The translations under genes were made by a program, and so were the position numbers. A stretch of DNA of 64,000 nt from a bacterium (lineage in GTDB: Bacteria; Patescibacteriota; Minisyncoccia; Phycocordibacterales; Phycocordibacteraceae), in NCBI GenBank assembly GCA_030651285.1, contig JAUSCN010000013.1, positions 28,448-92,447 on the forward strand, written 5' to 3'. The notes below the pieces were generated by a model, which worked only from the letters and a program-made list of their open reading frames with translations, was not told the origin of the DNA and searched no databases. Positions within the stretch are counted from its first letter, which is position 1, and the number at the start of each line of letters is the position of its first letter. Positions 1 to 64,000 of this stretch are shown in pieces.

Positions 1-1688
1 TTCCTTACCTTATCAAACTCCACACACAGGAAATCAGGGTTTCAGGAAAATCGAGCGGAATCCTATACGGACTTTCTGCAGCCGGAAGTATCTTCGGTAC
101 ATTCTTAATCGGACTATTCATCCTCCCTCAATTCCAATACGGGATAGCTCTTGCAGGTATCGTACTGCTACTTGTGCCCGGGGCATTCCTGCTAAACGTA
201 CGTTGGCAATATACCGCGATCACGATGACCATCTCCATCCTATTGTTATTAGGATTCACCCCGCCGGATTTTGTCTTGTATAAGCATCGTATTTTTTCTG
301 ACGGCAGGATAAAGAGCGACATGTCTGAATGGAAAAAGCTTGCCGACAGAACAAGCATATTCAGCCGCTTACAGGTATACGAAGGCACTGAGCTGGAATC
401 AAAAAAACCACTTCGGTTCCTATTGGTAAACGGCGAGATTCATTCAGCTTCATATCTCGATAGTAATGAATTGGTATTTGCATATGCGCACTACAATCGC
501 TTGGGCGGACATTTCAATCCTGCAGCTAAACGTGCCCTCCTTATCGGAGGCGGGGCGTATTCGTATGCGAATTATTTCCTAACCGACACGCCCTTATATG
601 ACACCGAGAAAGTGTGGGAGTTGGCAGGGAATCTGTATCACAACAGCAAAACCATCACCCTACCTATTCTATTTTCGTATGATTCCACAAGGAGAGACGA
701 GAAACCGTCTCTCGTATACGAGTCGAGCACAAAACCAATCGGGCGACAGATAGAAGGATCGCTCAATCATCTTGAGGCGAACAATCAAATGCCCGGGGAC
801 CGTGTGGTAGTGAAAGAAGCTGACATATTGGATACCAGCTTTACCATCTCTACAGGCTATGTACACATTCATGAAACGAGCGACGACGGCACACCGGGCC
901 GAGTAATAAGCGCTGACATTCCTGTCAAGGACTATATGCAACGACCTCGAGCCATTATTGGGAAAAGTCAGCTTATTTCTGGAAAAAACAAGGACGTTAT
1001 TGTCCGTCTCGACCGAACAGCAAAAGAGGGTGAGGTGCTGTACCCGATGCTTCATCGCGACAATGGCAACGGGCATTTTGATGAATTCCTGCTTGATGGA
1101 TACGAGCAGATCGAAGGACTGGATGTCGTAGAGATCGATCCGCGCACGACAGAACTTTCGGAGAAATTTTTTCACCTGAATCGCCAGGACCCGCGACTCC
1201 GCATTTTTCATGAAGATGGTCGCACATACTTGAACCATTCAACGGATACGTACGACATTATTTACCTTGACGCGTTCCAGAGTTTCTATGGAGTGCCATG
1301 GCAGCTGACGACTGCCGAGGCGACGAAAAAACTTTTTACCATGCTAAATGACAACGGTATCGTGATCGCAAATGTTCCCGCAGCTTTGAAAGGAACATAT
1401 AGCGGTTTTTTCCAAGCGGAGTTCAAGACATACCAATCAGTGTTTCCTGAAGTGCGCGCATACGCAGTCACTTCACCCAAAGAAGAAGAAACGGTTCAGA
1501 ACATCATCTTGGTAGCTTTTAAGAATGAGGAGACGATTCGCACATCACCCAACGACAATTCAGAGATTGCTGACCAGCTGACGCACCGATGGTATGGATC
1601 AATAGATCCGAAGACTCCGATTCTGACCGATGATTTCGCTCCTACTGATTACTTTGCAAGCACGTTCGTTAATCTGCACTCGCTCTAA
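1..1688 (+). CDS. membrane-anchored spermidine-synthase-like SAM-dependent transferase, 5' end off-window
   Basis: The frame of ORF 174..1688 (GTG) stays open back to nt 3, giving hydrophobic segments (GILYGLSAAGSIFGTFLIGLFILP). Aminopropyltransferase/class-I MTase-like motifs are LLIGGGAYS, DVVEIDP and DIIYLDAF..PWQLTT. About 190 aa are inserted between the first two motifs. Confidence 0.7.
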   Translation, partial: PYLIKLHTQEIRVSGKSSGILYGLSAAGSIFGTFLIGLFILPQFQYGIALAGIVLLLVPGAFLLNVRWQYTAITMTISILLLLGFTPPDFVLYKHRIFSDGRIKSDMSEWKKLADRTSIFSRLQVYEGTELESKKPLRFLLVNGEIHSASYLDSNELVFAYAHYNRLGGHFNPAAKRALLIGGGAYSYANYFLTDTPLYDTEKVWELAGNLYHNSKTITLPILFSYDSTRRDEKPSLVYESSTKPIGRQIEGSLNHLEANNQMPGDRVVVKEADILDTSFTISTGYVHIHETSDDGTPGRVISADIPVKDYMQRPRAIIGKSQLISGKNKDVIVRLDRTAKEGEVLYPMLHRDNGNGHFDEFLLDGYEQIEGLDVVEIDPRTTELSEKFFHLNRQDPRLRIFHEDGRTYLNHSTDTYDIIYLDAFQSFYGVPWQLTTAEATKKLFTMLNDNGIVIANVPAALKGTYSGFFQAEFKTYQSVFPEVRAYAVTSPKEEETVQNIILVAFKNEETIRTSPNDNSEIADQLTHRWYGSIDPKTPILTDDFAPTDYFASTFVNLHSL

Positions 1689-2283
1689 CCTCTTCAAGAT
1701 GAGGAGTCAGATATATGTATAGACTGAAAAGAAGAATCGCTGCGCTAAGGGCATAGAGAATGTGGGGGACCGTGAAAAATGGTACGAGGATATAGCTCGT
1801 ACCAAATACACCAACGACACTTCCGGCAGTGGTGAGCGCATATAGATCACCATGAGTCCGTCCGATCGAATCAAGGCTTTTTACAAAAACACGGATCACA
1901 TAGACGGTGAGCGCACTCAGGAACGTGATGGGCACTAAGAACAAAAGTGTTGCCCCAACAATCGCGCCGATACCATACGAGACATTAGGAGCGACAATAC
2001 TCATGATGCCGCGAAGAGTCGGTATGAGGGCGATGTATGCGCTCGCTGCTGCTGCGAGCCATACAAGCACTTCTTTTTTTTGAATCCGGTCCGCAAGGAC
2101 ACCCCCTCCATAGTACCCAACAACACTCCCGAACAGAGGAATACCGACTACTGCAGCCCATACAGGAACCGTCGATCCTACATAGGGTGCCAAGATCCGG
2201 ATCCCAAGAATCTCAAGAGCGAGGGTCGCGAACCCTGAAATGAAGAGCAGCATTTTTATTTCTGTCGATCGTTCATGAGACAT
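1669..2283 (-). CDS. polytopic membrane protein resembling the membrane module of fused spermidine-synthase-like proteins
   Basis: 204-aa ORF that is almost entirely TM helices (LLFISGFATLALEILGIRILAPYVGSTVPVWAAVVG..). It converges on the upstream gene and overlaps it by 20 nt. Confidence 0.55.
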   Translation of the reverse strand: MSHERSTEIKMLLFISGFATLALEILGIRILAPYVGSTVPVWAAVVGIPLFGSVVGYYGGGVLADRIQKKEVLVWLAAAASAYIALIPTLRGIMSIVAPNVSYGIGAIVGATLLFLVPITFLSALTVYVIRVFVKSLDSIGRTHGDLYALTTAGSVVGVFGTSYILVPFFTVPHILYALSAAILLFSLYIYLTPHLEEVRASAD

Positions 2284-2341
2284 CGTGCCGGCAATTATAC
2301 ACGCATGCGAATTATTTTCTGCGGTTATTTTGAGACGGGTT

Positions 2342-4246
2342 CTAGAAATAGATCACATCCGCACCAGACTCGTCATACAACAATAGCGAGTTATCAATAT
2401 CTGCGAGGAATGATGATGGCTCTGCGGCAAAGTCAGTACCATAGATCTTGCGGACACGGGCAAGCGTCAGGAACAATCGCTCTTTCGCACGTGTCACTGC
2501 CACATAAAAAAGTCGGCGCTCTTCTTCCTCGTCGCGATCTTTCTCACCTCCCATACCTTGATGAGGGAACAATCCTTCTTCCATACCACTCACGAACACG
2601 GTACCGAACTCAAGACCTTTTGCTGCATGCACCGTCATGAGCGTCACACCCACTTTCTCGCCTTGATCAAGCTCGTCCTGATCTCCGGCAAGCGCGGACT
2701 CTGCAAGAAATGCAGAAATGCCTTCCTTGCCCGGCGTTCCGTCGTGTCGTGTCGCGACCGATGCGAGCTCCTCAACGTTTTCAAAACGCTCGCGATCCTC
2801 AGTATTTCCTTCTTCGACAAGCGCCCGGCGCAATCCACTCTTCTCAATGACGAGCTTCACAAACTCAGAAGGCGTGAGTGAATCCGTTGCCAGCGAAAGC
2901 TCGTTAATGAGCGATTCGAATTGTTCGACTTTTGAAAGTTCCCCTGCACGAAGTTGTGATCGCTGTCCAGCGGCAAGTTTACCGAGCGTTACCTTACCGA
3001 TGCCGCGAGGAGGAGACGCGGCAGCACGCAATTTGTCAGCCTCACGCGAAGGCTCCATCGCGAGTCGCATCCATGCAAGAGCATCTTTCACTTCTTTGCG
3101 TGCAAAGAAGTGCGTACCAAGAAGTCGGTATGGGACACCTGCACGGAGCAACCCCTCCTCAAGAGCGCGTGACTGAAAATTTGTGCGGAACAATATCGCA
3201 ACGTCTTCTGGACGCGTGCCACTTCTCATCAATTCTCGTATTTTTTTTGCTATCCAATACGCTTCCGTCTCGGCAGATCGCGCCATATGTATCATGATCG
3301 GCTCTCCCTCCTCGCGCTCTGTCGTCGAATATTTTTCCTTACGATTCTTATTCTTTTCTATGATCCCATTCGCCGCATCGACCAAATTCTTGGTCGATCG
3401 ATAATTGCGTTCCAGGATGATCGTTTGTGACTCGGGATATTTCTTGTCGAATTCGAGCAGGTTTTCGATCGTTGCACCGCGCCATGTATAAATTGTCTGA
3501 TCTATATCCCCCACAACGAACAAGTTCTTGTGCTTCGCTGCAAGAATATTTGCGAGACGCCCCTGCAGCGCATTCGTGTCTTGGTACTCATCGATATGCA
3601 CATAGCGCCAACGGTCCTGAGCCTGCACACGCACATCTGCATGCTCTTCGAGAAGCTTGAGAGGGAGCGAGATGAGGTCGTCGAAGTCAAGCGCCTTTTC
3701 TGCCTGAAGCGTCTTCTCGTACCGAAGCCATACTTCTGAGACAATGCGTGGACCGAACCCCGAGCGAGAATATTTTTCATAGAACTCATTCGCGCGCATA
3801 CCCTCCCCTTTCGCGCGGGAGATACGCCCGAGCACTGCCCGCGGAGAAAGCTCCTTTGTTTCGACATCGAGCGCCTTGAGTGCCGTTGCGATCGCCTTTT
3901 CGGAGTCATCGCGGTCATACACACTGAAAAAGCGCGGGATGCCTATCGCTTTCCCATAACTCTCCAGCAGTTCGCGCCCCAGACCATGAAAAGTTGCAAT
4001 GAAAGGTGTGGCACTATCCTCTCCAAGTACCAGACGGACTCGCTCCCGCATCTCACGAGCAGCTTTGTTCGTAAATGTGACAGCAAGAATCTCTAACGCG
4101 GGAACCCCTTCGCGTATAAGGTGGTAGATTCGTGTCGTCAGTACCTTTGTTTTCCCGCTACCCGCACCAGCAAGTACAGAAATCGGCCCATCTTTTGCAA
4201 GAACAGCACCCCTTTGTGCAGCATTCAGATTATCGAGATAATTCAC
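2342..4246 (-). CDS. pcrA: UvrD/PcrA/Rep-family ATP-dependent DNA helicase
   Basis: Walker A AGAGSGKTKVLTTRI, followed by DEYQDTN, TFHGLG and VHAAKGLEF motifs in SF1 helicase order. Confidence 0.9.
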   Translation of the reverse strand: MNYLDNLNAAQRGAVLAKDGPISVLAGAGSGKTKVLTTRIYHLIREGVPALEILAVTFTNKAAREMRERVRLVLGEDSATPFIATFHGLGRELLESYGKAIGIPRFFSVYDRDDSEKAIATALKALDVETKELSPRAVLGRISRAKGEGMRANEFYEKYSRSGFGPRIVSEVWLRYEKTLQAEKALDFDDLISLPLKLLEEHADVRVQAQDRWRYVHIDEYQDTNALQGRLANILAAKHKNLFVVGDIDQTIYTWRGATIENLLEFDKKYPESQTIILERNYRSTKNLVDAANGIIEKNKNRKEKYSTTEREEGEPIMIHMARSAETEAYWIAKKIRELMRSGTRPEDVAILFRTNFQSRALEEGLLRAGVPYRLLGTHFFARKEVKDALAWMRLAMEPSREADKLRAAASPPRGIGKVTLGKLAAGQRSQLRAGELSKVEQFESLINELSLATDSLTPSEFVKLVIEKSGLRRALVEEGNTEDRERFENVEELASVATRHDGTPGKEGISAFLAESALAGDQDELDQGEKVGVTLMTVHAAKGLEFGTVFVSGMEEGLFPHQGMGGEKDRDEEEERRLFYVAVTRAKERLFLTLARVRKIYGTDFAAEPSSFLADIDNSLLLYDESGADVIYF

Positions 4247-4296
4247 TATCTGAATATACCCTAAAAACCGCTCTCCACAGGCATCCGAAGAGGTAG

Positions 4297-4324
4297 TTGA
4301 CTGTCAGTTTCATTAGCCTATACT
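4297..4324 (+). promoter_or_regulatory. sigma70-like promoter candidate for the LysM/M23 gene
   Basis: TTGACT, a 16-nt spacer, then TATACT, about 65 nt upstream of the ORF start in a divergent intergenic region. Confidence 0.45.
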
Positions 4325-4388
4325 CTGGGTATCGACTGATACGGAGGCAATCAAGAAATGGCTTATATACGTTGTATGTAAGCAATTT

Positions 4389-5558
4389 TTGTATGAGCAG
4401 ACACACCCAGAGTTTCCCTGTTTTCTTATCGCTTCACACCCAAAAACTTCCAGCTTGATGCCGCAAGACACGAGACTGGATATATATAAGGTACTTGAAC
4501 GATGCGCCCTGCTCATCGCAGGGTTCGCGATTATCACATTCGCCGTCGCTTCAATACCGAACCGTGCAAGCGCATTTTGGCCTTTTTCCACACTGAACGC
4601 AGACGCGGCGGTAGATACCTATATACCAAGCTCTACCACGCCAGTACTTATAGCGAGCGTGAATAGCAACCCAAACGCAGATGTTCCTATCAGCCTCACT
4701 ATTTCTGGAGATTCGGCTCTTATTCCCCATAGCGGACCAATCGGCACCATCACGGACATAGGCAACACACCTCCGCCAGACAGGATCTCAGTCTATGTAG
4801 TACGCCCGGGCGACACCCTCTCGGATATTGCAGGCATGTTCGGCGTTTCCGTAAATACCATCATCTGGGCAAACAATCTCACAAACGCCCGCGACGTGCA
4901 CCCAGGCGAAACGCTCGTCATCCTTCCTATTTCTGGCATTGAACGCACGATAGTTAAGGGAGACACCCTCAAATCGATTGCTAAGAAATACAACGCTGAT
5001 GCGGAAGAAATCGCTCAGTACAACGGTCTCGACCCCACAGAACCACTTGCCCTCAACTCAACCATCATCATCCCTGGCGGAGAATTTGCAGCGCCATCTG
5101 CGCCCGCAACCCAAAACAAGCGCAATCCACGCACGATTCGTGAGCCATATCTTGGCGGAGGAGGATCTGCTCAACCGGGCTACTATATGAACCCGATACC
5201 GGGCGGAATTATCACTCAGGGCCTCCACGGCTGGAACGGTATCGATATCGGTGCTGGCCGCGGCACACCGATTCATGCGGCCGCAGACGGCACTGTCATC
5301 ATCGCTCGCAACAATGGTGGATGGAACGGCGGATACGGAAACTATGTCGTTATCGCACATGAAAATGGAAGCCAGACCCTCTATTCGCACATGAAGAATG
5401 CGATCGTTTCTTCCGGACAGTATGTTTCAGCTGGTCAGACCATCGGCTATGTCGGCTCCACCGGACTATCAACGGGGCCACATCTTCACCTTGAAGTTCG
5501 CGGCGCGGCGAATCCTTTCCGAAACTGTACCGTCGGCACTGCCTGTTCACCGCAATAG
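4389..5558 (+). CDS. secreted LysM-repeat / M23 (LytM) peptidoglycan endopeptidase
   Basis: N-terminal TM anchor. Two LysM-like repeats (VRPGDTLSDIAGMFGVSVNTIIWANNL and KGDTLKSIAKKYNADAEEIAQYNGL). M23 motifs include HxxxD-type AADGTV and GPHLHLEV. The exact start is uncertain (alternative Met near 4458). Confidence 0.85.
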   Translation: MYEQTHPEFPCFLIASHPKTSSLMPQDTRLDIYKVLERCALLIAGFAIITFAVASIPNRASAFWPFSTLNADAAVDTYIPSSTTPVLIASVNSNPNADVPISLTISGDSALIPHSGPIGTITDIGNTPPPDRISVYVVRPGDTLSDIAGMFGVSVNTIIWANNLTNARDVHPGETLVILPISGIERTIVKGDTLKSIAKKYNADAEEIAQYNGLDPTEPLALNSTIIIPGGEFAAPSAPATQNKRNPRTIREPYLGGGGSAQPGYYMNPIPGGIITQGLHGWNGIDIGAGRGTPIHAAADGTVIIARNNGGWNGGYGNYVVIAHENGSQTLYSHMKNAIVSSGQYVSAGQTIGYVGSTGLSTGPHLHLEVRGAANPFRNCTVGTACSPQ

Positions 5559-5588
5559 TCTCTCCATACTGATTTTCAGTAAAAAATA

Positions 5589-5618
5589 ATCGCCAGCTCC
5601 TCCGGAGGAGCTGGCGAT
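5589..5618. terminator. 30-nt perfect palindrome, bidirectional terminator between convergent genes
   Basis: atcgccagctcctcc/ggaggagctggcgat, preceded by an A-run. Confidence 0.7.
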
Positions 5619-5641
5619 CGTGCAAGGCGGGATTTCTCCTG

Positions 5642-6001
5642 TCATTTAAATTTGATCTGACCGACACCCATATGAGCGTCAAATTGCTTTTGATACAACC
5701 TCCAGAATGTTTCCGCTTCTTGTTCAGAAATCACATGATCGCTATCCAGATCGGCCTTTACATACAGACTATAAATCACTCTCTCAAAATTTGGACCGTC
5801 CTTCACGTTTAAGACGATTTCCTGGTTCTTCTGAACTTTGTCCATAATTTCAACAGCTTTCCCTTGTCGCTCGAATTGGAAAGTGTCCCCGAGGAACATT
5901 TTCGTATCGACGAATGAGGGTTTCGAATTAAACGCAGCACATCCGGCAGCGAGAAATGCGAAAAACAACATCAGAACCAAACCAGCATGTCTTTTCATCA
6001 T
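5642..6001 (-). CDS. small lipoprotein with an EF-hand-like calcium-binding loop
   Basis: AGGAGG lies upstream of the internal MMKRH start. Lipobox LAAGC. The loop DLDSDHVISEQE fits DxDxDxxxxxxE. The start coordinate is good to about 1 nt. Confidence 0.6.
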   Translation of the reverse strand: MMKRHAGLVLMLFFAFLAAGCAAFNSKPSFVDTKMFLGDTFQFERQGKAVEIMDKVQKNQEIVLNVKDGPNFERVIYSLYVKADLDSDHVISEQEAETFWRLYQKQFDAHMGVGQIKFK

Positions 6002-6104
6002 TACTCCTCCTAATAAGATGGTGGATGATTCCCTGGAGAGAACGAAAACTTCAGCCCCCATTTATACCAACTTTTGACTCAAAAGTCAAAAGACTCAATC
6101 TCTG

Positions 6105-7682
6105 TCATTCGAATCCAAATAGTCCACGCGGGCGGTATTGAAGTGCTTCGTATACAAATGCGGGAGTGACGGGCTCGGACCCTGCAAGATCAGCGATCGT
6201 CCGAGCGACCCTCATAGTGCGATGGTAGCTCCGCGGAGAAAGATTGAGACGAGCAGCAGCATCTGCCAGAGCCTGTTTCGCCAGAGCGTCAAATCCGCTT
6301 TTTTCATCAAGATCTCGACCCGTGAGCGCAGCATTCGTTACTCCGTTCTTGCCAATGCGTGACCGCGCGCGTTCGCGCGCACGAATGACACGACTGCGAA
6401 CAGTCTCGGAAGATTCTCCTGTTGCAATGCCAGCGAGTGTCTCATGAGGAACGAGTGGGACTTCGACCCACAGATCGAGACGGTCCACAATAGGTCGAGA
6501 GATGCGGCGCGACTGTTTTGCAGCAGCGCGTATCGCTACCTGCGAATCGCCTGAGAGAGTATCTGCTGGATTCATCGCAGCGACGACCATGCAGTCAGCC
6601 GGAAACGTAATACTTGCGCGTGCGCGTGATACCGTCACTACACGATCCTCGAGAGGCTGCCTAAGTGCTTCAAGCGCACGAGACTCAAACTCAGGAAACT
6701 CATCGAGAAACAGCACGCCTTTGTGTGCCAAAGTAACTTCACCTGCTTTAGGAAACGCTCCGCCACCAACGATCGCGACATGAGAAACCGAATGGTGTGG
6801 TGATCGAAACGGCGGCCAATGCACTGCTTCACCTTCTTGAAGAAGGCCAGCGGTCGAGTGTATTGCGGTCACCTCAAGCGTCTCATCATCAGTCAGCGGA
6901 GGAAGAATGCCAGAAAGCGCGCGGGCAAGCATCGTCTTCCCCGTACCCGGAGGACCATGAAACACAATATTGTGACGTCCTGCAGCTGCAATTTCAAGTG
7001 CACGCTTCGCGCCTTCTTGCCCTTTCACATCCGCAAGATCAATAGCGACAGAAGGGACGGGAGATTGCCGATCACGAACGAGGCGTGATAATACTTTCTC
7101 CCCCTTCAAGTGCTCAATAAGCTCTCTAAGCGACTGCGGAGCATGTACGACAACACCGTCTGCGAGAAGCGCTTCGCGCACGTTTCCCGGCGGGACAAAC
7201 ATAGTCTTGATGCCACCACGTTTTGCAGCAAGCACTTGCGGAAGGACTCCGCGCACACTCCTTACCGTCCCATCAAGCGCGAGCTCACCGATAAACAACA
7301 CATCCTCGTTGTGCTGTTTTAGATCACCGACGGCGATGAGATACGCGACCGCAAGCGCAAGATCGTAGTGCGATCCCTCCTTCTTTATATCCGCAGGCGA
7401 CAATGAGAGAACAATGCGCTTGTTCTGCTGTTTCGGAGATTTGTATCCCGAATGCCTCACGGCAGCACTCACTCTATCGCGAGCCTCTTCTACGGATTTA
7501 TTGGCAAGACCGACTATTGAAAATGCGTGCAGTCCACGCGTAAGATCCGCCTCGACAATAACCATCTCGGCTGCGGAACCGACCGGCTGCGCAGCGAGCG
7601 TTTTCGCATATCCGATTTTCTGGAGCGGAGCAGGAGCAGAAGGCATATGAACCGACGGATGATTCGGTTTTGCCGCGGACAT
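6105..7682 (-). CDS. comM: YifB/ComM-family Mg-chelatase-like AAA+ ATPase
   Basis: Lon-like N-terminal domain, Walker [19 protein letters not shown], and a C-terminal ChlI-like tail. Confidence 0.9.
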
Positions 7683-7688
7683 GCTTGC

Positions 7689-8036
7689 TTATAGATGCTC
7701 GACGCAGGTAGTAGCAGCCGGATCTGCTTCAAGGCGTGCAACTTCTATGTCTTTAGTGCAGACCGAACACTTGCCATAGGTCCCCTTCTCGATCCGAGAA
7801 AGTGCCGCAAGGATAGTATCGTATCGCGCTTCGAGATCTGCGAGAATGGCCGTATTGCTTTCGCGACTCATGACTACATCTGCCTGATCAACGAGATCAG
7901 CCTCTACGCCGGTTTCAGACGGAATCGGCTCCCAATCTCCCGGAACACTAGGATTCTTACGGCCAACGCTGGCCATCTCAGCCTCCAATTTGGCTTTTTC
8001 TTCCTCTAGCCTGCTTTTGAACTGATCAGTTTTCAT
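7689..8036 (-). CDS. TraR/DksA-family C4 zinc-finger protein
   Basis: Coiled-coil N-terminus and CSVC..(17)..C-VEH zinc-finger layout. Confidence 0.75.
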   Translation of the reverse strand: MKTDQFKSRLEEEKAKLEAEMASVGRKNPSVPGDWEPIPSETGVEADLVDQADVVMSRESNTAILADLEARYDTILAALSRIEKGTYGKCSVCTKDIEVARLEADPAATTCVEHL

Positions 8037-8057
8037 AGCATGATAATACCAGAGATT

Positions 8058-9566
8058 TTACCGGGCCCGTGAGGTCGCAAGACGTTGCAGTATTTCTATG
8101 AATGCAGCAGTGTCCCGCGCAATAATGAGCGTCGTCTGATCCCAATAGCCATACACCATGACACCACTACCATCCGTATCGCGATATACACGTACGTCGT
8201 GATTAGCAACAACTTCATCGGTGAAATTTGTCGATTGAGCGGGCTTAACGACCGGAGCAATGGTAGGCCGAGCAACGGTTCTCGTCACCCTCGCTAGTGT
8301 CGTGACATCTGGAGTGCTTGACGCGATTCCTGAAACTTGAGCGGAGCGAAGCGGAAAAAGCTGACTAAGATGTTCCTGTATCGCTGGCTCCCATGAAAGC
8401 ATTCCTGAAAAAGTTTCGGCATAGGAATCGACTGAAAGTATGAAAAATGGACTTTGAGTCCCGCCAATGTTCACAATACCGGCCATGCTGCCGGCGACAT
8501 TTACATTGCGACGCAAGATATCAGGAGCGGACACATGCAGTGAAGAGAATACGCTTTCAGAATTGTCCGTCGATGATGCTGTATAGATGAGCCGGACGGA
8601 ACCGGGCATGAGCGGCCGCTCCATTGATTTGGTGATTGCTTCAAAGAGTTTCAGACCGACACCAGACACTTGTTCTCGATCATCGACGAATATCGGCGAA
8701 GAGACGGAGAACTGAAAGATAACAGGATGGAAATTGCTCAGATACCGCGTGTAGGCAAAATACATGCCAGTACCACTCAAGATAAGCAGCGCGATGCCTG
8801 CTGCGATATACAGACGACTACTGAGCGAGGTGGTTTTTTTCTCTGACGGAGTTATTTCTGGAGCTCCAGTTGCAGCATCTTGCTCTGCTGCAAGTACCGT
8901 AGCCGCTGAAGCATGTGTCTCTTTTACTTTATCTGAAAAATCTCCCAAATATGTCTTCACTGAAATAGGTACCGTCGACACCGGAGGAGCGGGAGGTACC
9001 ATGACTGACACTTCTTGTTTTGGTACTACGATCGGCATCTGTTCCAATGGAGATCCTGCAACGAGCCGTTCTGCTGGTACAGGTGTCGACATTGCTGCTG
9101 GAGCCGGCGCTGGAATCGTCCCACTCGACGCCATTGGCGCACCAGCACTCCGATTCACGACAATATTTTCCGGTATCACCGTGGCTTTTCGGAACAATGA
9201 AAGATCTGGAACACCTCCCTTCTTCAAGGTCTTCATGTCGCCCGAAAAAGTACGCACGTATTCTTCCGGATGGCCTTCAGGCTTTGCTGCGCCAACTTCT
9301 TTCGTACGCTCATCGAAAGAAGCTTTTACTGCCTCGGGAAGACCGCGAAACGTCGGGAATTCTTGTTTTCCATCCGCAGCGAGAGCATCGGTCTTACCCT
9401 GCTCCTGGACTACTGCAACTGACTGTTCTTTAGTGACAGTGAACGGAGTAAGGTCGGGCGTACCTCCCTTCTTGAGGATATCTATATCGCTCGAAAAGGT
9501 ACGAATGTATTTTTGTGATTCTTTTTTATCTGAAGATGCATTCGATGCATTTACATTCTCGTCCAT
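8058..9566 (-). CDS. hypothetical membrane protein with repeated Y[IV]RTFSxD..LKKGGxPDL motif
   Basis: 502-aa ORF. The motif occurs at aa 20-42 and 103-125, with a weaker copy near aa 204. A central TM helix (LYIAAGIALLILSGTGMYFAY) is followed by a C-terminal globular part. Confidence 0.6.
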   Translation of the reverse strand: MDENVNASNASSDKKESQKYIRTFSSDIDILKKGGTPDLTPFTVTKEQSVAVVQEQGKTDALAADGKQEFPTFRGLPEAVKASFDERTKEVGAAKPEGHPEEYVRTFSGDMKTLKKGGVPDLSLFRKATVIPENIVVNRSAGAPMASSGTIPAPAPAAMSTPVPAERLVAGSPLEQMPIVVPKQEVSVMVPPAPPVSTVPISVKTYLGDFSDKVKETHASAATVLAAEQDAATGAPEITPSEKKTTSLSSRLYIAAGIALLILSGTGMYFAYTRYLSNFHPVIFQFSVSSPIFVDDREQVSGVGLKLFEAITKSMERPLMPGSVRLIYTASSTDNSESVFSSLHVSAPDILRRNVNVAGSMAGIVNIGGTQSPFFILSVDSYAETFSGMLSWEPAIQEHLSQLFPLRSAQVSGIASSTPDVTTLARVTRTVARPTIAPVVKPAQSTNFTDEVVANHDVRVYRDTDGSGVMVYGYWDQTTLIIARDTAAFIEILQRLATSRAR

Positions 9567-9603
9567 TGCTCTCTATAGTAACGCACCAAACGGCACTTGC
9601 GGG

Positions 9604-10119
9604 TTATGCTCGTGACGTAATGGTGAATTTCTTAGGATCGTCGCACATATCGGTGAAAGCATGTGCTGCTTCTTTGAGCTTACCTGAAGAAGATTTCCCG
9701 AAAGAGATGACCTCTACCTGGCACCCTTCGTGCATATCGAGATACTGAATAAGCGGCACAAAATCGCCATCTCCCGTAACGAGCACGACCGTGTCGAGCT
9801 TTGGTGCAAGCTTCACCGCGTCGATCGCAAGACCGACATCCCAGTCGGCCTTCTTCGCACCGTCAGCAAACACCTGAAGGTCTTTCACTTTCGTTTCGAT
9901 ACCCATCTTCGTCAGCGCCTCGAAGAAATTCTTCTCTTCGCCTGCTTCCGTAGAGATCACATACGCAATCGCTCGCACAAGGACGCGCCCCCCGACCGCC
10001 TCTTCGAGGATCTTGCCGAAATTGACGCGCGCTTTATAGAGATGTTTCGCACTGTGATATAGGTTCTGCGTGTCGATAAAAACTCCTACTCGCTGTGCTG
10101 GATGCTTAATAACTGCCAT
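9604..10119 (-). CDS. NYN-domain (LabA-like) protein
   Basis: VGVFIDTQNLYHSAK near the N-terminus and LVTGDGDFVPL, arranged as in LabA/NYN nucleases. Confidence 0.75.
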   Translation of the reverse strand: MAVIKHPAQRVGVFIDTQNLYHSAKHLYKARVNFGKILEEAVGGRVLVRAIAYVISTEAGEEKNFFEALTKMGIETKVKDLQVFADGAKKADWDVGLAIDAVKLAPKLDTVVLVTGDGDFVPLIQYLDMHEGCQVEVISFGKSSSGKLKEAAHAFTDMCDDPKKFTITSRA

Positions 10120-10239
10120 AAAAATAGATACTTAATGCGCACAAAATAATAAAATGCAGCGGAATTACCGCTCCTTTCAATGATACCACCAGAAAGTATG
10201 CCCGAACGGGGCAAAGTGTACTAAACGAGAGAGATATCT

Positions 10240-10248
10240 CCCCCCCCC
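10240..10248. repeat. C9 (G9 on the minus strand) homopolymer in the rpsO-NYN spacer
   Basis: Nine consecutive C, 5 nt downstream of the rpsO stop on the coding strand. Confidence 0.9.
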
Positions 10249-10252
10249 TAGA

Positions 10253-10519
10253 CTACTTCTTCAAACCGAGCTTCTTCACGAGCGCGTTGTAGTTGCGCTT
10301 GTTGTTAGTCTCGAGATAGCGAAGATGACTGCGACGATCTGCGACCATCTGCAGGAGGCCACGGCGAGAATGAAAATCCTTCGGATTCTTCTTGAGGTGC
10401 TTTGTGAGCTCGTCAATCTGTCCTGAAAGAAGCGCGACCTGGACCTCTGGCGAGCCAGTGTCCGTATCGTGCCGAGCAGTGTTTTTCATGACTGCCGCCT
10501 TTTTCTTAGTGGTAAGCAT
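10253..10519 (-). CDS. rpsO: 30S ribosomal protein S15
   Basis: An internal Met gives an 88-aa protein (MLTTKKKAAV..GSPEVQVALLSGQIDELTKHLKKNPKDFHSRRGLLQMV..), which is collinear with S15. It ends in TAG. Confidence 0.93.
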   Translation of the reverse strand: MLTTKKKAAVMKNTARHDTDTGSPEVQVALLSGQIDELTKHLKKNPKDFHSRRGLLQMVADRRSHLRYLETNNKRNYNALVKKLGLKK

Positions 10520-10649
10520 GTAGACCCCTACCCTACCACGCCTTGCCATTATATGCAAGTCTCGCATAATCACGCCTTCTTATCTTCCCTACCCTTCAAG
10601 CCGAAGGTCGCACAATATAATACGAGGGACAGGATGCTACACTTTTCGT

Positions 10650-11549
10650 ATGGACACCGAGACAGCAAAACGCCAGTTTCTCGAGTACATTGAGATCGAA
10701 CGTGGGCGCGCTGTGAAGACTATTGAGAACTACGACCACTATCTCACGCGGTATTTCTCCCAAATGCGCATACAGAAAGTGGGCGATATAAGCGAACAGA
10801 GCATTCGGGAGTTTCGTCTCTGGCTGAACCGCCAATCAGGCACGAACAACGACCCAATGAAGCGCCGGACGCAGAATTACTACATGATCGCACTGCGCGC
10901 ATTCCTTAAATTCCTCCGGAAACGCGATATTCCCGCCATTTCTCCAGAAAAAATAGAGCTCGCGAAGCTTCCAGAGCGCCAAATTGATCTCATCACCCCT
11001 GCAGAGCTCCAACGCCTCTTGAAGACAGCTTCAGGTACTGAAGAGAAAGATCTTCGCAATACTGCCATGCTTGAACTCCTTTTCTCGACCGGACTGCGTG
11101 TTTCAGAGCTTTGCGCACTTGATACTGATCTCGATCTCACTCAGGACTCTTTTTCGATACGCGGGAAGGGCGACAAAGTTCGCGTTGTATTCGTCTCCCT
11201 TGCCGCAAAAAACACAGTATCTGCCTACTTAAAAACACGGAAAGACATGGTGGAGGCGCTTTTTGTAAACATTCCTCGCGGATCCTCAATGCCCACCCGC
11301 CTCACTCCCCGTTCCGTTGAGAGAATCATCAAAGAGTGCGCGATTAAAGCCGGCATTACGAAAAAGGTGACCCCGCACATCCTCCGCCATGCCTTTGCCA
11401 CAGACCTCCTTAACAATGGAGCTGATATCCGTTCAGTGCAGCAACTCCTCGGCCACGCTTCGATTAATACTACTCAGATCTATACCCACATCACCGACTC
11501 CCATCTACGCGAAATTCACAAAAAATTCCACGGCAAAGACCGCACATAA
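10650..11549 (+). CDS. xerC: tyrosine recombinase, XerC/XerD family
   Basis: SAM-like N-terminal domain. Catalytic-region motifs are ELLFSTGLRVSEL, HILRHAFATDLL and LLGHASINTTQIYTH. Confidence 0.88.
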   Translation: MDTETAKRQFLEYIEIERGRAVKTIENYDHYLTRYFSQMRIQKVGDISEQSIREFRLWLNRQSGTNNDPMKRRTQNYYMIALRAFLKFLRKRDIPAISPEKIELAKLPERQIDLITPAELQRLLKTASGTEEKDLRNTAMLELLFSTGLRVSELCALDTDLDLTQDSFSIRGKGDKVRVVFVSLAAKNTVSAYLKTRKDMVEALFVNIPRGSSMPTRLTPRSVERIIKECAIKAGITKKVTPHILRHAFATDLLNNGADIRSVQQLLGHASINTTQIYTHITDSHLREIHKKFHGKDRT

Positions 11550-11555
11550 ATCAGT

Positions 11556-11837
11556 TTATTCGCCAAATAGTTCCGAATGCGTACCGACATTAAGAATGGT
11601 AACGAGGTGCAATATATCGTCTTTCTCATATTGTACGAGGAGATTGAATCCGAGATGACACTCTCGAGATCCTGCAAGATCCCCTTGAAGTGCGTGGTCT
11701 TTGAAGTTAGCGGGTATTCTTTTGCAAAATATAAACAAGGACAGTAGTTCTCTGAACGTATCTTTTGGAAACGAGCCGCTCCGTCGAAGTCGCTTTAGTG
11801 CTTTTCGTGCACCTTGTGCATATGCGACGTCGTACAT
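11556..11837 (-). CDS. yafQ: type II toxin, YafQ/RelE-family mRNA interferase
   Basis: KDHALQGDLAGSRECHL..LLVQYEKDD..LVTILNVGTHSELFG is collinear with E. coli YafQ (recalled sequence). Confidence 0.8.
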   Translation of the reverse strand: MYDVAYAQGARKALKRLRRSGSFPKDTFRELLSLFIFCKRIPANFKDHALQGDLAGSRECHLGFNLLVQYEKDDILHLVTILNVGTHSELFGE

Positions 11838-11842
11838 ATGAA

Positions 11843-12118
11843 TTACGAAACGGCTTTTAGCGCCTCTTCGACAGTGCTGTATCGTTTGCCATACTTTTTA
11901 GCATATGCCATTTCGCGTAAAACGCGCGCTTCAAACTCAGGAGTGAATCCGTTCACGGTGCGCGGGGTAAATGGCATCGCTTTATCCTGTGCCACTCTGG
12001 TGAGGTACATATTGACACCCGTTGAGAGGTCGAGCCCCATACGCTTGAATACGCGCTGCGCCTCGCGTTTTATCGCTGCATCAGTTCGCACATTAAGAAT
12101 TGCTGTTTTTGTTGCCAT
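11843..12118 (-). CDS. dinJ: type II antitoxin, RelB/DinJ family
   Basis: N-terminal ribbon-helix-helix pattern ILNVRTDAAIKREAQRVFKRMGLDLSTGVNMYL. It lies 5 nt upstream of the toxin gene. Confidence 0.8.
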   Translation of the reverse strand: MATKTAILNVRTDAAIKREAQRVFKRMGLDLSTGVNMYLTRVAQDKAMPFTPRTVNGFTPEFEARVLREMAYAKKYGKRYSTVEEALKAVS

Positions 12119-12128
12119 ATCGACAGTA

Positions 12129-12141
12129 TATACAATGTATA
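12129..12141. promoter_or_regulatory. inverted repeat, candidate DinJ-YafQ operator
   Basis: tataca-a-tgtata, 11 nt upstream of the dinJ ATG. Confidence 0.3.
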
Positions 12142-12212
12142 CACAACTGCAAGAAAAGAGATATCACCAGTGGCCGCACTATTTCCGAATCCTTAAGCAG
12201 TAAGGGGGTTCT

Positions 12213-13169
12213 TTATTTGAGCATCCGTGTAACGAGCGCAATCATCTGCTCTTTCTTCTTTGGGTCGCTCTCGGCGATGAGGAGAGTGAGCGCGGTGAGC
12301 GCTGGCGGATTTATATTGCGACCATTCTTGCTTCGAGCCTTTCGTAGAAACTAAACAAACGAGAATGCTCCCGACCGTTTGTTACCGTCGGTGAAGGGAT
12401 GATTCTTCACCATGAAATACAGAAGGTGGGCAGCCTTCTCTTCAATGGTCTCGTACATAGCTTTCCCGCCAAACGATTGCATGACGTTTCCGACGATGCC
12501 TTCGATACTTCCTACAGCTCTCTCGTGCGCAAAAATCTCCGTCGCTTCGCCTCTTTTGAGAAGCTCGGAACGAAGACTTAGAATCGCTTCCGTCAGTTCC
12601 ACGCCAGTCAACTTGACCGCTTTTTTAGTGGACCCAACCGTTGTTAGAGTCTCTTTATCATACGCGTCAAGCGATATCCAAGTACTCGAGAATTCTTTAA
12701 TCAATTCCAATATCGCTTTTGGATCAAGAAGCACCTGTTCCGGCAAAAGCGACTGAATATCCGAAACGGATTTCATAAACGCATCGTAGTTCTTCGCAAT
12801 CTGCCTGCGATTTACGGTGTAGCCCTTGGTGATGTGCTCGCGCAGCGTCTTGGTCGCCCACTTTCTAAACTCTATGGCAATCTTTGAATTAGTTCGGTAG
12901 CCGATGCTTAAAATAATGTCGAGAGAATAAGCAGCGACCGGTTTGTCAGAATGTGCAATGTGCATTTTTTGCACATTGCTTTTTTCATCAATTTCTCCGT
13001 CTTTCAAGATATTCCTGATGTGTTTGGTTACAACCGACCGCTCCACACCGAACACATCGGCGATTTGCGCCTGTGTCGCCCAAAGCGTCTCGCGCGACAT
13101 ATCGCCACGGAACTCGATTGCGCCGTTCTTTGCCTGATATATGACCATGCCGGTATTCTTTTTTCCCAT
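12213..13169 (-). pseudogene. RhuM-like N-terminal domain fused to a Fic/Doc toxin domain, interrupted by an in-frame TAG at 12351-12353
   Basis: RhuM-type N-terminus (VIYQAKNGAIEFR..LWATQAQIADVFGV..LDIILSIGYRTNSKIAIEFRKWAT). The Fic/Doc motif HPFTDGNKRSGAFSFV is followed by TAG. The same frame then continues for 45 codons (FLRKARSKNGRNINPPALTALTLLIAESDPKKKEQMIALVTRMLK) to TAA at 12213. Confidence 0.75.
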
Positions 13170-13230
13170 ACGTTCATTCTACCTCACCCCAAAGAGGCGC
13201 GGCCTGCGGCCGCACCTCACACAAGCGAAA

Positions 13231-13249
13231 CCCCCGCGTGAGGCGGGGG
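13231..13249 (-). terminator. GC-rich hairpin between two minus-strand genes
   Basis: cccccgc-gtgag-gcggggg, flanked by the partly complementary acacaa/ttgtgt. Confidence 0.5.
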
Positions 13250-13278
13250 TTGTGTGTTACGAAAAAATGAATGTGCAG

Positions 13279-13875
13279 CTACATCCGGTGGATGTATGTC
13301 GCCTGAATCTCTTGAGCGATAGAAACACCGGAACGCAATCTTTTCACGCCGAGCTCTTGTAGGCTTTCAAGAGCATTCGCACGAGTGTCTATCAAGGTCA
13401 TCGGGGCACACATCGTGGGAGTCCGTTCGACAATTTCCAGAAATAGCCTTTTGGCGAGACCTTTCTGATTTTGCCGAACACATAACTCGGCGAATCGACA
13501 TAGTCCGAAGTATCCGAGCTTCCCCGGAGTGTCTGCCGTCTCGCTCGAGTAATATCTTCCGAGCTGTGGCGGATCATGAATAAGAAGAACCTTTTTCTTC
13601 CCATCCATGATTCCCAGGAAGAGTTCCATCGCTTCAGCCTCATGTCCTTGCTTGGCGAGACACAGAGCAAGCTTCTCCGAATAAGAACTCTTGCAGTTCA
13701 GCTTCCCGTCTTTCCCAACGACTGTCGCCAATTTGACGAGCAGATCTTCCAGATCACTCCGGCAGAACAATGGGTTCGAATCTTTGCCATACCCTATCTT
13801 CTTGAGCCAACGAGTAGTGAACAGGAACGGGTGACGAGACGAGACTTTTCGAATCGCCCGGGTGGTAGTTCCCAT
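13279..13875 (-). CDS. hypothetical protein, helical-repeat-like
   Basis: AAAGGAG lies 5 nt upstream of the internal ATG (MGTTTRAIRK..). No family was recognised. Two TPR-like helix pairs are present (EKLALCLAKQGHEAEAMELFLGI and FAELCVRQNQKGLAKRLFLEIVE). Confidence 0.5.
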   Translation of the reverse strand: MGTTTRAIRKVSSRHPFLFTTRWLKKIGYGKDSNPLFCRSDLEDLLVKLATVVGKDGKLNCKSSYSEKLALCLAKQGHEAEAMELFLGIMDGKKKVLLIHDPPQLGRYYSSETADTPGKLGYFGLCRFAELCVRQNQKGLAKRLFLEIVERTPTMCAPMTLIDTRANALESLQELGVKRLRSGVSIAQEIQATYIHRM

Positions 13876-14077
13876 GGGCACTCCTTTCCGATAAATATGA
13901 ATTTGTACTTATTTTGATTCTGGGTGGAATGTACCACAGATGTTTCTAGTGCAGCAGATTATTATTCTAAAACTTCACGGCTCTGTAGTCATCAAATTCG
14001 ACATCCATAAAGTCTGTCCTCATACCAGAATATCCTTCATTTAGAAAAAATGCTCCCGTTGCGAAGTCTTTAAGCAT

Positions 14078-15106
14078 TTACTCAATCTCTCTTATGCTGA
14101 ACAGTTTATATTCCGCGTCTTTAATCTCATCATTTCTTATAAACACGGAGGTGCCGGGCTCTAAAAGAATTTTATTTGCCGGGTAACCACATATTTTCTG
14201 GACATCTATCCCTGGATTGATCTGTGACCAATCGCCTCTGTCGGTATATTCCGCAACTTTTTCCCAAGCACCACCATTCTTTCCATCTGTTAAATCTCTA
14301 TGGAGCTCCAGCTTTACCGACCCCCCATCTGGGTTAGATTTTACGATAAACTTCACACCAATCCATACATTCGATGGCATGGATGCATCAACAGTATTCC
14401 ATTTCGTTTTGTGAGTCTCGCTCGGTTTATTCCTACTGTATGATCCTTCATGTATCAATTCCTTTTGGAATACGGCGCGCCCATCGTAAAGCAGTCTCCC
14501 GTAATACGTCGCACCGAAACAAGGATTTTCCTCTGTTGCATCCTGATGCTCGCTTCGTGCCCCAATGACAATACCCTGAGAACTTGTCGAGCCGTATTCC
14601 GACACCCGTTTCGCATAAATCGTGACCTCAACATTATTCCATTTTTTGTTTTTAGCAGGATCAAGAACATACATTCTCGGAGCATCGCCCTCTAGTCGAA
14701 CAGTACCGTCACCCTGAATGTACACAGCACCATCGCCACGAGAAACAAATTCACGATCAACAGGGTCACTGTCCCCACTATGCAAGGTCTTAGCTTTTTC
14801 TTTTGCCCATTTTGAGTACCAAACCCGACTATTTTCCTTTGTGGGATATAGCATTGCAATCCCATCGAAAGATAACGCGATCGTTGGTGTGATAACAGGC
14901 TTCGAAGGAAGTTTCTCTGGATCCTCTAACTCACCTGGCTCAATCGATAATACCGGCTCTGGTGCTACATTCTCGGAATTTGTGCCCAGTGACTCAGCTT
15001 TGAGATATAAAGCCCCCCAAACCACTACAATCAGAGCAATACCTACCCTTGCAAGGAATTTAATCCTTGAGCGCCTTAGCTCCCCCGACCTGTGAGGTTC
15101 ATCCAT
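14078..15106 (-). CDS. secreted/anchored beta-jelly-roll-like protein, possible polysaccharide lyase or binding protein
   Basis: N-terminal TM anchor (VGIALIVVVWGALYL). The beta-rich C-terminal part (WNNVEVTIYAKRV, GATYYGRLLYDGRAVFQKELIHEG, WIGVKFIV) looks like a ConA-like/PL fold. This is pattern recognition only. The gene overlaps the upstream gene by 31 nt. Confidence 0.5.
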   Translation of the reverse strand: MDEPHRSGELRRSRIKFLARVGIALIVVVWGALYLKAESLGTNSENVAPEPVLSIEPGELEDPEKLPSKPVITPTIALSFDGIAMLYPTKENSRVWYSKWAKEKAKTLHSGDSDPVDREFVSRGDGAVYIQGDGTVRLEGDAPRMYVLDPAKNKKWNNVEVTIYAKRVSEYGSTSSQGIVIGARSEHQDATEENPCFGATYYGRLLYDGRAVFQKELIHEGSYSRNKPSETHKTKWNTVDASMPSNVWIGVKFIVKSNPDGGSVKLELHRDLTDGKNGGAWEKVAEYTDRGDWSQINPGIDVQKICGYPANKILLEPGTSVFIRNDEIKDAEYKLFSIREIE

Positions 15107-18100
15107 CCGTCCAGTATAGTGGACCAGATTGTTCTTGGGAAACGAGACGACAAAATATCAAGTTTGAATTGAGCGGGAACAGCTTCGTGAAGAACGAATT
15201 CTGTCTGCGGAATGCCATTTCCCCTATCCAGTTCAGAAAGGGTCATAATTCTTATTCCCTGCCGCTTCATATCTTTAATGACAGTCTCGAAATCCCTCAA
15301 TGAAAATTCAGTATGTTGAGATGCTGGTCCCTTTGAAATTTTATGGAACATTAGGAATAGCGTCTGCTTATATTTTATTGCATCGCTAACAGCATTATGA
15401 GCATCTGTTGATTGTGCGGTATTACTGTACATACCAAACGTTCCTACTGCGAGCGAATCAGCAAACGGGAACGCTACAGGCACAGCAATGGTTGCTCGAG
15501 CGTATTTATAGTATTTGCCTATGATGGCTCGCGTAGAATTGTCGATGCTACCATCTGGATATACGTACCAGTTTGGAGCTGAATTGAGATCATTTTTGAT
15601 CAAGTAGTACAGCGCATCCATAACATCATTAGTAAAGCCCTCTATGTTATCTTCATGTACGTATTCAAGAACCGCATTCTTGTGGAGACTCGAGTGACTT
15701 ACCACATTCCACCCATACTCACTCTGGAGGGTTTTTAGATTATCCAATGTTAGATACCTCTTCGTATCAACGCTACCAGTCACCATTGCAACATTGCCTT
15801 TTACTCCGTACTTATTCATGATTTGAGCAGCATCCATCACCGATGCCCATCCATCATCAAAAACAATTACTGCGCGAGCCTCCTTTTGATCAGGAACTAA
15901 TCTAAATTCATGAATATTTACTTTTGCTACCTTACCCTGTTTCGCAGTTGCGACAATTTTAATTCCATCGACCTTAGACCAATCGAATGATGAATCCTTC
16001 TTTGTCCAATTACCCAATTCGACCTTCCTCAAGTCACCCTTAGCCACTCCGAAGTTGATCCACGTATTATTTCGATTGATGTCTTCTTCCGGATCAGGAA
16101 TAATCGACTTTACATTAAACTTGGCATAAGTTGCCCAATTATCATTGGAAAGATACAGATCAACGCCCTGCAGGCTGAAGATCCTATCGACCTTGAATTG
16201 GAAGTAGATGTTGTGATTCGACAAATCTAGATTGACTTTCTTCTCAATACCGAAATGTGAACCATCGGAAGCCGTGGTTATTCCAAGACTGTTTTCCTTC
16301 TGATTAACAGATAAGGATCCTCCAACTACTCCAGAAATGAATTCGCTTACCTCCTCCCATCCTATAGATGTATTTAGAGAATCAATCTGTTGTATTGATG
16401 AGTTACTCTGGTTTGCATCATAATTTTTCTTCACATCGATACTTCTCTCTACGTTCTCAGTTCTGTCTATTTTAACTGTATACTCACCTTTCTTTGTCGT
16501 AACTATTACAAGATTTTTATCCTGTCTGAAGGTTACATTAGCGGCATTTTGACCGATATTAATTGCAGTCACATAAGAAACACTGTTTCCTTTTTTTGCA
16601 TACGAAATCGAATGACATGGAATCGCTACTTTGTATTGAACTGAGCACTGTCCATCAAGTGGTTTCTGTTTATTTATTGCCGTACTCAACTTAAGACCAT
16701 CAGTGGCGAACTGTTTGATAGTTAGGGATTGCTTTGGATCAGAACCTTCCGCCTTGAGAGTTAAGCCGTCAGTGGTTACTCGAGCTCCTGGGAAGAGGTG
16801 GAACATCTGTTCATACGTATGCGGTGCAGAAGACTTGAGATTGTCCAACACAAGTACGGTGGAATCCTCGATTAATACTATTGCCCTCTCGTGAGAGACG
16901 CCATCATAAAGAATGTTTTGGCCAGACTGGTACACATAGCCATCCCCTTCTTCGAAAAATCCAGCGAAGACCTTTTTTGGCTGTGTACTTGATTCGAGAC
17001 CCGCCGACTGATCCTTACCGTCTACAACGACAGTATTGTGAGATCGTGTTCCATGGAAATATGAGCGGTATGACCCCTCTTCATACGTATAAAGACCCGC
17101 GTCCGGCATCAAAGCTATTCCCCCGCCAAAAAGATTGAAGCTGAGTGCGTCGAGATCGCTATGATTGGTTCTGTAATTCCCAACATCAAATATAACCTGT
17201 GTTTGATTTACATACCCATTCTTATTGTTCCAAGCAGACCTCATTATGGTTTGCCCGCCTGAGGGGTATCGAATATTCAGCTTTGCAGGCTTCTCACCCT
17301 CCTCGCCCTGCGTCAATACATACAACAGATCCGGACGTTTCTCTGCAATTTCCTTATAGAGACCAAATAGATTTATCTGCCTCGTAATAGAGGCACCGAC
17401 CGTCGACACCGACAGGTCAGGTTGCAACATATAGACGACGTAAGACACCATTTTATCTAGCTTTTCTTCCGAAAAACCATCTATCGTGAGGTTGTTCTGT
17501 TTTAGATATTTATTGATCTCCAAAAACTTTTCCAAAACATAGAGATGGTAGTACGGCGAATTTTCGACCAACACCCCATCCTCATCAATAATATTTGCCT
17601 GACTCTCAGCAATTCGCTTTGACGCCAATTTGTACCACGAATCTGCCCCCTTCATGTCGGGGAAATTAGCTGCCAAAAGGAAGAGTGCTGCAGCCTGATC
17701 GAGGCCATGGTTATAATCCTTCTCAAAATGAGTAGGGTCCGCCAGGAAGTTTCCATGAACCTTGAGCGACGCCAATATTTTCTTGTCTAACTCGGGTGAC
17801 AATTCATTTTTCTCACGCAACTTCGCCTGCACGCTTATGAGCGTCATGGCCCTAAATGCAACACCATGGTAGTCCCACGAATATTGGCCTTTTTGACCCT
17901 TATCTAGAAAAGACTCGGTGATCTGAATCAGATTATCCTTATACTCTGGCTTGCCAGTCTTCTGCCACGCAAAAAGAAGATTCCGTACAGGCTCTAGATT
18001 GTAATAATTAAAACGCCAATAAATATCAGAAAATGGATCTTCTTTCCAAGTTTGTTTATTTATCACTACGGGCTCGAATCGACTGATTTCGTATCTATTC

Positions 18101-18321
18101 TCGAGAATCCCATCTGCCACTCGAATATCTCCGGTTGCGATATTCGAGTAAATAATTTCCTTCCCATACACGATAGGATAGTCGTGATTCTGAATCATCT
18201 TGAGTATCTTGCTGCCCATCGGATACAGCAAAACAACGACTACCCCTATCAGGGTAACGATAAGTCCCAGATGAGCATGTTTCTTTTTTAGAAGAGCCAT
18301 AAATTTTAGCGTGTCCCCCAC
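15076..18321 (-). CDS. membrane-anchored heparinase II/III-like lyase fused to a CE4 (NodB) polysaccharide deacetylase
   Basis: 1081 aa. Heparinase II/III block NHSDLDALSFNLFGGGIALMPDAGLYTY..GTRSHNTVVVDGKDQ. C-terminal CE4 motifs VIVFDDGW and VSHSSLH. Overlaps the GT2 gene by 16 nt. Confidence 0.8.
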   Translation of the reverse strand: MGDTLKFMALLKKKHAHLGLIVTLIGVVVVLLYPMGSKILKMIQNHDYPIVYGKEIIYSNIATGDIRVADGILENRYEISRFEPVVINKQTWKEDPFSDIYWRFNYYNLEPVRNLLFAWQKTGKPEYKDNLIQITESFLDKGQKGQYSWDYHGVAFRAMTLISVQAKLREKNELSPELDKKILASLKVHGNFLADPTHFEKDYNHGLDQAAALFLLAANFPDMKGADSWYKLASKRIAESQANIIDEDGVLVENSPYYHLYVLEKFLEINKYLKQNNLTIDGFSEEKLDKMVSYVVYMLQPDLSVSTVGASITRQINLFGLYKEIAEKRPDLLYVLTQGEEGEKPAKLNIRYPSGGQTIMRSAWNNKNGYVNQTQVIFDVGNYRTNHSDLDALSFNLFGGGIALMPDAGLYTYEEGSYRSYFHGTRSHNTVVVDGKDQSAGLESSTQPKKVFAGFFEEGDGYVYQSGQNILYDGVSHERAIVLIEDSTVLVLDNLKSSAPHTYEQMFHLFPGARVTTDGLTLKAEGSDPKQSLTIKQFATDGLKLSTAINKQKPLDGQCSVQYKVAIPCHSISYAKKGNSVSYVTAINIGQNAANVTFRQDKNLVIVTTKKGEYTVKIDRTENVERSIDVKKNYDANQSNSSIQQIDSLNTSIGWEEVSEFISGVVGGSLSVNQKENSLGITTASDGSHFGIEKKVNLDLSNHNIYFQFKVDRIFSLQGVDLYLSNDNWATYAKFNVKSIIPDPEEDINRNNTWINFGVAKGDLRKVELGNWTKKDSSFDWSKVDGIKIVATAKQGKVAKVNIHEFRLVPDQKEARAVIVFDDGWASVMDAAQIMNKYGVKGNVAMVTGSVDTKRYLTLDNLKTLQSEYGWNVVSHSSLHKNAVLEYVHEDNIEGFTNDVMDALYYLIKNDLNSAPNWYVYPDGSIDNSTRAIIGKYYKYARATIAVPVAFPFADSLAVGTFGMYSNTAQSTDAHNAVSDAIKYKQTLFLMFHKISKGPASQHTEFSLRDFETVIKDMKRQGIRIMTLSELDRGNGIPQTEFVLHEAVPAQFKLDILSSRFPRTIWSTILDGWMNLTGRGS

Positions 18322-19659
18322 TTCGTATCATTGATACGAATGATGGCATACGGCATCTGCCAAATCATAACGACCGTGTAAAAAACTGAGAACAGAGGCA
18401 TAAGATACCAGTATCTTTCTTTCTGCATCAAAAATAGGTACCCGCCAAATAAAAATCCCATGGTGGTTACCCCAAAGATAAAGGCTATGAAAAAAGTCGG
18501 ATTCATAAGCATAATGCTCTTGAATATGACAAGGCCGACAACAATAGGACCTAAGGTGGGAAGAATAAGATTCGTATAAAATGCGGTGGCCGCCAATGGG
18601 TGCTTTCTCCAAATAAACTTGGCAGCCACAGACCCTTCTCGAATCCACGACTTCTTCCAGCGAAGCTGCTGTTTTAGGAATTTATTGTATTTTTCTGGAA
18701 CGATAGTTACAGCCCTTGCCGCCTGACAATATTCGACATCCCGAGTGCGAAGCACGAAATTTGTCAGACTCCTATCATCGCCAAACGTACTTCGTGTCCC
18801 CATGAACATCTGATTACGCCACTCGGCAATCACTGGCAAAACGGCATCCCTTCTGTACGCAGAAAAACAACCTGGGCAACAGGTCACTACCCCGAAAAAA
18901 CTTTCTGAAACCTTGAAGATATCGTACGATACTGCATATCGTATCGACTGCATTTTTGTCAAAAGATTTACTTGATGATTTGCAACTCCAGTATTTCCCG
19001 ACACAGCTCCGACACGCGGGTTTGCAAAATGGTGCACAAGGTGCCGAAGAGCGTCTCTCTTCAAGAAACTATCAGAATCTACGAAAACGATTATCTCATT
19101 TCTTGCAACAGAAACCCCTTCAGACATCGCTTCCCTTTTCCCTTTATTTACGCCCAGAGTAATCGCCTTAACCAGCTTCTCGCCAAAAAACTCACTCGCA
19201 CGCTGCATCTCAGCATAAGTCTTGTCGGTAGATCCATCATCAACAGCAATGCATTCCATTTCCGCTGGATAATCGGATTTCATGCATGTTTCTATCGTCT
19301 CAAAAATAGACTTCTCTTCATTTTTTCCAGCGATGATGAAGCTTACTTTAGGGTAATTGAAATTCGACAGGACATTTCCTGTATGGATATCCTTATCGTC
19401 ATAGAGAAAAGCGAGAGGGAGTCGCGAGAGTAGAAATACCCCCCCCCAGCAAGCTATAGATGTACCAAAAAATTAGTACCCCATCGCCAGTTTCCGTATT
19501 CAAGTAATATGCAACTTTATACAGAGAAATAAGGGACAGTATCGAAAAGAAAAGAAAGAATGCAGGAACAGATGAAATACCGCCAACAAAGCCGACATTT
19601 TTATCCACCGCAAATGGAGTAATTATGTGAGTAGGTTTATACGATGTATTTTGCTGCAT
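18306..19659 (-). pseudogene. processive GT2 polysaccharide synthase (hyaluronan-synthase/NodC-like), split by a frameshift at a G9 tract; possibly phase-variable rather than dead
   Basis: The N-terminal 86-aa two-TM ORF (19399..19659) stops 17 codons after the tract. The +1 frame is open from just 5' of the tract and reads ..VFLLSRLPLAFLYDDKD..YPKVSFIIAGKNEE..AVDDGSTDKT, then FVDSDS, GDDRSLTN, QQLRWKKSW and C-terminal TM helices. Removing one G gives a single 450-aa ORF. Confidence 0.8.
19439..19447. repeat. C9/G9 homopolymer inside the GT2 synthase gene (frameshift site)
   Basis: Nine consecutive C on the plus strand. On the coding strand the sequence reads ctG GGG GGG GGt. Confidence 0.9.
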
Positions 19660-19674
19660 GAGGGTAAATAAAAA

Positions 19675-19698
19675 GGCATGGAGACGTCTCCATGCCTG
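19675..19698. promoter_or_regulatory. 24-nt perfect palindrome in a divergent promoter region, candidate operator
   Basis: aggcatggagac/gtctccatgcct, between the GT2 gene start (19659, minus) and the xth start (19796, plus). Confidence 0.35.
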
Positions 19699-19795
19699 AC
19701 ATAATATGTATCATACAATCATACATATGTCAACTTTTTCATAAAAAATAGAAAATGCAGTGAAAAATGAGTTTTCTCTCTGATATAGTTCTCAT

Positions 19796-20563
19796 ATGAA
19801 AATCGTCTCCTGGAATGTAAACGGCCTACGCTCGCTCGCAAAGGATGGGTACTGGGAATCTTTTTTGAAAGGTACGAAACCCGACATATTTTGCCTACAA
19901 GAGACCAAAGCGAACCCGGAGCAAGTTTCAGAAGCAATGCTCTCCCCTCTTGGATTCCGATCGTTCTTTTCGTCGTGCCAAGTGAAAAAAGGCTATAGCG
20001 GCGTCGCTATTTACTCAAAAATCGAGCCATTAAAAGTAATTTATGGCATGGGAATAAAGGAGTTTGATCAGGAAGGGCGGCTTGTCGGGGCTGAATATGA
20101 GGACTTCTGGCTCATAAACGCGTACTTCCCTAACGGCGGGCAGGGCCCAGAACGACTCGACTACAAAATGCGTTTTTATGATGCTTTCCTCGCATTTGTA
20201 GAGAAACTGCGTAAGCAGAAACCAGTCATATTCTGTGGCGATGTGAATACCGCTCATGAGGAAATGGACCTCGCACGACCAAAAGAAAACTCAGATAACA
20301 CAGGATTCCTTCCCGAAGAGCGTGCATGGATAGACGAAGTGGTGAATGCTGGATATGTAGACTCCTTCCGCCACTTCTATCCACAAACGAAAGACGCCTA
20401 TACCTATTGGGATATGAAGACTCGTGCGCGCGACCGAAATGTAGGTTGGCGCATTGATTACTTCTTTGTCGCACAAGAATTTTTGAAACAATTAAAGAAG
20501 GCGGAAATTCATCCTGACATCTACGGTTCCGACCACTGCCCTCTTTCAATTACACTCTCTTAA
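19796..20563 (+). CDS. xth: exodeoxyribonuclease III
   Basis: MKIVSWNVNGLRS, LQETK, GDVNTAHEEMDL and SDHCP motifs. Confidence 0.92.
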   Translation: MKIVSWNVNGLRSLAKDGYWESFLKGTKPDIFCLQETKANPEQVSEAMLSPLGFRSFFSSCQVKKGYSGVAIYSKIEPLKVIYGMGIKEFDQEGRLVGAEYEDFWLINAYFPNGGQGPERLDYKMRFYDAFLAFVEKLRKQKPVIFCGDVNTAHEEMDLARPKENSDNTGFLPEERAWIDEVVNAGYVDSFRHFYPQTKDAYTYWDMKTRARDRNVGWRIDYFFVAQEFLKQLKKAEIHPDIYGSDHCPLSITLS

Positions 20564-20570
20564 AAGACAT

Positions 20571-20579
20571 TTATCCACA
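20571..20579 (+). promoter_or_regulatory. perfect DnaA-box consensus TTATCCACA
   Basis: Exact 9-mer, 8 nt after the xth stop. Confidence 0.4.
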
Positions 20580-20624
20580 GCGTGTCCTTTACATTGTCCT
20601 TTACTAGAATATCATCAGCAAAGG

Positions 20625-20860
20625 AGGAGAAGTTCTTTTCTAGATCTGTCAGCAAATATCAGTGTCGGCATCACAGTGCTTAGTCACAGGCCCCTGCCCA
20701 CGTCCGCGGCGATCCGCGTTTGAGTTATGGCGCATGGTGTTCCACGTGAAAGCGCAAGTGGTGCAAAAGAAAATAAAAACCACCCTCATTCTCGGGTTGG
20801 AGACCCCATCAAGTACGCCTCAGCTCCTTTTTGTCTCTAACCACCTTGGGTGGTTTTTTT
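20625..20860 (+). ncRNA. candidate small structured RNA of unknown class
   Basis: The spacer between convergent genes is 448 nt. It contains local hairpins (cgcgg-cgat-ccgcg). A possible closing helix pairs AAAGGAG (~20629) with CTCCTTT (~20824). It ends in a canonical rho-independent terminator. No RNase P, tmRNA or SRP motifs were recognised. Confidence 0.2.
20839..20860 (+). terminator. rho-independent terminator
   Basis: aaccacc-ttg-ggtggtt followed by a T-run. Confidence 0.7.
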
Positions 20861-21011
20861 GTTTCTAGAACTAGTCTCAAAAATAATAGCTGCGTTTTAA
20901 CCGCAGACTTTTCATACTCGACAGCACAGTGAGACATTGTACCCGCCAGTACGATGAAGCATCGCATTGAATGTTTCACGTATAACTTACTCTCGGCAGT
21001 GTCATTTTAAG

Positions 21012-22493
21012 TCAACAAACGTGGTGTTTTTCCATTATATGGCGTATTTCCTCATCTTCTGCAGACTCACGACGTTGTTTCCCTGCTTCCCCAAGCTTTC
21101 TAAGGTCCTCATCAGTCATTCCAAGCAGTTCCTCCGTGCGCTTATCGAGGTATTCCTCCGTATTCTTACCGGAATCATCAAGTATTTCCTCAAGAAGCGC
21201 GTTAAGCGTCCAACCTATTCTAGGGCCAGGTTTCACCTGAAACTTAGCCATCAGGCGTGTCCCGTCGGTCTTGAGCATGGTTACTGATATAGGGTCTCTG
21301 AGCGCCTGCTCGACCATAGCCTTATACTTCCTAAATCTAAACGGCTGTTCTTTTGGTCTCCCAGTTCCGATACGGTCGCATATACGGAGATTGAGCAAGT
21401 CCCATACATTCTCCTCTCCGACGTTCTTTATCATCCTTCGTACCGCAGATAGGGTAATCTGCTCAGGATCAGAGAAGAACATGTGCCAGCGAACCAATTT
21501 TACGACCTTTTCTATCGTTTCACGTGAAAAACGCATGTCTTCCAGAGCTTTCTTTGTTACACGTGAACCAACTACCTCATGGCCATGAAAGGTCCAGTCC
21601 TTCTTTTCATCGGACCATCGACGGGTCTCTGGCTTAGAGATGTCGTGATATAAGCCCGCGAGACGCAGATCGAAGCCCCATTCCTTATCTGCAGCATGCT
21701 GCATTGTGCGGAGATTATGCTCAAAGACGTCGTACGAGTGGGCCTGATTCTGTTCCACGCCAATACCGCGCATAAGATCTGGAACAATGAACTCGAGAAT
21801 TCCCAGTCTTTGCGACAAAAGAATCGCGCTCATTGGCTGTCTTGATTTCAGAATTCTTACGAACTCTTCACGAACTCTTTCACGTGAAACGTGGCTTAAA
21901 TGCTTGCTATTTTCGCTTATAGCCGCTGCAGTACCGCTATCTATACCAAACTCAAGCTCAGCAATGAGTCGAACGGCGCGGAGCATACGCAATGCATCTT
22001 CGTTAAAACGCTCTGAAGCATTGCCGACGGCGCGGATAAGTTTGTCCTTTATGTCTTTTTGACCCTCATAGGGATCTACGAACTGTCCTTTAGACTCATC
22101 CATCGCAATCGCATTGATAGTGAAGTCCCGACGAGCCAAGTCTTCGAGTAGGGAAGTGCCAAACTCAACCTTGTCTGGTCGACGCCTATCGGAATAGTCG
22201 GATTCGGTTCGGTAGGGAGTTATCTCGACAATACTTAGCCGAGGATCCTCGGAACCCGTCTTTACACCAACAGTACCGTAATCATTTTCATAGAAAGAGT
22301 CAGGAAATACGGCCTGAATCTGCTCTGGAGTCGCATTAGTGGTGAAATCCCAGTCTTTCGGCTCTCGACCGATAATCAGGTCACGGACACAGCCTCCGAC
22401 CAGATACGAGTCGAATCCGGCACCTCGAAGAGACCCGCCAACCTTTGTTATTTCGACTGGAATACGGTAATCCATGGCAGAATCGTAGCACAA
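21012..22493 (-). CDS. cca: CCA-adding tRNA nucleotidyltransferase with C-terminal HD domain
   Basis: GGCVRD..RDFTINA PolyA_pol head, followed by an HD-domain region (LYHDISKP). The start may be the Met at 22475. Confidence 0.88.
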   Translation of the reverse strand: MCYDSAMDYRIPVEITKVGGSLRGAGFDSYLVGGCVRDLIIGREPKDWDFTTNATPEQIQAVFPDSFYENDYGTVGVKTGSEDPRLSIVEITPYRTESDYSDRRRPDKVEFGTSLLEDLARRDFTINAIAMDESKGQFVDPYEGQKDIKDKLIRAVGNASERFNEDALRMLRAVRLIAELEFGIDSGTAAAISENSKHLSHVSRERVREEFVRILKSRQPMSAILLSQRLGILEFIVPDLMRGIGVEQNQAHSYDVFEHNLRTMQHAADKEWGFDLRLAGLYHDISKPETRRWSDEKKDWTFHGHEVVGSRVTKKALEDMRFSRETIEKVVKLVRWHMFFSDPEQITLSAVRRMIKNVGEENVWDLLNLRICDRIGTGRPKEQPFRFRKYKAMVEQALRDPISVTMLKTDGTRLMAKFQVKPGPRIGWTLNALLEEILDDSGKNTEEYLDKRTEELLGMTDEDLRKLGEAGKQRRESAEDEEIRHIMEKHHVC

Positions 22494-22536
22494 TACACCT
22501 GGTTTTTTCGCGCCCGTACCGTACTATGACATGTAC

Positions 22537-22608
22537 GCCCCGATGGTGAAACGGATATCACGCGACGCTTCGGACGTCGAATTCTGGGTTCGATTCCTGG
22601 TCGGGGCA
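22537..22608 (+). tRNA. tRNA-Arg (anticodon TCG)
   Basis: Hand-folded cloverleaf. Acceptor GCCCCGA/TCGGGGC, D stem GTGA/TCAC, anticodon stem CGACG/CGTCG with loop CTTCGGA, T loop TTCGATT (the T stem has two G-U pairs). No encoded CCA. Confidence 0.85.
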
Positions 22609-22649
22609 CTGGCAATACAAGCGGACGACATGCTACCATATCGCGCAGA

Positions 22650-22720
22650 GCGGGTATGGTTCAATGGTAGAACATCTGGTTGCCAATCAGATGATGGGAG
22701 TTCGATTCTCCCTACCCGCA
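22650..22720 (+). tRNA. tRNA-Gly (anticodon GCC)
   Basis: Acceptor GCGGGTA/TACCCGC, anticodon loop TTGCCAA, T arm GGGAG-TTCGATT-CTCCC. No encoded CCA. Confidence 0.9.
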
Positions 22721-22732
22721 CAGCGAGCATGT

Positions 22733-22766
22733 GAAACCTATCAAAGACTTATCTCTGATAGGTTTC
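22733..22766 (+). terminator. 11-bp perfect-stem hairpin downstream of the tRNA pair
   Basis: gaaacctatca-(12 nt)-tgataggtttc, with no clear T-run. Confidence 0.5.
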
Positions 22767-22816
22767 CGATGGAGTGCGTGCAGGTAAGTAGACTTGCCCA
22801 CACCGAGAGAGGTAAA

Positions 22817-22848
22817 TAGAAAAATGCTGGATATCCAGCATTTTTCTA
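22817..22848. terminator. 32-nt perfect palindrome, bidirectional terminator-like
   Basis: tagaaaaatgctggat/atccagcatttttcta. Confidence 0.55.
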
Positions 22849-22917
22849 TTTCGCCGAACGAAGTACGACCGCACTGAAAGTAGCGCACTAATACGTTGAG
22901 TACCCATGCTTCAAAGA

Positions 22918-23047
22918 TTATTCACTTCTCCACTATTCACAATTGCTGAATTTGTATTCAAATGCTGAAAAACGGCTTAATGACGCTATTTTTCATGTCT
23001 TTTCGCTATATGACATAAGTGGATAAACATGTTCATACTGTGGATAA
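22918..23047. promoter_or_regulatory. DnaA-box cluster in an AT-rich 340-nt spacer
   Basis: Two strong reverse-orientation boxes: agtggataa (23018-23026) and tgtggataa (23039-23047, perfect). Their starts are 21 nt apart. Three forward boxes with two mismatches each lie at 22918-22926, 22926-22934 and 22933-22941. Confidence 0.45.
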
Positions 23048-23081
23048 AAGACAGTGGGACTTTTAGCAAGTCTGTGAAATA

Positions 23082-23507
23082 GTGAGTAACCAGGCCACTT
23101 TTATAAAAGCCGTGAACGTTATTTCTAAAACTCATAGGGAAATAGGAACACTTGGGGAAGCTATAGCCGTGGAATATCTCAAAAGACATGGTTTCTCAGT
23201 TGTTGAGCAGAATGTTTCCCGAAAGACCGGTGAGATCGACATTGTCGCGAGAAACGGGGAAGTGCTACATTTCGTTGAAGTTAAGACGATTCTTACGGAA
23301 GAATTCCCAAAGGAAGGGGATATAGGGGATGCGTATGACCCTTCACTGAATCTCCATGAAACAAAAATTCGTAAGGTGGCACGCACAGGAGAATGGTATA
23401 CGCTTGAGAAGGGGTGGGAAGGAGAGTGGCAGGTAGACGGGTGCCTCGTGTGGATTCGACGGTCAGACGGCATGGCAAAAGTCCGCTACCTGCCACAAAT
23501 CGCGTAG
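23082..23507 (+). CDS. yraN: YraN-family (UPF0102) endonuclease-like protein
   Basis: GEAIAVEYLKRHGFSVVEQNV..GEIDIVARNGEVLHFVEVKT. GTG start as given in the ORF track. Confidence 0.8.
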   Translation: MSNQATFIKAVNVISKTHREIGTLGEAIAVEYLKRHGFSVVEQNVSRKTGEIDIVARNGEVLHFVEVKTILTEEFPKEGDIGDAYDPSLNLHETKIRKVARTGEWYTLEKGWEGEWQVDGCLVWIRRSDGMAKVRYLPQIA

Positions 23508-23527
23508 ATCTGTTACGATGCAAACAA

Positions 23528-23598
23528 CGGGCCGGAGTATGCCGGTAGTACATCTGCTTTGGGAGCAGACAGACCGAGTTCAATTCTCGGCGGCCCGA
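23528..23598 (+). tRNA. tRNA-Pro (anticodon TGG)
   Basis: Acceptor CGGGCCG/CGGCCCG (C1-G72), anticodon stem TCTGC/GCAGA with loop TTTGGGA, T arm CCGAG-TTCAATT-CTCGG. No encoded CCA. Confidence 0.88.
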
Positions 23599-23626
23599 CT
23601 AAATTACATAGAGCAAGTGAGCTAGG

Positions 23627-24751
23627 TCAGCGTGGCAAATTAGCCGTAAGGATTGCTTCGAGTGGTGATATTTTTGGTACGAAATCGGCGACAACTTCCA
23701 AGAGAGGTCTTGTCAGCAGGAGCTCGAGGGAGTTTCCCGTCTCACGAGCATACTCAGCGCGGATATACGAAGCAGTAATTGCGGAGAGGGTACGGGTGTC
23801 CGTCGCCCCCGAGACTGTACTGGTGGTGATAGTTGCGACTAGTGCGCCATCTACTGCACTAGCGACACCCCCGCCCGAGGACCCTTCCTGTGCAGCAGGT
23901 GATCCACCAAGAGAGAGAACATCGATGGTACTCGTCGCGAAGGTGAATATATCCTTCACGGAACCGAATACGACCGTCGGGAAGAGAAACGACTGTATCT
24001 GACTTGATTCAAGGAACTGAGCGCCGTATGAGGCAATGACGATCGGTGTTCCGAGCTGAATGGGCGTGAGCGCGAGTGAAACGGAGGGGAACAGGGAAGG
24101 AAGCGCTGAATTAGTCGCACTTCTTTCTATCGCAAGAAATGCGAAATCGTATTCGCCAGTTCCGGTCGGCGCATCCTGAGCGATGGCTGAGGAATTTTTT
24201 TTGATCCATTCAGGTGAAATGTAGATTGGCACAGCTTTGTAGCTATCTACCGCCGGACTGCCGGTACGGATCGTGCAAGAAACGCCACGATTGGCAAAAA
24301 GGAAATATTGGCCTATATGCGCATTCGTAAGAATGATGCCTTTCGGATCGACAAAGACGCCGCTACCGCTTATGGAGCGCAGTCCGCTGCCCGTAGGGGC
24401 ATAACAGAGGATATTTACGAGCGCGCCCCGCAGTGTTGCCGCAGCTGAGTCATATGAGGCCTGTGTCGCAACCCGAGCTACTGGGGGACCAGAGGAGGAG
24501 GTTTCAATGGGGGCAATTTGCACTTGTGCTGCCTTTTTATTTTTACTGGTGTTTTGCGTGGTCGTTGCTACTTCTTTAGCAGGAATTGTAGTGGGGACTG
24601 ACTCGACAGGAGACGTTGCGACCTCAAGCGCAGGAGTTGTTATGGCAGGCGATACGAACGCTTGAGAAGAAACCCAGTCACTTGAGATCGCTCCGGCAAA
24701 AATAACCAGTGCCAGAGCAGCGATCATGCCAATGTAGGACGTACGATTCAT
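23627..24751 (-). CDS. secreted trypsin-like (S1) serine protease
   Basis: Signal anchor, GSGVFVDPKGIILTNAHI (His block) and GSSGGGV (Ser block). Confidence 0.75.
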   Translation of the reverse strand: MNRTSYIGMIAALALVIFAGAISSDWVSSQAFVSPAITTPALEVATSPVESVPTTIPAKEVATTTQNTSKNKKAAQVQIAPIETSSSGPPVARVATQASYDSAAATLRGALVNILCYAPTGSGLRSISGSGVFVDPKGIILTNAHIGQYFLFANRGVSCTIRTGSPAVDSYKAVPIYISPEWIKKNSSAIAQDAPTGTGEYDFAFLAIERSATNSALPSLFPSVSLALTPIQLGTPIVIASYGAQFLESSQIQSFLFPTVVFGSVKDIFTFATSTIDVLSLGGSPAAQEGSSGGGVASAVDGALVATITTSTVSGATDTRTLSAITASYIRAEYARETGNSLELLLTRPLLEVVADFVPKISPLEAILTANLPR

Positions 24752-24832
24752 TCGTATACGCTAGCGCACAATCGTTCCAAAAAATAGGGTGGGACTTCGC
24801 GCAGAACCGATTTCCTGGTATCCTCGTCCTGA

Positions 24833-24903
24833 AGCGGGACTAGTTTAATGGTAGAACAGAAGGTTTCCAACCTTCTAGTGGGAGTTCGATTCTCCCGTCC
24901 CGC
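24833..24903 (+). tRNA. tRNA-Gly (anticodon TCC)
   Basis: Acceptor GCGGGAC/GTCCCGC, anticodon stem GAAGG/CCTTC with loop TTTCCAA, T arm GGGAG-TTCGATT-CTCCC. No encoded CCA. Confidence 0.9.
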
Positions 24904-24923
24904 ACAAATGACAGGGTTTTGAA

Positions 24924-24958
24924 ATGAAAATCGCGGCGCCAGAGGCGCCGCGATTTTC
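24924..24958. terminator. 16-bp perfect-stem bidirectional terminator between tRNA-Gly and hup
   Basis: tgaaaatcgcggcgcc-aga-ggcgccgcgattttca. Confidence 0.8.
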
Positions 24959-24971
24959 ATTTGAGAGAGCT

Positions 24972-25244
24972 TTATTTCACCGCATCCTTCAATGCCTTTG
25001 CGGCACGGAATTTCGCGGTGCGGGTAGCTGCGATACGGATCGTCTCGCCAGTGCGAGGATTGCGACCTTGGCGCGCTGGGCGTGCCTTCGTCGAGAAGAT
25101 GCCGAGACCTGCGATTGATACTTCATCGCCAGCCTTGAGGCCAGAAACGATAGAATCGATGACCGTCTCGACAGCGCGCTCGGCATCGGCCTTCGTCGAA
25201 CCGAGATTTCCGTGCACCTTGTCGACAATGTCTGCTTTATTCAT
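24972..25244 (-). CDS. hup: HU-family DNA-binding protein
   Basis: MNKADIVDKV..GLGIFSTKARPARQGRNPRTGETIRIAA.. Confidence 0.93.
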   Translation of the reverse strand: MNKADIVDKVHGNLGSTKADAERAVETVIDSIVSGLKAGDEVSIAGLGIFSTKARPARQGRNPRTGETIRIAATRTAKFRAAKALKDAVK

Positions 25245-25384
25245 GGATATCCGCTAATTACTAATCCCGCAGCCTATAGGAGCGGGTATGTGGGAAAGTA
25301 TAGAAAATGAGGCTTTTTTAGCAATAGGCCTTGCCAAGTCCGAGGGGATAGTGCGAAATCACATTTTGTACGCTTATACATAAC

Positions 25385-25413
25385 CCAACATGACGCTAAA
25401 GGCGTCATGTTGG
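25385..25413 (-). terminator. 12-bp stem hairpin downstream of rny
   Basis: ccaacatgacgc-taaag-gcgtcatgttgg. Confidence 0.6.
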
Positions 25414-25431
25414 TTGTATTCCAATCACTAT

Positions 25432-26961
25432 TTATCGCGCGAATTCTACTACTCGATTTTCTCTGATTACGTTTACTTTTATCTCACCCGGATATTTCAA
25501 TTCTTCCTGTATGCGCACCGCAATATCACGAGCCAGTGTATGCATCGCGATGTCTGAAATCTTGCCCGGGTTCACAAACACGCGTATCTCGCGCCCCGCA
25601 GCGATGGCGTACGCCTTTTCTACGCCTTCAAACGTAGCCGCAAGGCGCTCGAGGTCTCCCAGGCGCTCGAGATATCGCTCAACGGTGTCACGACGAGCTC
25701 CAGGACGTCCGCCAGACACCGCATCTGCCACCTGCACAAGGATGGATTCAGGTGTTTCATACGGATATTCCTCATGGTGCGACTGCATCGCCTGAATAAC
25801 ACGCTTATCGACTCCGAATTTCTCAAGGATCCGGCGACCGATCTCGACATGAGTTCCCTGTACTTCATGATCAACAGCCTTGCCTACATCATGAAGAAGA
25901 GCGCCCGCACGTGCAATAGCAGGGTCAGCACCAAGCTCAGTAGCAAGCATGCCGGCGATATGTGCCATTTCTACAGAGTGAGTAAGCACATTCTGGCCGT
26001 AGCTGGTGCGAAAATGCAGTCGCCCGAGAAGCATCGTAAGCTTCGGATCAAGTCCCACAACACCAGCTTCATATGCTGCAGCCTCTCCTTTCTGTTTCAC
26101 AATCTCTCCGATCTCCGCACGAGTCTTCTCCACCGTTTCCTCTATCTTGGTCGGCTGGATGCGTCCATCGACAATAAGCTTCTCAAGCGCTACTTTCGCA
26201 ATAGTGCGGCGGAGCGGGTCAAACGACGAGAGGGTTATGCGATCCGGAGCATCATCAATGATCATTTCAACGCCCGTGGCGCGCTCGAAAGCTTTGATAT
26301 TGCGCCCTTCCTTCCCAATTATCTTTCCCTTCATGTCTTCTGAAGGGAGGGGGACTGAAAACGACATGGTTTCAGCATTCACTGCATTCCCAAGCCGATG
26401 AATCGTACTAATGAGAATTGAGCGTGCTTTATCTTCAAGACGCTCGCGACCATGCGCCTCGAGTTTTTGTAGCCGGAGCAAAATCGCTTCCTCATGCACA
26501 CGCTCTATTTCAGAAAAAAGCTCTTCGCGCGCTTTGTCTTCAGAAAGATGCGCGATGCGCGAAAGATCTTTCGTGCGTTCCGCTACCAACTTCTCTGCCT
26601 CACTTCTGGTGCGCGACACCTCCTGCTCACGACCACGAACCTCGCTTTCTTTCTCGTCCAAATCTTGCTGACGAGTATCAAGAAACCCCTCTCTCGCAAC
26701 GATACGCTCTTCGCGCGCAGCAAGTTTTTCTTCACGATCCTCGACAGAAGCTAGGCGCTCCGTCTCAATAACCTCTCCGCGGAACTCTGCGTCTGCAATA
26801 ATCTTTGCTGCCTGCTCCTTGGCCTGAAGTAGTTTCCGCTTCGTATCGATCTCGACTGAACCGCGCTGCGCAAGACCAATAAGAACACGGAGCACATACC
26901 CGAGCGCAATTCCGCCTACGCCAGAAAGCGCAAGCATTATCAATATGATTTTGAGTGACAT
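25432..26961 (-). CDS. rny: ribonuclease Y
   Basis: N-terminal TM helix, long coiled coil, KH domain (GKIIGKEGRNIKAFE) and HD domain (LLHDVGKA). Confidence 0.93.
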   Translation of the reverse strand: MSLKIILIMLALSGVGGIALGYVLRVLIGLAQRGSVEIDTKRKLLQAKEQAAKIIADAEFRGEVIETERLASVEDREEKLAAREERIVAREGFLDTRQQDLDEKESEVRGREQEVSRTRSEAEKLVAERTKDLSRIAHLSEDKAREELFSEIERVHEEAILLRLQKLEAHGRERLEDKARSILISTIHRLGNAVNAETMSFSVPLPSEDMKGKIIGKEGRNIKAFERATGVEMIIDDAPDRITLSSFDPLRRTIAKVALEKLIVDGRIQPTKIEETVEKTRAEIGEIVKQKGEAAAYEAGVVGLDPKLTMLLGRLHFRTSYGQNVLTHSVEMAHIAGMLATELGADPAIARAGALLHDVGKAVDHEVQGTHVEIGRRILEKFGVDKRVIQAMQSHHEEYPYETPESILVQVADAVSGGRPGARRDTVERYLERLGDLERLAATFEGVEKAYAIAAGREIRVFVNPGKISDIAMHTLARDIAVRIQEELKYPGEIKVNVIRENRVVEFAR

Positions 26962-27078
26962 ACGCCCGTTGTATTAAGTCGTCCCGAACGACGGAACGGT
27001 TGGAAATTCTAAGAAAGGAAGATCTGCGAGACTGTCGGATTGGATGGTCGGCGAGGCAGTACCGGCTGACTGTATCAC

Positions 27079-27111
27079 AAAACGCCGCATGACACAGTCA
27101 TGCGGCGTTTT
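27079..27111. terminator. 15-bp perfect-stem bidirectional terminator downstream of clpP
   Basis: aaaacgccgcatgac-aca-gtcatgcggcgtttt. Confidence 0.75.
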
Positions 27112-27132
27112 GTCTCTAACACTCAAAATTCC

Positions 27133-27732
27133 CTAGAAAACCTTGTCGACGATGCCGTATTTCTTCGCCTCATCTGCCGTCATGAAGAAGTCGCGCTCGA
27201 CGTCTTTCTCGATCTTTGCGAGCGGCTGGTCGGAATTCTTCGCGAGGATCTTGTTCAGCACCGCGCGAAGCTTCAGGATCTGCTTCGCAGTGATCTCGAT
27301 ATCAGTCGCCTGACCCTCGGCACCACCATGCGGCTGATGAATCATCACTTCGGCATGAGGAAGAGCAAATCGCTTTCCTTTCTCGCCCGATGAGAGGAGG
27401 ATTGCCGCGCCGGACGCCGCCATACCGACGCAGACCGTCGAAACCGCTGGTTTGATATGATTCATCGTATCGACCATCGCAAGCGTTGCGGTGACCGAGC
27501 CGCCTGGAGAATTGATGTAGAGCGAAATATCCTTCTTAGGATCCTCTGCTTCGAGGAAAAGAAGCTGTGCGATGACGAGATTCGCAACGTCATCATCAAT
27601 AGGCCCCCCAAGGAAAACGACGCGTTCCTTGAGGAGACGGGAGTATATGTCATATGCGCGCTCGCCGAACTGGCTTTTCTCAACAACCATTGGGACGAGC
27701 ATCGAGGCGCGGAGCTGCATGTTGTTTTTCAT
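27133..27732 (-). CDS. clpP: ATP-dependent Clp protease proteolytic subunit
   Basis: [20 protein letters not shown].., [11 protein letters not shown] (Ser block) and MIHQP (His block). The start is set at the internal Met (MKNNMQL). Confidence 0.92.
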
Positions 27733-27808
27733 AGCGTTAAATGTATTACATTCTGCCGAACTCGGCCAGAATAACACGAAACCCCTTTCGGGGTTTCGTG
27801 AACTGAAC

Positions 27809-28000
27809 TTATTGAGCTTCTACCGCTGAAGGCGGAATATTATTCGTCTCAGCAACCCTCTTACCCCACGCATAGAAGGCACCCCCCACGACCATAAGCA
27901 CAATAACAACAATCGAGATGACAGCACCCCACGACTGCGCCTTCCGCGATGGTATTACAGGATTTACAGTAACGTTCTCCGAGGGCGTCTGTTCATTCAT
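27809..28000 (-). CDS. small single-pass membrane protein
   Basis: 63-aa ORF with one strong TM helix ([22 protein letters not shown]), tightly packed between clpP and ppa. Confidence 0.45.
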
Positions 28001-28003
28001 AGA

Positions 28004-28522
28004 TTACGTAACCTCAGTATACATCTTCCTCGAACGCTCGTATGCAGCTTCTGCTGCGGCACGGCCCTCAAATTCTCCTACGGTGACCTCTTTCTTCTGG
28101 ATCTGCTTATAGGTTGCGAAAAAGTGCGCGATTTCCTTCAAAACATGCTGATTCGCATCAGTAATATCTTTTACGGAAGCGTAGCGCGGGTCACCCGACG
28201 CGACGGCGATCACCTTTTCATCTGCCTCTCCTCCGTCGATCATGTGCATAATGCCGATTGGACGCACCGAAACGAGAATTCCAGGTGCAAGAGGATAGGT
28301 AGTGAGCACAACCACATCGAGCGCATCACCATCGTCCCAAAGCGTCTGCGGCACGAAGCCGTAGTCAAACGGGTAGTCCTGGGCGCTATGCATCACGCGA
28401 TCAAGTTTGATGATGCCAGTCTTCTTATCGATCTCATACTTATTATGAGATCCCTTCGGAATCTCGATAACCACATTCATTTCTTCCTTCGAACCTGGAT
28501 CAATATCGTGTAGCAAATTCAT
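28004..28522 (-). CDS. ppa: inorganic pyrophosphatase (family I)
   Basis: VVIEIPKGSHNKYEID.., DYGFVPQT, DGDALDVVVL. The start is set at MNLLHDI so that it does not overlap nusA. Confidence 0.92.
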   Translation of the reverse strand: MNLLHDIDPGSKEEMNVVIEIPKGSHNKYEIDKKTGIIKLDRVMHSAQDYPFDYGFVPQTLWDDGDALDVVVLTTYPLAPGILVSVRPIGIMHMIDGGEADEKVIAVASGDPRYASVKDITDANQHVLKEIAHFFATYKQIQKKEVTVGEFEGRAAAEAAYERSRKMYTEVT

Positions 28523-28550
28523 ATGCTCCGAGTATATCGCACTCCCACTA

Positions 28551-29912
28551 TTATTCGTCGGTTGCTTTGTCCCGATCTTCCTCTTTATCAGCAACAGTTT
28601 CATCGCTCGCGGGGAGCGCTGTCAGCTCTTCTTCTGCCGGGAGCGCGTTCTTTTCAGAACCACTGTCCGAAACGTTCTCGATGCTTTCAGTTGGCATAAC
28701 ACCCGCGGCTTCTGCTGGATCTTCATCATTTGGGACCACTGCGACGTTCTCGCCATCAGATTCTGCAATATCATTGCCGCCCGTGGAGACAATATCGATA
28801 TTCCAACCCGTAAGCTTCGCAGCTAGGCGCACGTTCTGTCCGCCACGGCCGATAGCGAGCGACTGCTCATCTTCAGATACGGTCACCATTGCACGATGAT
28901 CGTCTTCATTAAGAACAACCTCTGTCGGCGTAGCAGGGGAGAGAGCCTCCTTCACGAACTCACGAGCATCAGGATTCCACTCAATGATGTCGATGCGTTC
29001 GCCACCAAGCTCGCTCATCACGGTCGATACGCGTACGCCGCGCTGACCAACAAGAGAACCAACAGGGTCGATATGTGCATCGCGAGAAGCAAGTGCGATT
29101 TTTGTTCGGCTTCCCGGCTCACGCGCAAGCGCCTTTACTTCGATAGCACCCGAAGCAAGTTCTGGAGCCTCCTGCTCGAAAAGCTTCACCACGAACTGCG
29201 GATGAGCGCGCGAAAGGCGAAGATATACGCCACGGAAACCCTCATCTACCGCATAGAGATAAGCACGGATGCGCTCGCCCATGCGATAACGCTCTCCTGG
29301 AATCTGTTCCTCGTAAGGAATAATGCCAGTCGTACGACCAAGGTCGACGAAGATAGCGCCGCGCTCCATGCGCTGCACGATACCGCCGACGATCTGACCC
29401 TTTTTCTCTCCGAATTCCTCCATCATCGAGAGTTTCTCGGCCTCGCGCACCTTCTGTATGACTACCTGCTTAGCCGTCTGAGCCGCAATGCGACCGAAAT
29501 CATCCTGCTGCTCGAGAGGGAAGATGATGTCTTCGCCCACGCTTACGCCGCGCTTCATGCGCTTCGCGTCATCAATGAGGATATGCTTCTCAGAGTCAAA
29601 ACGAGGCAATTCACCCTCGGCGAGATACTCCTCTTCAGCATGGAATCCGTGAACATGATGCTCCTCTGGAATAACTTCATCAGGCGTAGGAAAACGCACC
29701 GTCGAGTCGTCTACGACGGTTTTTACCTGCTCAAAGGAGATAGTGCCGGAATTGAGGTCGAGTTTGGCACGTATGACCTGGCCGCGCTTGCCGTACTCGC
29801 GCTTATACGCGGTCGCCATTGCGCTTTCGATGGCCTCGATCATCGTGGCACGACTGATGCCACGATCTTCAAACTCTCCGAGCACTGCATTGATAGTCTT
29901 TAAATCAATCAT
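28551..29912 (-). CDS. nusA: transcription termination/antitermination factor NusA with an acidic C-terminal tail
   Basis: NusA N-terminal domain, S1 domain and two KH domains (GSRTKIALASRDAHIDPVGSLVGQRGVR and AIGRGGQNVRLAAKLTGW). The start is set at MIDLKTI. Confidence 0.92.
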   Translation of the reverse strand: MIDLKTINAVLGEFEDRGISRATMIEAIESAMATAYKREYGKRGQVIRAKLDLNSGTISFEQVKTVVDDSTVRFPTPDEVIPEEHHVHGFHAEEEYLAEGELPRFDSEKHILIDDAKRMKRGVSVGEDIIFPLEQQDDFGRIAAQTAKQVVIQKVREAEKLSMMEEFGEKKGQIVGGIVQRMERGAIFVDLGRTTGIIPYEEQIPGERYRMGERIRAYLYAVDEGFRGVYLRLSRAHPQFVVKLFEQEAPELASGAIEVKALAREPGSRTKIALASRDAHIDPVGSLVGQRGVRVSTVMSELGGERIDIIEWNPDAREFVKEALSPATPTEVVLNEDDHRAMVTVSEDEQSLAIGRGGQNVRLAAKLTGWNIDIVSTGGNDIAESDGENVAVVPNDEDPAEAAGVMPTESIENVSDSGSEKNALPAEEELTALPASDETVADKEEDRDKATDE

Positions 29913-30052
29913 ATGGAATATGTATGTCGCACTTTTTAATAAGAAAGTCCGCGGAGCGGACTTCACTTGCCGATTAGTATACCAGATGCTCGCAAAGCGT
30001 CAATAATCAGTGAAATTCGCATCTTGCGTGGGGCTGAGCACGGTATACTTTA

Positions 30053-31810
30053 TTGCATATGCACGTTTCGGAAGCTGAATTGAAAGAATTCATCATCGAT
30101 TCTGGTCTCGTCGCGAAAAAAGAAATTGACTCTGCTGCAGAAGAGGCGACAGAAAAGGGCCGATCTCTCGGTGACATTCTTGTTTCGCGCGGTTCTCTGA
30201 CCGAAGACGCCTTGCGCCGCATTCAGGCATACGTCCTCGGCATTCCTTTCGTAAACCTGAAAGACAGTCACATAGTTGTCGACACTCTTGCACTCATTCC
30301 GGAACCGATCGCACGCACGCACAACATCATCGCGTTCCGAAAGGAGAATGATTCGCTCGAAGTAGCGATGCTCGATGTTGATGACCTCGCCTCCATCGAC
30401 TCAGTACGCAAGAAGACCGGGCTCAAGATATTGCCACGCCTCACTGATACCGACAGTATCAAGTTTGCGCTTCTGCAATACCAGAAGTCGCTCAAAGACG
30501 AGTTCGGCGACATCATCTCAGCCGAAGCAGGGAAAATACGCATAGTCGCCAAGGACGGAAGCGATCCATCAGGAGAAGACCTTAAAAAAATGGCGGAAGA
30601 TCTGCCAATCATGCGCATCGTGGACACACTTCTGCGACACGCTATCGTGCAAGATGCGTCCGACATCCACATCGAACCAATGGAAAATGAAGTGCTCGTC
30701 CGCTACCGCATCGACGGCATTCTGCATGATGCAATGACACTCCCGAAAACCGCGGCAGCAGGCATCGTCGCCCGCATAAAGGTCCTCTCGAACCTGAAAC
30801 TCGACGAGAAGCGCCTCCCGCAAGATGGACGATTTAAAATGGAGACTGAGGCTGATCAAGTTTCGTTTCGCGTGTCGATGCTTCCTACATTCTTCGGAGA
30901 AAAAACTGTGATGCGTCTCCTGCGAGAGACCGCCGGAGAAGGCTTCACGCTCGACGCACTCGGGCTCCATGGCGAAAGCATGGAACGCATCCATCACGCA
31001 CTCAAACAGACGACAGGCATTATTCTCATCTCAGGACCGACTGGCTCCGGAAAGACGACAACGCTCTACACGATGCTCGACATCCTCAACAAGCCGGATG
31101 TAAACATCTCGACGGTCGAAGACCCGATCGAATACCAGATGAAGCGTGTCAATCAGACGCAAGTAAATCCGCAAATAGGATTCACCTTCGCAAACGGACT
31201 TCGATCACTCGTGCGCCAGGACCCGGACATTATCATGGTGGGGGAGATCCGCGACAGCGAAACAGCCTCGCTCGCGATCAACGCCGCTCTCACTGGCCAC
31301 CTCGTGCTCTCCACCATCCACACGAACAGCGCTGCTGGAGCTATTCCGCGCCTCATCGACATGGGCGTCGAACCGTTCCTCCTCGCATCTACCATACGCG
31401 TCGTCGTGGGACAGCGTCTTGTGCGCAGACTTTGTGAAAGCAAAGAGGCATACAACCTCGATAAGGCGCCGCGCGCAAAAATCGCGAGCGATGAAGAGTT
31501 CGAGACAGCATTCCGCGCGCTCGAGGAAGAGAAGATTATCAAGAAAAACACTGCCCTTGATGACATTCCTTTCTACCGACCGGTTGCCACGGCAGATTGC
31601 CCAGATGGTTACAAGAGTCGTATTGGTATCCACGAAGTACTCACCGTTTCTCCAGCAATACGCGAGATCATGCTTCGCTCGAGCACAACCGATGCTCTCG
31701 AAGCACAAGCAAAGAAAGAGGGAATGCTCACAATGTTCGAGGACGGTCTCTACAAAGCAGCGCGCGGCATAACAAGTGTCGAGGAAGTTCTTCGCGCCAT
31801 CAGCGAATAA
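30053..31810 (+). CDS. pilB: GspE/PilB-family type IV pilus assembly ATPase
   Basis: GSPII_E N-terminal domain, Walker A GPTGSGKTTT, Asp/His boxes, and a C-terminal tetracysteine-like region. Confidence 0.9.
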   Translation: MHMHVSEAELKEFIIDSGLVAKKEIDSAAEEATEKGRSLGDILVSRGSLTEDALRRIQAYVLGIPFVNLKDSHIVVDTLALIPEPIARTHNIIAFRKENDSLEVAMLDVDDLASIDSVRKKTGLKILPRLTDTDSIKFALLQYQKSLKDEFGDIISAEAGKIRIVAKDGSDPSGEDLKKMAEDLPIMRIVDTLLRHAIVQDASDIHIEPMENEVLVRYRIDGILHDAMTLPKTAAAGIVARIKVLSNLKLDEKRLPQDGRFKMETEADQVSFRVSMLPTFFGEKTVMRLLRETAGEGFTLDALGLHGESMERIHHALKQTTGIILISGPTGSGKTTTLYTMLDILNKPDVNISTVEDPIEYQMKRVNQTQVNPQIGFTFANGLRSLVRQDPDIIMVGEIRDSETASLAINAALTGHLVLSTIHTNSAAGAIPRLIDMGVEPFLLASTIRVVVGQRLVRRLCESKEAYNLDKAPRAKIASDEEFETAFRALEEEKIIKKNTALDDIPFYRPVATADCPDGYKSRIGIHEVLTVSPAIREIMLRSSTTDALEAQAKKEGMLTMFEDGLYKAARGITSVEEVLRAISE

Positions 31811-31812
31811 TC

Positions 31813-33027
31813 ATGAAATTCCGAGCAAAAATACGAAAGGGCGGCGCTGATGAGTACACGAAAATCATCGAGGCGCCTTCCCGTTTTGCCGTATACGAAC
31901 AAGTACAGAAGGAAGGCGGCTTCGTAGTCGAACTCACGGAGGGGGATGGACGACTTAGACTTCCATCGTGGCTGTATTACAGCATCGGGACGGGCATCAA
32001 GCGCACCGAGATAATCCGTCTAGCAAAAAATCTCTCAGCAATGCTTGGTGCAGGTCTTGCTCTCTCACGCGCGCTTTCAGTCATCGAGCGGCAATCAAGC
32101 AACAAGCACCTGAAAACCGTCGTCACGGATATTTCCGAATCGATCAAGAAAGGCACATCATTCCATGCTGCCCTGGGAAAGTATCCAAAGGTGTTCCCGG
32201 CGCTTTTTGTCGCAATGGTTCGAGCCGGAGAAGAATCCGGATCGCTTTCTGATTCGCTCACGATAATCGGCGTCCAAATGGAGCGCTCCGAAGAGCTTAT
32301 ACGCAAGGTTAAAGGCGCGATGATCTATCCGTCGATCGTGATATCAGCAGTCCTCATCGTCGCAGTTCTGATGCTCATATTTGTCGTACCAACACTCACG
32401 AAGACATTTACTCAGCTCGGGGTGCAAGTACCTCTTGCAACGCGCGTTATCGTAGCCATTTCAAATTTTATGGCCGAGAACGTGATGGTAGTTTTCTTAG
32501 GGCTCGTTTCACTCATAATCGGCGGCATTGCATTCGTCCGCTCAAAAGAGGGGAGCGCAATCGTGCTTTCAACCTCTCTGTACATACCTATTATCGGAGA
32601 GCTTGTGCGAGAGACCTTCGCGGCTCGCGCATCACGCACAATCTCCTCGCTTCTTGCGTCGGGAGTACCGGTCCTTGATGCGCTCGCCATCACCAAAGAA
32701 GTCGTGCATGCTGGAGCATTCGCGAAAGTAGTTTCCGAAGCTGAGGAGCGCGTAAAAAAGGGGGAGCCGCTGTCTTCAGCATTTGTCGAACATTCAAAGC
32801 TCTACCCGATCCTGATGGGCGACATGCTCTCAGTGGGAGAGGAGACCGGAAAGGTCGCAGAAATGCTCCGACAGGTCGCAGAATTCTATGAGGCGGACGT
32901 CGCCGAGAGGACAAAAGACCTCTCTACCATCATCGAACCAATCCTCATGCTCGTCATCGGTTCATTCGTCGGCATCTTTGCAGTCTCGATGATCGCTCCG
33001 ATCTACTCGCTCTCCTCTGCCTTCTGA
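31813..33027 (+). CDS. pilC: GspF/PilC-family platform protein
   Basis: Two T2SS-F repeats with 3 TM helices. ATG lies 3 nt after the pilB stop. The longer track ORF from 31597 overlaps pilB and was trimmed. Confidence 0.9.
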   Translation: MKFRAKIRKGGADEYTKIIEAPSRFAVYEQVQKEGGFVVELTEGDGRLRLPSWLYYSIGTGIKRTEIIRLAKNLSAMLGAGLALSRALSVIERQSSNKHLKTVVTDISESIKKGTSFHAALGKYPKVFPALFVAMVRAGEESGSLSDSLTIIGVQMERSEELIRKVKGAMIYPSIVISAVLIVAVLMLIFVVPTLTKTFTQLGVQVPLATRVIVAISNFMAENVMVVFLGLVSLIIGGIAFVRSKEGSAIVLSTSLYIPIIGELVRETFAARASRTISSLLASGVPVLDALAITKEVVHAGAFAKVVSEAEERVKKGEPLSSAFVEHSKLYPILMGDMLSVGEETGKVAEMLRQVAEFYEADVAERTKDLSTIIEPILMLVIGSFVGIFAVSMIAPIYSLSSAF

Positions 33028-33028
33028 T

Positions 33029-33412
33029 ATGCACCTATCTCGCGGATTCTCGCTCATAGAAGTCACGGTTACGATCTTCATCGTTGGAATCCTGCTCCTT
33101 CTTCTCCAGGCAGTACTGCAGAGCAGCGTGCTCGTGCGCACAACGAAAAGCCAAGGGATCGCGCTTACTATTACCCGCAACGAGCTTGAGATACTGCGCG
33201 CCAGCGGCTATGCAGCCCTCCCACCAAGCGGCTCATTCTCAAACAGCCTCTTGAGCACGGTTCCTTCGGCAACAACGACACTCACAGTGAGTACTTACAA
33301 TGCCGGGACGAAACAGGTGATTGTGAGTGTCATCTGGAGAGAGCCGGGATCATCCGCTTCGAGCACCGTATCGCTCTCCACGCTTATCACTCACACTGGC
33401 GGACTTCCATGA
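33029..33412 (+). CDS. prepilin-type (type IV pilin-like) protein
   Basis: RG/FSLIEV cleavage-methylation motif with Glu+5, followed by a hydrophobic helix. Confidence 0.8.
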   Translation: MHLSRGFSLIEVTVTIFIVGILLLLLQAVLQSSVLVRTTKSQGIALTITRNELEILRASGYAALPPSGSFSNSLLSTVPSATTTLTVSTYNAGTKQVIVSVIWREPGSSASSTVSLSTLITHTGGLP

Positions 33413-33978
33413 CACTCACCCCCGCAAAGACAGCTCGCGCTTTCACACTTATCGAGACCGTGATCGTCGTCACGATCAGCGCCATCATGTTTACCACCAT
33501 TAGTGTCCTGATATACGACCTCAACAAGACTTCTGAATATCAGCAAACCGTCCTTCAGTCATCCGGCTCAGCAAGCGCGCTCGTAAAAGAAATAGAGTCC
33601 TTAGCTCTTCCGGCTGATGCTGTGCTCCAAACGCACACGTTTTCGGGCATAACCCGCACATCCACTTCGACCACACTCGTCCTTGAAATACCTTCCATCG
33701 ACAGCTCGGGAAACATCGTGCCGAGCGCGCATGACTATGCCGCCTTTTACACTGCGGGGACAGATGCGTATCGCATTCTTGAGGCAAATGCTTCGAGCCA
33801 GCGTGTCTCTGGCACAAAAAAACTCAGTTCCACGGTGAACTCGCTAACATTCTCTTATAATAATACTGACTTCTCTCAAGTAGACACTGTCATCGTCGAT
33901 GCGCAGATGCGGGCCCAGGTTAAGCAGGAACTCATCTATGATCACCGGCAACAGCAAATCCGCCTACGCAATCACTAA
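33409..33978 (+). CDS. prepilin-type (type IV pilin-like) protein
   Basis: A/FTLIETVIVV motif. ATGA overlap with the upstream gene. Confidence 0.75.
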   Translation: MTLTPAKTARAFTLIETVIVVTISAIMFTTISVLIYDLNKTSEYQQTVLQSSGSASALVKEIESLALPADAVLQTHTFSGITRTSTSTTLVLEIPSIDSSGNIVPSAHDYAAFYTAGTDAYRILEANASSQRVSGTKKLSSTVNSLTFSYNNTDFSQVDTVIVDAQMRAQVKQELIYDHRQQQIRLRNH

Positions 33979-33987
33979 TCCATTTAT

Positions 33988-35322
33988 ATGCGCCACACTT
34001 CCCGCACAGCAGCCCTAAACCAAGGCTATATCCTTGTATTAGCCCTCGTATTCCTCGGCATTTTTTTCACAGCGTCCGCAGCATATCTGAATTTCGTGAC
34101 CACATCGGCACGAAGTGCACGAGTAGATATCGCACAATCGCAAGCACTCGCGATCGCTGAAGCAGGCATGAACAAGGCTGTGTACCAGCTGAACCAAAAC
34201 CCTTCATACACCGGAGAGACCAACACCACATTCGGGGAAGGGGTATTTACCGTAACCGTTTCGAATATAAACTCCGTCACCAAACGAGTCACGGCGACAG
34301 GATATGTACCAAACAGCACGAACCCTACGGCGACAAAAACCATCAAGGCAGATGTGGGCATTAACGGTGCTGTCGTGTCGTTTCGCTACGGAGTTCAGGC
34401 GGGAATGGGAGGATTTTCGCTCGAAAATACTTCTTCCATAACGGGAAACGTATACTCTGGCGGATCCGTCATTGGGAGTAGTCAGAACTATATATATGGT
34501 GATGTCATCTCAGCAGGACCAAGCGGGGTCGTGTATGGCATCCATGCAACAAGTTCAGTGTACGCTCATACTATTGGAAATACTTCTAAAACCACCATCG
34601 TCGATAAAAACGCCTACTACGCAACAAGTAAAGTGAACACCACAGTAGGGGGAACTTCGTATCCAAACAGCCCCGACCAGGCAACTACATCATTACCGAT
34701 CTCAGATGCACAGATCGCGGAATGGGAGACTATAGCCGCCAATGGCGGCACCGCAGCGTGCTCGAGTGGTTCCTATGCCATTTTGTCTGGTGCCGTAAGT
34801 CTTGGGCCCGTAAAAATCCCTTGCAACCTGACCATCAGCGGTACTTCCGTAGTGACACTGAACGGACACGTTTGGGTTACGGGAAATATCATCATTCAAA
34901 ACTCTGCTGTGGTGAAAATAGCACCATCTTTGGGTGCCGAAAACATCACCATCATCGCTGACAATCCTTCAAACAGACTTACCAGCAGCACAATAGCTGT
35001 AAAAAATACGGCTAGCTTTCAAGGCTCAGGAACGGCTGGCTCATTTATTCTACTCGTCTCTCAGAACAACAGTGCCGAGAACGGAGGCTCAGTCAATGCT
35101 ATTGAATTAGAGAACAGCGTTTCGGCAATGATCGCGTATGCGGCTCACGGACTTATCCCGCTCGAGAACACTGTTTCTCTGAAAGAAGTCACAGCGTATA
35201 AGATCACTTTGAAAAACTCAGCTAACGTACGGTACGACACCGGACTTATAAGCACCGTGTTCGATTCTGGACCAGGCGGAAGCTGGAGCTTCATTCCTGG
35301 CACCTACGCGATTACACGGTAG
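33988..35322 (+). CDS. PilX-N-like large minor pilin / tip protein with beta-helix-like repeats
   Basis: N-terminus GYILVLALVFLGIFFTASAAYL..AQSQALAIAEAGMNKAV. The C-terminus is rich in repetitive G/S/T/V strands. Confidence 0.6.
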   Translation: MRHTSRTAALNQGYILVLALVFLGIFFTASAAYLNFVTTSARSARVDIAQSQALAIAEAGMNKAVYQLNQNPSYTGETNTTFGEGVFTVTVSNINSVTKRVTATGYVPNSTNPTATKTIKADVGINGAVVSFRYGVQAGMGGFSLENTSSITGNVYSGGSVIGSSQNYIYGDVISAGPSGVVYGIHATSSVYAHTIGNTSKTTIVDKNAYYATSKVNTTVGGTSYPNSPDQATTSLPISDAQIAEWETIAANGGTAACSSGSYAILSGAVSLGPVKIPCNLTISGTSVVTLNGHVWVTGNIIIQNSAVVKIAPSLGAENITIIADNPSNRLTSSTIAVKNTASFQGSGTAGSFILLVSQNNSAENGGSVNAIELENSVSAMIAYAAHGLIPLENTVSLKEVTAYKITLKNSANVRYDTGLISTVFDSGPGGSWSFIPGTYAITR

Positions 35323-35392
35323 GGTATAGTCCTCCCCATCTGTCGAAATCTGCAGCCCACGGAATATTCCGCAGGCTGCTATACTTTCTTTT

Positions 35393-36136
35393 ATGCTTAT
35401 AGTCGCAAACTGGAAAGCCTACGTTGAAGATATAAAGAAAGCTAAGAGTCTTGTCGCGACGAGCAAGAAACTTGCTCGCACGACAGATGTAAGCGTCGTT
35501 CTTGCTCCGCCTTCACCACTTCTTGGGATTCTCGCTGAGAAAAATAAATCAAAAGTCGCCTTTTCAGCACAAGATGTTTCCGTTACAACTGGCGGAGCAC
35601 AGACAGGGGAAGCGACTGCCCAAGCATACGCGGCTGCCGGAGCAACGTACGCAATCATTGGTCATTCTGAACGACGAGCGAAGGGCGATACGAACGAGCT
35701 CATTTCTCAAAAGCTGGCGCACGCGATCGCTCACGGCCTAACTCCAATCCTCTGTATCGGCGAACAGGAACGCGATGGGGAAGGGCGCTACCTCTCTGTC
35801 GTGCGTGAAGAGATCACTCTCGCGATCGAATCGCTCATGCCGAAAGAGCGTGCAAAAGTCATCATTGCTTACGAACCCTTGTGGGCGATAGGCAAGACAG
35901 CCGCTGAAGCAATAACTTCTGCTGACCTTGGGGAGATGGTGCTCTATATAAGGAAAGTGCTCGCGGAACTGCTTCCTGGGAAGAGCTCGGGGCATTCCCT
36001 CGTACTCTACGGGGGCTCGGTCGAGCCAGGCAATATCCGCCCGCTCGCAGGAAGCTCTGGAGTAGATGGATTCCTCGTAGGACATGCATCAGTCGACCCT
36101 GCCGCCTTTTCACTTATCGTAAAAAATCTTATCTAA
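35393..36136 (+). CDS. tpiA: triosephosphate isomerase
   Basis: ANWK, IGHSERR and AYEPLWAIGTG-like (AYEPLWAIGKT) motifs. Confidence 0.93.
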   Translation: MLIVANWKAYVEDIKKAKSLVATSKKLARTTDVSVVLAPPSPLLGILAEKNKSKVAFSAQDVSVTTGGAQTGEATAQAYAAAGATYAIIGHSERRAKGDTNELISQKLAHAIAHGLTPILCIGEQERDGEGRYLSVVREEITLAIESLMPKERAKVIIAYEPLWAIGKTAAEAITSADLGEMVLYIRKVLAELLPGKSSGHSLVLYGGSVEPGNIRPLAGSSGVDGFLVGHASVDPAAFSLIVKNLI

Positions 36137-36143
36137 ATACATC

Positions 36144-37307
36144 ATGCGTACCGTCCGCGACATCAAGGTCTTTGAAAATATTCCTATTCTCGTCCGCGCA
36201 GCACTGAATGTCCCGATTGAGAACGGCGAAGTTACTAACGACTACCGTTTACGCCGCGCATTGCCGACCATCAAATTCCTATCTGAGCGTGGCGCAAAAG
36301 TCATACTCATAAGCCATTTAGGGGAGCAGGGGACGGAGACACTTGAGCCGGTCGCACGAGCGCTCGGGAAACTCATTACGGGTGTGACGTTTTTCGGAGA
36401 GACCGCAGGGGAGCGCACTCGCGGAGCAGTACGCAGTCTTCCAGCAGGAGGCATTCTTATGCTCGAAAACCTGCGCCGCGACAAGCGCGAGCAGTCGAAC
36501 GATCCATCATTTGCGAGCGAGCTTGCCGCCCTCGCTGATATTTTTGTTGAGGATTCTTTTGACACCTGCCATCGAGAACACGCTTCAATAGTAGGAGTTC
36601 CAAAACTTCTCCCTTCCTACGCTGGCCTCCTTCTTGAAGATGAAGTGCGCGAGCTCGAAGGTGCACGCACACCCGAACATCCGGCTCTTGCCATCATCGG
36701 CGGAGCTAAGTTCAGTACCAAGGAAGGAGTCCTCACGACACTGCTTGAGAAATACGATCATGTGTTTGTCGGGGGTGCGCTCGCAAATGATTTCCTCAAA
36801 GCTTCAGGGCAGGAAGTAGGGAAGTCGCTCACGTCAAATGCCGACGAAGCTGCTGTGAAGAAGCTTCTTACCAACCCGAAGCTCGTACTACCGATTGATT
36901 CGCGAGTCGTGCCAGTAGACATCATCACCGCCATGAACGCGCATATGGAGGCGCGAGTAGCACATGCCGGAGAAGTACACGCAGACGACGTCATTCTCGA
37001 TCATGGCCCGGGCACAGCAGTACTCATTTCTGAACTCGCAAAGAAAGCAAAAACCGTCCTTTGGAACGGACCTCTCGGAAACTACGAACATGGATTCGTC
37101 GACGCAACTGATTATTTTGCACATGCGATTGCGCACTCAGATGCGCACACAATAGTCGGGGGAGGCGACACAATAGCGTCGATCGAGAAACTCGGACTCC
37201 TGTCACGGCTCTCATTCGTCTCCACTGGCGGAGGAGCGATGCTCGACTACCTAGCCTACGGAACACTTCCGGGCATCGAAGCGCTCGACGCTCATCCGAT
37301 AGTCTGA
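36144..37307 (+). CDS. pgk: phosphoglycerate kinase
   Basis: RAALNVP, SHLG, GGAKFSTK and STGGGA motifs. Confidence 0.93.
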   Translation: MRTVRDIKVFENIPILVRAALNVPIENGEVTNDYRLRRALPTIKFLSERGAKVILISHLGEQGTETLEPVARALGKLITGVTFFGETAGERTRGAVRSLPAGGILMLENLRRDKREQSNDPSFASELAALADIFVEDSFDTCHREHASIVGVPKLLPSYAGLLLEDEVRELEGARTPEHPALAIIGGAKFSTKEGVLTTLLEKYDHVFVGGALANDFLKASGQEVGKSLTSNADEAAVKKLLTNPKLVLPIDSRVVPVDIITAMNAHMEARVAHAGEVHADDVILDHGPGTAVLISELAKKAKTVLWNGPLGNYEHGFVDATDYFAHAIAHSDAHTIVGGGDTIASIEKLGLLSRLSFVSTGGGAMLDYLAYGTLPGIEALDAHPIV

Positions 37308-37702
37308 CGAATCTTTTCGGCAAGAAGAGCCGCGTCGCGAGACGCGGTTTCTTTTTGCTCCCAGAATGAAAACTCATTTCGGTCGTGACGCGGAATAATA
37401 TGGAAGTGGAGATGAAACACAATCTGTCCTGCTGCCGCTTCATGGTTAGAATTTATATGCACGCCATGTGCGCCGACCGCGTCACGCACCGCTGGAGCGA
37501 TTTTGCGCACAGTACGCATAACCGCCGCAAGAGTCTTGTCGTCTACATCAAAAATATTTCGTACTGGCTTTTTTGGGATCACAAGCGTGTGGCCAGGTGC
37601 GACGGGTTTCACATCGAGGAACGCGAGAGTCTCGGCATCTTCGTACACAATATCGGCAGGGATTTCCCGCCGGACGATTTTCGTAAAAATGGTGTCTTCC
37701 AT
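37292..37702 (-). CDS. HIT-family nucleotide hydrolase
   Basis: IFTKIVRREIPA.., and histidine triad HLHFHIIP. The start is set at MEDTIF. It overlaps the pgk 3' end by 16 nt. Confidence 0.88.
   Translation of the reverse strand: MEDTIFTKIVRREIPADIVYEDAETLAFLDVKPVAPGHTLVIPKKPVRNIFDVDDKTLAAVMRTVRKIAPAVRDAVGAHGVHINSNHEAAAGQIVFHLHFHIIPRHDRNEFSFWEQKETASRDAALLAEKIRQTIG
37330..37356 (+). terminator. rho-independent terminator of pgk embedded in the convergent HIT gene
   Basis: ccgcgtc-gcga-gacgcgg followed by tttcttttt. Confidence 0.6.
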
Positions 37703-37727
37703 CTCGCAAGTATACAATGTGCAGCAC

Positions 37728-39470
37728 ATGTTTCCGCTCCACGACCCGCTCAACGAAGAGCTAAGAAAAGAACTTTCGGCGCATGATGATCTAACCGCCG
37801 CACTTCTTGCTCGTCGCGGTATTTCCAAAAAAGAAGATGCTGAAAAGTTCCTGAATCCTTCATACGATCTGCATCTATACGATCCGCTTCTCATGATCGA
37901 TATGAAAAAAGCTGCGGACCGTTTTTCTCGTGCGATTCTTTCAGGAGAAAAAATTGCGGTATGGAGCGACTATGACTGTGACGGAATTCCAGGCGGCGTC
38001 CTGCTTCATGACTTCCTGAAAAAAGCTGGCGCGAATTTTGAAAATTATATTCCGCATCGACACGAGGAAGGGTACGGCATGAACGTGAGCGGCATAGAAA
38101 AACTCGCAAAAAATGGAGCGACTCTTGTCGTCACCGTAGATTCCGGCATCACCGATACTGAACCTGTCGCGCGTGCAAATGAACTCGGTATAAATGTGAT
38201 TATCACCGACCATCACCTTCCCGGAGAAAAATTACCGAATGCGTTCGCGGTCGTAAATCCAAACGCGCGCGACGATGAAACGTATCCGTTCCGCGCACTG
38301 TGCGGATCAGGTGTCGCATGGAAACTCGTGTGCGCGACACTTGCGGTCGCACCAGCACTTCGCGAACGCGTGCCAGAAGGATGGGAGAAGTGGCTGCTCG
38401 ATATGGTCGGACTCGCAACAATCGCCGACATGGTTCCGCTTGTTGATGAGAACAGACTGCTCGCAACCTACGGACTTAGGGTCATGCGCAAATCGCCGCG
38501 CCTCGGTCTTCAGAAAATGTGCCGCGGCATGCGCGTAGAGCAGCGCAATATCACCGAAGACGATGTTGGTTTCATGATCGCCCCACGAGTAAACGCAGCG
38601 AGCCGGATGGGCGATGCGCGCGACGCATTTCAACTCTTCACGACTCTCAATGAGAGTGAGGCTGACATGCTTTCGAAGAAAATGGAGAAGGCGAATCGAA
38701 CTCGGAAAGCGGAGTCCGGAGCGATCACTCGCGCGGTACACACACGATTGAAAGAGCGCGGAGAAATTCGCAGTGTAATCGCACTTGGCGATCCAGAGTG
38801 GCGGCCGGCACTTCTCGGACTCGTTGCAAACACGATCGCAGACGAATATGAACGGCCAGTCTTCTTGTGGGGAAGGGAGGGAAACATGCGCCTCAAGGGA
38901 TCAGTGCGGAGTGGCGGTGCGACACACATCATGGAGCTCATGCGCGCGACAGAGAAAGCGTTCGTCGAATTCGGCGGGCATGCAGCCGCAGGCGGTTTCA
39001 CTGTGCAAGATACAGAAGTTTTCTTTCTTGAAGACCGACTCGTCGAGGCGCACGAGAAAATACGAAATGGAGAAAAGAACGGAAACGATCTTGCACTGCG
39101 GGCTGATGCGGACATCTTTCCACATGAAGTATCAAACACTCTGCTCACAAAGATCGAAAAGCTCTCCCCGTTTGGCATGCAAAACCCAAAACCAGTGTTT
39201 CTGATGCGAGAGGTCGTAGTACGCGAGATTTCACGCTTCGGGAAAGGAGAGGAGCACCTGAAGTTAAAAATAATTTCATCGAACGGAGACGGGCGCACGA
39301 TTGATGCGGTCACTTTTTTCGCAAAAGGCTCGCTCGCGCGAATGGCCACATCTATAAAAACGGGTGGACTCGTTCACCTACTCGCACACCTTGAGCGCGA
39401 CACATTTTCACGCGGCAACCCCGTCCGTTTGCGACTACTCGATATTCGCGACGCGAATCCCAAACACTAG
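37728..39470 (+). CDS. recJ: single-stranded-DNA-specific exonuclease RecJ
   Basis: DHH motifs DYDCDG, VTVDSG and ITDHH, plus a DHHA1 region GGHAAAGG. The start is set at MFPLHDPL. Confidence 0.9.
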   Translation: MFPLHDPLNEELRKELSAHDDLTAALLARRGISKKEDAEKFLNPSYDLHLYDPLLMIDMKKAADRFSRAILSGEKIAVWSDYDCDGIPGGVLLHDFLKKAGANFENYIPHRHEEGYGMNVSGIEKLAKNGATLVVTVDSGITDTEPVARANELGINVIITDHHLPGEKLPNAFAVVNPNARDDETYPFRALCGSGVAWKLVCATLAVAPALRERVPEGWEKWLLDMVGLATIADMVPLVDENRLLATYGLRVMRKSPRLGLQKMCRGMRVEQRNITEDDVGFMIAPRVNAASRMGDARDAFQLFTTLNESEADMLSKKMEKANRTRKAESGAITRAVHTRLKERGEIRSVIALGDPEWRPALLGLVANTIADEYERPVFLWGREGNMRLKGSVRSGGATHIMELMRATEKAFVEFGGHAAAGGFTVQDTEVFFLEDRLVEAHEKIRNGEKNGNDLALRADADIFPHEVSNTLLTKIEKLSPFGMQNPKPVFLMREVVVREISRFGKGEEHLKLKIISSNGDGRTIDAVTFFAKGSLARMATSIKTGGLVHLLAHLERDTFSRGNPVRLRLLDIRDANPKH

Positions 39471-39607
39471 AGCCGTGAGTTTGAGCGGTGAGAAACGTGT
39501 TGGCTCGGAAGGCGACGACCCGAGAGTGAAGTGCCGCGCTAGCCAGGCGCGGGCGGCGCACGGTTCGCGATCGCACAAACTCAAAGCATCTTGCTATACT
39601 GCCCCTC

Positions 39608-40027
39608 ATGCATTTTACGATTCATGCCGACGGCGGCGCACGAGGTAACCCAGGACCAGCAGGGGCGGGCGCGATGATCCGTGACGAACTCGGAAACTCG
39701 GTCGCAAGCGTCTCAAAATTTCTCGGTCACCGCACCAACAATTTCGCCGAGTACGAGGCAGTCATCCTCGCATTTGAAGAGCTCGCAAAACTCGTCCCCC
39801 AAGCGAAGAGGGGAGCAACGAATGTTTCCGTGAAGCTCGACAGCGAGCTGATCGTGAAGCAGATGAACGGCGTCTACAAGATAAAACACCCCGTCATGAA
39901 AGCGCAGTACGCGCGACTCATTCAGGCCGGAGCGGCATTCGGTAAGATCACGTTCACGCACGTCTTCCGTGCCGAGAACTCCGACGCCGACACCCTCGCC
40001 AACGAAGCGATGGATCGTGGAGAGTAA
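39608..40027 (+). CDS. rnhA: ribonuclease HI family protein
   Basis: IHADGGARGNPGPAG, NNFAEYEAVILA and NSDADTLAN (DEDD layout). Confidence 0.85.
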   Translation: MHFTIHADGGARGNPGPAGAGAMIRDELGNSVASVSKFLGHRTNNFAEYEAVILAFEELAKLVPQAKRGATNVSVKLDSELIVKQMNGVYKIKHPVMKAQYARLIQAGAAFGKITFTHVFRAENSDADTLANEAMDRGE

Positions 40028-40046
40028 CATGTACGCATAATCCTTA

Positions 40047-40154
40047 ATGAGGATGAGTTTTCCTGTCCTTATTGTTTCAGGATTTACGAGCGAGGTGTTT
40101 CTCTGCTCACTTTTCGAAACTAGACTTTCTAAAAATACTGGGTTAGGTTACTAG
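40047..40154 (+). pseudogene. degenerate copy of the comEC 5' end (35-codon remnant ORF)
   Basis: By hand alignment, 40047-40115 matches 40463-40531 at 53 of 69 positions. MRMSFPVLIVSGFTSEVFLCSLF compares with MPMGFLIVIVSGFASGVFLRSLF. Confidence 0.6.
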
Positions 40155-40186
40155 CGGAATAAGCCTTAATCAAAGGAGGTGCTGGC

Positions 40187-40423
40187 ATGGGAACTTGCGC
40201 TTGTGGGCATTCTTCAAATAAATTTCCGATGTATCTTATGATCATCGGGTTTGAGAGACGTTTTTTACCACTGCCGGATGCTGGGAGAATGTTCGATGCA
40301 GGACATATCAAAGTCAGTATCGGAAATCTAGTTCTCGAAATTAATCACTCTGTTCGGGACATCACATCCGAAGAAGTGACTAAAATATCTGAGGCCGCTG
40401 ACAGGTACAGCGCCAGTAAGTGA
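40187..40423 (+). CDS. hypothetical small protein (78 aa)
   Basis: Strong SD AAAGGAGGTG lies 5 nt before the ATG. No family was recognised. The gene sits between the comEC remnant and comEC. Confidence 0.5.
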   Translation: MGTCACGHSSNKFPMYLMIIGFERRFLPLPDAGRMFDAGHIKVSIGNLVLEINHSVRDITSEEVTKISEAADRYSASK

Positions 40424-40462
40424 TCTTTCCGATGCCGGTTCAGAAATTGTATTTGGTACGAT

Positions 40463-41965
40463 ATGCCAATGGGTTTTCTGATCGTCATCGTTTCAGGATT
40501 TGCGAGCGGAGTATTTCTCCGCTCGCTTTTCATTTTTACCTGGCAGCCAGTTTTGTTTGTATTACTCCTTGCAGCACTTCTGAGTGCTGCGGCATTTTTG
40601 AAGCCGCGCCTTGCGTACTCGCTTGGCGCGGCTTTCTGTATTTTTCTTGCGTTCGGAATGTTGCGCGCAACATTTACCGATACCCCCTTACCGAGCACGT
40701 TCGCAAAAGATCTGCGGCATCGAGTTTCGTATGAAGGCATCGTCGTTTCTGACCCTGATATTCGCGACGCGAATCAACGCATCACGATCGAAATTACGAA
40801 CGGTGGCGAATCTACGATTATGCTTGCGATCGCTCCGAGAGATCCGAAAGTATCAGTCGGCGATACGGTGCGCGTTTCAGGAACACTTACTCTTCCCGAG
40901 GACTTTACTGAAAACGGACGGACGTTTCATTACAAAAAATATTTAGAGAAAGATGGTATTCGCTTTATACTCAATTTCGCATATGTGCGAGTAACTGAAG
41001 AAGCTCTATGGTATTCAGTTCCAGCATTTTTCGCACGATTGAAACACTCCTTTCTCGACGGACTCACTGTCACACTTCCGGAACCATACGCATCGCTTGC
41101 GGGCGGTATCGTGATAGGAGGGAAGTCCGGACTCGGGAACGAACTCAAAGATGACTTCGTCCGCTCCGGCCTTGTGCAGATCATCGTCCTTTCTGGCTAC
41201 AACATCATGATCATTGCAGAATGGATCATGATCGCTCTCATGCACACGAAACTGCCGAGACGCATGAGTATCGTCGCTGGAGGAATCGCAATACTTTTGT
41301 TCGTCGGCATCGCAGGAGCTTCAGCTACTGCAATCCGCGCAGCACTCATGGCACTCATCGCGTTATATGCGAGAGCGACTGCACGCACCTACACTGCCGG
41401 GCGCGCACTTCTTCTTATTGTCCTCCTGATGCTTGTTTGGAACCCACTCTATCTCATGTACGATCCCGGATTCAGTCTCTCAGTCGCAGCAACAGCCGGT
41501 CTTATCTGGCTCGCGCCTCGTATAGAAACATTCCTGCCATTCCTGAAAAACGAATTCTGGAAGAGCGCGATCGCTACGACACTTGCCGCTCAAATTGCTG
41601 TGCTGCCACTTCTTTTATATGACACGGGAAACTTGTCGCTCGTCGCGCTCCCAGCAAACCTGCTTGCCATGCCGATCGTACCAATCGCAATGGGACTTTC
41701 CGCAATCGCTGGTTTTGCAGGAATATTGTTCGGCGGTTTCGCTCCTCTACTTGGGGTCATGCTCGCTCTACCGGCTTATGCCGCGAGCTGGTACCTGATA
41801 ACTCTCGCGAGTGAGTCTTCCGCACTTCCTTTCGCGGCGTTTACGCTCCCACCGTTCCCATTCTGGCTTGTGCCAGTGGCGTATGTAGTTTTACTTTATT
41901 TTGCCTCTTCGAAACGTTTTTCGACTACACCCCAGTTGATATTAGAGAAGAATGCATCAATATAA
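40463..41965 (+). CDS. comEC: ComEC/Rec2 DNA internalisation channel (DUF4131 + competence domains, no MBL domain)
   Basis: OB-like N-terminal region (RVSGTLTLPEDF), then a polytopic Competence domain (LVQIIVLSGYNIMII, multiple TM helices). Confidence 0.85.
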   Translation: MPMGFLIVIVSGFASGVFLRSLFIFTWQPVLFVLLLAALLSAAAFLKPRLAYSLGAAFCIFLAFGMLRATFTDTPLPSTFAKDLRHRVSYEGIVVSDPDIRDANQRITIEITNGGESTIMLAIAPRDPKVSVGDTVRVSGTLTLPEDFTENGRTFHYKKYLEKDGIRFILNFAYVRVTEEALWYSVPAFFARLKHSFLDGLTVTLPEPYASLAGGIVIGGKSGLGNELKDDFVRSGLVQIIVLSGYNIMIIAEWIMIALMHTKLPRRMSIVAGGIAILLFVGIAGASATAIRAALMALIALYARATARTYTAGRALLLIVLLMLVWNPLYLMYDPGFSLSVAATAGLIWLAPRIETFLPFLKNEFWKSAIATTLAAQIAVLPLLLYDTGNLSLVALPANLLAMPIVPIAMGLSAIAGFAGILFGGFAPLLGVMLALPAYAASWYLITLASESSALPFAAFTLPPFPFWLVPVAYVVLLYFASSKRFSTTPQLILEKNASI

Positions 41966-42486
41966 TTTTTCTTCTCCGCAGGAACATAGTCCACCATAAA
42001 TGCGTGTTCCCATAGATCGAGTGCGAGAATAATCGGAAGACCTGAAAGCTGACCAAGTTCGTGATCATTTACGAAAACCGTATGTAGCGTATGTGCACTC
42101 GGGTCAGCATAAACGACAACCCAGCCAATGCCACGACTTCCTGCAACCTCCTTTATATGAGTGATGATGTCCTGGTTTCCATATTTTTCTGCAACCAATC
42201 TTCCAAAAGTGCTATCGGCAACAATCGGAACAGAACCACCTTCGAATTGCGAGAAGTAGTATTCATGCATGCGCATGCCGTCGAATTCAAACGCAAAACG
42301 GCGGCGCAATTCTGAAACCATGTACGGATCGAGCTCAAGCTGTCCGGAACGAACGGCTGCCAGCTTCTCCATAATGAAGTTCGTATGCTTCACATATCCC
42401 TCATACAGTGCGAGGTGCACTTTGACCTGCTTTTCTGAGATCCCATTGAGTGCGGAGATATTGAATGATTTTGTTGGGTATGTCAT
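41896..42486 (-). CDS. sodA: Fe/Mn superoxide dismutase
   Basis: HLALYEGYV.., and the DLWEHAF signature. The start is set at MTYPTKSF. The 3' end overlaps comEC by 70 nt. Confidence 0.88.
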   Translation of the reverse strand: MTYPTKSFNISALNGISEKQVKVHLALYEGYVKHTNFIMEKLAAVRSGQLELDPYMVSELRRRFAFEFDGMRMHEYYFSQFEGGSVPIVADSTFGRLVAEKYGNQDIITHIKEVAGSRGIGWVVVYADPSAHTLHTVFVNDHELGQLSGLPIILALDLWEHAFMVDYVPAEKKNYIDAFFSNINWGVVEKRFEEAK

Positions 42487-42503
42487 GCGATAAAATCTAG
42501 CAC

Positions 42504-43091
42504 ATGAAGGAAAAACCGCCGATGAGCGCCTATGATCTTCTTGTGCTTGCACTTATCGTAGGGAACTTATTCTTCTACACAACACTATTCGCACCCACCA
42601 AGCTCCGAGTCGCCGTCCTAGATGTCGGGAAGGAGGGGAGAGTAGTTCTCATAAAAAGCCCGGGAGGTAGTGTCGTACTCGTTAATGCCGGCCCAGACGC
42701 AAGTATTCTTCGCGCTCTCGGTACAGAAATGCCTCCCTGGCAACGGAAAATCGACGCGGTACTGTTTACAGAGACATCTGTAACGGCGGCGGCGGGCCTA
42801 CCTGCAGCGCTCGAACGCTACCAAATAGGGGTATTGATACGCCCTGCCGCACAGGGAACACGAAGCACTGAAGCACTTATTAGAGCAGTGGGTACTAAAC
42901 ATAACCTAAAACAGGTCATTATGGGACCCAGAATGAGTCTGGATCTTGGCGATAAAACAAGTATTTCTACCCCTTCACCCGGAGGAATCGTCATTTCTTA
43001 TAAGAAAACGGTGCTCCGTATAACGAAAAACACGCCTTCCGGCGCATTTTCCTCTGATGGAGAGACCCTGGAGAGGGTTACACCGTATTAA
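42504..43091 (+). CDS. stand-alone ComEC-type metallo-beta-lactamase-like domain with degenerate metal motifs
   Basis: A TM helix is followed by RVAVLDVGKEGRVVLIKSPGGSVVLVNAGPD, which follows the ComEC MBL pattern (FLDVGQGD..). The HxHxDH position reads TETSVT. Confidence 0.6.
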   Translation: MKEKPPMSAYDLLVLALIVGNLFFYTTLFAPTKLRVAVLDVGKEGRVVLIKSPGGSVVLVNAGPDASILRALGTEMPPWQRKIDAVLFTETSVTAAAGLPAALERYQIGVLIRPAAQGTRSTEALIRAVGTKHNLKQVIMGPRMSLDLGDKTSISTPSPGGIVISYKKTVLRITKNTPSGAFSSDGETLERVTPY

Positions 43092-43330
43092 ATAACACCG
43101 GCTTTCTTCAAGGCGGCGAAAGCGCCGTTCTTCTTGATGGTCTTAAGACCCTTCACGGAGACGTCGATAACGATAGTCTTTTTGAGTTCGGGCACGTAAA
43201 TGCGGCGTTTCTGGAGGTTTGCCTTACGACGAACCTTGCCGGTCGGGTTAAATTGGGTTGCGCGGGTACGGTTAGAATAGCGCCCACCGACTTGAGTGCT
43301 CTTTCCAGTGATTTCGCAGGCTCGTGCCAT
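43088..43330 (-). CDS. rpmB: 50S ribosomal protein L28
   Basis: MARACEITGKSTQVGGRYSN.. Confidence 0.9.
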   Translation of the reverse strand: MARACEITGKSTQVGGRYSNRTRATQFNPTGKVRRKANLQKRRIYVPELKKTIVIDVSVKGLKTIKKNGAFAALKKAGVI

Positions 43331-43369
43331 AGTTCCCGCATGGTAGCATAGGTTACGAAACCAGCAAAC

Positions 43370-43996
43370 ATGGACACCATTTTAAGCCTTGTCATCCTTA
43401 TTCTTTCAGTTATCGCGCACGAAGTAGCCCACGGCTACGCCGCAAACTCCCTCGGCGACCCGACCGCGCGCCTTGCGGGCCGCCTCACCCTCAACCCACT
43501 CCCACATATCGACCTCATGGGTTCGATTATTCTCCCCATACTTCTCATCTCGACTCATTCTCCGATCCTTTTTGGATGGGCAAAGCCAGTACCCTATAAT
43601 CCGTACAACCTCAGAAGTCAGCGCTGGGGCGAGGCCCTTGTTGCGGTCGCTGGAAGTGCAACAAATCTGCTCCTAGCCATCGTTTTCGGTCTCATTGTGC
43701 GTTTCGGCTCGAATATCGGGATTAGTGAGACGACCCTCGTGCTTGCCGCGACTATCAGCTTCATAAACCTTTTCCTTGGGCTTTTTAACCTCATTCCGTT
43801 TCCACCGCTCGATGGCTTCACCGCACTCCGCACAGCGCTCCCATGGCACCTTTCGGCACCCTTGCATCAACTTGAACACAAAGTGCACTCTGCTGGAGTA
43901 ATATCGCTCATCCTCTTCCTCATTATTTTTTCCTATATTTTTGCGGGACCATTCTTCACCTTTGTCCGCTGGATCTTCGGAATGATTGTGGGGTAG
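43370..43996 (+). CDS. M50-family (site-2 protease-like) membrane metalloprotease
   Basis: HEVAHG (HExxH) in the first TM helix and NLIPFPPLDG in a later TM helix. Confidence 0.85.
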   Translation: MDTILSLVILILSVIAHEVAHGYAANSLGDPTARLAGRLTLNPLPHIDLMGSIILPILLISTHSPILFGWAKPVPYNPYNLRSQRWGEALVAVAGSATNLLLAIVFGLIVRFGSNIGISETTLVLAATISFINLFLGLFNLIPFPPLDGFTALRTALPWHLSAPLHQLEHKVHSAGVISLILFLIIFSYIFAGPFFTFVRWIFGMIVG

Positions 43997-44097
43997 GGGG
44001 CGACAGGGAATTGATTAGCGACCCCGCTCCCTATTGTCCACTACGTACGTGCTATTGGTGCACGAAACAGGAAGACGCGACTGCTATACTGAAGCAG

Positions 44098-44520
44098 ATG
44101 GAGTATCACGTTCCGCAGTTCATCGAAGTCGAAGATAAGATCGTCGGACCTCTCACTCTCCGACAATTCATCTACCTTGCCGGAGCGGGTGGGTTCTGTG
44201 TCGTCTTCTTCGTGTACCTACCAGCTATTGCTGCATTCCTCCTCTCTGCCCCGATGGTGGGTCTTGCGGCGGCGCTCGCTTTTTATAAAGTAAACGGAAA
44301 ATCGTTCATCGAGATACTCGAGGCCGGATTTAATTACTACACAGGAGCGAAGCTTTTTCTCTGGATGCATCACGAACCAAAAAAGGAAGATCCAAGTCTT
44401 GCGGTCGCCGCCGCCACTGCAGCAGAAAAAGCGGCCCAGAAGCGCACTGCTCAGAAGCTTACGCGCGGCAAACTGACAGAGCTCGCATGGTCGCTCGATA
44501 TTAAGTCGCCACAACGATAA
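44098..44520 (+). CDS. PrgI-family (VirB3-like) T4SS membrane protein
   Basis: YHVPQFIEVEDKIVGPLTLRQFIYLAGAG followed by two TM helices. The start is set at the ATG (MEYHVPQF). Confidence 0.7.
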   Translation: MEYHVPQFIEVEDKIVGPLTLRQFIYLAGAGGFCVVFFVYLPAIAAFLLSAPMVGLAAALAFYKVNGKSFIEILEAGFNYYTGAKLFLWMHHEPKKEDPSLAVAAATAAEKAAQKRTAQKLTRGKLTELAWSLDIKSPQR

Positions 44521-44521
44521 T

Positions 44522-45160
44522 ATGGCCACCAAGCAAGCAGCTAGCCCTACTCAGCAGTTCGTACCGGTCAAAGAAATCCGGAATGGCGTCATTATTCTCA
44601 AAGACGGCGGCTATCGAGGCATACTCATGTGCTCTTCAATCAATTTTGGACTCAAGTCAGCTGATGAACAGCACGCGATTACGCTCGGCTTCCAAAATTT
44701 CCTCAATACGCTCGATTTCTCAATACAGATCTTAGTGAATTCGCGCAAAATGGACCTGCGCCCGTATATTTCTCTCCTTGAAACCAAAGCGGCTGATCAA
44801 AGGACAGAACTTATGCGAATCCAGTTGCGAGAATATATCGAATTCGTGCGCTCTTTCGCGGACCAAGCAAACATCATGACCAAATCGTTCTATGTCATCG
44901 TGCCATATGCACCACACGTCTCTGCTACCAAAGCAGTCGGGTTCTTGCAAAAGAAAAATGTCGCAGCTGAAAAAGCGGCTGCCCAAACTTCATTTGAACA
45001 GGATCGCGCACAACTTGAACAGCGCCTCTCGCTCGTTGCGGGTGGACTTGCTGGTACTGGCGTACGAGCAGTTCCGCTCGGCACCGAAGAAGTCATCGAG
45101 CTCCTGTACCGCTCATTCAACCCAGGAGAGCTCGAAAACCCGATCCACCTAGACGCGTAA
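44522..45160 (+). CDS. T4SS-associated protein resembling the extreme N-terminal region of Gram-positive VirB4/TraE-type ATPases
   Basis: FVPVKEIRNGVIILKDGGYRGILMCSSINFGLKSADEQ..FQNFLNTLDFSIQILV. It is in the same reading frame as the next gene, separated only by TAA plus two codons. Confidence 0.55.
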   Translation: MATKQAASPTQQFVPVKEIRNGVIILKDGGYRGILMCSSINFGLKSADEQHAITLGFQNFLNTLDFSIQILVNSRKMDLRPYISLLETKAADQRTELMRIQLREYIEFVRSFADQANIMTKSFYVIVPYAPHVSATKAVGFLQKKNVAAEKAAAQTSFEQDRAQLEQRLSLVAGGLAGTGVRAVPLGTEEVIELLYRSFNPGELENPIHLDA

Positions 45161-45166
45161 TACCCT

Positions 45167-46987
45167 ATGTCACTACTCGACTTTCTAAACGGCAAGAAAA
45201 AAGAGGAGTTTTCGGCAATAATGCCGGTACTACCTAAAGATATTTATAAACAAGGCTCTCTCGACCTTGTTGATACTATCGCTCCGGCAGCACTCAAAAT
45301 AAGTTCGCGGGAAATCGAACTTGGTGAGAAGTTTGCTCGCGTCTTCTACACGGTCTCCTATCCGCGATTCCTTTCAGACAGCTGGTTCTCTCCCGTCATC
45401 AACCTCGACAAGGTACTCGATATTTCCATATTCATCCATCCAATAGAAACTGAGACTGCTCTCCGTGCTTTCCAGAAGAAAGTCGCTGAGGTACAGAGCC
45501 AGATTAGCGAACGCGAATCGAAAGGGCTCGTGCGCGACCCATTACTTGATACTGCTTACCAAGATCTCGAGAATCTGCGCGACAACCTGCAACAGGCACA
45601 GGAAAAACTATTCGATGTTGGACTCTACCTTGCGCTCTATGGCGATTCGAAAGAAGAGATTGAGAAGACAGAAGGGGACATCCGCGGCATACTCGACGCG
45701 AAGCTTGTGTACACCAAACCAGCCCTCTTTCAGCAAGAGCAAGGATTCCGTACCTGCCTCCCGCTCGGCACTGACGAACTCCTTGTGAATTCGAAACTAG
45801 ACTCCTCGCCGCTCTCGTCGATCTTTCCATTTGTCTCGTTTGACCTCACAAGCGATCGCGGCATCCTGTACGGCATCAACCGCCATAACTCTTCACTCAT
45901 CCTCTTCGACCGCTTCTCGCTCGAAAACTACAATTCCGTCATCTTCGCTAAGTCCGGTTCCGGTAAAAGCTATGCGACGAAACTCGAGCTTCTGCGATCA
46001 CTCATGTTTGGCACCGACATCATCGTGATCGATCCAGAGCGAGAGTATGAGCAGCTCGCAGAAGCGACAGGTGGTCGATCATTCCACATATCCCTGTCAT
46101 CGATGCATCATATAAATCCTTTCGACCTCCCACCGGTCAGGGAAGATGAGGATCCGAAAGACATTCTCCGCTCCAACATCATCGCACTCGTCGGACTCTT
46201 CCGCATCATGCTTTCCGGTCTTTCTCCGGAGGAGGACGCGATTATCGATCGTGCCATCAGCGAGACATATGCGCTCAAAGATATTACTGGTGACAGTGAC
46301 TTCACGGGCGCAGAACCACCAACACTCTCAGACTTCGAACAGGTGCTCTCCGGAATGGAGGGGAGCGAATCACTCGTCGAGCGTCTCTCAAAATACACGC
46401 GTGGTACGTGGGCAGGATTCCTCAACCAGCCAACAAACATCAATCTCGATCAGCAGTTCGTCGTCTTCTCAGTACGCGACATGGAGGACGAACTCAAGCC
46501 GGTCGCGATGTACATCATTACGCACTATATATGGAATGCCGTACGCCACGACCTCAGAAAGCGTCTACTCGTCATCGATGAAGCATGGTGGATGATGAAA
46601 AGCGAAGACACCGCTTCCTTCCTCTACTCAGTCGCGAAGCGTGGCCGCAAATACTATCTGGGTGTCTGCACCATTACTCAGGACGTCGAAGACTTCCTCA
46701 AGAGTCCGTACGGGCGTCCGATCCTTACGAACTCATCGCTGCAACTACTTCTCAAACAATCTCCGACGACAATCGACGTCCTGCAACAAACCTTCAACCT
46801 GACCGATGAGGAAAAATATCTCCTGCTTGAGGCTGGAGTGGGGGAAGGACTCTTCTTCGCAGGACTGAAGCATGTGGCTATCAAGATAGTCGCAAGCTAC
46901 ACGGAAGACCAGATCATCACCTCAGACCCTTCCCAAGTCCTTGCGATAAAGCAGGAGAAGGATCGCCATGCCTCCTCGCAGAATTAA
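45167..46987 (+). CDS. virB4: VirB4/TraC-family T4SS ATPase
   Basis: N-domain pattern IAPAALKISSREIELGEKFARVFYTVSYPRF, Walker A AKSGSGKSY and Walker B LLVIDEAWW. Confidence 0.88.
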   Translation: MSLLDFLNGKKKEEFSAIMPVLPKDIYKQGSLDLVDTIAPAALKISSREIELGEKFARVFYTVSYPRFLSDSWFSPVINLDKVLDISIFIHPIETETALRAFQKKVAEVQSQISERESKGLVRDPLLDTAYQDLENLRDNLQQAQEKLFDVGLYLALYGDSKEEIEKTEGDIRGILDAKLVYTKPALFQQEQGFRTCLPLGTDELLVNSKLDSSPLSSIFPFVSFDLTSDRGILYGINRHNSSLILFDRFSLENYNSVIFAKSGSGKSYATKLELLRSLMFGTDIIVIDPEREYEQLAEATGGRSFHISLSSMHHINPFDLPPVREDEDPKDILRSNIIALVGLFRIMLSGLSPEEDAIIDRAISETYALKDITGDSDFTGAEPPTLSDFEQVLSGMEGSESLVERLSKYTRGTWAGFLNQPTNINLDQQFVVFSVRDMEDELKPVAMYIITHYIWNAVRHDLRKRLLVIDEAWWMMKSEDTASFLYSVAKRGRKYYLGVCTITQDVEDFLKSPYGRPILTNSSLQLLLKQSPTTIDVLQQTFNLTDEEKYLLLEAGVGEGLFFAGLKHVAIKIVASYTEDQIITSDPSQVLAIKQEKDRHASSQN

Positions 46988-47627
46988 TCCGCCGCCCGAA
47001 GTGATGACCTGGGGGAAATCCTCAGCGATTCTTGCGGTTTCGGTATCAGCCATCTTCGACACGCTTCGTATAGCATGTGGATTCCTGTGGCTTTTTGGCC
47101 CTGCGCTTGCCGGAATCTATTGCCAACAGAAACTTGGCGGCGCATTAGGAGAGACGATAGCCACAGCGGTCTGTGCCACTGGCGCAACAACACTTGGGGT
47201 CACCGCATCTCCTGTATTCATGCTTTTTGGCACAGTCTTAGCTATAGCTATGGGCATTTTCGGATGGCTGATTGTTATAGCCATAATCATCTTCACGAAC
47301 GAGCGCCTTATGAAAGAGAATTTCAGTCATGTTTTCTGGCTTGCAGGAAGCCTTCTCGTGAGCGAGATACCTATCATCGGATCGATACCAGCTCTCACTG
47401 CCACTGTCATCAAACTGTATTCCGACCAAATAAAGAGAGATAAAGAAATGCTGCAAACATACGAGGCTGATATCGTAGCAGCCAAACAAGAAGAGCGCGA
47501 TCAGCACACCGCACTACTTTTCCAGATGCAGAATGCGCGAACACAAGAGGCGCAAGAAGCAGCGTATGAGAAACAGGCCGAGAAGGAAGCGGAGGAAATC
47601 CCCGACGAGATGCGTATGGCCGCATAA
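46968..47627 (+). CDS. hypothetical polytopic membrane protein with charged coiled-coil tail (possible VirB6 analogue)
   Basis: About four TM helices followed by a Q/E/K-rich tail. It overlaps virB4 by 20 nt. Confidence 0.55.
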   Translation: MPPRRINPPPEVMTWGKSSAILAVSVSAIFDTLRIACGFLWLFGPALAGIYCQQKLGGALGETIATAVCATGATTLGVTASPVFMLFGTVLAIAMGIFGWLIVIAIIIFTNERLMKENFSHVFWLAGSLLVSEIPIIGSIPALTATVIKLYSDQIKRDKEMLQTYEADIVAAKQEERDQHTALLFQMQNARTQEAQEAAYEKQAEKEAEEIPDEMRMAA

Positions 47628-47656
47628 CCGCACCGTGCAGGCTATATACTAGAGAC

Positions 47657-48643
47657 ATGCGCTTCATTATTTTCGCAGCTCTCTTGATTCTCACGCTTCC
47701 TGTTTCTGTCAGTGCACAATCTTTTGGGGGATCCATGGACGCCACTCCGTTTACGCTTTCTGTAAACCCGCAATATCCAGAACCGTACAGCGATGCTGTC
47801 ATCTCTCCGCTTTCAAACTCGCTCGATCTTGCAAACTCGACCATGACCGTCTCAGTAGGAGGAAAGATCATCCATAAAGGCACTGCACAACCTATCGCCA
47901 TAAAGACTGGCAAAGCGGGAAGCGTCACGACAGTAAAAGTCACCATCTCCTCGGGGGGTATAACCAACAGCGAATCCCTCTATATACAGCCCCAGGATGT
48001 CGTCCTGATCGCAGAACCTATTTCATCAGCGCCGCCACTATACCCCGGCAAATCGCTCGTGCCCCTAGAAGGGAGTGTGCGAGTTGTTGCTGTAGCGAAT
48101 TTCAGAGATGCTCGCGGAGGCATACTCAAGCCATCTACGCTTTCTTACGCATGGGCGGTAGACAATACTCAGATCGCAAGCGCGTCAGGCATCGGAAGAT
48201 CATCACTCCTGGTAGCGTCACCCCTCCAATACCGCGCTCGATCTGTTTCTGTTACAGTCACGAGCCAGAACGGCACCCTCGTCGGCGGCGCGGCGATCTC
48301 GCTCACCTCTCAGGAACCACTGGTGCGCATCTACCGGAACGATCCTCTGTTAGGTATCCGTTTTGACCATGCGCTTTTCGGAGAATATGCCATCGCAGGA
48401 GCGGAGACTACACTGTACGGCGCGCCGTTTTCTTTCCCTACCACCACCGGCGCGCCGTTCCTTGATTGGAATCTGAACGGAGCAAGGGCCCAGACAGGTA
48501 ATTCCATAACTCTGCGCCCATCTGGAAGCGGGGAAGGGGACGCTTCGCTCACACTTTCCGCATCTTCAGATACCTCTGCCGCAGCAATCGCAGACCTTAC
48601 CCTCCTATTCGGTAAGAGCGCCACATCTCTCTTTGGCCTATGA
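47657..48643 (+). CDS. hypothetical secreted protein
   Basis: Signal peptide MRFIIFAALLILTLPVSVSAQ. Beta-rich, with no family recognised. Confidence 0.55.
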   Translation: MRFIIFAALLILTLPVSVSAQSFGGSMDATPFTLSVNPQYPEPYSDAVISPLSNSLDLANSTMTVSVGGKIIHKGTAQPIAIKTGKAGSVTTVKVTISSGGITNSESLYIQPQDVVLIAEPISSAPPLYPGKSLVPLEGSVRVVAVANFRDARGGILKPSTLSYAWAVDNTQIASASGIGRSSLLVASPLQYRARSVSVTVTSQNGTLVGGAAISLTSQEPLVRIYRNDPLLGIRFDHALFGEYAIAGAETTLYGAPFSFPTTTGAPFLDWNLNGARAQTGNSITLRPSGSGEGDASLTLSASSDTSAAAIADLTLLFGKSATSLFGL

Positions 48644-49365
48644 CCCTCATTAAAAATCTCAATCATCGTATGACGCGCAAAAATACGACCCTCACTTCTC
48701 GCGAAATAACGCTATTTCTGCTCGTATTAGTTCCCGTACTGCTTTTCGGACTCTCGCCCGCAGCTTCTGCTCAAGGATTTGTTCCTCTTGCTCCGATACC
48801 GAACCTCACCGACACACAGTCTACTGGAGGCGGGCTCGCAGTATTCTTCAACAATCTCTACAAATACCTCATTGGCCTTGCTGCGACCCTTGCAGTGATC
48901 CAGATCATCCGAAGCGGCATTGAGATCGCTTGGAACCAAGACGATGTCAGCAAGATGAAAGATGATAAAGGGAAAATCTACAATGCAATCGCTGGACTTG
49001 CTTTGGTACTTTCGCCCGCGCTAGTCTTTTCCATTATCAATCCACAGATTTTGGACCTCTCGATCAGTCTTGCGCCGATCGATCTTTCCGTAAGATCAGC
49101 AACGCCAGCGCCGACACCCGAAGGACTGAATAAGACTAGCTCTATGACCGGACAGCGGTCGAATCTAGCCCCCGCAAATATGAACGGAGCTGGTCGAAGC
49201 AATAACATGTACACAGATCCTGCTTCTATCCCGAATGGACAATGGTGCTATACCCAAGAAACAACATTTGTCTGCCTTCCTGACCAAAGCGGCTGCGACA
49301 ATATGTACAGATTCGCAGGAGCTTCAGCAACGGGATCTTGCAGGCAATACCCAATTACGAATTAA
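48640..49365 (+). CDS. VirB2/TrbC-like T4SS pilin with a Cys-containing C-terminal extension
   Basis: Signal/TM region, then AQGFVPLAPIPNL, followed by two hydrophobic helices (LIGLAATLAVIQIIRSG and IAGLALVLSPALVFSIINP). This is typical of the CPR T4SS-pilin family, from recollection. There is an extra tail of about 100 aa with 4 Cys. Confidence 0.6.
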   Translation: MTLIKNLNHRMTRKNTTLTSREITLFLLVLVPVLLFGLSPAASAQGFVPLAPIPNLTDTQSTGGGLAVFFNNLYKYLIGLAATLAVIQIIRSGIEIAWNQDDVSKMKDDKGKIYNAIAGLALVLSPALVFSIINPQILDLSISLAPIDLSVRSATPAPTPEGLNKTSSMTGQRSNLAPANMNGAGRSNNMYTDPASIPNGQWCYTQETTFVCLPDQSGCDNMYRFAGASATGSCRQYPITN

Positions 49366-49371
49366 AATCCT

Positions 49372-50571
49372 ATGCGCCGCACACTTATCATCGCCTCGAT
49401 TGTTCTAGTCTCTCTCGGGATCGGGATTGCTGTATATTATTTCCTCCTTCCAAGCTCACCAGAGACGACCGGCACACCCACTGACAATCCATTGCCAGTA
49501 GCAGGGAATAGGACTCCAACCCCCGGAGAGATCGCTGCAGGAAATTCTGGCACTAGCGAAAGTCCCACCTCCGTTTCAGCTCGACTCGTCAAAATAACAC
49601 CTGGACCCGTCGCGCTCGGCGAAGCTGTCCTAGACATAAAAGCTGCTGCGGCAAGCTCTTCACCGGAAGTCGCCATCAATTTCGTCGAGCAACAGAGCGG
49701 AAACATCTATTCTTATCGAACAAGGGAAGGGACGCTCACACGCACCTCGAACAAAACCATACCTGGTATTGCGACCGCAGCTTGGCTCCCGAATGGAAAG
49801 ACGGTATTTGCTCGCTACCTTTCAGGAACCGATTTTTCTACTACTAACACCTACGCACTTCACTCAGATGGTTCGGAGGGATTCTTCTTGCCTCAGGACC
49901 TTGCAGGTATAGCTGTTTCCTCCACAAGCATCCTCATGCTTGCTTCTGGGTCTAATGGGTCCTCTGCTTCTCTCGCACGCACCGACGGATCACGTGCCAC
50001 GACATTATTCACGACACCTCTTTCCGCATTACGTGTCACATTTGCAGGCAAAAATCAGTACCTTGCATTTACGAAGCCTGCCGCGACGCTCGCTGGAAGC
50101 GCGTATCTCGTCGATAGCTCTGGGAACTTCTCTCGCGTCGCGGGTCCAGAGAACGGCCTCACCGCCCTTGCGAGCCCGTCAGGGAAGTGGGTACTCGTAA
50201 GCACTGTTTCAGAGGGGGCAATGAGCATGAAGCTCGTAAACACAGCAACAGGCGACACTACCCCTCTTCCTGTCGCTACCATCACCGACAAATGCATATG
50301 GACTACCGATGAGACCACTATCTACTGCGGAATCCCTAAAAACCCTGCTCCTGGGAAAAACTATCCTGACGATTGGTATCAAGGAGCCGTGGCGTTCTCG
50401 GACCGGATATGGAAAATTCAAGTTTCCGGCCGCTATGCGCAACTAGTGCTCGACTTTACAGCTGAAGCAAAAACGTCCCTCGACGCGGAATCCCTTGCCA
50501 TCAACCCTTCTGGAACTACGCTCGTATTTGTAAACAAGAACGACGGATCTCTTTGGTCGTATCAACTCTGA
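49372..50571 (+). CDS. hypothetical anchored protein, beta-propeller-like
   Basis: TM anchor, a P/T-rich linker, and repetitive beta-strand segments reminiscent of TolB-like propellers. Confidence 0.5.
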   Translation: MRRTLIIASIVLVSLGIGIAVYYFLLPSSPETTGTPTDNPLPVAGNRTPTPGEIAAGNSGTSESPTSVSARLVKITPGPVALGEAVLDIKAAAASSSPEVAINFVEQQSGNIYSYRTREGTLTRTSNKTIPGIATAAWLPNGKTVFARYLSGTDFSTTNTYALHSDGSEGFFLPQDLAGIAVSSTSILMLASGSNGSSASLARTDGSRATTLFTTPLSALRVTFAGKNQYLAFTKPAATLAGSAYLVDSSGNFSRVAGPENGLTALASPSGKWVLVSTVSEGAMSMKLVNTATGDTTPLPVATITDKCIWTTDETTIYCGIPKNPAPGKNYPDDWYQGAVAFSDRIWKIQVSGRYAQLVLDFTAEAKTSLDAESLAINPSGTTLVFVNKNDGSLWSYQL

Positions 50572-51296
50572 TCCGAAGTTAGCACCGTGCGCCGTACGTG
50601 CCATTCCTGTATCGCACCTGCGATGTTCGTAGTGATGAAGTACAGCGCGATTGCGCTAGAAGTCGTATAGGAAATGACCCCTATAAGGAAAGGGAAGACG
50701 TATTTGAGCTGCATGCCCATGACTTTCTGAAAATCCGCCTGCATCCCACTACCGCTCGGAGCGGCTTTCATCGTCCCCTGAAGGGCCATATGAGCCTGTA
50801 AGAACTGCGTGAGGCCCGCCACAATAGCCAGAATGAGGCTTTTCCCCATTATTGATATGAATCCTAGGAACAGGAGCGATACGGAACCAGGAACCGGTGT
50901 AAATGAATAAAGTCGAGCGGTATTAATCATCGTAAACGGCTCATACAGAAAGACCCAATACAGAGCGAGAAGGACTGGGATCTGGATAAACACCGTAAGG
51001 ATGCTCGAAAACGGATTTACTTTCTCTTCTCGATAGAGTGCGAGGGTTTCTAGAGCCTCTTTTTCCTTATCGCCCTTATATTTTTCCTTCAATGCTTTCA
51101 ATTTTGGCTCTAGATTCTTCATCGCAAGCTGTGTGCGGGCTGCAGAGAGCGAAAATGGTAGCAGCACGACCCGAATGACAATAGTGAGGAGGATAACAGC
51201 AACACCAACATCAGAGCCTGGGACGAGCGCTACGAGCGCTACGAGCGCGTTGTAAATCGGGTCATAGAAAAATGCGTGGAAGAAAGTTGATATCAC
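50562..51296 (-). CDS. yidC: membrane protein insertase YidC (short form)
   Basis: Five-TM layout with the lysine-rich KLKALKEKYKGDKEK loop and a syntenic position next to rnpA. Confidence 0.85.
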   Translation of the reverse strand: MISTFFHAFFYDPIYNALVALVALVPGSDVGVAVILLTIVIRVVLLPFSLSAARTQLAMKNLEPKLKALKEKYKGDKEKEALETLALYREEKVNPFSSILTVFIQIPVLLALYWVFLYEPFTMINTARLYSFTPVPGSVSLLFLGFISIMGKSLILAIVAGLTQFLQAHMALQGTMKAAPSGSGMQADFQKVMGMQLKYVFPFLIGVISYTTSSAIALYFITTNIAGAIQEWHVRRTVLTSDQS

Positions 51297-51310
51297 AGAC
51301 GTATTGTACG

Positions 51311-51622
51311 TTACTGGTTAATTTTAGAAAGGAGAGTGCCAAGCTCCTCCTTAATGTCCTTGTATTGTATATCTTTTACCGACGCTTTGGGAAAAATGAT
51401 GAGGGAGGTTGGGTGGGGAAGGGACTTTAACGCCGCAAGTACGCGGCGCTTTATCAGATGCCTCGTTACTGAGAGGCGCGCTACTTTCTTTGGGACGATG
51501 ACAGCGAAGCCCCTCCCTTCTTTAGGGAGGACTGCGGTGAAGTGTTTAGACGAGACCCGACGGCCCGCCGGGAGGGCGGCGGAGATATATTCACGAGAAA
51601 GTCGCTCTCGGCGCGGAAACAC
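51311..51622 (-). CDS. rnpA: ribonuclease P protein component
   Basis: Basic 103-aa protein (VIVPKKVARLSVTRHLIKRR) immediately downstream of rpmH. Confidence 0.85.
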   Translation of the reverse strand: MFPRRERLSREYISAALPAGRRVSSKHFTAVLPKEGRGFAVIVPKKVARLSVTRHLIKRRVLAALKSLPHPTSLIIFPKASVKDIQYKDIKEELGTLLSKINQ

Positions 51623-51628
51623 AGAAGA

Positions 51629-51766
51629 TTACACTGCGAGCTTCGCTCGACCAATACGGCGGCGGCCCTGCAAAATCTTGCGTCCTGAGCTGGTTTTCTT
51701 GCGTGCGAGGAACCCGTGCGTTGTTGCGCGCTTTCGTTTCTTCGGCTGATAGGTCCTTTTCGACAT
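51629..51766 (-). CDS. rpmH: 50S ribosomal protein L34
   Basis: Hand translation gives [45 protein letters not shown]. At 45 aa it falls below the ORF-track cut-off. Confidence 0.92.
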
Positions 51767-51866
51767 GGTGGATGAAAAGATTAGGTTGTGCACATGATAC
51801 TAACAGGTTCTCCACGAAACGCCAGTGTGGCTTGTCTATATAAGGAAGCGTATACTCCAAAGCATT

Positions 51867-53219
51867 ATGAACAAAGGAGATCCTCGTGAACTTTGGGAAT
51901 ACGTTCTTACTCAAGTCGAACTTTCAATATCACCCGCTAATTTCAATACTTGGTTTCGTAATAGTTTCATTACAAAGATAACTGAGGACGGGGTAGTGCA
52001 CATCGGCGTACCCAGCCAGTTCTTTAAGGATTGGTATTTGAAAAAGTTCAACACAATGCTCCTGAAGATCATTCGGGATGTCTCCTATGAGTTCAGAAAT
52101 ATCGAATATTCGATAGTGAAAGATGAAAATCGTAAGGTACAGAAGGAAATTAAGCTCCCTAAAGGGGCTATGGAACTCCCGCTTGAGGATTTTTATATAA
52201 ATAAGAGCGATAACCTCAATCCTCGCTACACATTTGATACATTCGTCATCGGCTCATTCAACAATCTTGCTTACACCGCCGCACAAGCCGCCCTAGAGCG
52301 TCCAGGAATTACCTACAATCCATTATTTATCTATGGTGATACAGGAAGAGGGAAGACTCACCTTATCCAGGCTATAGGGAATCAATACAAGAAATTGTAT
52401 CAGGGGAGAAAAGTCTTCTATCTCACCTCAGAAAAATTCGTTGTTGATTATACTGATTCGGTGCAAGCTGGTTCAGCAAACCGATTTAAGGATAAATATC
52501 GCCAATACGACCTCCTCATCATGGATGATATTCAATTCCTCTCCAAGAAAGAAAAGACTCAGGAGGAGCTTTTCCACCTCTTCAACGCTCTCTACGATAC
52601 AAATAAGCAAATCATCTTTTCTTCTGATCGAGCTCCAGCGGCTATCCCAGACATCGCAGACCGCCTCAAGGGTCGCCTCGCTAGTGGAATGACAGTGGAT
52701 ATTAGTGAACCTGACCCAGAGTCTCGTATGGCTATAGTGCGTAAAAAAGCCGCCTCTCATGGGGTGATTCTGTCAGATGAAGTGGTTGATTACGTCGCTA
52801 CAACTATGAATGGTTCCATACGAGAATTAGAGGGTATGGTGAATAGTATTATCTGTCATGCTCAAGTAAAGGGTGCTGCTCCTGATATAGCTGAAGTACG
52901 CCAATCTCTCCGCTCATTCACACGCCCTCAAAAGAATATTTCAGTGAAGAATGTCGTCGACAAGGTTGCTGAATTCTACGGAATCGATGAGGAGAGTATT
53001 TATGAGAAGACTCGCCGTAGGGAAGTCGTACGTCCTCGGCAGATAATCATGTATCTTCTTCGTGAGGATTTTCATATTTCCTATCCGACTATTGGTACAA
53101 AACTTGGTGGTCGCGACCACACGACGGTTATCCACTCCTGTGAAAAAATAAAGCGTGAAATCATTGTGGATAGCGAGTTATCACAAGAGATCCAAAATAT
53201 CCGCACCCTACTTGTATGA
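51867..53219 (+). CDS. dnaA: chromosomal replication initiator DnaA
   Basis: ATG-start form MNKGDPRELWEYVL.. It carries AAA+ Walker A GDTGRGKTHL, LLIMDDIQF, and the domain IV motif TLGGRDHTTVIHSCEKI. Confidence 0.93.
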   Translation: MNKGDPRELWEYVLTQVELSISPANFNTWFRNSFITKITEDGVVHIGVPSQFFKDWYLKKFNTMLLKIIRDVSYEFRNIEYSIVKDENRKVQKEIKLPKGAMELPLEDFYINKSDNLNPRYTFDTFVIGSFNNLAYTAAQAALERPGITYNPLFIYGDTGRGKTHLIQAIGNQYKKLYQGRKVFYLTSEKFVVDYTDSVQAGSANRFKDKYRQYDLLIMDDIQFLSKKEKTQEELFHLFNALYDTNKQIIFSSDRAPAAIPDIADRLKGRLASGMTVDISEPDPESRMAIVRKKAASHGVILSDEVVDYVATTMNGSIRELEGMVNSIICHAQVKGAAPDIAEVRQSLRSFTRPQKNISVKNVVDKVAEFYGIDEESIYEKTRRREVVRPRQIIMYLLREDFHISYPTIGTKLGGRDHTTVIHSCEKIKREIIVDSELSQEIQNIRTLLV

Positions 53220-53330
53220 TGTTTATACGTTCTATATCAACATATTGTTTAGAATCTAAGAATCAAAATAGTGAGCAGGTACGCTTTATTTTAAGTTTAT
53301 CCACTTATCAACAGCCCTAATAGAATCCGT
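53220..53330. promoter_or_regulatory. candidate oriC segment (dnaA-dnaN spacer)
   Basis: AT-rich 111-nt spacer with abutting DnaA-box-like 9-mers TTATCCACT (53297-53305) and TTATCAACA (53305-53313). A further TGTGGATAG lies at 53165-53173 inside the dnaA 3' end. Confidence 0.5.
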
Positions 53331-54431
53331 ATGATCATTTCAATTGAAAAAAAGAAATTCGGAGAAGCTGTGCATACGGTCTCAAGATTCGCTGAACGTA
53401 AGAGTGCAACTCTTCCAGTACTCTCAGCAATACTTCTTATAGCGGGTGATGATGGTATAAAAATGCGCGCTACAAATCTTGAGACAGGTATTGATCTTAA
53501 GATCGATGGGGAATGCACTACAAAAGGTGTTGTTGCTATCCCAGCGACCGTATTACAGCAAATAGCGAGTTCCTTCACTCAAGAAGGGAAGATACTCCTG
53601 GAGCATAATGGAGATATTCTTTCTATAACAAGCGGAAATAGTAAAAGTTCTATTAAGACGGTCCCATATGAGGATTTCCCAACAATTCCTTTCCCTGAGA
53701 ATCCCAAGAACAAAATAGAGCTTCCTGGAGTATTACTTCGCTCTCTTTTTACTACCATCGCCCCATGTGCATCCTCCTCTACTGTGCGTCCAGAACTGGC
53801 GAGTATCTATCTATCTATTGAAGGTGGGGTGTTAACTGCGGTAACAACTGACTCCTTTAGGCTTGCTGAGAAAAAAATACCTCTCATGAATAAAGGGATT
53901 CAAGGGAAGTTTTTGATTCCCGCAAAAAATGCTCTTGATATAGCTCAAGCCATTCCAGATACAGACATTACGGTCTCATTTGATGAGCATCAATGTGCGT
54001 TCGTAAGTGATGCTGGAATGCTTGTGTCGAGACTTACAAATGCGGTATACCCTGATTATCGCCAAATCATACCTAAAGAATCAGCTGTCGAAGCAACTGT
54101 TCTTAGAAAGGATTTCGAAAACTCACTTAAACGAACGACTATATTCTCGGATTCATTCCAGAAAGTAAAAATGAGTTTTGATCCTAAGAAGAATCAATTT
54201 TCTCTCTTCGCTCGAAATACTGACATTGGAGAATCCTCTGAAACAATTTCAGCGCATATATCAGGAGACTCTCTCGAGCTTTCATTTAACCACCGCTACT
54301 TATCCGCTGTATTAGCGCTCACACAAGCAGAAAGTATATCTCTAAGTGCGGCTGGTATCGGCCGACCACTCATTATTAAAGGGGTTGGGGATACATCACT
54401 TCTATATTTAGTTTCTCCAATGAATCAATAG
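53331..54431 (+). CDS. dnaN: DNA polymerase III beta sliding clamp
   Basis: Three-domain 366-aa protein. It carries the ATNLE and TDSFRLA motifs and sits in the expected position after dnaA. Confidence 0.92.
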   Translation: MIISIEKKKFGEAVHTVSRFAERKSATLPVLSAILLIAGDDGIKMRATNLETGIDLKIDGECTTKGVVAIPATVLQQIASSFTQEGKILLEHNGDILSITSGNSKSSIKTVPYEDFPTIPFPENPKNKIELPGVLLRSLFTTIAPCASSSTVRPELASIYLSIEGGVLTAVTTDSFRLAEKKIPLMNKGIQGKFLIPAKNALDIAQAIPDTDITVSFDEHQCAFVSDAGMLVSRLTNAVYPDYRQIIPKESAVEATVLRKDFENSLKRTTIFSDSFQKVKMSFDPKKNQFSLFARNTDIGESSETISAHISGDSLELSFNHRYLSAVLALTQAESISLSAAGIGRPLIIKGVGDTSLLYLVSPMNQ

Positions 54432-54445
54432 TATAGAATTTGATA

Positions 54446-56572
54446 CTATAAAGCATTCTGATGAGTTGCATACCAATTTGCGATTCCATATTCCCAATAA
54501 TCGAACTGAGGATCTCTCGATGGATCTATAAGAGCAGGACCTTGAGGGTTATTTTTGTCAGTCCAATATAAGAGACTATGAGGAATTATGTTTCCTTGAG
54601 GGTCGGGTATATGCCAATCTCCTCGGAATATTAGAGAAGTCGATGAAGCAATTACACTCGGTTCACCGAAATATGTCTTTGGATATTTTGAGATCGCGTA
54701 CGCCATTGCCTCGTGCCACATGGGAGCTGTGATATATCCTGCGATAGACTTCACCATTGGGCTGTTGTCATTATTTCCTGACCACACACCTATCGCGACA
54801 GAGGGAGTATATCCGACCACCCAAGCATCACGGGTATCATTCGTTGTGCCTGTCTTTACTGCGACGTCGTATCCAGGGAAAGAAAGGGGAGAGTTGAGGG
54901 GGTATTCTGGGAATCGAGCGTATGCATCAGAGAGTATTGTGGAGATATCTCGTGCAGTCTGTATAGGTATTACACGTGACTGTTGAGGGGAGAATTGAGT
55001 AAGTATATTTCCTGAAGAGTCATATACCTCAAGTATGCCGGTAGGAGTGTTTTTCACTCCATCATTTGCGAATGTCGCGTATGCGCTGGTGAGATCAAGA
55101 AGTCGCACCTCGCCGCCTCCAAGAACGAGTGTGAGTCCGTACTGGTTAGGATCTCCGAGGGTGGAGAGACCAAATGATTTTGCGAGATTTATAGCATTCT
55201 GAATTCCTACAAGATAGAGGACTTTAATAGCGGGAATGTTTATTGATTGTGCGAGGGCAGTCTTAAAAGTCATTGGGCCGCGAAAGATGTCATCGAAGTT
55301 CGAAGGCGCGTAACAAGGAGGAGTGTTGTTTGTAATGTCCGACGGCTTACATGCCGTTGAGAACTGAGTTTGTGTGTCGAATATGACCGTATCACGCGTG
55401 TATCCGCGCGTGAGAGCGAGGGAATACACAATAGGTTTCATAGTGGACCCTGGTTGTCGGGACGCAAGTGCGGCGTTGTATTGGCCGTCGATAGCTTTAT
55501 CAAAGAAGTCTCGTGATCCAACCATAGCGAGGATTTGCCCAGTTGATGGATCTATAGCGATAAGAGATGCGTTGGATGCATTGAATTTCTTTACGTTTTC
55601 AAGGGCATATTTATTCACAATGGATTCAGCTTTTACTTCAAGATCAGAGTCGAGAGTGGTGATCACTTTCAAACCGGAAGTGAGAGATTGGGGGCCATAC
55701 ATCTCCTCGAGCTGGTTGAGGATATAGAACACAAAATGCGGAGCAACTATAGAGGTATGCCCTGTCGGAGAGAAAGAAACTTTTTCAGACCTAGCTGCTG
55801 TATAGGTGGTGTCATCTATGAATCCGAGTGTGCGCATCCTCTCCAGTACTAAATCTTTACGAGCTGTGAGTTCGTTTTGGTGGATCCCGTATGGGGAGTA
55901 GTAAGAAGGGGCTTGGATCATCGCAGCGAGATATGCAGCTTGAGCGAGAGAAAGATCTTTTGCTGGTTTGCCGAAATAGGATTCCGCTGCCGCCTCTACA
56001 CCATAGAGGGTGCCTCCGTATGGAATGTTATTCAAATACGTCTCAAGAATCTGATTCTTCGAATATGCCTGCTCAAGTTTTATAGCGAGCATCCACTCAT
56101 TTATTTTCCGAGTAATGCTCTTTTTGTGTGTGAGAAGCTCGATCTTCACCACTTGTTGAGTGATGGTAGATCCTCCTTGAGACAGGCCGACACCAAGTGC
56201 GTCAGCTAGTATGGCGCGAATGATCGAAGTGAGACGGATGCCGCCATGTTCATAGAAACTCGAATCCTCGATGGCAATAGTCGCGTTTATTGTGTTCGGC
56301 GATACGGAAGAAAGGGGAATGACATTGCGCTTCGCATCCCGGTTGTAGTCGTATAAGAGGACTTGCCCGGTACGATCATAGATCTTCGTCGATTGATCGA
56401 CCTGTCGAGAAGAGAAGGAGTTTATATCTGGAACGGGGGTTATAGCAACAGAAAGCAGGATTCCTCCACCTATGAGGAATCCTGCTCCTAGGAAAACAAG
56501 AATGACCGCGAGTACCGTGTGTCGCCGAGAGTTGTGATGCTGGGAAGACATGGTTTGTATGCTACCACGCAT
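54446..56572 (-). CDS. class A penicillin-binding protein (glycosyltransferase + transpeptidase)
   Basis: GT51 motifs EDSSFYEHGGI and GGSTITQQ. Transpeptidase motifs STMKP, SxN and KTGT. Confidence 0.9.
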   Translation of the reverse strand: MRGSIQTMSSQHHNSRRHTVLAVILVFLGAGFLIGGGILLSVAITPVPDINSFSSRQVDQSTKIYDRTGQVLLYDYNRDAKRNVIPLSSVSPNTINATIAIEDSSFYEHGGIRLTSIIRAILADALGVGLSQGGSTITQQVVKIELLTHKKSITRKINEWMLAIKLEQAYSKNQILETYLNNIPYGGTLYGVEAAAESYFGKPAKDLSLAQAAYLAAMIQAPSYYSPYGIHQNELTARKDLVLERMRTLGFIDDTTYTAARSEKVSFSPTGHTSIVAPHFVFYILNQLEEMYGPQSLTSGLKVITTLDSDLEVKAESIVNKYALENVKKFNASNASLIAIDPSTGQILAMVGSRDFFDKAIDGQYNAALASRQPGSTMKPIVYSLALTRGYTRDTVIFDTQTQFSTACKPSDITNNTPPCYAPSNFDDIFRGPMTFKTALAQSINIPAIKVLYLVGIQNAINLAKSFGLSTLGDPNQYGLTLVLGGGEVRLLDLTSAYATFANDGVKNTPTGILEVYDSSGNILTQFSPQQSRVIPIQTARDISTILSDAYARFPEYPLNSPLSFPGYDVAVKTGTTNDTRDAWVVGYTPSVAIGVWSGNNDNSPMVKSIAGYITAPMWHEAMAYAISKYPKTYFGEPSVIASSTSLIFRGDWHIPDPQGNIIPHSLLYWTDKNNPQGPALIDPSRDPQFDYWEYGIANWYATHQNAL

Positions 56573-56587
56573 CCCGTAATCATCAGT

Positions 56588-56746
56588 TTAGTAATCTTTT
56601 TCTTCTTCCTCACTAAGGCCAACACCTCCCCGCATCTCCCCCTCTTCATCAAGACTGAACTCACTTTCTTCATCATCAAGCAGATCATCTTCCTCCTCTT
56701 CCGTGAGGGGATCGAAGCCTGAAATCATCTCATCTTCTTCATTCAT
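56588..56746 (-). CDS. possible 52-aa highly acidic protein
   Basis: Hand translation gives MNEEDEMISGFDPLTEEEEDDLLDDEESEFSLDEEGEMRGGVGLSEEEEKDY. It lies directly upstream of the PBP gene and has no homology support. Confidence 0.3.
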   Translation of the reverse strand: MNEEDEMISGFDPLTEEEEDDLLDDEESEFSLDEEGEMRGGVGLSEEEEKDY

Positions 56747-56846
56747 AGATTATGAATATCGTTAAAATCTAACCCTGGTTCGGGAATGGGTATATTGAAA
56801 CAAATTTTTTTATCATGCAACACCCACGTGGGTGTCTTGGTGTGGA

Positions 56847-57323
56847 TTAAGGGCGTGAGAGTCCAGAAGCAAGTGCGGCTATACCGATCGCTATAGCATC
56901 GAGCTCATCATCAAGGCGCTTTCTTTTGGGGAGTGTGACAAGTCGAGGAACCATGTTTTCAATATCAGATTTGCTCGCACGGCCATGGCCAGTGACTGCA
57001 ATTTTCACTTGTTGAGGGGTACATTCGATCACAGGAAGGGAAGCGATACCTGCGATAGCAAGTATCGCGCCGCGAGCTTCCGCAACACCTAGTGCGGTCT
57101 TCTTATTCGTACTGAAGAAGAGGGATTCTATCGCGAGTGCGTCGGGGGCATATTTCTTGATCGCAGCAGAAACAGATGTCGCCACTGTCGCGAGACGCTT
57201 CTCACGGGCTCCTTTTTCGGGAAGGACACAATCACTCATAATAAGTGAGGGTCGTGATGGATTTCCTTCGATAATAGCGATACCGAGACGATCGTACCCG
57301 GGATCAATCGCCAGTATTCTCAT
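56847..57323 (-). CDS. ruvC: crossover junction endodeoxyribonuclease RuvC
   Basis: MRILAIDPGYDRLGIAII.., with the start set at this Met. Confidence 0.88.
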   Translation of the reverse strand: MRILAIDPGYDRLGIAIIEGNPSRPSLIMSDCVLPEKGAREKRLATVATSVSAAIKKYAPDALAIESLFFSTNKKTALGVAEARGAILAIAGIASLPVIECTPQQVKIAVTGHGRASKSDIENMVPRLVTLPKRKRLDDELDAIAIGIAALASGLSRP

Positions 57324-57858
57324 ATCCGCGAGCATTTGTGAACACTTGCTGCACATCATCATGCTCGTCGAGCGCTTCGAGAATCGTACCGAGACGAATC
57401 TCATCATCGCCAGAGATTTCGACGAGCGGTTCATTCGGAATGTATTCATTGCCAGCCTTCGTGAACGCCCAGCTTGCTGCACCAGGAGAGGCGAGTTCGA
57501 CTCCTTGCAGCACGAGCAAATGCTTTACCTCCTGTGTGGTGCGATTCTTATTGTCGGTGAGAGCGTCAATGAGGATGGCGACGCCTCCAGGCCCGTATGC
57601 TTCATATACGACCTGTTCAAGATTGCCCGAATCCTTCGACGCTCCCTTTGCGACTGCGCGCTCGATATTTTCCTTGGGCATGTTCGCTGCTTTTGCGCGA
57701 GCGATTACCGCGGAGAGCCCAGGTGCCGAAACGAGTCCATTCGCTTTCTTTGATTCGAGAGCGATGAGTCGCGCGAATCGGGAAAACACGCGGCTTCGTG
57801 TGGCGTCAGTCACTGCCTTCTGCCGTTTTATCTGTGCCCATTTACTGTGTCCAGACAT
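57304..57858 (-). CDS. yebC: YebC/PmpR-family regulator (compact, 184 aa)
   Basis: MSGHSKWAQIKRQKA.. and YEAYGPGGVAILIDALTDNKNRT. It is about 50-60 aa shorter than the E. coli YebC I recall. Confidence 0.85.
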   Translation of the reverse strand: MSGHSKWAQIKRQKAVTDATRSRVFSRFARLIALESKKANGLVSAPGLSAVIARAKAANMPKENIERAVAKGASKDSGNLEQVVYEAYGPGGVAILIDALTDNKNRTTQEVKHLLVLQGVELASPGAASWAFTKAGNEYIPNEPLVEISGDDEIRLGTILEALDEHDDVQQVFTNARGYENTGD

Positions 57859-57900
57859 AAGAATAGTTTATTACTAGAAGCGTACAGGAACTCAGTCTAC

Positions 57901-58887
57901 CTATGCTTCGCCCGTAAGAAAAGAGCGACCTTTTGGAGACAGTACGCGCCCGCGAGAGGATCGTTCGATAAATCCGAGGCGAAGTAGGTAGGGCTCATAC
58001 ACATGCTCCACAGTGTCGGGGTCTTCATGCAGAGACGCCGCGAGCGCGCGGACGCCCGCCGGGCCTCCACGGAAACTCTTCAGGAGAGTGTCGAGGTAGC
58101 GACGATCGTCTTTGGTAAGGCCGAGAGTATCGATGCCGAACAGCTCACACGCCTCGTCGCAGAGAGCGGCAGACAATGGGCGCCCATGCACTTCAGAGAA
58201 GTCGCGGACGCGCTTCAAGAGAGCGTTTGCGAGACGTGGGGTTGCGCGGCTTCGTGCCGCGATGCGTTCGATGACCTCTTCGGGCGCCGACAGGTTTAAG
58301 AGAGATGCCGAGCGGCGGATAATGTCTCGCAGGTCTTCATCATTATAGAAATCAAGCTGATAAGTTCCGCCGCCGAATCGTGAACGGAGTGGTCCAGAAA
58401 GTTCTGCGATGCGCGTCGTTGCTCCGACGAGGGTGAAGGAGGGTAGTGCGAGCTCAATGGTGCGGGCGGAAGGTCCTTTCCCGAGGATGATATCGAGATG
58501 GCCTGACTCAAGCGCTGGGTACAGAAGCTCTTCGATTTTTCTCGGGAGGCGATGTATCTCATCGATAAAGAGAACAGTATTCGGTTCGAGGTTGGTAAGT
58601 ATCGCCGCGAGGTCGCCCGAGCGCTCGATAGCCACACCAGACGTAGATTTCAAAGGGGATTGAAGTGTTGTCGCGACAAGGTGGGCGAGGGTCGTCTTTC
58701 CGACACCTGGAGGGCCGTAGAAAAGAATGTGCTCGGGCATGCTTCCGCGCTTCTTTGCGGCATCGATCGCGATTCGCACGTTGGCTTTTACTTGTTTTTG
58801 CCCAACATACTCGTCCCATTCCGATGGTCGGAGCGCTGCGTCGAGCGACTTCACAAGAGGGAGCAAGTCTTCCGAGGGGGTTGACAT
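57901..58887 (-). CDS. ruvB: Holliday junction branch migration helicase RuvB
   Basis: Walker A GPPGVGKTTLA, FIDEIHRL, and a winged-helix C-terminus. Confidence 0.93.
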   Translation of the reverse strand: MSTPSEDLLPLVKSLDAALRPSEWDEYVGQKQVKANVRIAIDAAKKRGSMPEHILFYGPPGVGKTTLAHLVATTLQSPLKSTSGVAIERSGDLAAILTNLEPNTVLFIDEIHRLPRKIEELLYPALESGHLDIILGKGPSARTIELALPSFTLVGATTRIAELSGPLRSRFGGGTYQLDFYNDEDLRDIIRRSASLLNLSAPEEVIERIAARSRATPRLANALLKRVRDFSEVHGRPLSAALCDEACELFGIDTLGLTKDDRRYLDTLLKSFRGGPAGVRALAASLHEDPDTVEHVYEPYLLRLGFIERSSRGRVLSPKGRSFLTGEA

Positions 58888-58931
58888 AAAATAGGATGGT
58901 GCTAGTATATTAACATAGTTTCGGCGGTTCG

Positions 58932-59219
58932 TTATTGACCAAGGGAAGGTGGGTCAATAACGGGCTCTCTTAGATCCTTTTCATACTCCTCTAGGCAAGG
59001 CTTGACGGCTTCGGACGTTTCCCCAAGGATTTTGTGGTTTATTACTTCGGTAATGAGGCTGCGGAACTCCTCAGGTGTCTCGTCTACCCCGCGTAATGCG
59101 GGTTTTTGCCTGGGGGAGTATGGATGGGATTTTTTCAGATAAACGTACGTAGTGGTGCGCCGTGCGCTATCTCGGAATGTCGACGGTTGAGAGGACTTCG
59201 GAGAGGGAGGTGTCGCCAT
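58932..59219 (-). CDS. hypothetical protein (weak call)
   Basis: 95-aa ORF that fills the gap between pilB-like and ruvB. Its 5' part overlaps the pilB-like 3' end by 53 nt, so the true start may lie further downstream. No family was recognised. Confidence 0.25.
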   Translation of the reverse strand: MATPPSPKSSQPSTFRDSARRTTTYVYLKKSHPYSPRQKPALRGVDETPEEFRSLITEVINHKILGETSEAVKPCLEEYEKDLREPVIDPPSLGQ

Positions 59220-60837
59220 TCAGGGCTTTGATGATTCCATCTTGTGCCATAGTGAGATATCCCTGCTTTGCCGCAGCTTTTGCGATTTCGTTTTCAGGCG
59301 GGTTTTCCCGCAGAAAGTTTGCGAGCTCGTCATCCATGAATATTGCTTCGTACAATCCGACGCGCCCTTTGTATCCGGTCTCGGCCTCGCTTGTTGGAGC
59401 AGGCTCCCAGACCGTCTCAATCTTTTCAGGAATCAGGGTCTTGTCAGCAAGCGGTTCGAATACTTTCGCGATCATCTGCTTTTCGTCCGCAGTGAGCGGC
59501 CGTTCTTTTTTCTGGTTTGGGTCTAGCTTACGCACGAGACGCTGGGCCATCGACACGGTAACTGCGGAACCGAAGGATTTCGGATCTGCACCAAGGTCGA
59601 CAAGGCGAGGGAAGGTGCCGGCCGCATTGTTTGTGTGAAGGGTGGAGAATACAAAGTGTCCGGTGAGCGCTGCTTGGATGGCGATGTTAGTCGTTTCCTG
59701 GTCGCGAATTTCGCCAACCATGATGATGTCTGGGTCTTGCCGCACGATCGACTTGAGTCCTTCGGCAAACGTATACGTCTCTCCTGAGACTTGGGTCTGT
59801 ACGATGCCGTCGAGGTGGTACTCCACAGGGTCTTCGATGGTGATGATCTTTATCTCCGGGGAGTGAATCTCACGGAGGAATGAATACAGGGTAGTCGTTT
59901 TTCCGCTTCCAGTAGGGCCAGTCGTAAGAAGCATGCCGTTCGGGCGGCGGATTTCCGTCTCAAGACGAGCGAGGAGTTTCGGGGGGATGCCAAGTTCCTT
60001 GTAGGAAACCTTGGTCGCCTCGGGGTCGAGAATACGCATCACGATTGACTCACCAAAGTTGCCTGGGATGAACGATACACGCATCTCGATTTGACTCGTT
60101 CCTTTTTCGATACTGAAACGGCCGTCTTGTGCTCGGTTAGTAACATTGAGCTTCATTCCCGAGAGGAGTTTTATACGTGAGTTGAGTAGGTGATAGGTCT
60201 GAGCATCAAATGAATACAGCTCAGAAAGAAGTCCATCGATGCGCAATCGAAGGACTGTTTTTCCCTCGCTCGGCTCGAAGTGTATGTCGGATGCGCGAAG
60301 AGCGAACGCTCCCGCGAGTACGAGCTCGAATGTGCGCGAAACGCGCTCAAGAGCTTTCAAGGCGGCTGTGCTTTCCAGCTCTTGTAGGAGTTTTTTTCGT
60401 GGCTCGGCTGCTTGGGATATGTTTGCAAGGATTTCTGGGGCAACAACGAAGACGCCTGGCTTCGATTGTGTGGTGGTAGTAAGGTCGCTGTAGCGCGCAA
60501 GCAGTTTATCAAGGCTTTTCCTTGAAACGAGATATTTCTGGATCTCGAATCCTCGCTCCGCGAGATCTTCGAGAAGTTTCGGAAGCGCAGTGTTATTTGG
60601 ATTATGAATCGCAAGAGACAGTACTTTCGCAGCTTTCATGAATGCGGCTGCCTCAGCAGTATGGGCGACTTCTTCAGGGACGACACGAAGCGCATCGACA
60701 TCAACTTCTTTGAGCGAGAGGTCGATGTAAGACATGCTGTATTTCTCGGAGAGAATTTGTGCAATATCTTCTTCTTCGTGCTCGCGCACCTGCGCGAGCT
60801 TTGTTTTTTCGTGCTCAGTATCAAAAGGGAGATCCAT
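59167..60837 (-). CDS. second GspE/PilB-family secretion/pilus ATPase
   Basis: GSPII_E N-terminal domain, Walker A GPTGSGKTTT, VGEIRD and TGHFVFSTLHTN. The start is set at MDLPFDTE. Confidence 0.88.
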   Translation of the reverse strand: MDLPFDTEHEKTKLAQVREHEEEDIAQILSEKYSMSYIDLSLKEVDVDALRVVPEEVAHTAEAAAFMKAAKVLSLAIHNPNNTALPKLLEDLAERGFEIQKYLVSRKSLDKLLARYSDLTTTTQSKPGVFVVAPEILANISQAAEPRKKLLQELESTAALKALERVSRTFELVLAGAFALRASDIHFEPSEGKTVLRLRIDGLLSELYSFDAQTYHLLNSRIKLLSGMKLNVTNRAQDGRFSIEKGTSQIEMRVSFIPGNFGESIVMRILDPEATKVSYKELGIPPKLLARLETEIRRPNGMLLTTGPTGSGKTTTLYSFLREIHSPEIKIITIEDPVEYHLDGIVQTQVSGETYTFAEGLKSIVRQDPDIIMVGEIRDQETTNIAIQAALTGHFVFSTLHTNNAAGTFPRLVDLGADPKSFGSAVTVSMAQRLVRKLDPNQKKERPLTADEKQMIAKVFEPLADKTLIPEKIETVWEPAPTSEAETGYKGRVGLYEAIFMDDELANFLRENPPENEIAKAAAKQGYLTMAQDGIIKALNGDTSLSEVLSTVDIPR

Positions 60838-60881
60838 GAAATGTAATGATAGCAGACTCGGAAATAGGGTAGGAGTGGCAC

Positions 60882-60911
60882 TTGACAATATGTAATATAT
60901 GGTAGTATAAT
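60882..60911 (+). promoter_or_regulatory. consensus sigma70 promoter
   Basis: TTGACA, an 18-nt spacer, then TATAAT. A DnaA-box-like TGTGGATAG (60915-60923) lies just downstream. Confidence 0.55.
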
Positions 60912-60962
60912 TTATGTGGATAGTTTTCTGCCAATTCCAACATCCGAACGAAAGGAGGGCGT

Positions 60963-61424
60963 ATGCCTAAAAGCATAGTCACGGTTCTTGCGGTGTACGT
61001 CTTGGCACTTCTTAGTGGGTGCGACACTCTGCATCCGCTGCAGGCGGTGCCGCACATCGAGGTGATTACGAGCCCTTCACAACAGTTGTATTGCAAATCA
61101 CCCATGATCTGGAAAGTGCGCGAAAGCTCCGGTGAGCGACAGGCAGTTTGCGAGGAGTTTGGGTACTCTCCGCCGCCTCTAGTGGATTACAAGACAGTGG
61201 CAGAGGAGTTAAAGCAGCTCCCGAACTTCAGGGAAGTATCTAAAGTTTCCCAGGTGTTCTGTCGGTGTCCTGGTGCGTGGGAGATCAGGAACGACCCGAA
61301 AGGTCAGGAGGGTACTTCGAAGGTTGCGGTAGTATGTCGTCTCCCTGATCGCTCAATGGTGGGTTGGTATTGGGGCTGGGGTGGTTGGTGGGCGTACCCC
61401 GGATATGGAATGTATCGGTATTGA
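60963..61424 (+). CDS. lipoprotein with a Trp/Gly/Tyr-rich C-terminal tail
   Basis: SD AAAGGAGGG, lipobox LLSGC, four further Cys, and the tail GWYWGWGGWWAYPGYGMYRY. Confidence 0.6.
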   Translation: MPKSIVTVLAVYVLALLSGCDTLHPLQAVPHIEVITSPSQQLYCKSPMIWKVRESSGERQAVCEEFGYSPPPLVDYKTVAEELKQLPNFREVSKVSQVFCRCPGAWEIRNDPKGQEGTSKVAVVCRLPDRSMVGWYWGWGGWWAYPGYGMYRY

Positions 61425-61431
61425 GGGGTAT

Positions 61432-61477
61432 GCGCCCCTTCTCAAAGTCTAAACGGCTTTGAGAAGGGGCGCTTTTT
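61432..61477 (+). terminator. rho-independent terminator (16-bp stem + T-run)
   Basis: gcgccccttctcaaag-(9 nt)-ctttgagaaggggcgc followed by ttttt. Confidence 0.8.
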
Positions 61478-61503
61478 CATTTTCAGCGGTACAATTGTTC
61501 TTA

Positions 61504-61938
61504 ATGGAGAAGACGATTCGCACTCTCGATGACCTTGAGGCGGAAGCTGTGTTTTTTGTACACACACTCTCGCCAGGCACTAAGGCGACGCTCGTTACAC
61601 TTTCTGGAGAGCTTGGCGCAGGGAAGACGGCGTTTACCAAAGCGGTTGCGCGCGCTCTTGGCGTCGAGGAAACCGTAAGCAGTCCGACGTTCGTACTTGA
61701 AAAAATATATCTACTCCCAGATGATCAGTCTTTCAAGCGACTGATACATATCGACGCGTATCGGCTCGAAAAGGGGAGCGAGCTTGCTCCACTCGGTTTC
61801 GATGAGTTCATGCAGGATTCCGGAAATCTTATTTTGCTGGAGTGGCCAGGAAAGGTGGCTGATGCTCTTCCGGTTCCATCAAAAAAACTTTCGTTCACCG
61901 TGCAGCCTGATGGCGCGCGCACTATTTCATATGACTAA
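61504..61938 (+). CDS. tsaE: tRNA t6A37 biosynthesis ATPase TsaE
   Basis: GELGAGKTAFTKAVARALGV..SPTF and HIDAYRL. The start is set after the terminator. Confidence 0.85.
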   Translation: MEKTIRTLDDLEAEAVFFVHTLSPGTKATLVTLSGELGAGKTAFTKAVARALGVEETVSSPTFVLEKIYLLPDDQSFKRLIHIDAYRLEKGSELAPLGFDEFMQDSGNLILLEWPGKVADALPVPSKKLSFTVQPDGARTISYD

Positions 61939-64000
61939 AAGTTTTCTTGGAAGAAAACGAATCGTTCTACTAGATACTCATGCCATTGTTCACCGTGCCT
62001 ATCATGCGCTCGCATCAGCGGAATTAACTGGTCCGACCGGCGCCCCGACTGGCGCACTGTATGGTCTTGTTACGATGCTGCTCAAGATCATCACCGACCT
62101 GAAGCCTGATTACATCGCGGCATGCTTTGATTTGCCGAAGCCGACCATTCGCCATGAAGCGTTCGAGGGATACAAAGGGACGCGCACAAAGACAGACGAC
62201 GCTCTTGCGCTCCAGCTTCAGGAGTCGCGCAAAGTGTTCGAAGCGTTCTCAATCCCGATGTATGAACGAGAGGGATTTGAGGCAGACGATCTTCTTGGTA
62301 CCATCGCGCACGAATTGAGGGAAGAGGGTGTCGACGTCATCATCGCATCTGGAGATATGGACATGCTGCAGCTCGTCGATGACGAACGTGTTCGTGTTTT
62401 CACGCTGAAAAAGGGCATCAATGACACTATTTTATATGACGAGGGGAAGGTCGTAGAACGATTTGGTTTTAAGCCGCCACTCATTCGAGATTTGAAAGGA
62501 ATTATGGGCGATCCGTCCGATAACATAAAAGGAGTGCCAGGTGTTGGTGAGGGAAGCGCCCTCAAGTTGATCCAGAAATATGGAGATCTAGAAAGTATCT
62601 ACAAGACTCTCAAAAAGAAAGGTGTCGAGACAGTCGCAAAAGAAGTGGGTATCCAAAAGCGCTATGTACAGCTCGTCTTAGATAATGAGGAAGAGGCGAT
62701 CTTTTCTAAATCACTCGCAACGATACGCCTAGATGCGCCGATCGCGTTCACGCTTCCTGAACGTTCATGGCGCGATACTGCAGCACTACAGAAAGTGCTG
62801 TCGATGTGTGATGATTTCGGGTTCCGCTCATTGCGAGATCGTGTGCAGAAGATTTTTGCGAATACGGCCAGCGATGGGGAAGAGAATATTGTGTACGAAG
62901 AGATGGTCCCTGAAGAGGTGGACCCTGTAGCTCTTACGGAAGCGAAAGTGATGCTCTGGCTCATTTCCTCTGAGTTCACGAACCCGTCGCTCGACGACAT
63001 CCTTGCGTTCACGAAGAAGCGCGTGTTCGTTGATGCTCGTGTCGAGCTCGAAAAGCAGTTATCTCTAATGGGAAAGGTGCGGGATGTGTATGAGCACATA
63101 GAAAGATTGCTCATCCCAGTCATTCACAAGATGGAGTCGCGCGGCATACTTGTCGATCCGAATGTGCTCGACGCCCTGGCTAGGAAATATACTGTTGAAC
63201 TTGAGTCGCTTGAGAAGCGTATCTATAAAGCCGCCGGACGAGAATTCAATGTGAACTCTCCTAAGCAGCTCGGCGAAGTGCTTTTCGATGAGCTGAAAAT
63301 TATTCCTGAGCGACAGAAGAAGACCGCGGGAGGGCAGCGTTCGACTCGCGAAAGCGAGCTCGAGAAGATACGTGATATGCATCCGGTCATCGGCGACATT
63401 CTTGAGTATCGAGAGCTCAAGAAGCTTCTTTCTACGTACATCGAGAATCTGCCGCCTCTACTCGACGCGGAACATCGCTTGCATGCTGAATTTCTCCAGA
63501 CAGGCACCACGACCGGCCGTATGGCGAGCCAGAGTCCGAACCTGCAGAACATTCCGCTCCATTCGGAACGGGGAAGGGCGATACGGCACGCATTCGTAGC
63601 TTCAAAAGATTTTACGCTCGTTGCACTCGACTATTCGCAGATAGAGTTGCGGCTTGCAGCGATTCTCTCTGGCGACGAAAAACTTTGTGCGATATTCAGA
63701 AGCGGCAGAGACGTGCATCAAGAAGTTGCCGCGCAGGTATTTCATGTTGCGCCTAGTGAGGTCGATGCGGAGATGCGCCGACGGGCGAAGATTATTAACT
63801 TTGGCATCTTGTATGGCATGGGCGTGAACGCGCTCCGTCAACAGCTCGGTTCGACGACAGCAGAAGCGCATCAATACCTCGAGGAATATTTCACCACGTT
63901 CAAGACGCTTTCAGAATATCTTGAGAGCACCAAAGGTTTTGCGAGAAAACACGGATATACCGAAACGCTCTTCGGTCGCCGCCGCCAGTTTCCAGAAATG
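61931..64000 (+). CDS. polA: DNA polymerase I, 3' end off-window
   Basis: ATG at 61931 overlaps the tsaE stop, and the frame stays open for 690 codons to the window edge. 5'-nuclease motifs are LLDTHAIVHRAY and GDPSDNIKGVPGVG. Polymerase motifs are LVALDYSQIELR and TLFGRRRQFPE. The ORF is absent from the track because it has no stop. Confidence 0.9.
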   Translation, partial: MTKSFLGRKRIVLLDTHAIVHRAYHALASAELTGPTGAPTGALYGLVTMLLKIITDLKPDYIAACFDLPKPTIRHEAFEGYKGTRTKTDDALALQLQESRKVFEAFSIPMYEREGFEADDLLGTIAHELREEGVDVIIASGDMDMLQLVDDERVRVFTLKKGINDTILYDEGKVVERFGFKPPLIRDLKGIMGDPSDNIKGVPGVGEGSALKLIQKYGDLESIYKTLKKKGVETVAKEVGIQKRYVQLVLDNEEEAIFSKSLATIRLDAPIAFTLPERSWRDTAALQKVLSMCDDFGFRSLRDRVQKIFANTASDGEENIVYEEMVPEEVDPVALTEAKVMLWLISSEFTNPSLDDILAFTKKRVFVDARVELEKQLSLMGKVRDVYEHIERLLIPVIHKMESRGILVDPNVLDALARKYTVELESLEKRIYKAAGREFNVNSPKQLGEVLFDELKIIPERQKKTAGGQRSTRESELEKIRDMHPVIGDILEYRELKKLLSTYIENLPPLLDAEHRLHAEFLQTGTTTGRMASQSPNLQNIPLHSERGRAIRHAFVASKDFTLVALDYSQIELRLAAILSGDEKLCAIFRSGRDVHQEVAAQVFHVAPSEVDAEMRRRAKIINFGILYGMGVNALRQQLGSTTAEAHQYLEEYFTTFKTLSEYLESTKGFARKHGYTETLFGRRRQFPEM

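Follow-up and report, generated by a model that had tools for sequence, protein, structure and literature searches.

The 64-kb window, by which we mean the whole stretch of DNA analysed, carries a T4SS module of seven genes (Table 1). PrgI/VirB3, a VirB4 split in two, a VirB2-type pilin and three lineage-specific envelope proteins form one tightly packed unit beside oriC, and this unit is under strong purifying selection. According to the ORF coordinates, successive genes are spaced by 1, 6, -20, 29, -4 and 6 nt, which agrees with the coordinates, strand and spacing (gaps or overlaps of at most 30 nt) given in an initial annotation of the sequence. Eight genes had been counted there; the module has seven, and no gap is big enough for a further gene. 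In a public-run search, sequence of this organism was found in groundwater DNA runs only.

Table 1. Features of the T4SS module and its surroundings (positions in the window)
Feature	Position	Strand	Basis or remark
Seven-gene T4SS module	44098-50571	+	ORF coordinates and family searches
Candidate extended -10 promoter TGCTATACT	44082-44090	+	conservation; ends 7 nt before PrgI ATG
g1, PrgI/VirB3-like small membrane protein, 140 aa, hydrophobic hairpin, charged tail	44098-44520	+	PF12666
g2, TrsD-like protein, detached VirB4 N-terminal domain, 212 aa	44522-45160	+	NF045971, colinearity with unsplit VirB4
g3, VirB4 motor ATPase, C-terminal two-thirds, 606 aa	45167-46987	+	NF045971, PF19044, PDB 4AG5
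Walker A AKSGSGKS in g3	45947-45970	+	motif location
Walker B LLVIDE in g3	46565-46582	+	motif location
g4, small polytopic membrane protein, 219 aa, 3-4 TM helices, charged coiled tail	46968-47627	+	orphan family
g5, secreted protein, 328 aa, signal peptide and three tandem Ig/FnIII-like beta-sandwich domains	47657-48643	+	AlphaFold2
g6, VirB2-type T4SS pilin, 241 aa, long signal peptide and two hydrophobic helices	48640-49365	+	PF18895/TrbC at family level
g6 core, residues ~1-140	48640-49059	+	
g6 hypervariable C-terminal tail, 101 aa, four Cys	49060-49362	+	
g7, membrane-anchored beta-propeller, 399 aa	49372-50571	+	AlphaFold2
yidC	50562-51296	-	Pfam gene-call table
rnpA	51311-51622	-	read from ORF translation
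rpmH	51629-51793	-	read from ORF translation
dnaA	51825-53219	+	Pfam gene-call table; starts 1.25 kb past module
DnaA-box-like cluster, dnaA-dnaN spacer	53128-53313		four sites within 190 bp

The first protein matched the PrgI family PF12666 above the cut-off (E = 3.6e-10, 40.7 bits, cut-off 27), in line with its earlier assignment as PrgI/VirB3-like, and PrgI precedes VirB4 in 78 of 81 loci. The next protein had been called VirB4-N-like. Indeed, g2 covers model positions 1-165 of NF045971 (CD1110 VirB4; 2.5e-7), and its alignment with an unsplit Clostridium VirB4 of 797 aa runs colinearly over residues 30-197 of the latter. Its match to NF041427 (TrsD) is weak, and PF26593 (TraC-like) was assigned to it in the gene-call table. 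The VirB4 ATPase call is borne out by a score of 381.6 bits for g3 with the CD1110-family model NF045971 (cut-off 325), by a match to PDB 4AG5 (E = 1.1e-45) and by intact Walker A and B motifs; PF19044 was matched as well (8e-26). The closest plasmid relatives of g3 are CD1110 VirB4 proteins of Firmicutes and Actinobacteria, at ~35% identity. The split between g2 and g3 is common to 80 of 80 loci, where frames and stop codons differ. It is therefore ancient and not a nonsense mutation.

Four module proteins had been left without a named family, which we can uphold. The g4 frame begins 20 nt before the end of the VirB4 gene. This protein has no family in the Pfam or NCBIfam profiles, and matches in a profile search were limited to Patescibacteria hypothetical proteins. 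In most loci VirB4 is followed by a multi-TM ORF (120-290 aa), and conservation in the family is seen at a D within TM1, in the motif ExxPxxxxxPxxT and in AAND..IPE..AA at the C-terminus. An identity of g4 as VirB6 was not demonstrable (hhalign versus CD1112 VirB6, probability 0.2). The AlphaFold2 model of g5 (pLDDT 73) has its domains at residues 33-121, 141-227 and 242-318 and gave generic Ig-array matches only when compared with the PDB; HMM searches gave no family. The gene is present in 75 of 81 loci. Two signal-peptide proteins had been claimed, but g5 is the one plain example once the pilin and the anchored propeller are set aside. In g7, the N-terminal TM helix (2-24) is connected to a propeller of about seven blades (65-399) by a disordered Pro/Thr/Gly linker (26-62). 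The AlphaFold2 model (pLDDT 82.8, pTM 0.79) confirmed the propeller fold that had been proposed for this anchored protein. Foldseek matched it to oligogalacturonate lyase 3PE7 (TM 0.57-0.60) and TolB (E ~3e-9) and to no T4SS protein, HMM searches gave no family, and the gene is found in 64 of 81 loci. Because the structural relatives of g4, g5 and g7 are generic or none, the roles of these proteins are guesses.

The assignment of g6 as a VirB2-type pilin holds at the family level, where PF18895 was matched by 45 of 50 orthologues (best 3e-11) and TrbC by 22 of 50, but not for the window protein alone, which stayed below threshold (TrbC 6.9e-5, 23.4 bits versus a cut-off of 27.9; T4SS_pilin 6.9e-4). 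The pilin core is 44-76% identical between orthologues, while identity in the tail equals the shuffled baseline. Tail length varies between 11 and 295 aa, the number of Cys is even in 36 of 37, and in one orthologue the tail is a YkuD L,D-transpeptidase domain. Metagenome contigs with relatives were recruited by the core and none by the tail. A tail of 100-300 aa on every pilin subunit may not fit canonical VirB2 helix packing, and for this reason a long pilus is uncertain.

The module had been placed next to the replication origin. This is confirmed by dnaA just past it, by the minimum and turn of the cumulative GC skew at ~50-51 kb and by the clustering of four of the 16 near-consensus DnaA boxes of the window in the dnaA-dnaN spacer. 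The neighbours yidC, rnpA, rpmH and dnaA are shared in 59-65 of 81 loci, and the order PrgI-TrsD-VirB4-(TM)-Ig3-pilin-propeller-yidC-dnaA recurs in ~60-80 other Paceibacteria species. VirB4 identity to 80 other species is 73-93%, compared to 52-91% for DnaA and 32-83% for DnaN. Recurrent gene order and a VirB4 more conserved than DnaA point to a vertically inherited core machine and not to an ICE. Upstream of the operon, ~60 of 78 related loci have a TATACT box at -13/-14 relative to the PrgI start, and in 38 the box carries a TGn extension. The box is kept whatever the upstream gene, and its flanking sequence is not conserved. The short distance from box to ATG suggests a leaderless or near-leaderless operon transcript.

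VirD4, a relaxase, VirB11 and VirB8/9/10 were not found among the larger ORFs of the 64 kb, to the extent that the gene-call Pfam tables and our own scans covered these, as the initial annotation had stated. No VirB8-like or VirB1-like component was recognized at the locus. Thus, the description of a chromosomal, VirB4-centred T4SS-like machine beside the origin, with no relaxase or coupling protein nearby, is upheld. VirD4-like genes are far from virB4 in most Patescibacteria (2025 survey, PMC12102498). The locus could be read as a decaying or cryptic ICE, the leftover of a Gram-positive-type element whose relaxase, T4CP and integrase were lost or lie outside the window. The VirB4 is a member of the CD1110 conjugation family, with its closest relatives outside the CPR encoded on Firmicutes conjugative plasmids and ICEs. 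Moreover, the segment at 10.6-13.2 kb contains a tyrosine recombinase gene together with a RelB/YafQ pair and a Fic gene. However, this recombinase is 30 kb off and positionally unrelated, and the closest tRNA genes are 20 kb off; integrase or tRNA flanks are missing. Nor is there a GC island, as module and flanks agree in GC content (0.48-0.54). None of the seven ORFs is disrupted and catalytic motifs are kept, the yidC/dnaA position is the same in ~60 species across the DnaA identities given above, and relaxases occur in only 103 of 3,035 genomes of the 2025 survey (PMC12102498). An ICE origin of this kind is extremely improbable and close to refuted.

In 46-48 related loci, four further conserved genes, including an extended VirB6/TrbL homologue, lie directly 5' of PrgI; what is present here is the VirB4-centred half of the system. 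PF04610 was matched by 10 of the 46 VirB6/TrbL homologues adjoining PrgI, and TrbL_4 exceeded the cut-off in one. The ancestral neighbours upstream are uvrD-ksgA. On a sister-strain contig the VirB6 block is inverted and ~40 kb away, outside the window. An inversion has separated the VirB6 block from the VirB4 operon in this sub-lineage, and since it moved the block away, the adjacency of ComEC is secondary.

This bears on DNA uptake, which had been argued from the nearby ComEC and RecJ. The window does contain ComEC, 2 kb upstream of the module, along with ComM, RecJ and type IV pilus genes for PilB, PilC and a pilin. A T4SS working in reverse could draw host or environmental DNA to the membrane and pass it to ComEC, ComM and RecJ, comparable to Helicobacter pylori ComB or archaeal Ced, both relaxase-less VirB4-based machines, of which ComB acts with ComEC and Ced imports DNA. 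The lack of a relaxase and T4CP in the 64 kb would fit such import of DNA or nucleotides. These genomes also lack nucleotide synthesis, import has been raised before as a candidate role (PMC11665869), and T4SS loci of the class ABY1 sit with comF, recG and radA (PMC12102498). However, ComEC and RecJ adjoin the module only in this sub-lineage (21-22 of 81 loci), where the inversion replaced the uvrD-ksgA-...-VirB6 neighbours, and their adjacency is thus a product of rearrangement. ComB differs by its VirB7-10 outer-membrane parts, and the CedB model was matched in the P-loop region only (32.9 bits versus a cut-off of 700). In Southlakia epibionticum, according to the account of Wang 2023 in PMC12857230, competence needs type IV pili and ComEC. 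Cells survive deletion of comEC, which abolishes competence, but they cannot do without the T4SS; the essential role there is therefore not ComEC-dependent uptake. We consider import quite unlikely as the function of the module.

Relaxase-less T4SSs next to the replication origin occur in nearly all ultra-small Patescibacteria (CPR). Their VirB4 proteins form a monophyletic clade inside MPF_FATA, with TrsD, PrgI and a VirB2-like pilin beside virB4, relaxase and T4CP absent nearby, and a chromosomal locus close to dnaA, dnaN, rnpA and rpmH in Paceibacteria (Quinonero-Coronel 2025, Microb Genom 11:001409, PMC12102498). The present locus shares all of these traits, and this overall picture had been published before. 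The remaining neighbours are grey (unannotated) in that study; in the window they encode an Ig protein of three domains, an anchored propeller and a small TM protein. VirB6 homologues mostly lie near virB4 there and are separated in this sub-lineage. Text searches of PMC12102498 found no mention of the hypervariable Cys-rich pilin tail or the propeller. The T4SS of Southlakia epibionticum ML1 (SEML1_0006-0019; Wang 2023, Cell 186:4803, PMC10633639), whose genes are essential for epibiotic growth, has PrgI, a hypothetical protein of 293 aa and a VirB4 of 612 aa in the same order. The equal order and sizes imply that its VirB4 is split likewise. Its cluster also contains VirB2-type pilins and no recognizable coupling protein or relaxase. 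Saccharibacteria differ in that six short pilins are arrayed together and virB4 is followed by peptidase and lysozyme genes; they also possess an NTF2/VirB8-like protein and a VirB6-like protein of >1000 aa. The window has instead a single pilin with a long variable tail plus the Ig-array and propeller proteins, and a VirB8- or VirB1-like gene is missing from it. Firmicutes MPF_FATA systems of the CTn2/CD1110 type, e.g. Clostridium botulinum pCDC3875, share the VirB4 family, PrgI just 5' of VirB4 and a monoderm architecture without VirB7/9/10. The plasmid system has an unsplit VirB4, VirD4 (CD1115), a 260-aa VirB6 (CD1112), an SLT-type VirB1, a MOBP relaxase and no pilin; in the window these extra parts are missing and a VirB2 pilin is added.

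Taken together, the region is very probably the VirB4-proximal operon of the Patescibacteria-clade T4SS, descended from MPF_FATA (monoderm) conjugation machinery and now a vertically inherited chromosomal organelle without DNA-processing parts. We infer that it functions as a host-contact pilus or conduit and not in conjugation. PrgI and the TrsD-like N-domain would dock a hexameric VirB4 at the membrane, where the extended VirB6/TrbL homologue encoded elsewhere, perhaps together with g4, would form the platform. VirB4 would pull the Sec-inserted pilin from the membrane and polymerise it, giving a pilus or a short conduit that crosses the thin wall. Its hypervariable, disulfide-bonded tail on the outer surface, together with the Ig-array protein and the propeller, may serve wall passage and host-surface binding, so that the machine would support attachment to and exchange with the host cell. 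In co-cultured Paceibacterales, T4SS pilins and Ig-fold proteins rank with the unknown genes of highest expression (PMC10936435).

The same machinery might instead build an organelle for adhesion only, a surface filament or anchor made of pilin tail, Ig array and propeller that translocates nothing. The missing coupling protein in the window, a hypervariable even-Cys tail typical of surface recognition modules, and the Ig-like and propeller ectodomains are consistent with this. Moreover, in canonical VirB/F systems VirB4 is by itself sufficient for making a pilus. However, type IV pili for adhesion and motility are already encoded, including the set in the window, and the extended VirB6 channel subunit kept in relatives is hard to explain without transport. 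We regard adhesion alone as unlikely, and it overlaps with a host-contact pilus or conduit more than it excludes one. The module is real and biologically important, but the type of system is not new, having been described in 2023-2025; the additions to the published picture are the inversion of the VirB6 block, the C-terminal tail of the pilin and the conserved TATACT box before PrgI.

The first gene of the module, g1, matches the PrgI family (PF12666) with 40.7 bits (cut-off 27), so the profile scan bears out the PrgI/VirB3-like protein named in the initial annotation. This PrgI/VirB3 homologue adjoins virB4 in the window. The CD1110-family VirB4 model (NF045971) is covered at positions 1-165 by g2 (212 aa) and at positions 183-733 by g3 (606 aa), whose score of 381.6 bits exceeds the cut-off (325). 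The g2 protein is colinear with residues 30-197 of the unsplit, 797-aa VirB4 of Clostridium and weakly matches the TrsD model. Comparison of g3 with the solved VirB4 C-domain 4AG5 gave E=1e-45, and Walker A and Walker B are both intact in g3. Judged from these alignments, g2 and g3 jointly constitute one VirB4. The TrsD-like g2 adjoins virB4, is found in 80/81 loci and is the TrsD-like protein of the literature. In the window, g2 and g3 share a frame and are separated by a TAA codon, which could be read as a nonsense mutation or a recoding site. However, the split is present in 80/80 related loci, with different frames and with TAA, TAG or TGA as stop. Both explanations were rejected on these grounds, and the split is therefore an old, fixed division.

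The product of g6 scores below the gathering scores of the pilin families, and the scan with the T4SS pilin profile thus left the window protein sub-threshold. The positional orthologues of g6, however, were recovered: 45/50 match PF18895 (best 3e-11) and 22/50 match TrbC. This pattern identifies g6 as a VirB2-type pilin. Common to the orthologues is a core with a signal peptide, the mature end GFVPLxPIPGL, two hydrophobic helices and the motif INPxILNLS. A hypervariable C-terminal tail follows, whose length ranges from 11 to 295 aa among orthologues. Tails cannot be aligned even between species with 93% identical VirB4s, their identity being that of the shuffled baseline. The cysteine count of the tail is even in 36/37 orthologues, and in one species (locus L061) a YkuD L,D-transpeptidase domain makes up the tail. 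Both termini of VirB2/TraA pilins lie outside the cell, and because of this topology the tail would, by analogy, face the cell exterior. In the 2025 survey of Patescibacteria (PMC12102498), text searching located no description of a hypervariable pilin tail.

The ORF survey of the module gave seven co-directional genes, and not the eight counted in the initial annotation, with intergenic distances of 1, 6, -20, 29, -4 and 6 nt. Their GC content (0.48-0.54) is the same as that of the flanks. The distance from the module to dnaA is 1.25 kb. The cumulative GC skew has its minimum at ~50-51 kb, and the dnaA-dnaN spacer contains four clustered DnaA-box-like sites; the earlier placement of the module next to the origin therefore holds. 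Over the whole window, DnaA boxes are not above chance (16 observed vs 10.7 expected), and the local cluster at 53.1-53.3 kb is only suggestive. Since the operon lies on the + strand to the left of the origin, it is transcribed head-on to replication. The same orientation applies to the ~20 kb of + strand genes preceding the operon, which also lie left of the skew minimum and include type IV pilus genes, tpiA, pgk, recJ and comEC.

Features of the window and of related loci (window positions unless a locus is named)
Feature	Position	Strand	Remark
Tyrosine recombinase, RelB/YafQ toxin-antitoxin pair, RhuM/Fic protein	10650-13169		beside low-GC stretch
Low-GC stretch (0.41-0.44)	14078-21000		glycosyltransferase; 1081-aa heparinase-II/III/polysaccharide-deacetylase protein; possible surface-polysaccharide island of acquired origin
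Head-on region	30053-50571	+	operon and preceding genes; origin ~51-53 kb
Type IV pilus set	30053-35322		PilB ATPase, PilC platform, N-methyl pilin, two or three unknown genes
Candidate promoter TGCTATACT	44082-44090	+	3' end 7 nt from PrgI ATG (44098)
Module, g1-g7	44098-50571	+	seven ORFs
g4, small TM protein	46968-47627	+	
g5, Ig array	47657-48643	+	
g6, pilin	48640-49365	+	
Hypervariable C-terminal pilin tail	49060-49362	+	compared with orthologues in L002-L072
g7, propeller	49372-50571	+	
Overlap of g7 and yidC stop codons	50562-50571		convergent
yidC, rnpA, rpmH	downstream of module	-	
dnaA, then dnaN	51825 (dnaA)		after rpmH
Second T2SSE-family ATPase	59167-60888		across the origin
Upstream block and junction regions	L022:2439-8903; L027-L081 upstream of PrgI; L082:15310-21578; window left edge 1-2370		

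Comparison of loci revealed a TATACT box 13-14 nt upstream of the PrgI ATG in ~60/78 loci, whatever gene precedes, frequently with a TGn extension. The spacing of the box suggests a conserved promoter, from which a leaderless operon transcript is predicted. A generic scan for sigma-70 promoters and terminators in the module remained at background level; the conserved -10 box is visible only through comparison of loci. The search for RNA evidence found the module sequence in groundwater DNA runs only.

No VirB6/TrbL subunit was found in the 64-kb window. Clustering of upstream ORFs in the related loci identified a conserved co-directional block before PrgI in 46-48 of them (L022, L027-L081). 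It consists of uvrD, ksgA, a ~340-aa protein with a TSP3 repeat, a ~520-660-aa secreted protein, a ~750-800-aa polytopic protein and a ~220-250-aa cytoplasmic protein, with PrgI directly after. The polytopic protein matches PF04610 in 10/46 members (best 1.9e-7), and that of L022 matches TrbL_4 above the gathering score. It is an extended VirB6/TrbL homologue, and its block adjoins PrgI in 46 related loci. The predicted promoter before PrgI would explain how the operon could become separated from the VirB6 block.

In the sub-lineage of the window, PrgI is preceded by RecJ, RNase H, ComEC, SOD, L28 and an M50 peptidase. Sister-strain contigs, which are 99.3% identical to window 2370-14043, carry ksgA followed by the genes of the block (p338, p664, the VirB6 homologue p748, and p250) after uvrD, on the opposite strand and ~40 kb from PrgI. 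The cluster was divided by an inversion whose breakpoint falls precisely between p250 and PrgI. The seven genes of the module are one half of a larger system. The window strain diverges from the sister contig exactly at the uvrD 3' end (~2370); genes for a membrane protein and a spermidine-synthase-like protein lie to the left of this point in the window strain. This junction is real, since one metagenome (Logan) contig crosses it at a depth equal to that of the module.

Displacement of the VirB6 block by inversion makes the ComEC/RecJ neighbourhood a secondary, lineage-specific juxtaposition. ComEC adjoins the module in only 22/81 loci, and the argument for DNA uptake that had been drawn from ComEC in the window is weakened. 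Besides this low linkage, a DNA-import T4SS of the ComB or Ced kind is opposed by the match to the CedB model, which reached 32.9 bits vs a cut-off of 700.

A scan of the genome collection returned >537 loci with VirB4 relatives, of which the best 80 were used for comparison. All of these 80 are Patescibacteria MAGs (Kaiserbacteria, Paceibacterota, Parcubacteria), each a separate species. Their VirB4 proteins are 73-93% identical, and the best plasmid VirB4s reach ~35%. A check of synteny, proposed with the initial annotation, showed that the order PrgI-g2-VirB4-(TM)-g5-pilin-g7-yidC(-)-dnaA-dnaN-PBP is kept in ~60 of these loci. VirB4 is still ~74% identical where DnaA is ~53% and DnaN ~37% identical. 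With metagenome contigs of the same groundwater as target, VirB4 finds matches in many related species at nucleotide identities of >=80%; matches to g4, g5, the pilin tail and g7 come essentially from the genome itself alone.

Gene-call tables and Pfam scans agree with the earlier reading that relaxase, VirD4/TcpA, VirB11 and VirB8/9/10 are missing from the window: none was found among its annotated or Pfam-scanned genes. The combination that would have made the locus an ordinary integrative conjugative element (ICE), a relaxase and a coupling protein with ICE boundaries, is likewise not present among the scanned genes, and tRNAs occur solely at 22.5-24.9 kb, 20 kb from the module. The conserved gene order, the VirB4 identity, the lack of relaxase and VirD4 among the scanned window genes and the distant tRNAs therefore rule out an ordinary ICE. 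The GC content shared with the flanks and the chromosomal position, fixed in ~60 species, also speak against it.

HMM family scans assigned no family to g4, g5 or g7. The g4 protein is fast-evolving, with 3-4 TM segments and a charged tail. It was considered as the VirB6 of the system; it has no HMM matches, hhalign against the CD1112 VirB6 gave a probability of 0.2, and the family profile search returned Patescibacteria hypothetical proteins only. Since the true VirB6 homologue of the relatives is the separate polytopic protein of the upstream block, g4 was rejected as the system's VirB6. The C-terminus of g4 has a short conserved motif, AAND..IPE..AA, and the A7 family, the ~220-250-aa protein found upstream of PrgI elsewhere (L022:8253-8903 and relatives), ends in an invariant DPYRE(P); these motifs may be docking peptides. 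The AlphaFold2 model of g5 (pLDDT 73) has a signal peptide and, after it, three Ig/FnIII-like sandwiches; in that of g7 (pLDDT 83, pTM 0.79), a disordered linker connects an N-terminal membrane helix to a propeller of roughly seven blades. A PDB structure search for T4SS-specific relatives of g5 and g7 found generic Ig arrays and TolB/oligogalacturonate lyase-type propellers only, and PDB profile searches with g5, g7 and three families of the upstream block gave nothing significant.

Systems of this kind have been described. In a survey of 3,035 Patescibacteria genomes, Quinonero-Coronel et al. (2025) found VirB4 in 2,417, as a monophyletic clade nested in MPF_FATA, with TrsD, PrgI/VirB3, VirB6 and VirB2-like pilins near virB4 (PMC12102498). 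Relaxases were present in only 103 of the 3,035 genomes, and the locus lies close to dnaA, dnaN, rnpA and rpmH in Paceibacteria and Microgenomatia (PMC12102498). The window shares with this clade the MPF_FATA/CD1110-type VirB4, the TrsD-like protein, PrgI/VirB3, the VirB2-type pilin and the proximity to dnaA. It differs from conjugative elements (ICE or plasmid T4SS) in having no relaxase or VirD4/TcpA among the scanned genes. In Southlakia, PrgI, a 293-aa protein and a 612-aa VirB4 follow one another as in the window, and the T4SS genes are essential by Tn-seq (Wang et al. 2023, PMC10633639). A need of the T4SS for epibiotic growth has been shown for Southlakia epibionticum only (PMC10633639). 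Reviews call the role of the T4SS 'completely unknown' and discuss effector delivery or ComB-like uptake as ideas (PMC12857230, PMC11665869); comEC deletion is viable (PMC12857230). In co-culture, the unknown genes most strongly expressed by Paceibacterales include those of T4SS pilins and Ig-fold proteins (PMC10936435). Because the 2025 survey and Wang et al. already describe such systems, the core finding of the initial annotation is a correct rediscovery.

The feature is genuine, shows strong conservation, is non-conjugative and belongs to a kind already described; we consider its identity as a Patescibacteria-type T4SS to be well supported. Modestly new are the division of the cluster, the tail of the pilin, the folds assigned to g5 and g7 and the conservation of the promoter. 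Most likely, the system is a pilus or conduit, powered by VirB4, that serves contact and exchange with a host; the pilin tail, the Ig array (g5) and the propeller (g7) would form its surface parts. A more far-reaching and rather speculative reading for Paceibacteria combines a pilin-adhesin fusion, the Ig array and propeller as new T4SS wall parts, and a class-wide leaderless promoter. The VirB2 core would then polymerise, with every subunit displaying a fast-diversifying, disulfide-bonded C-terminal ectodomain that would set host specificity and that would be replaced by an L,D-transpeptidase domain in one species. The Ig-array protein and the anchored propeller would span the wall, a T4SS architecture unseen elsewhere, and a leaderless operon transcript would start from a promoter conserved across the class.

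No T4SS before that of the Patescibacteria had been shown to be essential for the organism carrying it. The locus described here is no new kind of system; it is a compact, well-defined Paceibacteria version, in which seven genes lie here and four elsewhere, the promoter is conserved, the VirB4 N-domain is detached and two orphan partners have been given structural assignments. Host recognition is an obvious candidate role for its variable pilin tail. These parts provide handles for predicting the structures of complexes, for cryo-ET of the few Paceibacteria in culture and for matching types of pilin tail with hosts in metagenomic data.
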